The notes under the pieces are model-generated. The model searched no databases. It worked only from the letters and a program-made list of their open reading frames with translations, and was not told where the DNA came from. A stretch of 20,000 bases of DNA from IMG/VR virus record IMGVR_UViG_3300030118_003994, one strand, 5' to 3'. Source of the DNA: an uncultured virus (IMG/VR IMGVR_UViG_3300030118_003994). Its lineage: Duplodnaviria > Heunggongvirae > Uroviricota > Caudoviricetes > Crassvirales. Shown one piece after another: positions 1 through 20,000 of this stretch. The translations under genes were made by a program, and so were the position numbers. Every line of letters starts with the position of its first letter. Position 1 is the stretch's first letter.

Positions 1-827
1 TATAAAGTAATTAATCTTGTTACATCTTCTACTTTTGCTTTGTAATCTTCTGCTAAAGCTTTATTTTTACACTTAGCATCTTCGTATCTTAAATTTAACG
101 CTTTTAAACAACAATAAACATCACACAACCCTAAATCACTAACTACATTTGTATTAGCAAAACCTGATATAGTAGTTAAAACGCTATAAGAACCTGCATT
201 TCCTGTTAAAGAGTATTCTAAAATAGATTGAACATCAGAAGTCCATAGTCCAGTTGTAATACCAGTATAAGTTATAGTTGAATTAGAACCTTGGTCTACA
301 GGGCTAGGTAAAAGATTTCCGCTAGAATCTGTTGCTCCTTGAGGAGGGTATAAGCTGTGGGTTCTAGTTTGAGAAGACACAGTGTAAGAACCAGAAGATG
401 TATAATCTGTTGAATCTGCTGATGTTATTTGAGAAGCAACAGTAGAAGCTTCTAAAGTCAATAAAACAGAAGGAGCTGTAAAGTTATATGTAAAATTAAT
501 TTGCGAAGCTGATTCTATAGTACCAGAACCAGAGCTTGGATAAACAGAATAATCAACAGCCCAAATATCACCAACATTTAAAGAAGATAATGTTAATTCT
601 AATTTTCTAGAATTTTGAACAGGGCTAGACGGAGAATAATCTGTAGGAGCAACAGTTATATCTGGAGAACTACTAGTTCCAGGAGTATTAAAAGCACTTC
701 CGTTTTGAACTATAGTTACAACACCATGTATATTACCAGAATAACCACTAGTGTAATCTGTAGTATCTTCTATTATAATTTTACCATTATTTATATCGAA
801 TATAACTTTATGTGTTATCGTTGCCAT
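1..827 (-). CDS. Putative virion structural protein, 3'-truncated by the window edge; paralogous to an internal module of the 1788-aa protein
   Basis: Not in the ORF track. Manual translation from ATG at 827 is open to position 1: MATITHKVIFDINNGKIIIEDTTDY...TRTHSLYPP...LCDVYCCLKALNLRYEDAKCKNK...RLITL. A-rich leader and TATATTTG box 20 nt upstream. Confidence 0.85.
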   Translation of the reverse strand, partial: MATITHKVIFDINNGKIIIEDTTDYTSGYSGNIHGVVTIVQNGSAFNTPGTSSSPDITVAPTDYSPSSPVQNSRKLELTLSSLNVGDIWAVDYSVYPSSGSGTIESASQINFTYNFTAPSVLLTLEASTVASQITSADSTDYTSSGSYTVSSQTRTHSLYPPQGATDSSGNLLPSPVDQGSNSTITYTGITTGLWTSDVQSILEYSLTGNAGSYSVLTTISGFANTNVVSDLGLCDVYCCLKALNLRYEDAKCKNKALAEDYKAKVEDVTRLITL

Positions 828-847
828 TTTTTATTTTTTATATATTA

Positions 848-855
848 CAAATATA
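848..855 (-). promoter_or_regulatory. Bacteroidota-type -7 promoter element (TATATTTG)
   Basis: caaatata on + strand; intergenic; matches TAnnTTTG; oriented toward the ATG at 827. Confidence 0.7.
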
Positions 856-881
856 GTAAATTTTTATCAATATTCCTAGAA

Positions 882-1748
882 CTAATAACCAGAACTACCA
901 CCCGAACTTGATGAGCCACCAGAAGAGCCAGAACTTGATGACGGTGAAGAGTAAGAAGAACCGCTAGAAGCTGTTGTAGATGAAGAAACAGAAATACTTG
1001 TGTTATTATTTACATTATTGCTTGTGTTACTAATATTATTAAATGTTTTTTTATCCCACTCCATAAAAAAACTTATTTTTGTTTGAGGTTGTGTTGATAA
1101 AAAATAATTAGAAACATAATTGTTTTTTTCTAATTCTTTTATTTTAAACTTTACATAATCATTTTTTATTTCAACTACATCTATATCTAAATCACTGTTA
1201 TCAATTTTATATTCTACATAAGGTATACCATCTAAAGATTTATCAAAACGAATGTAAAAACAATTATTTTTATATTTAAATAATTGGCTTGTTGTTTTTT
1301 CGCTTTCAACCTTATAACCAGAAGCATCTTTTTCATTTAAAGTTTTGCTTTCTATAAAATGATTTCTATCTGTAAATTTAAAAGTAGATTCTATGTTTAA
1401 AATATTTTTAAAAGACAATTCGCTTTTTCTCATATTATTATAAGTTGTAATAATTTTTCTACGTTCTTTTATAAGATTGTCTTTTATTTTTTCGTTTTTA
1501 GATTTGTAATCTGCTATAACATCAGTAAAGTTTTTTTGTAAATCAAGTGTATAAACATATGGATTTGCAGATGTCCCTTTTCCTGTTTGCTCAAGAGTTA
1601 TAATGTTAGATTTGTTTTTTACAACAGCATAATCTCCTTTGTGTCCTACCTTTTTAGGTACACGCCTATTATTTACACCATTAGTATATATAATATTTTT
1701 AGTGTTGTCTACAGGTTCTTTTACTGATTTTAAATTTCTTCTTGACAT
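882..1748 (-). CDS. Hypothetical protein, Lys/Asn-rich, with Ser/Gly low-complexity C-terminal tail ending SSGY
   Basis: 288-aa ORF starting 6 nt after the stop of the 1788-aa gene; no family recognised. Confidence 0.75.
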   Translation of the reverse strand: MSRRNLKSVKEPVDNTKNIIYTNGVNNRRVPKKVGHKGDYAVVKNKSNIITLEQTGKGTSANPYVYTLDLQKNFTDVIADYKSKNEKIKDNLIKERRKIITTYNNMRKSELSFKNILNIESTFKFTDRNHFIESKTLNEKDASGYKVESEKTTSQLFKYKNNCFYIRFDKSLDGIPYVEYKIDNSDLDIDVVEIKNDYVKFKIKELEKNNYVSNYFLSTQPQTKISFFMEWDKKTFNNISNTSNNVNNNTSISVSSSTTASSGSSYSSPSSSSGSSGGSSSSGGSSGY

Positions 1749-1754
1749 ATATTT

Positions 1755-4700
1755 TTATATTATAACAGTTACAGTGGTTGAACAAATAGTATAAGGAAGA
1801 TTATCCTGCATATACTCAACTCTTGTTTTTAATCCTCCAGCACCGCTACCGCCAGAAGTTCCAGGAACATCTCCAGAGCCAACACTTATGGTTAAAGAGT
1901 TAGAGCCAGAATTGTATATTTTTACCATAAAACCGGCAAGTAATGTTAGGTCTAAGTTTGGACTTAAATTAAGAGTAAATGAACTTACACCTTCTACAGA
2001 TATGTTTATATTTGCCAATACGTTCATATGACTCAAATCTAAAGAGCTAATTCCTTGTAAAGGACCAATCATTAAATTTGATAAAGCAACATTTTGACTT
2101 AAATCTAAAGTTGTTAAAGGTTGTCCTATAATATCAACAGCATATAATGCCGGAGAGTCTGTAGGAGTAAAACTAGTTAAGGTTCTGTGGTCCCTACAAC
2201 TCCCACTACAAATACATCCAGCGTACATATCACCAGCAGCACATTGAGCCGCTGTATTACCACAAGAGTTAGGGTTATTACCAATACTAGTGGTTAGCCC
2301 CCCAATCATAATAAAAGACCCTAAAGAAGAACATCCCGTTAAGTCTACAGATGTTATTGAGTTCCAGCTTAAATCAACATTTACAAGCTTTGACATGCCG
2401 CTTAAATCAACAGCTCCAGTAATGTTTTCACCTTTAAAATTTAACCATGCAAGGCAGCTTAATTCTTTTATATTATCAAGATTAGAAACAGCACCATAAA
2501 CACCAGTTGAGAAAAAATTACTGGTTCCATTTAATATTTGAATCAAACATTTATAATCATTATCTATAGAGGCATCTCCTGTAGTTCCGGAAACACCACT
2601 ATTAATTGCTAATTCATTTTCTAAAATAAGCTCAAGCTCAGGGTCTGTAATTGCTGTTGTCCCTGTACAATTACAGTTATTACAAGGAGCACAAGGTGTA
2701 TATCCTCCACCTCCATAAGTACAAGAACCATCATCTATTGTAGCAGTTGCATTGTAATTATCGGCATTTGAATCTGTACATCCGGAACAACTAGCGTATA
2801 CTTGTATTTCAAATCCTGGAGCTCCAGTTGGTGGAACCGCATCTGAGTGATAACCTATATATAAATTATTATTATCATAAAACATTCTTCCTAATTGATG
2901 AGCTGTACCAGTAAGATTAATATCTTCTCCTATTATAAACCAAGCAGAACCATTGTATTTTTCTACTCTTATACCGTCTGTGCTGTACGGGTGTTTAGAG
3001 TATGCTATTATTAAATTTGATTCTTTATCTGTTGTATATGTGTAATTATTAACAAATGCCTGACCACTATTTGAGCTGTGTAAAACATTTACAGATAAGC
3101 TATTATGTATATAATTCCATGTTAAATTATTTCCATCCCATACGGAAGCTTTTATTTTCATGTCGTTTTGATTAGCATATGGTTTTTTAATTCTATATAT
3201 TTTAAGGTCAGAAGCTTGTTTTGAAGCTATTAAATGACCGTCAGTGTCATCTTGCACCCCTCCAGTAGTTTCAATAAGCTCCCAATATTCATTTACTTTA
3301 TCATACTTGTGCAGTAAATAATTACCACCAGAATTAAGTTGTATTAACGCCCACAAAAGATTGTTTTTATCAACATCACATTTTGCTCCATAAATAGCAT
3401 TAAACTCATCTCCATTAACATCTACGTTTTTTATTTTTGTCCAAAGAGCCGTATCAGGAGACCACATATACTGACCTTGATTTGACCTTTCTCCTTCTAA
3501 ACAAAAACTACATGTATTGTTAGTCTTTTTAAATACATCTCCTAATAAATAAAGATTTCTTCTATAATTATTAAAAGAACTATCCTTTGCATCTAATTTT
3601 AAATGTCCAATTCTAAAATATGAAGCAGGATAAGGAGTTCCATCAGTAGTATTAGTGTTTATATAATTTGTTCCTGAAATTGAAGGAAAGTTTCCGGTAT
3701 CTAATTTAGAAATATCCATAAAACTATTAGTAGTTATATTGTACCTCAAAGTAACCTGTACTATATACTGAGTACCACTACTCCAGGTGTAATTTTGTCC
3801 ATTTGAATCAACACCCGTAACGTCATTATTTAATTGATTTGTTTGTTGAAAATGAATATATATAATATCTTCACTTGTGTCGCAAATTATTTCTATAGAC
3901 TGAAGGTTTCCTGTAGGACCTCCAACCGGAGTTCCTAATTGGTCTCTAGTTCCAAAAGGAATTTCTCTTAAATTACTCCAGCTAGAGCCATCAAACTTTC
4001 TAAGAAAAGCAGCATCTTGATTTGTAGAATGAATTAAACCTACATCATAAAATACAGCATACACATTACCAGTTGAATCAATAGCCATGCTTCCTGATTC
4101 CTGACTTTCTCCTTGATGAACATCACCCCTATTACCTACATAGTCCCACGAAGCTAAAGCATTACATGGGGCTGGTAAGTATTGACACGAACCATCATCT
4201 ACTTGAGCTCCTGCAAAGTAGTTAACTGCAGTTGGGTCTGTACAACCATAAACTACAGCAATACAAGAACCATCATCAAAAACTGCATTAGGGTCGTAGT
4301 TTGTTGCAGTAGGGTCAGTACATCCCCATGATAAAGTAGGTCCTCCAGAACAAGGAATATATGTCCAAACTTGACCCATATCATACAAAGGAATTTGATT
4401 TACATCAAAAGCATTCCAAGCAGGAATAGTGTTTAACTGAAAACATAAGTCATATGTTTGGTTGTTTCCACTAGCCTGAAAGGTAACATAATCACCAACA
4501 GCATACCCTCCATTGTTATGTGTGTTATCATCCCACTCTAAAACAGAAGGGTCATCACAAGGACAAAGAGAACCTCCACCTCCTCCGGTTCCTCCACCCC
4601 CTCCGGTTCCTCCACCACCAGAACCACCAGGCCCTCCACCACCTGTATTTGTAATGCCTCCTCCAGAAGTATCGTCACATTTTATAGGGTCAAATTTAGG

Positions 4701-7121
4701 TTTTCCAGAGCTAGCCATATTTAAATTAACATAAGGATTTCCACAACAATTTTCATAAGTTATGTCATCCAGATTTGTTATATCTAATATATCCCATAAT
4801 TCACTATAATCTTCAGCACAACCAGTTCCCTGCCCTAACATAAATAATGTTAAAAGTTCTATTGCTCTTTTATATTTTTCCTCAAACTTTTTAATTTTTA
4901 CAATATCTCTTTTACATATAGCATCATCATATCTATTTTTTAATTTTTTAATATGTTGATTTATTCCACAAGGGTCTATAAGACAAACAACATTAGTAAA
5001 GTCTGTTCCTGTCATTGTTTTTATAACACAAGCAGAAGTATAAAGAACAGTGTGTGAAGGAGTTGCTGGAATTTCCCAAACTATTTCTGTAGTAATCATG
5101 TTTCTCCATTCACCTTCATATAGGTCATGAGAAATAAACTGTGCCCCTGTTGAGCCAGCAGGTGAAGGTAATCCACTAGAAGCTGGTGGAAATATTTCGT
5201 GTGTTCTGGTAAACGTATAAGGTATACCAGATATATTATAATCTGTATTATCATTACTTTCTAACTCCCCTTCACAATCATAAGTTAGAGAAGCATCTAT
5301 TTCTAAATTTCCAAATAAATCTATATCTGAAGCATTTAAAAACATTGTTTTTGTATAATCAACACCACTACCACCTGTAAAGTTCCAATCCATTATAATT
5401 TCATAAATATCATCTATATATGTATTGGAAGAAGATTTAGGTATAGGAATAGAAGAATTCATACCTAATTTATTATTTTCATCATAAGTTCTATTAGAAG
5501 CTAAAGCGTCATCATTAAATATATCTGGCGAAACTAAAGAGCCAGGATAAGAAATAGAACCATTAGAATGTTTTATAGTTATAGCTACTGTAGAAGTATT
5601 GTAAGAGCTACCCGCAACCACATAATCGTTTTCATCAACAAATTCAAAAGTTTCTTCGTCTAAATTTAAACAAACCTTTAAACCATCAGGAGAAGGATAA
5701 ACTGGAGCATTTGCCACAGTGACAGTTACTGTTTCTATACATCCAGCAAACTTTCCAAGACCCTGAACTGTACAAGTGTAGGTTCCTGCAGAAAGACCAG
5801 ATATAGCCGCCCCTGTCATACCATTACTCCATGTATATATCATATTGGACAATCCAGTTGCTACCACTGTAGCTGTACCGTCATTAGCACCAACTGCAGT
5901 TTCTCCAGTAGATGTTCCTGTGGCTGATATAGAAGCAAATTGAATAGATGCTTGTGGAAATGTATATTGATACATTGGTGAGTTAAACACACAAGAAGTA
6001 CCAACTCCAGCATTAATTGTAACAGTAACATCTTCCTCAACTGTTGTTAAATAAGAAACAATGCCTGAAAAAGTGCTTAAATTTTCATTAGTTGATTGTA
6101 AAACATTACCAGAAGAATCTGTCCAAACAACATCTATATTTGTAAACAAACTTGAGCCTGGAGCAGAAGCCGTAACATTAACACTAAGGTCAGCACTTCC
6201 ACAAAAATTATCTACAGGGTTTGGAGATGCAGATATATTACAAGCGTTACTTGTTGCTGGCTGAATAGTAAATGTTCCGCTATTACCACAACCAAAACTA
6301 TTAATGTCTGCAGGACAATTACCAGTTCCATGAACCCAAGATAATACCCAAGAATAGGTACCGGGAGCTAAATTTTGTATGGTAATATTATCATAAGGAG
6401 CAGTTCCTGTAGGACTATAAGTTGTTGTTCCTCCTAGAGGGTTATTAAAAATTAAAATTGGTTCACAAGCAGGCTGATTGTTTCCAGAGTTTGGAAATGA
6501 TATAATTACCTGTCCATCTGCATTTCCAGAGTTAGTAGTATAATTCCAAGTTTCATTACTGTAAGTAGCCAAACCATTGTAATTTGTATTACAAGGACTT
6601 CCTGCTCCAGGAAAACAACTAGCACAGTCCGTGAATAAATGCAAGCTACTTCCTTGGTTTTGTAAAACAAAAAGATTTCCAGGAGATTGTAAAGAAAGAT
6701 TTGTAGTTGTTTCTGAATCAAGAAGACGACCATAAGCTATGTTTTGTCCAGTAATATAACCACCATGACCAAGAGGTGAGTTTTGATATATGTCACTTGG
6801 AGACACTATTGTTCCTGCCCCACCCGCAAAAGCTGTGTAAGTTACTTTTTGAAAAAATTCAATACACCATTTATCACCATTAGGTGCTTCTACTCTACAT
6901 TTTTGTCCTTGTTGTGCTGTTGAAGCAATAGATTGATTTAAGCTAAAATCATAAAGAGCACCATCAACAGGACTATAAGAGTCATTGTTAATCCAAAACA
7001 AGCCTCCTTCGTCTGTTTCTGGCGTGCATTGATTGTCTGAATATCTTCTGGCAATCCAAGCACACTCTGTTCCCTGACTGTCTACAAAAGCTATTTCATT
7101 CCACTGTAAAGTATGAGACAT
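1755..7121 (-). CDS. Large Cys-rich mosaic adhesin / fibre-like virion protein (SprB-like repeats, shared module, Gly linker, CBM5/12-like, GCTD..DDGSC repeats, probable beta-propeller, LRR)
   Basis: 1788-aa ORF two genes downstream of the capsid gene. Motifs: DGTATV..YTWSNG..ISGLSAGTYTCTV; 3x GCTDxxAxNYxxxAxxDDGSC; FDGSSW/WDGNNLTW/YNGSAW; LTTLDLSQNVALSNL. No obvious signal peptide. Confidence 0.8.
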   Translation of the reverse strand: MSHTLQWNEIAFVDSQGTECAWIARRYSDNQCTPETDEGGLFWINNDSYSPVDGALYDFSLNQSIASTAQQGQKCRVEAPNGDKWCIEFFQKVTYTAFAGGAGTIVSPSDIYQNSPLGHGGYITGQNIAYGRLLDSETTTNLSLQSPGNLFVLQNQGSSLHLFTDCASCFPGAGSPCNTNYNGLATYSNETWNYTTNSGNADGQVIISFPNSGNNQPACEPILIFNNPLGGTTTYSPTGTAPYDNITIQNLAPGTYSWVLSWVHGTGNCPADINSFGCGNSGTFTIQPATSNACNISASPNPVDNFCGSADLSVNVTASAPGSSLFTNIDVVWTDSSGNVLQSTNENLSTFSGIVSYLTTVEEDVTVTINAGVGTSCVFNSPMYQYTFPQASIQFASISATGTSTGETAVGANDGTATVVATGLSNMIYTWSNGMTGAAISGLSAGTYTCTVQGLGKFAGCIETVTVTVANAPVYPSPDGLKVCLNLDEETFEFVDENDYVVAGSSYNTSTVAITIKHSNGSISYPGSLVSPDIFNDDALASNRTYDENNKLGMNSSIPIPKSSSNTYIDDIYEIIMDWNFTGGSGVDYTKTMFLNASDIDLFGNLEIDASLTYDCEGELESNDNTDYNISGIPYTFTRTHEIFPPASSGLPSPAGSTGAQFISHDLYEGEWRNMITTEIVWEIPATPSHTVLYTSACVIKTMTGTDFTNVVCLIDPCGINQHIKKLKNRYDDAICKRDIVKIKKFEEKYKRAIELLTLFMLGQGTGCAEDYSELWDILDITNLDDITYENCCGNPYVNLNMASSGKPKFDPIKCDDTSGGGITNTGGGGPGGSGGGGTGGGGGTGGGGGSLCPCDDPSVLEWDDNTHNNGGYAVGDYVTFQASGNNQTYDLCFQLNTIPAWNAFDVNQIPLYDMGQVWTYIPCSGGPTLSWGCTDPTATNYDPNAVFDDGSCIAVVYGCTDPTAVNYFAGAQVDDGSCQYLPAPCNALASWDYVGNRGDVHQGESQESGSMAIDSTGNVYAVFYDVGLIHSTNQDAAFLRKFDGSSWSNLREIPFGTRDQLGTPVGGPTGNLQSIEIICDTSEDIIYIHFQQTNQLNNDVTGVDSNGQNYTWSSGTQYIVQVTLRYNITTNSFMDISKLDTGNFPSISGTNYINTNTTDGTPYPASYFRIGHLKLDAKDSSFNNYRRNLYLLGDVFKKTNNTCSFCLEGERSNQGQYMWSPDTALWTKIKNVDVNGDEFNAIYGAKCDVDKNNLLWALIQLNSGGNYLLHKYDKVNEYWELIETTGGVQDDTDGHLIASKQASDLKIYRIKKPYANQNDMKIKASVWDGNNLTWNYIHNSLSVNVLHSSNSGQAFVNNYTYTTDKESNLIIAYSKHPYSTDGIRVEKYNGSAWFIIGEDINLTGTAHQLGRMFYDNNNLYIGYHSDAVPPTGAPGFEIQVYASCSGCTDSNADNYNATATIDDGSCTYGGGGYTPCAPCNNCNCTGTTAITDPELELILENELAINSGVSGTTGDASIDNDYKCLIQILNGTSNFFSTGVYGAVSNLDNIKELSCLAWLNFKGENITGAVDLSGMSKLVNVDLSWNSITSVDLTGCSSLGSFIMIGGLTTSIGNNPNSCGNTAAQCAAGDMYAGCICSGSCRDHRTLTSFTPTDSPALYAVDIIGQPLTTLDLSQNVALSNLMIGPLQGISSLDLSHMNVLANINISVEGVSSFTLNLSPNLDLTLLAGFMVKIYNSGSNSLTISVGSGDVPGTSGGSGAGGLKTRVEYMQDNLPYTICSTTVTVII
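2721..2783 (-). repeat. GCTD..DDGSC protein repeat, copy 3
   Basis: Encodes GCTDSNADNYNATATIDDGSC. Confidence 0.85.
4185..4325 (-). repeat. GCTD..DDGSC protein repeats, copies 1 and 2 (tandem, 26-aa period)
   Basis: GCTDPTATNYDPNAVFDDGSC (4325-4263) and GCTDPTAVNYFAGAQVDDGSC (4247-4185). Confidence 0.85.
4573..4620 (-). repeat. 18-nt tandem repeat encoding a (TGGGGG)n glycine linker
   Basis: cctccacctcctccggtt / cctccaccccctccggtt / cctccaccacca on the + strand. Confidence 0.8.
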
Positions 7122-7147
7122 TATTGTTTATTTGAATTCTTAATTTA

Positions 7148-7155
7148 CAAATATA
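7148..7155 (-). promoter_or_regulatory. Bacteroidota-type -7 promoter element for the 1788-aa gene
   Basis: TTTTTTGTATATTTG on the minus strand, 26 nt before ATG 7121, just after a terminator. Confidence 0.7.
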
Positions 7156-7172
7156 CAAAAAACTTATGAAAT

Positions 7173-7206
7173 AAAAAAGGGGATATACAATAAATATTCC
7201 CCTTTT
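7173..7206 (-). terminator. Intrinsic terminator after the 271-aa gene
   Basis: Minus strand AAAAGGGGAATAT-TTATTGT-ATATCCCCTTTTTT: stem with one bulge followed by a U tract. Confidence 0.7.
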
Positions 7207-7226
7207 CAAACCTAGTAAAACTTATA

Positions 7227-8042
7227 TTAATTTACAACTTTTTCTTTTGTTTTTTTAGTTTTTTCAGGCTCTCCAGACAGTAGTCTTTTTATTCTGCTAA
7301 AAACTGGTGTACCCTCATCATTCATTGTGTATTCAGTTAAAGCGTCTACAGGATTAACACCTACAGGAACTGTAAATATTAACTCTTTTGTATCTGACCA
7401 TAAAAACTGTCTTTTACCTTTATTTTCAATAATTAATCTTTCATCTATTGCATCCATTATTACCTGTTTTCTTTCAATTATTGGATTAGAAATTTCTTCC
7501 ATAAAAGCCGTTGGATTGTTTTTAGCCATAATCATCATATCATGTTTTATTTCATACATACTTCTGTCTATGTCTAACTCTAAAGCTCTAGCATACCCAA
7601 CCATTTTTTGAGCATCCATTTTCATTAAAGTATCAACAGCTATATACTGAATCTCCATTTGGTCTAAAGATTTTTCAGCGTCAAACTCATTGTTAATAAC
7701 ATTAAACAAAACTTTTTTATCAGGAATTCTATCAGGATTATCACCGTTATAATTACAAGTATCTAAATATTTTTTTAAAGTTACTTGATTGTATTGAACT
7801 GGTAGTATACCATTAGTAAAAACAATATCTCCTATTATAGGGTTGTCTGAACTTTGTTCATCTTGATATATTGATTGTTCACCCATAACATAACGAATCA
7901 TTCTATTTGTGTTTGTTTTTTCACAATAAATTTCATCTATAGATGGTATTCTTGAACTTGATGCGAAATTTTTTCCCTGTGTTGCAGGAACTTCATTTTT
8001 GTACGATATTTGATATATCGTTGATTTTTTCTTTTTTGCCAT
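7227..8042 (-). CDS. Conserved phage hypothetical protein immediately downstream of the major capsid gene
   Basis: 271-aa ORF with A-rich leader; position next to the MCP; function not recognised. Confidence 0.75.
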   Translation of the reverse strand: MAKKKKSTIYQISYKNEVPATQGKNFASSSRIPSIDEIYCEKTNTNRMIRYVMGEQSIYQDEQSSDNPIIGDIVFTNGILPVQYNQVTLKKYLDTCNYNGDNPDRIPDKKVLFNVINNEFDAEKSLDQMEIQYIAVDTLMKMDAQKMVGYARALELDIDRSMYEIKHDMMIMAKNNPTAFMEEISNPIIERKQVIMDAIDERLIIENKGKRQFLWSDTKELIFTVPVGVNPVDALTEYTMNDEGTPVFSRIKRLLSGEPEKTKKTKEKVVN

Positions 8043-8066
8043 TTTCTAAAATTTAATATAATTAAT

Positions 8067-8105
8067 AAAAAAAAGAAAGGGGGGAGGCTTTCCCCCCTGT
8101 TCTTT
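8067..8105 (-). terminator. Intrinsic terminator after the major capsid gene
   Basis: AGGGGGGA-AAGCC-TCCCCCCT perfect 8-bp stem followed by TTCTTTTTTTT on the minus strand. Confidence 0.85.
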
Positions 8106-8119
8106 CAGTAAATAAGCTA

Positions 8120-9499
8120 TTAAGCTCTTTCTAATAAGATGAATCTATTTGAAGCAAAACCTTCAAAACCTCTTTCAGTTCTATAGTGAACCTCCATGTT
8201 ATCAGTCTCATTAGTTGGATTTGCAAGACCTGCAGAACCTGTTAACCAGTGCTCCATTTTTCTTGAGTATCCACCCGCTTCTTTATATCTAATTCTTAAA
8301 GAAGGAGTAGCGTCTCCAGTTCTAGCATCCTTTCTCATATCTCCTGGTATTACCATACCCATTCCTGGATAGTTGAAACCAGCAGCACCAAACATTGGTA
8401 AGTAGTTAAATACATCATAAGTTTTCTTATGGAATGTGTAACCACCTCTAGTGAAAGATTTAAATCCGAATGCTACAGCGATTTCTTCAGCACCATTAAA
8501 TGCACCGTAAGAAACACCACCTCCAGCAAACATTGCAGCTATTGCATCGTCAATTGCTAATGATAAGTCAATACCACACCACATAGTATTTTCTTTTGCA
8601 CCTCTATTTTGGTCTAGAGTTCTAATCATTGAATCAAAATCAGATAAATTAAATCCTGCTAATTGGTTGTAAGTTTGAGTGTTACCTGTTCTCATGAACT
8701 CAATAAGTCCTTCAGAACCTGTAATACCACCTTGACCAATAGTACCTGGTAAAGCAGCGTTTGTGTTTGTTGCGATTTTACCCTGAAGCATCATAGTCTC
8801 ACAGTAGTTTACAAAACGTCTGTAAGTGTCAGCCTCACCTTTTAAGTACCAAAGGTATCCTGATTGACCTGTATTTGGGTCAGTAACCTGGAACCAAGTT
8901 TTATTAGTAGCTTCAGAACCAGAAACTTCAAATGATTCTTTCATAATCATTGTGTAGTTAAAGTAATGATTTACCTCAGGAGTAATACCTTCTGGTTGAG
9001 CAGTGCTTTCAGCCCATTCATTACCAATAACAATTAAAGTTTCACCAGCTGCTAATGTAAATGCAGTGTTGTATGCAACCATAGTAATTTGGTCAGAAGC
9101 ATAGTTAACCGCAGTAACTAAAGCAAGGTCTCCACTTTTAGCCATAACAATATCACCTACTCTTGGAAAGTAATTTCCTCCAGCAGAACCTGTTGATGAA
9201 AAAGAAGTATCTAAACTTACGTTAGTACCAGCTAATGCAATTGTTGGTGTACCAGTATTTTTAAAACTTTGATGAATATAATCATCCTCATAGTGCTCAA
9301 ATTTACGTTGAGCAGTAGGAGCCATTGCCCCCATTGAATCTAGAAATCCTGTAAGAGATTGGTCTCCATAACGAGAGATAAAATCTTCAGCGACTTCTGG
9401 TGCATGTACGTTTAACGAAGAAACGTAATTTTCGGTAGTAGCAACCTGGAAAGCACTAGGAATTCCGTTTGCGTACCCCGCTCCACTTGAATATGCCAT
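8120..9499 (-). CDS. Major capsid protein
   Basis: 459 aa; position terL-portal-scaffold-this gene; strong terminator behind it; motifs (IMKESFEVSGS, GSEGL, GFKSFTRGGYTFHK, HYRTERG) resemble Bacteroidota-phage HK97-fold MCPs. Confidence 0.85.
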   Translation of the reverse strand: MAYSSGAGYANGIPSAFQVATTENYVSSLNVHAPEVAEDFISRYGDQSLTGFLDSMGAMAPTAQRKFEHYEDDYIHQSFKNTGTPTIALAGTNVSLDTSFSSTGSAGGNYFPRVGDIVMAKSGDLALVTAVNYASDQITMVAYNTAFTLAAGETLIVIGNEWAESTAQPEGITPEVNHYFNYTMIMKESFEVSGSEATNKTWFQVTDPNTGQSGYLWYLKGEADTYRRFVNYCETMMLQGKIATNTNAALPGTIGQGGITGSEGLIEFMRTGNTQTYNQLAGFNLSDFDSMIRTLDQNRGAKENTMWCGIDLSLAIDDAIAAMFAGGGVSYGAFNGAEEIAVAFGFKSFTRGGYTFHKKTYDVFNYLPMFGAAGFNYPGMGMVIPGDMRKDARTGDATPSLRIRYKEAGGYSRKMEHWLTGSAGLANPTNETDNMEVHYRTERGFEGFASNRFILLERA

Positions 9500-9534
9500 T
9501 TTTCTTGTTTTTTAAATGTTTAATAATTAATTGT

Positions 9535-10650
9535 TTAACGACCTATTAATTGTTTATTAATTTGGTCTTGTATGGACAATGGACTATCAGGATTAACTTT
9601 GCTTTCAGGAGTGTAAGATGGGTTTTTAATGTCTTTTATAACATCTTCTTTTCCACCAGACTTTCCTTGAGCATATGCACTTCTTACAATTGAATCTATG
9701 TTGTTTAAAATAGCCATTTCTTTAGCAAGCTTCGCAACATTTTCTGTTCCGTCTTTTTCTATATATCTATCCCAAAAACTTGTTAAATTCATACTTGTAT
9801 CTTTAACATATTTTACAGTATCATCATTAACAGCAAACGTATACTTTTCTCCTTTATCATTTAGAGAAAACTCTACATTTTTAAAACCCTCAAGAGATTT
9901 GTTTACATTTTCAATCCACGCTTTTTGTGCAGCTTCAGATTCTGCTTTTTGTTTTTCATCTATTTTTGCAGCTTCTGGTAAAGCATTTTCTTTTTGAAAT
10001 TTTGTAAGTTCTCTTTTAGCTTCTGCTGATTTTTGTTTCAACTTTATTTTAGATAACCTTATTTCCTTATCCGTATATTCGTCTTCATCCAGCTTATATG
10101 TATCTGCGTAAAGCAAATTTATATCTTCATTATCTAAATCTGGGTTTTGAAATTTCATGTAATTTTTAACAAGATTTTCAGAATCCATATCTTCATAATT
10201 AGCTGTTTGAGTACGAAAGAAATCCTCCATTCTACCGCCTTTTGAAACATATTCATTTAATTTTTCTATCTGCTCGTTAGCAAAATTATTTTTTTCGGCA
10301 ACAGGTTGCTCAGATAAAGCCGCATTTAACTCTTCATATGTTTTAAACTTACCGTCAGTCTTTTCGCTTAACATGTCGTTAAAACTAGGTTGAGCAACAA
10401 CTTTTTCCTCACTAGGAGTATTATCTTTTGTTTCCTGAGGAATAACTTCTTCCTCTTTCAAAGAACTATTTGTTTCTTCTGTTGTTTCTGGTTTTACCTC
10501 TTCAACAGAAGTTTCTTCTGCTTTTACTTCTTCTTTTACTTCTTCTTTAGGTGCTTCTGTTTTAACCTCTTCGGTTTTAGGAGTTTCTTGTGTATCTATT
10601 TTAGCACCCATGCTTTTAGCTACTAGCTCCTCGAATCTATTTGTTGACAT
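9535..10650 (-). CDS. Putative capsid scaffolding protein
   Basis: 371 aa, highly acidic, EEVK-repeat disordered N-terminus, helical; lies between portal and MCP. Confidence 0.7.
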   Translation of the reverse strand: MSTNRFEELVAKSMGAKIDTQETPKTEEVKTEAPKEEVKEEVKAEETSVEEVKPETTEETNSSLKEEEVIPQETKDNTPSEEKVVAQPSFNDMLSEKTDGKFKTYEELNAALSEQPVAEKNNFANEQIEKLNEYVSKGGRMEDFFRTQTANYEDMDSENLVKNYMKFQNPDLDNEDINLLYADTYKLDEDEYTDKEIRLSKIKLKQKSAEAKRELTKFQKENALPEAAKIDEKQKAESEAAQKAWIENVNKSLEGFKNVEFSLNDKGEKYTFAVNDDTVKYVKDTSMNLTSFWDRYIEKDGTENVAKLAKEMAILNNIDSIVRSAYAQGKSGGKEDVIKDIKNPSYTPESKVNPDSPLSIQDQINKQLIGR

Positions 10651-10675
10651 TTCTTAAATTTAAATTAAACTTGTG

Positions 10676-10706
10676 CAAATATACAAAAAAATTATGACAT
10701 TTGCAA
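10676..10706 (-). promoter_or_regulatory. Bacteroidota-type promoter (-33 TTG, 20-nt spacer, -7 TATATTTG) for scaffold and MCP
   Basis: caa at 10704-10706 and caaatata at 10676-10683 on the + strand. Confidence 0.75.
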
Positions 10707-12992
10707 TTATTTTATTTTTGTTCTAACCAAGTCAGAATCATCTTGAGATAAAGATATATGCTCGCTTTTTATATTACCCTGATATTCTAACTCTAATAAT
10801 TTTCTTTTATGCTCTGCTTGAGCAAAGTTTTCTTTCATTTCAAACTCTGCTTTCATTTTTTCAATTTCAGCCTGAATATCCATTTGTTTAGCTTGAGCCT
10901 CTACTTGTGCTTTTGCTTGTATAGACATTTGTTGTTGTTGAGCATTAGCTTGAGAGTTGGCTAAAGCCATTTCTTTTAATTCTTTTTGATATTGTTTTCT
11001 TCTTAAAACTAACATTTGATTAGCAAGCTTTATATTTTTAATATTTCTAATCATTATAGAATCTTCAATTCTTAATTCTTTTTGCTGAATAGAAGCTTGT
11101 ATATTTTGTTCTAAAAGAGCTTTTTCTTCTTCATCCGGCAAAGGCTCAATCATAATACCAAAATCTGCTAAAGTAACATCTTTTGTAACTTCTATTGCCT
11201 TCATGTTATATTCTCCAATAGCTTGAACATAACCTTTATACGGCCCAGAGTAAGAAACTAAATCTTGAACTCTTAAAGCAACGCTTTTAGCTAGTTTTTT
11301 TGTAATGCTTAAAAAAGCTTGATTTAACCATCTTGTCGCATTGTTAGAAGCTAATAAAGCCATTTTTTGAACACCAACTAAAGATTCTTTATTAGGCTGC
11401 GAAGCATCTCTTACTTCATTTATACCGGTTACATCTCTTATCATTTGTAAATTGTATTGGTATATAGCTATTAACTCTTGCAAAGCTCCTCCTATACCTC
11501 CTCTTAATTCTGTAATCGGATTCGGGTTTCCAGCTCTACCGTCATCCATTTGTAGCCTGTAGTAAAGATTACCAGTTTGTTGGTAAATATCTTGAACTTC
11601 AATAGGAGTAAAAGTACCACCATCTCCTTTTCCTACATTTTCAATAGCTCCTAACTCTATAGCAGAACCTTGGGGTTTTACTTTGGAAATTAAGTGTTGT
11701 ATTTTTAAATGTGCTAATTGTATTTGGTCTGCAAAAGGTATCATTCTTTCTACCATACCTTTATTATTCATATTAATTATATTAGGAGCGTAAACAGCGT
11801 AAGGCATTAATGCTTTTGAAAGATTACTTTTAGGTCTTACTATATTTTCTGCTATACCATAGTCAAATATAAAATCGGTTCCACATATCCATTTTCCTTT
11901 ATAAATCATTTCTACATGAGATTTCATTTGTTCTCTTTTGTATCTAGGACTTTTAGGAGGCTTGTAGTTTGAGTCTTTTTTGTTTACAGAAAAACCACCA
12001 TATCTATTATTCTTTTTTTCATAGTTCATTGAGTCTGTGCACTTAAAAACACCATCAAGTAATGCTAACTTGTATGTATCGTATTCACTTACTTCATACC
12101 CATTATAATTAATAGAACTTAAAGATAATTTTGCAGGATTTCCGTGCTTACCTAAAACTGATAAAGCTATTTTTTCATACTCTTCTTCGGTAAACTGGTC
12201 TCCTGCCATTCTTTTTAAATCATGAATAGTAACATATATTATTTCTCCAGCATACTCCATGTTTTTAAAGTCTGGGTCGGAAGAATGAGAACAAACAAAG
12301 TTTTTAGGGTCTACATATCTAACTGTTATTTTACCATTTTCAACACCTGTTTTTGCAACACCTATATTTAAAACAACTAAATCACGAATAATTCTTTTTT
12401 TAATTTCTTCAAAATCATTTAAATACATGGTAAGTTCTATGCCCTGTTCCATTGCTATTTCTACAGATTGTTTGTAGTTAAGCTCCATATACAAATCTAA
12501 TTCTTCCTTGTTTTCTGGTAAATTATCAAAACCTTCATCTAAAGGCAATCCTGTTAAAGCTGCTGCCTCATATGCAAAGTCTTTCATTCTCATCTTTGTT
12601 AAAGCATCAAACTTATCTTGATTTTTCTTATCTACAGAGGTAGGGTCTATAGCAGTACACTTTATAGTATAATCTTGATTTGTAAGACCTCCAACTATAA
12701 CGTCTACAAATTTTGGTATAATAGGCACTACTTCCCAGTTTAAATTAAGATAAGAGCTGTCTCCGTTTGCTCCTACTAGTTCTTTATATTGGTCAACAGA
12801 CTGCATGCCTTCTGCATACTCTCTATATCTTTTATACCTTTGATTTCTCGTTGACATAAGGTTTACTCCGGCACCATCATTTTCCCATTCTCTATACATT
12901 TGTTTCATGTACTGAAGCCCATATGCTTTTTCCATTTTTTCCTCCCTAGTTGCTAGTGGATTTGGAAATCCATAAAAATCTTTATATTTCAT
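10707..12992 (-). CDS. Portal protein
   Basis: 761 aa; TAATG-coupled to terL; SYLNLNWEVVPIIPKFVDVIV motif; long Q/A/E-rich C-terminal coiled coil reminiscent of P22-type portals. Confidence 0.85.
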   Translation of the reverse strand: MKYKDFYGFPNPLATREEKMEKAYGLQYMKQMYREWENDGAGVNLMSTRNQRYKRYREYAEGMQSVDQYKELVGANGDSSYLNLNWEVVPIIPKFVDVIVGGLTNQDYTIKCTAIDPTSVDKKNQDKFDALTKMRMKDFAYEAAALTGLPLDEGFDNLPENKEELDLYMELNYKQSVEIAMEQGIELTMYLNDFEEIKKRIIRDLVVLNIGVAKTGVENGKITVRYVDPKNFVCSHSSDPDFKNMEYAGEIIYVTIHDLKRMAGDQFTEEEYEKIALSVLGKHGNPAKLSLSSINYNGYEVSEYDTYKLALLDGVFKCTDSMNYEKKNNRYGGFSVNKKDSNYKPPKSPRYKREQMKSHVEMIYKGKWICGTDFIFDYGIAENIVRPKSNLSKALMPYAVYAPNIINMNNKGMVERMIPFADQIQLAHLKIQHLISKVKPQGSAIELGAIENVGKGDGGTFTPIEVQDIYQQTGNLYYRLQMDDGRAGNPNPITELRGGIGGALQELIAIYQYNLQMIRDVTGINEVRDASQPNKESLVGVQKMALLASNNATRWLNQAFLSITKKLAKSVALRVQDLVSYSGPYKGYVQAIGEYNMKAIEVTKDVTLADFGIMIEPLPDEEEKALLEQNIQASIQQKELRIEDSIMIRNIKNIKLANQMLVLRRKQYQKELKEMALANSQANAQQQQMSIQAKAQVEAQAKQMDIQAEIEKMKAEFEMKENFAQAEHKRKLLELEYQGNIKSEHISLSQDDSDLVRTKIK

Positions 12993-15025
12993 TATTTTAT
13001 TAATTTAGATATTTTACCACTGTTGCTATACCTTCTAACAAAAGGGCTTGTTGTTTTAATTTCTATTTTTGGTTTTATATGTTTTTGAGATGCAAGCAAT
13101 GTAAATCCAGCAGCCATTGTTGCGTCAAATTTAGTTCTATTATTTATATCAAACTCTAACCAGTCTTTTAGTAGTCTTACAAAAAATACTCTTCCTATAT
13201 CTCCTGTTTCTTCATTTACACCTACATAGTCATATATGTAAGCTTGTATAGAATCTACTATAGCATTTGCAACAGCTGTCCCAGTAGCAGGTATACCTAC
13301 TTCTTTTTGTTTTTTAGAAAACTTAGTATGTGTTGATTCTGGTCTTGCCATTAAATATTTTTCGTATCCTCTTCTTTTAAAATATTGTATTAATCCTATT
13401 TTATTATTCTCTACAAGTATTGGGCATCCATAATAAACACACTGCATAAGCATATGTTCAAAAAACATTTCTGCTTTTGGAGGCCTGTGTATATATTCGC
13501 AAACAAACATATGAGAATTATCTTGGTCGTGAACATCTAGTTTTTTAAAAACATATGATGCTGCATCAGACCTTCTTCCATCTGTTGTTGTATCGTGGTC
13601 AAAAGGGTCACATCCAGAAACTAAACTTAATTCATTACCAGGATATTTTCCTGATAATTTTACTTCCATTTTATTACTATCTTCTTTTTTTGGAAGCCAA
13701 GCTGTATTCCAATTTCCTTTTTTATCTGGCATCCATATTACCTCTGTATCTTTATCCCCGTTTTTCCATAAAAAATTACCCCTTGTAGTCATAACATTTC
13801 CAGTTCCTTCTATATAATCTATTTGTTGATATATTCTTTCTGAATCAAACAAACAATCGTCTGTACTAACCCTAAACGCTTCTTCTGGAGTAAAAGGAAA
13901 TTGTCTTTTATATTCCGCAAGTTTATTTGTATCATTTTTATAGCTTTGCCGTATGCCTTCTAAATACTGTTTACTTCCTATTTCAATTTTTTCTCCATAC
14001 TTGTCGTAAATAGTTTTTTTAGGATTTTCTATAACACTATTTCCGTATTCATCTATAAACCCTTCAAACCCATCATAAGCTGGAGTAAAGTATCTAAACA
14101 AACCAGATTTTGTTCTATTAATACCAGGAACTATATTTTCTTGGTCTGAATCATCCCATATATCCTTAAAAGCTTTACCTCCTGATTCCATTTCATTTAC
14201 TGTTGATGGTAAAAATGCTTTACCTATAATTCTTATACCTTCAGATAATGCAGGTTTTACTATTTGCCAGTTTTTTGAAACATCAGCTTCTAACCATTTA
14301 CCACCCTCATCAGATATAAAAGTTTTTAATTTTTCTCCATCATAAGAGTTATCTCTAGTATTACGCCAGTCTATTTGACTATCTAAAGCTTCTGACTTTT
14401 TTACTTTAGCATTATTTTTAGTAATTTTTTCTCCAGGTTTTTTAAAAGACAAAACCGTTTTTGGAGAGTCTGTACCTTCAATAATAGGCTGAAAAAAGTC
14501 TGGTAACTTTCTAAACATAAACACAACCTTGTCAAAGAGCTTTTTTGCGTCAGAACCCGTTTTACTCATAATTCCACCATTAGAATTATAGGATAAAGTT
14601 ATATCGTGCATAACAATTGCTGCTGCTTTCCAAGAAGCTCCTTGTCTTCTATGTTTTGGCATAATTAAACCGTAACAATTAGGGTTGTTTCTAACGCCAT
14701 CCCATATCAAAAAAAACCTCCTATCTCTATCCCAGTAATCTGGATAACCAACATCTATTTTACACCAATTTAAATAGTAGTAGTGAACTCCTGTTATGTA
14801 GGTTGCCACACCATTATTCATAAACCAAACACCTTCAACTCTTCTTTTAAACTCTTGCTCTATAAACTTTGCTCTTTTAGATTCTGGTAAAATTTCCCAG
14901 TTTTCTGGAAGCTTAGTTCTTTCCCACTTTTGTTTCTTTTTTGGTTTGTTAGAACCTAAAATAAAACGCTTAGAAGGTTTTTTTGGAATACTAATTGGTA
15001 TACCATAAATTTCTTTACTTGACAT
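12992..15025 (-). CDS. terL: Terminase large subunit
   Basis: Walker A-like KHRRQGAS, Walker B FISDEGG, coupling motif ST, nuclease acidic motifs GCDP..SD, VENN, KFDATMA. Confidence 0.92.
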   Translation of the reverse strand: MSSKEIYGIPISIPKKPSKRFILGSNKPKKKQKWERTKLPENWEILPESKRAKFIEQEFKRRVEGVWFMNNGVATYITGVHYYYLNWCKIDVGYPDYWDRDRRFFLIWDGVRNNPNCYGLIMPKHRRQGASWKAAAIVMHDITLSYNSNGGIMSKTGSDAKKLFDKVVFMFRKLPDFFQPIIEGTDSPKTVLSFKKPGEKITKNNAKVKKSEALDSQIDWRNTRDNSYDGEKLKTFISDEGGKWLEADVSKNWQIVKPALSEGIRIIGKAFLPSTVNEMESGGKAFKDIWDDSDQENIVPGINRTKSGLFRYFTPAYDGFEGFIDEYGNSVIENPKKTIYDKYGEKIEIGSKQYLEGIRQSYKNDTNKLAEYKRQFPFTPEEAFRVSTDDCLFDSERIYQQIDYIEGTGNVMTTRGNFLWKNGDKDTEVIWMPDKKGNWNTAWLPKKEDSNKMEVKLSGKYPGNELSLVSGCDPFDHDTTTDGRRSDAASYVFKKLDVHDQDNSHMFVCEYIHRPPKAEMFFEHMLMQCVYYGCPILVENNKIGLIQYFKRRGYEKYLMARPESTHTKFSKKQKEVGIPATGTAVANAIVDSIQAYIYDYVGVNEETGDIGRVFFVRLLKDWLEFDINNRTKFDATMAAGFTLLASQKHIKPKIEIKTTSPFVRRYSNSGKISKLIK

Positions 15026-15029
15026 AAGA

Positions 15030-15060
15030 CAAATATACGAATAAATTTGGATATATACAA
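15030..15060 (-). promoter_or_regulatory. Bacteroidota-type promoter for terL-portal
   Basis: TTG (15060-15058), 20-nt spacer, TATATTTG (15037-15030); only 4 nt before the terL ATG. Confidence 0.7.
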
Positions 15061-15077
15061 TAGTTTAACTATATTTG
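15046..15077 (+). promoter_or_regulatory. Bacteroidota-type promoter for the + strand two-gene cassette
   Basis: TTTG (15046-15049), 20-nt spacer, TATATTTG (15070-15077): canonical -33/-7 arrangement. Confidence 0.8.
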
Positions 15078-15117
15078 CATTTACAATCAATCTATTTATT
15101 AACAAAAAATTAAAAAA

Positions 15118-16107
15118 ATGGCAAATTTTATTTCAGTACCTGTAAAAAAGTTTGGAAACGAGGATTTTAGTAATCCTGGTGACGGAACTACTGGGTACAA
15201 CACAATGGGTATAGATGTAAATAAAATCATCTATGCTTTTGACACAGAAACTAATTTAGGAAAAGCAGTTTCAGCTCAAACAGATTCTGGAGACACTATT
15301 ACTATTACTGGTCATGGGTTACAAGTAAACGATGCTATATATTTTGATGCAGAATGTGAAGCTACAACTGTTCTTGCAAACAGAGTATATTTCGTTAAAA
15401 CTGTTCCAACAGCTGATACTATTACTGTTTCAGATACTTTAGGGGGAAGCGTGCAAAATATTGCTGCTGACGGAACTTCTGATACTCCTAATGTTTTTAA
15501 AATTGAAGGTCAAATTATTTATGCTGACACAACTAACAATGGAAGACCTGTTGATGTTATTGTAAACAGAGGTCTTATCAGACAAAATCATGCAGGGGAT
15601 ACGGTTCAAGCATTATCTCAAAACTTATTAATTGTAGACTGCAATGAAAAAAATGGAATAGCTTATTCTGGAACTGATAGCAACATGATTATAAACACTC
15701 ACAGAGTTATGTTGTCTTATGATGGCGGTAGTGATGACTGGAAAACTTTTTATGATGCTTCTAACACAAACATGGCAGGATTAGATTCTCCTTTCGTTGA
15801 TGTTTTAGAGTTAGAAACTTCTTTAAATTCTGCAGGAACTCTAGCTAAATTTATTAATCACATTGGTGCATTAGGAGGTCCTGAAAATTTTGAAAGTTTA
15901 ACAGTAAATGGTAGAACTGTTAGTTTTCCAGATGTATCGGCTTCTGGTATAGTAAGACTAACTTGTGTAGCAAGTGCATATGAGTCTGAGTCTAAAACTT
16001 ACTTAAAAATAAAAGGAATGGGTAAAAATAGCTGGGATACTTTAGTTATAAACACTACTCTTTCAAATGTAGTAGGTTCAACAGACGCAACAAATATTGT
16101 AGAATAA
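15118..16107 (+). CDS. Putative virion structural protein with an inserted small beta-barrel (TITITGHGL..D.IYF type) domain
   Basis: 329 aa, beta-rich T/S/G/D composition; AAAAAAATG start; segment DTITITGHGLQVNDAIYF..RVYFVKT..DTITVS resembles E1-FCCH-like domains of phage virion proteins. Confidence 0.7.
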   Translation: MANFISVPVKKFGNEDFSNPGDGTTGYNTMGIDVNKIIYAFDTETNLGKAVSAQTDSGDTITITGHGLQVNDAIYFDAECEATTVLANRVYFVKTVPTADTITVSDTLGGSVQNIAADGTSDTPNVFKIEGQIIYADTTNNGRPVDVIVNRGLIRQNHAGDTVQALSQNLLIVDCNEKNGIAYSGTDSNMIINTHRVMLSYDGGSDDWKTFYDASNTNMAGLDSPFVDVLELETSLNSAGTLAKFINHIGALGGPENFESLTVNGRTVSFPDVSASGIVRLTCVASAYESESKTYLKIKGMGKNSWDTLVINTTLSNVVGSTDATNIVE

Positions 16108-16132
16108 TCATTAACTTTAAAAATTTAAAAAC

Positions 16133-16495
16133 ATGGCAACATTAAAACCAACATTAACATTAACAAATGCAGATTCTACTGCTGATGCTTTAAATATTTC
16201 AGTTACTGATACCTTAACAGTCTCAGAGCCTGCTGTAAATATAGCTAGAGCTTCAATAGCAACTTCTGCTGCAACTAATATTTTAACTACAGCCAACTCA
16301 GCTATTACTTATGTTTATTTAAAAAATATAGACACTACAAATATCATTACAGTAAAAAATGATAATGGTGATAATTTTTTAGATTTAGGTCCTGGTGAGT
16401 TTTCTTTCTTTCCTGTAAAGGGAGCGATTGGATTAGAGGTTCAAGCTAACACTGCTGCTTGTGTGTTAGAATACGGATACTGGTCTAAGTCGTAG
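16133..16495 (+). CDS. Small beta-rich putative virion protein
   Basis: 120 aa; YVYLKN..LGPGEFSFFP..LEY pattern typical of small phage structural proteins; followed by a terminator. Confidence 0.7.
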   Translation: MATLKPTLTLTNADSTADALNISVTDTLTVSEPAVNIARASIATSAATNILTTANSAITYVYLKNIDTTNIITVKNDNGDNFLDLGPGEFSFFPVKGAIGLEVQANTAACVLEYGYWSKS

Positions 16496-16507
16496 TATTT
16501 ATGTATT

Positions 16508-16537
16508 AAAAAAGAAAGGGGCGTAAGCCCCTTTTTT
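16508..16537. terminator. Bidirectional intrinsic terminator between convergent genes
   Basis: AAAAAAG-AAAGGGGC-GTAA-GCCCCTTT-TTT; GNRA-type loop; A tract on the left and T tract on the right. Confidence 0.88.
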
Positions 16538-16802
16538 ATTTTTTATACAATTTTTTAGCCTCTACTAAATCTTGGCACTTTTCGTATTCTTCTGTACTTA
16601 TAAAATATTCTATTAAAACATCTATTAATTCTATAGGGTCTGCTTGCTCCATGTTATCAGGATTAAATATAAGACCAAAGTCTTCGTCTTGCTCAAACAA
16701 ACCGTCTATAGTTATTTGTTGAGTTAACACCATGTAAGACCAAAACATAGAGTTGTGTATTATTTCTTCTTGTTTTTGCATTTCAGCTATTTCTTCTATC
16801 AT
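16536..16802 (-). CDS. Small acidic protein with a C-terminal UVR-like helical motif
   Basis: 88 aa; YFISTEEYEKCQDL; ATGA overlap with the upstream gene. Confidence 0.65.
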   Translation of the reverse strand: MIEEIAEMQKQEEIIHNSMFWSYMVLTQQITIDGLFEQDEDFGLIFNPDNMEQADPIELIDVLIEYFISTEEYEKCQDLVEAKKLYKK

Positions 16803-17110
16803 TTTTTTCTTGCGTATCTTTCGGAGAAACCTCCTTTAAAATTATTGTTTTCTATTTCCTCTTCTTGATTCTGGCCTTTTATTTTTTTCTCTAAAGATAC
16901 TAATGCTGCTAGCATTTCTTGAGCATCCATAAAAGCTTTCTTTTTTGATTCTAATGCTGACTTTCTTTTTTCGTCAGCCACATCATCTGCTATTGGTCTT
17001 CTTACATCTGCAATTAAAGTAGATATACCATCTTTAGCTGCACTTAACAAGTCCTGTAATGTTTCCTCAACATATACTTGTACATCGCTTTTTTCTAGTT
17101 TATCTTGCAT
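16799..17110 (-). CDS. Putative terminase small subunit
   Basis: 103 aa, helical, KKKAFMDA..FKGGFSERYARKK; upstream of terL on the same strand. The function is inferred from size, helicity and position. Confidence 0.5.
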   Translation of the reverse strand: MQDKLEKSDVQVYVEETLQDLLSAAKDGISTLIADVRRPIADDVADEKRKSALESKKKAFMDAQEMLAALVSLEKKIKGQNQEEEIENNNFKGGFSERYARKK

Positions 17111-17667
17111 AGTATTTCATTGTTTTTCATTCTAAACAATCTTTCTCCTTCAATAACCATATCGTAGTTTGCATTTTTAATAAAAACTATTTCATCTCCT
17201 ACACCAAAGCCTTCTTGTTTTGAAAACTTATTAGTATGAGCTACTATACCTTTTTTTGTAGACTCTTTTGATTCTACATATATGTTTTTTATTTTATCTT
17301 CTGTTTGTATAGGCTTTACAAAAACATAATCTTGAGTCATTGTTATTTTACCATCTCTAACATAACAATATATTTGGTCGTAGTGAACTTTATATATATT
17401 TTCTCCACCAAACTGACTAGCCATTCTTTCATCTATTACATGATGATGAAAATAAACTTTATCTCCTTCTAGCAAAGTTAAATTATCCTTTACTCTTTTG
17501 TTTATATTTATAGATGACATTTTTACAATTCCGTATTGTCTAGCATTTACATATCTATCATAAGAAGTGTCTAACCATATTTTTTCTCCATTGTCTAAAA
17601 CAACAGTGTTTTCTTCTTCTTTTTCTAACTCTACATATACAAAATCTCCTATTGGTATTATTTTCAT
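17095..17667 (-). CDS. groES: Co-chaperonin GroES-like protein with two tandem Cpn10 domains
   Basis: N half MKIIPIGDFVYVE..GIVK..EGDKVYF; C half DYVFVKP..IYV..KGIVAH..VGDEIVF..IEGERLFRMKNNEILC. Confidence 0.75.
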   Translation of the reverse strand: MKIIPIGDFVYVELEKEEENTVVLDNGEKIWLDTSYDRYVNARQYGIVKMSSININKRVKDNLTLLEGDKVYFHHHVIDERMASQFGGENIYKVHYDQIYCYVRDGKITMTQDYVFVKPIQTEDKIKNIYVESKESTKKGIVAHTNKFSKQEGFGVGDEIVFIKNANYDMVIEGERLFRMKNNEILCKIN

Positions 17668-17930
17668 ATTAATTGTGGTTCTAGTGATAAATCATATTCT
17701 GGCACACACTTGCTGGAGGGTATAGATTTCCACAATCTAACGTAGTTTTTTTTGTTAGGTATGACGTAGATGTTATATCTTCCCTCTCCGAAGTGTTCTG
17801 CATAAGCTGAGTCAAATGTTATGTCTACAACTTTTATTGCTCCATTTGCAATAGTTTGTCCTTTTACATAAGTTATATCTCTGTCTCCAGCTGTTACTAT
17901 TACTTTTCTTATTAATCCTTGTTCAATCAT
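17664..17930 (-). CDS. Conserved phage hypothetical protein
   Basis: 88 aa; ATGA overlap with the groES-like gene; IRKV..Y.KGQ..YNIYV..WK..EYDL. Confidence 0.7.
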   Translation of the reverse strand: MIEQGLIRKVIVTAGDRDITYVKGQTIANGAIKVVDITFDSAYAEHFGEGRYNIYVIPNKKNYVRLWKSIPSSKCVPEYDLSLEPQLI

Positions 17931-17931
17931 T

Positions 17932-18180
17932 TTACCATTTGTTTTTAGGACAAGACTCAGTCTTCATTCTTCCTTTATACTCTACTATACATCCGCAAAC
18001 ACCACAAGTTCCTTTGTCTCTTTTTAACAATTCACAAGAATTACAAATCAACATTCTTTTTTCAAAAATCTCTTCTGATACGTTAGGAAATCCTTCAGAA
18101 GCATATCTTATTAAAGACTTTGTTAAGCTCCAGCCTTTTCTTATTAAATTAGGTTCTTTATTGTTATTGTCCTTATCCAT
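17932..18180 (-). CDS. Small Cys-rich putative metal-binding protein (DUF6171-like)
   Basis: R..IC..C..L...C..CGC....K......CP..KW pattern; first gene after the promoter at 18201-18208. Confidence 0.7.
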   Translation of the reverse strand: MDKDNNNKEPNLIRKGWSLTKSLIRYASEGFPNVSEEIFEKRMLICNSCELLKRDKGTCGVCGCIVEYKGRMKTESCPKNKW

Positions 18181-18200
18181 ATTATTAAATTAAATTGTTT

Positions 18201-18261
18201 CAAATATAGTAATAAAAAACAATATAATACTATGATGTTAATAAATTTTTTATTATATTTG
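18201..18261. promoter_or_regulatory. Divergent pair of Bacteroidota-type -7 elements
   Basis: TATATTTG on minus (18208-18201) and on plus (18254-18261), each preceded by a T tract and pointing into an operon. Confidence 0.75.
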
Positions 18262-18291
18262 TATATTATTAACCAATAAAAAAATAAAATT

Positions 18292-18357
18292 ATGGCTTAC
18301 GGAATGATGAAAAAAGGAAAGAAAAAAAAGAAAATGAAAAAAGGAGGTAGAAGATAA
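18292..18357 (+). CDS. 21-aa highly basic micro-protein
   Basis: MAYGMMKKGKKKKKMKKGGRR; A-rich leader; stop overlaps the next ATG (TAATG). Confidence 0.6.
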   Translation: MAYGMMKKGKKKKKMKKGGRR

Positions 18358-18413
18358 TGGGTTGCGGTTGCGGAAAGAAAAAAACAATTAAAACTAAGCA
18401 GAATGGCAAATAA
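18357..18413 (+). CDS. 18-aa basic micro-protein with CGCG motif
   Basis: MGCGCGKKKTIKTKQNGK; TAATG-coupled. Confidence 0.55.
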   Translation: MGCGCGKKKTIKTKQNGK

Positions 18414-18555
18414 AAGAGTTAAGGCTCCATCTGGTTATCACTGGATGAAAAAGGGCAAATCTGTCAAGCTTATGAAACATAGCGGTAAATTCGTTCCACA
18501 TAAAGGAGCGAGTTTATTTGCTAGTTTTGCGGTACAGAAAAAACACACAAAATAA
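18403..18555 (+). CDS. 50-aa basic His-containing small protein
   Basis: MANKRVKAPSGYHWMKKGKSVKLMKHSGKFVPHKGASLFASFAVQKKHTK; no D/E; TAATG-coupled to the next gene. Confidence 0.7.
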   Translation: MANKRVKAPSGYHWMKKGKSVKLMKHSGKFVPHKGASLFASFAVQKKHTK

Positions 18556-18842
18556 TGGCCAAAGCAGACAAAAGAGCATCAGCTATAAAGCGTGCAGGTG
18601 TTAGTGGTTTAAATAAACCAAAACGTACACCAGGACATCCTACCAAATCACATGTAGTTGTAACTAACTGTAAAGGAAAGATTAAAACTATAAGATTTGG
18701 TCAGCAAGGTGTAAGCACGGCTGGTAAAAAAATGGATTCTAAATCTAAAGCTAGAAGAAAATCATTTAAAGCTAGACATGCTAAGAATATAGCTAAAGGA
18801 CAATGCTCTGCTGCATACTGGGCTAATAAAGTAAAATGGTAA
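18555..18842 (+). CDS. Basic small phage protein (RRKSFKARH..SAAYW family)
   Basis: 95 aa; KPKRTPGHPTKSHVV..IRFGQQG..RRKSFKARH..SAAYWANKVKW, a pattern I recall from aquatic phages. Confidence 0.8.
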   Translation: MAKADKRASAIKRAGVSGLNKPKRTPGHPTKSHVVVTNCKGKIKTIRFGQQGVSTAGKKMDSKSKARRKSFKARHAKNIAKGQCSAAYWANKVKW

Positions 18843-18843
18843 T

Positions 18844-18957
18844 ATGGCAAGAAAACTTTCAAAAAAACAAGGGAGAATAGCAAAGCTTGCTCCTCCATAC
18901 AATAAAATTACTGGAGCAGATTTTAAAGTTCTTAGAAGACGTAAAAAAAGAAGATAG
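18844..18957 (+). CDS. 37-aa basic micro-protein
   Basis: MARKLSKKQGRIAKLAPPYNKITGADFKVLRRRKKRR; TAG overlaps the next GTG start. Confidence 0.7.
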   Translation: MARKLSKKQGRIAKLAPPYNKITGADFKVLRRRKKRR

Positions 18958-19241
18958 TGGCTAGAGACTACAAAGAGGAGTATAGAAAGTTTCAATCTTC
19001 TACCAAGGCAAAAAAAGATAGGGCTGCAAGAAACGCTGCTAATAGAAAAAAGAAATGCCCACCTGGTTCTGAAGTACATCATAAAGATGGTAACCCAAGA
19101 AACAATAGTGCATCTAATTTAGTATGTAGAAAAAAAAGTGCTAACAGAGGAGGTAAAAACGAAGGTGGAAGAAGAAAAGGAGTATCTCATAATTATCCAA
19201 AAGGAAGAAAGTCTCCTGGAACAGGAACTAAAAGAGTATAG
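18957..19241 (+). CDS. Small HNH endonuclease-like protein
   Basis: EVHHKDGNPRNNSASNL..SANR beta-beta-alpha-metal motif; basic tail; GTG start. Confidence 0.8.
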   Translation: MARDYKEEYRKFQSSTKAKKDRAARNAANRKKKCPPGSEVHHKDGNPRNNSASNLVCRKKSANRGGKNEGGRRKGVSHNYPKGRKSPGTGTKRV

Positions 19242-19243
19242 AT

Positions 19244-19387
19244 ATGGCAAAAAAGAAAAAAGGAAATAAAATATGTGCAGCAGGTAAAGCTTGGGCTATG
19301 CGAACATATGGTAAATGGTCTGCTTATGCTGCAATGGGTGCCTCTAAGTATTGTAAAGACCCTAATTACGCTAAAAACAAAAAATAA
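19244..19387 (+). CDS. 47-aa basic small protein
   Basis: MAKKKKGNKICAAGKAWAMRTYGKWSAYAAMGASKYCKDPNYAKNKK; TAATG-coupled to the next gene. Confidence 0.7.
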   Translation: MAKKKKGNKICAAGKAWAMRTYGKWSAYAAMGASKYCKDPNYAKNKK

Positions 19388-19626
19388 TGGGAGCATTAAA
19401 AAAATGGTTAAAACAAAAATGGGTTCGTATAGGCACTGATGGTTCTATAAAAGGTCCTTGCGGAACAAGTAAAGCTAAAAAAAACCCAGATAGATGTTTG
19501 CCTTTAGCAAAAGCTAGAAGTTTAAGTAAGTCAGAAAGAGCAAAGACAGCTAGAAAAAAGAAAGCAAGCGGTGGAAAAAAACAATTTGTAAGTAACACTA
19601 AAAAAGCAAGAGTAAGAAACGCATAA
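19387..19626 (+). CDS. Basic small phage protein (DUF5872-like)
   Basis: 79 aa; LKKWLKQKWV..PCG..RCLP..A..LSKSER..TARKK..KQFV. Confidence 0.75.
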   Translation: MGALKKWLKQKWVRIGTDGSIKGPCGTSKAKKNPDRCLPLAKARSLSKSERAKTARKKKASGGKKQFVSNTKKARVRNA

Positions 19627-19637
19627 AAAAAAATAAA

Positions 19638-19913
19638 ATGAGCAATAGAAAACAACCAGAAGAATTTACAAAAAATGTAAAACAAGGAAAAAACGGAAGT
19701 GAAAATTTAAGTATGTTAAACACTCCCAATGTTAATCTTGTTAAAAAACAAGTTGGGCCTGTAGCAGAAGTAAAAGAAACACCAGTAAAAGAACAAAACA
19801 TACAAGCTCGAATGCACAATGTAATGGAGATAAAAGACCGGGAAACTAGTACTTCGAAAAGAAGATTTAAGCCACTGAAGTCGCAAAGACCGGAGCCTAG
19901 AGACGAAAGATAA
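19638..19913 (+). CDS. Hypothetical hydrophilic, probably disordered protein
   Basis: 91-aa ORF with A-rich leader, continuing the operon. Confidence 0.65.
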   Translation: MSNRKQPEEFTKNVKQGKNGSENLSMLNTPNVNLVKKQVGPVAEVKETPVKEQNIQARMHNVMEIKDRETSTSKRRFKPLKSQRPEPRDER

Positions 19914-19926
19914 AAAAAGAAAAATA

Positions 19927-20000
19927 ATGAAAATAGGAAGAAAATTAAGAGACATAGGAAATGAAGATTGTGGTTGTGGGCCTGCTGGTCGTCACACTGA
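19927..20000 (+). CDS. Partial small protein with CGCG motif
   Basis: MKIGRKLRDIGNEDCGCGPAGRHT..., open to the window end; A-rich leader. Confidence 0.55.
   Translation, partial: MKIGRKLRDIGNEDCGCGPAGRHT

Follow-up and report, generated by a model that had tools for sequence, protein, structure and literature searches.

The plus strand of the window (the whole 20,000-nucleotide stretch of DNA analyzed here) carries ten coupled ORFs that tile it almost gap-free from position 18292 to the window end, at the places, sizes, and junctions given for them in an earlier note on this DNA (Table 1). Plus-strand ORFs of 18 codons or more form a chain over about 100% of 18292-19913. Across 500 first-order Markov simulations of the same stretch, mean coverage is 0.44 (sd 0.10, maximum 0.73), and none reaches the observed value. 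TAATG junctions lie at 18357, 18555, and 19387 and a TAGTG junction at 18957; o18 and o50 overlap by 11 nt, and the remaining gaps measure 1, 2, 11, and 13 nt. The ten ORFs are one dedicated, co-oriented, and coupled operon of real genes under purifying selection.

The first eight ORFs have net charges of +6 to +24 and isoelectric points of 10.0-12.0, with a milder charge in o91 (+8) and in the o24 fragment (+2). Lys and Arg make up 11 of 21 residues in o21 and 15 of 37 in o37, and Asp and Glu are absent from o21, o18, and o50, in agreement with the Lys/Arg-rich composition first noted for these genes. The structural genes of the same window are mostly acidic. The cassette diverges from the structural operon, which holds terL and portal, and does not lie inside it; the GroES-like gene that had been placed in the divergent operon is confirmed.

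The TATATTTG box on the plus strand sits 30 nt before o21, and its minus-strand counterpart sits 20 nt before the divergent DUF6171 gene. The window has 11 copies of this motif (2.5 expected), a number that 0 of 200 shuffles reach, and seven of these copies are followed, 4-40 nt further on, by the start of a gene in the same orientation. terL and other structural genes are also preceded by the box, which has the form of the Bacteroidota -7 box TAnnTTTG. A scan for sigma-70-type promoters and terminators gives nothing above shuffles, Rfam has zero matches in 17500-20000 of the window or in four relatives, and a tRNA scan finds none in the window or in seven relatives. The 3' end of the operon in relatives is a terminator-like hairpin beside a long non-coding stretch.

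Table 1. Promoter region and ORFs of the basic mini-gene operon.
Feature	Position	Strand	Description
Divergent promoter region	18199-18267		TATATTTG boxes at 18254-18261 (+) and 18201-18208 (-)
o21	18292-18357	+	21-aa Lys/Gly-rich leader peptide, net +11
o18	18357-18413	+	18-aa micro-protein, invariant N-terminal MGCGC motif
o50	18403-18555	+	50-aa basic module, net +13
o95	18555-18842	+	95-aa basic protein, phrog_7595, net +24
o37	18844-18957	+	37-aa basic module, net +14
o94	18957-19241 (GTG start)	+	Minimal HNH endonuclease with basic tails; PF13392, phrog_4590
o47	19244-19387	+	47-aa basic two-Cys module, phrog_27331
o79	19387-19626	+	79-aa basic module, phrog_23735, DUF5872-like
o91	19638-19913	+	91-aa lineage-specific, mildly basic protein
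o24	from 19927, open at window end (20000)	+	Start of a protein of about 75 aa

The ten ORFs and their families

Three of the basic proteins have significant full-length profile matches to PHROG families, all of unknown function: o95 to phrog_7595 (E 5.5e-35), o47 to phrog_27331 (E 5.4e-13), and o79 to phrog_23735 (E 3.2e-25). The o95 family is very large: it numbers at least 8000 clusters when grouped at 90% identity and 1135 representatives when grouped at 50%. Against DUF5754 (Tlr6F, PF19058), o95 scores 19.0 bits (E 0.0015), which is below the Pfam cut-off of 27.4, and aligns to the C-terminal 31 of the 49 profile positions; about 40 further conserved N-terminal residues lie beyond this Tlr6F-like part. 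Five of the 58 members of alignment A1 of the o95 family reach E<=0.01 against the profile, and a precomputed PF19058 label is attached to cluster P0005, which is 91% identical to o95. o95 may be distantly related to Tlr6F/DUF5754.

Against DUF5872 (PF19197), o79 itself has no hit at E<=1. The protein at the o79 position in the relative L083 is a DUF5872 protein (E 2.9e-14, 54.1 bits against a cut-off of 27.5) and is 40% identical to o79 (E 4e-7). Taken together, o47 and o79 resemble DUF5872, and the two occur in this direct order in the window, in L086, in pelagiphage HTVC106P (gp26 then gp25), and in C75C1. No named family contains o50 or o37. Homologs of o50 are found in four phage records, pelagiphages among them, and those of o37 in nine IMG/VR loci and as HTVC106P gp29.

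Neither Pfam nor PHROG searches yield a family for o21 or o91. Counterparts of o21 in L086, L001, and L084 have 19-25 aa, a similar composition, the same position, and the same TAATG-type coupling. The only relative of o91 is in L083 (83% identity), and contigs of two DNA runs replace o91 by other sequence (joint 19710 to 19913). The full-length L083 counterpart of o24 has 75 aa and is 92% identical over the 24 residues present in the window; L001 and L084 have further relatives of 68-69 aa.

The AF2 models of o95 (pLDDT 82.9) and o79 (pLDDT 73) predict folded domains. The o95 model matches no solved fold: Foldseek against the PDB returns nothing at E<=0.001, with a best match at 0.3 (SH2, YoeB/ParE), and VIA-align wide returns a best Z of 2.8. 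The best Z for the o79 model is 2.9, and neither protein is assigned a fold from these searches. BFVD holds eight matches at E<=0.001, all uncharacterized, and weaker matches to longer proteins named ChaB (E 2.5e-3) and XkdF (E 4e-3) that serve as leads only. Searches of o95 and o79 against PDB sequences with phmmer give chance-level matches only. The ESM Atlas places o79 and o50 in unnamed clusters, in one of which 15% of the members carry DUF5872. No paper giving these cassettes a function was found in a literature search, and the portions of PMC4819975 and PMC6775973 searched hold nothing on these small proteins; the name T4-GC119 appears in none of the papers searched. In GenBank records, several of the genes lack annotation or are given in a wrong frame.

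Two RNA-library contigs match the cassette, one of 498 nt over 18355-18851 with 6 differences and one of 290 nt over 18883-19172 with 5. The library is oligo-dT primed and the cassette A-rich, DNA carry-over is possible, and the contigs are silent on timing. In RNA run X20, no long piece among those listed falls on 12000-18140, and nothing is concluded from it. A depth spike in the same run at 19743-20000 was rejected as a signal because it is caused by A-rich matches.

The HNH protein announced for the operon is o94, which matches HNH_3 (PF13392) over residues 34-63 with 37.5 bits against a cut-off of 24.8 (E 1.9e-9). It has only two Cys residues. Its HNH core (HH...N...N) is conserved in L001 and L083-L089, and an HNH protein is present in all eight close relatives examined. 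Sixty o94-related loci were found. Among 24 tested neighbors of distant o94-type loci, ten are TerL, mostly 3-268 bp downstream (about 1.1 kb in L104), and one each is TerS, portal, a major head protein, and a head-assembly protein. HNH endonucleases associated with terminase were reportedly described by Kala et al. 2014. As an HNH_3 protein with TerL-adjacent relatives, o94 is like them (PMC5304195). They adjoin terminase, however, whereas o94 lies inside a mini-gene operon on the opposite strand, 3.9 kb from terL, and is not adjacent to terminase or portal. o94 is more plausibly a nuclease of the terminase-associated type than a further binder.

Portable modules in close and distant relatives

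The relative L086 is syntenic for eight ORFs. Seven of these have dN/dS values of 0.07-0.18 against it (o18, o50, and o79, 0.07; o37, 0.08; o95, 0.09; o94, 0.13; o47, 0.18), and o21 stands at 0.34 over 19 codons. The earlier note had proposed dN/dS below 1 as a check on the small ORFs; purifying selection holds against L086, and for o91 the dN/dS is 0.47.

Conservation of individual genes does not extend to the set. Only the MGCGC micro-ORF and the HNH gene recur in every relative covering the region, and the other basic genes come and go. The MGCGC ORF is found in seven of seven relatives that cover its position (L001, L084, L085, L086, L087, L088, L089), where it has 20-46 aa and is Cys-rich in three. 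In L085 the cassette consists of the MGCGC ORF and the HNH gene only. Nowhere in G002 (L089), a relative that is 95% complete, is there a match to o95 or o79, which argues against an essential protamine-like condensing system. An o24-type protein of 68-75 aa closes the 3' end in four lineage members (the window, L083, L001, and L084). The basic genes are interchangeable accessory modules and not a fixed ten-part system. The co-expressed set of binders first envisaged is partly supported: the single operon of real genes stands. The operon may be pictured as a fixed frame (MGCGC micro-protein, HNH, and o24-type protein) with a variable load, which would be a changing choice of portable polycationic modules: the Lys-rich leader, o50, o95, o37, and the o47+o79 pair.

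The same modules travel together in distant phages, and the conserved co-occurrence suggested as a further check is borne out in 157 o95-bearing IMG/VR loci. An o79-like gene lies beside o95 in 61 of them, on the same strand in 61 of 61 and at a median gap of 262 bp; o50 does so in 14, always on the same strand (median gap 117 bp), and o37 in seven, seven of seven on the same strand (median gap 16 bp). Pelagiphage HTVC106P carries homologs of o95, o37, o50, o47, and o79 in one coupled cassette (gp30-gp25). Among cultured phages, the o95 family is present in those infecting Roseobacter, SAR116, Synechococcus, Prochlorococcus, and Vibrio. Cultured carriers of the modules include HTVC106P (gp24-30), CRP-5 (gp29-32), SIO1 (an unannotated frame at 24065-24277), HMO-2011 (gp69), and S-CBS2 (gp046).

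The modules also exist in fused form. In P0220, o95, o50, and an o47-like module form one chain; o79 is fused to o95 in both P0216 and P0237, phrog_14910 to o95 in P0128, and an o79-like part to o50 in L217. Module order is shuffled, as with beads on a string, and aromatic/Met-x-x-Gly-Gly linkers sit where modules meet. Of the best 150 o95 representatives, 40 exceed 700 aa, and the o95 module is found within multi-part proteins of 300-2276 aa, some with ART-PolyVal, PcfJ, or ParB-C parts. A Pfam scan matches ART-PolyVal in five of 30 long representatives, two of the five above cut-off. P0266 combines o95 with a lytic-transglycosylase region matching "internal virion protein with endolysin domain". 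In three of three contigs examined, an o95-bearing ORF of 1466-1731 aa lies directly between TerL and portal. The module families are linked to each other, mutually fused, and fused into giant ORFs between terminase and portal.

For stand-alone o95 genes, the gene neighborhood was scored in 46 loci from the closest ORFs of 150 aa or more. These loci include near-duplicates (e.g., L023 and L031) and so are not independent, and the PHROG annotation used is skewed toward structural genes. With these limits, 24 of the 46 loci have a head, packaging, connector, or tail neighbor, four have a lysis neighbor only, three have another function only, 15 have no annotated neighbor, and none has a replication neighbor only. 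Stand-alone genes adjoin head, packaging, or lysis genes. Most of the ten tiny genes are free-standing copies of blocks that other ocean phages fuse into head proteins.

Proposed role and rival explanations

The modules would be produced together with head and packaging proteins, from an operon under the TATATTTG box that also serves the neighboring structural genes. They would bind phage DNA through charge, become internal cargo of the capsid along with it, and exit with it at the next infection. From gene content and arrangement we infer that the genes are expressed late in this phage and that their products bind DNA, are encapsidated, and are ejected; this reading of the modules as late-made cargo loaded into the head is about evenly balanced between right and wrong. 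None of the stand-alone families has so far been detected in virions, and purified PgVV particles gave few Tlr6F peptides, below the significance threshold (bioRxiv 2022.07.28.501842). The dispensability of the modules in G002 and L085 and the placement of the cassette outside the structural operon also count against this reading. Context and fusions appear to favor a packaged or ejected core protein over the ribosome or nucleoid takeover that the earlier note had listed beside it.

A much wider claim, which we hold only tentatively and think rather doubtful, is that marine tailed phages use proteins, besides ions and polyamines, to dress packaged DNA. The modules would form a cross-realm "viral chromatin" kit of shuffled polycationic parts, the Tlr6F-like and DUF5872-like ones shared with giant viruses, polinton-like viruses, and virophages. 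They would enter the capsid with the genome and be delivered with it, and they would be written as mini-genes, as module strings, or as tags on giant cargo proteins. The Tlr6F and DUF5872 families are common to those three virus groups (PMC4642659, PMC12085832), and relatives of o95 are core genes of polinton-like viruses. The travel of the modules, their head-module fusions, and their packaging neighbors turn viral "dark matter" into a proposal of protein cargo or counter-ions in phage heads.

The charge of the modules, the terminase-type HNH link, and the terS, terL, and portal neighbors fit equally well with nucleic-acid binders that stay in the infected cell unpackaged, where they would aid terminase and HNH by compacting or bending DNA or would coat host or phage DNA late. 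The failure to detect stand-alone forms in virions also agrees with this explanation. It is nevertheless unlikely, since the modules are fused into giant ORFs that lie between TerL and portal, alongside ART-PolyVal and lytic-transglycosylase parts, an architecture described for injected proteins (PMC5512222), and since a fused cyanomyovirus relative is annotated as a virion protein. Another account would have the modules act early, made from a host-type promoter after entry, against host defense or for takeover, as the stand-alone equivalent of domains delivered by polyvalent proteins. The promoter box does look host-type, gene content is mosaic and changes quickly between close relatives as in counter-defense regions, and the operon of relatives ends at the terminator-like hairpin beside non-coding sequence. 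However, TATATTTG precedes terL and structural genes too and so is no early-class mark, and 0 of the 46 stand-alone o95 loci have only replication or early-type neighbors. Families common to phages and viruses of eukaryotes suggest that the target, for instance DNA or the virion, does not depend on the host, and speak against a host-specific one. We regard early action as improbable.

Two further roles have very little probability, that in translation slightly less than that in lysis. Spanin-less phages make a cationic lysis peptide, such as the "disruptin" gp28 of phiKT, and the modules could be lysis helpers acting on the envelope in a comparable manner. The HTVC106P cassette comes after an M15A endolysin and the CRP-5 cassette after membrane proteins, and four of 46 o95 loci have lysis neighbors alone. 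On the other side, the peptides have no hydrophobic or amphipathic stretches, o21 is almost pure Lys and Gly, o95 and o79 are predicted to be folded domains, and the fusions are to head-module proteins, with a transglycosylase of the internal-virion type as the only lytic partner. Ribosome- or RNA-binding factors that redirect translation would share the size and charge of small ribosomal proteins, and weak phmmer hits to uL13 (E 0.2-0.5) point the same way; Pfam returns no ribosomal-protein family at E<=0.01, PDB hits are at chance level, and the genomic context is one of head and packaging.

Comparison with known systems

T4 IPI, IPII, and IPIII are small proteins of high copy number that are enclosed and delivered with DNA, and they enter the head via a capsid-targeting sequence of about 10 residues that is cut by the head protease (PMC7697877). 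The cassette proteins would be like them as small internal cargo and have no sequence similarity to them, and no head protease was identified in the 20-kb window by Pfam or PHROG. Chlorovirus basic virion proteins and the protamine-like core proteins of adenovirus and baculovirus are small high-pI sets thought to neutralize packaged DNA (PMC3281028). These belong to eukaryotic viruses, which have a lower packing density than phages, and for phages the same source reports no evidence that basic proteins contribute much to DNA neutralization. If the cargo proposal is true, the textbook view of protein-free phage DNA neutralization would need revision.

Tlr6F/DUF5754 (PF19058) is, like o95, small, basic, and without a known fold, and is conserved in polinton-like viruses, virophages, giant viruses, and some phages (PMC4642659, PMC12220804). 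o95 differs from it by its sub-threshold score and its extra conserved N-terminal part.

T4-GC119 is a fused relative in the cyanomyoviruses. Its chain consists, by eye, of o79/DUF5872-like, o47-like, and DUF6321-like modules in the neck/packaging block; the computed matches are only those of o79 to the S-SCSM1 counterpart (ORF29; E 6.5e-7) and of P0220, by tblastn, to the o47-like part, which occurs in PSSM2_123 and SSCSM1_29. In P-SSM2, PSSM2_123 (T4-GC119) is encoded between gp15 and terS. The "virion protein" label of S-SCSM1 ORF29 rests on GenBank annotation: mass spectrometry of CsCl-purified S-SCSM1 virions detected 45 proteins (PMC9602691), and the supplement does not flag the mass-spectrometry hits. 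T4-GC119 is a single protein of 271-517 aa without o95, o50, or o37 parts, whereas the window has separate genes.

Polyvalent proteins of phages and conjugative elements are multi-domain proteins for which packing in the head and injection along with DNA are predicted (Iyer, Burroughs, Anand, de Souza, and Aravind 2017; PMC5512222). A term search of that article finds no mention of cyanophage or Roseobacter. Polyvalent proteins need at least two disparate domains per chain, whereas each window ORF is one module with its own start and stop; two or more domains are present only in relatives such as P0191, P0252, and P0266. It is the o95-bearing multi-part proteins between terminase and portal that match polyvalent proteins in both context and syntax.

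Conservation and charge of the cassette

The cassette is a set of ten ORFs (o21, o18, o50, o95, o37, o94, o47, o79, o91 and o24, named by length in amino acids) that occupy the + strand between 18292 and the end of the window, divergent from the structural block. The coordinates and junctions in the earlier note hold for all ten. Chained ORFs of at least 18 codons cover nearly the whole of 18292-19913; over 500 Markov simulations of this interval, coverage averages 0.44 and peaks at 0.73. The phage is AT-rich, with a GC content of ~32%. The first eight products each carry a net charge between +6 and +24, and their pI values are 10.0-12.0. The structural proteins of the window are mostly acidic, so genome A-richness alone does not explain the charge of the cassette.

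The dedicated operon of basic micro-proteins proposed in the earlier note is confirmed as an observation, and conservation of the set reaches well past this one phage. Close relatives are present in IMG/VR. Among them, locus L086 is collinear with the window (o21-o18-o50-o95-o37-o94-o47-o79, with one additional 64-aa gene between o94 and o47). Locus L083 carries o37-o94-(46 aa)-(85 aa)-o91-o24, and L001 carries a Lys-rich ORF (23 aa), an MGCGC ORF (20 aa), o50, o95 and o94. Against L086, the Nei-Gojobori dN/dS values are 0.34 for o21 (over 19 codons), 0.07 for o18, o50 and o79, 0.09 for o95, 0.08 for o37, 0.13 for o94 and 0.18 for o47; against L083, they are 0.47 for o91 and 0.16 for o24. The cassette genes are real.

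The stretch is found in DNA runs of nine marine or estuarine metagenome studies. An oligo-dT RNA library yields a 498-nt contig on 18355-18851 (6 differences) and a 290-nt contig on 18883-19172 (5 differences), which support transcription only weakly, given the A-rich sequence and the possibility of DNA carry-over. In three DNA runs, read depth over 18675-18941 rises 3- to 20-fold in spikes, and many loose ends fall at 18746-18842. The nucleotide sequence of the 3' third of o95 is conserved strongly enough for contigs from other phages to align to it.

Promoter, HNH protein and variable load

TATATTTG occurs 11 times in the window against 2.5 expected (4-fold enriched; 0/200 shuffles reach 11), and seven copies sit 4-40 nt upstream of gene starts, oriented with the gene. 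It has the form of the Bacteroidota -7 box. This form agrees with the affinities of the terminase, whose nearest relatives (37-42% identity) belong to podophages of Flavobacterium, Cellulophaga and Maribacter. TATATTTG is likely a Bacteroidota-type -7 promoter box, and it hints at a Bacteroidota host. The same box lies upstream of terL and of the cassette, so the box does not mark the cassette as a separate early class. The 1788-aa protein of the window has no Pfam or PHROG match; a large protein of the tail or a fibre is its probable identity.

Features of the window and of related loci
Feature	Coordinates	Strand	Remark
Large terminase	12992-15025	-	phrog_6681, E 8.7e-149
Portal	10707-12992	-	phrog_6547
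crAss/SU10-like capsid protein	8120-9499	-	family match
GroES-like gene	17095-17667	-	family match
DUF6171 gene	17932-18180	-	family match
1788-aa protein	1755-7121	-	very acidic (net -106), 54 Cys; downstream of capsid block
Seven TATATTTG copies	848-855, 7148-7155, 10676-10683, 15030-15037, 15070-15077, 18201-18208, 18254-18261
Gene starts behind these copies	827, 7121, 10650, 15025, 15118, 18180, 18292
MGCGC micro-ORF (o18)	18357-18413	+
MGCGC ORFs with six Cys	L084:4936-5001, L085:4936-5001, L088:4904-4999
Non-coding stretch downstream of cassette	L085:5283-6640, L089:5635-6880, L088:5586-6870, L001:7046-7540
o95 homologue, SIO1	L225, NC_002519.1 24065-24277
o47 homologue, C75C1	L228, OQ984151.1 34644-34832		tblastn 34658-34786
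PSSM2_123	L229:3090-3905
GroES-like gene, unrelated contig	L150:15411-15833

The o94 protein is a member of HNH_3 (37.5 bits; cut-off 24.8). Among 24 neighbours scanned for its more distant relatives (from L090-L142), 10 are the large terminase, mostly 3-268 bp downstream of the HNH gene and ~1.1 kb downstream in L104. The small terminase, portal, major head protein and a head-assembly protein account for one each, families of unknown function for two, and eight have no match. At 20 further HNH loci, an ORF of similar size stands at the same spacing, by size and spacing only. The arrangement of packaging-associated HNH nucleases was reportedly described by Kala et al. in 2014. PMC5304195 presents the same arrangement for such nucleases as is seen in the o94 relatives.

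Only the MGCGC micro-ORF and the HNH gene are present in every lineage relative covering the region. The L085 cassette consists of these two alone, L089 adds a Lys-rich ORF (25 aa) and a basic protein (87 aa), L088 adds o95, and in some relatives two more proteins, of 68-75 aa and 41-51 aa, are encoded at the 3' end. The record containing L089 is 63,437 bp long and 95% complete (CheckV), and o95 and o79 profiles match nowhere in it. This varying content indicates that the basic genes are accessory and interchangeable.

MGCGC is the invariant start of the micro-ORF, and in three relatives the peptide has 21-31 aa and six Cys. CGCG-like Cys motifs also occur in o24, which is cut by the window end, and in the divergent DUF6171 protein. 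The adjacent HNH protein has only two Cys, which invites the speculation that it might share a metal site with the MGCGC peptide. In L085, L089 and L088, a conserved terminator-like hairpin and T run end the operon, followed by >1 kb of AT-rich non-coding DNA (~0.5 kb in L001). Across relatives, this stretch of 0.5-1.3 kb contains TATA-rich repeats and conserved blocks but no Rfam family or tRNA, and a conserved ~150-aa gene comes next. It could be an origin or genome end.

Spread and linkage of the basic modules

The o95 protein belongs to phrog_7595 (E 5.5e-35), and its family counts at least 8000 clusters when grouped at 90% identity and 1135 representatives at 50%. It is found in 43 phage records at E <=0.001, including roseophages (SIO1, cobaviruses, CRP phages), HMO-2011, cyanosiphoviruses and a Vibrio phage. 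The SIO1 homologue is wholly unannotated in GenBank. The families also co-occur: among 157 o95-bearing IMG/VR loci searched with profiles built in this analysis, o79-like genes lie near o95 at 61, o50 at 14 and o37 at 7 loci. Every one of them shares the o95 strand, and the median gaps are 262, 117 and 16 bp, respectively.

In the cultured pelagiphage HTVC106P, genes gp30 to gp24 form a single coupled cassette directly after the M15A endolysin. Its order is o95-like protein, o37 and o50 homologues, an acidic protein, o47 and o79 homologues, and a Cys-rich protein (gp29, gp26 and gp30 assigned by eye from translations, gp28 and gp25 by tblastn). Phage C75C1 has o47 and o79 homologues (77% and 80% identity) adjoining tiny Lys-rich ORFs, with head-closure and fibre genes after them; its o47 homologue is out of frame with the annotated CDS0044. 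Across these genomes, the basic modules appear as what they are, a widespread, linked kit.

Evidence for a proposed role at the head

The best reading is that the operon pairs a packaging-type HNH protein with a variable load of portable polycationic modules. The modules would act on the DNA of the phage during the head and packaging stage, and they are probably enclosed with it. Gene context was scored at 46 stand-alone o95 loci with at least 3.5 kb on each side, taking on either side the closest ORF that is 150 aa or longer (92 proteins); some loci are near-duplicates, and the counts are not independent. A head, packaging, connector or tail neighbour occurs at 24 of the 46, including the large terminase at 10, the portal at 8 and the order terminase-o95-portal at 3. 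Four loci have lysis neighbours only, three another function only, 15 no annotated neighbour, and none replication neighbours only. Among cultured phages, SIO1 and CRP-5 have the o95 gene at the end of the arm for lysis and internal virion proteins, and in HMO-2011, MW202701 and S-CBS2 it lies upstream of structural genes.

Three points count against this best reading: individual modules are dispensable, the prevailing view in PMC3281028 is that proteins do not neutralise phage DNA, and the presence of the modules in virions is predicted rather than directly detected. The o47-like part of P0220, an o95 family representative, has tblastn matches in 221 phage records, chiefly T4-like cyanophages. 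In P-SSM2 it lies within PSSM2_123 (T4-GC119), between gp15 and terS, and this protein has o79-like and DUF6321-like parts by eye. The S-SCSM1 counterpart, ORF29 (517 aa; o79 match E 6.5e-7), is annotated as 'virion protein'. Mass spectrometry of purified S-SCSM1 virions identified 45 proteins, 13 with unknown function, according to PMC9602691, whose supplement has no flag marking them.

Eukaryotic viruses carry similar families. The o95 protein has a sub-threshold match to Pfam DUF5754 (Tlr6F), and the L083 protein at the o79 position is a full DUF5872 member. Tlr6F is described as a conserved protein of polinton-like viruses, virophages, giant viruses and some phages that lacks a known fold or function (PMC4642659). 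PgVV-like viruses have it among their core genes, and its peptides in particles stay below threshold (bioRxiv 2022.07.28.501842); one giant virus genome lists it together with DUF5872 (PMC12085832). A function common to such different hosts suggests that the target is not a host factor but DNA or the virion. For o95, AF2 predicts a small alpha/beta protein with confidence (pLDDT 82.9, pTM 0.69), and its model of o79 is moderate (pLDDT 73.1); neither matches a solved fold.

The modules also fuse. P0220 (197 aa) combines o95, o50 and the o47-like part, P0216 and P0237 combine o79 and o95, P0128 combines phrog_14910 and o95, and an L217 ORF combines an o79-like part and o50. Joints in P0220, P0128 and PSSM2_123 carry an aromatic residue or Met, two residues and Gly-Gly, after Lys-rich linkers; o21 resembles such a linker, with the joint-like residues at 15-19, and ends Met-Lys-Lys-Gly-Gly-Arg-Arg. 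The best 150 o95 representatives comprise 51 of <=140 aa, 38 of 141-300, 21 of 301-700 and 40 of >700 aa. Among 30 long representatives, a Pfam scan finds ART-PolyVal in five (above cut-off in two), PcfJ and DUF6973 in one each above their own cut-offs, three sub-threshold matches (methyltransferase, GNAT and dockerin domain) and no match in 20. P0266 joins o95 to a lytic-transglycosylase region, and this region has a match to the family 'internal virion protein with endolysin domain' (phrog_342, E 3.6e-23).

The DNA of 7 of 78 loci encodes the o95 module within an uninterrupted ORF of 851-1731 aa, and in 3/3 contigs examined the giant ORF lies directly between large terminase and portal. In an unrelated contig with a giant o95 fusion, a GroES-like gene follows the portal, and the window has its own; such genes may be a recurrent companion of o95-type head modules. 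According to the proposal in PMC5512222, polyvalent proteins are packed into the phage head and are injected together with the DNA; the giant o95 fusions match the syntax and context of these proteins.
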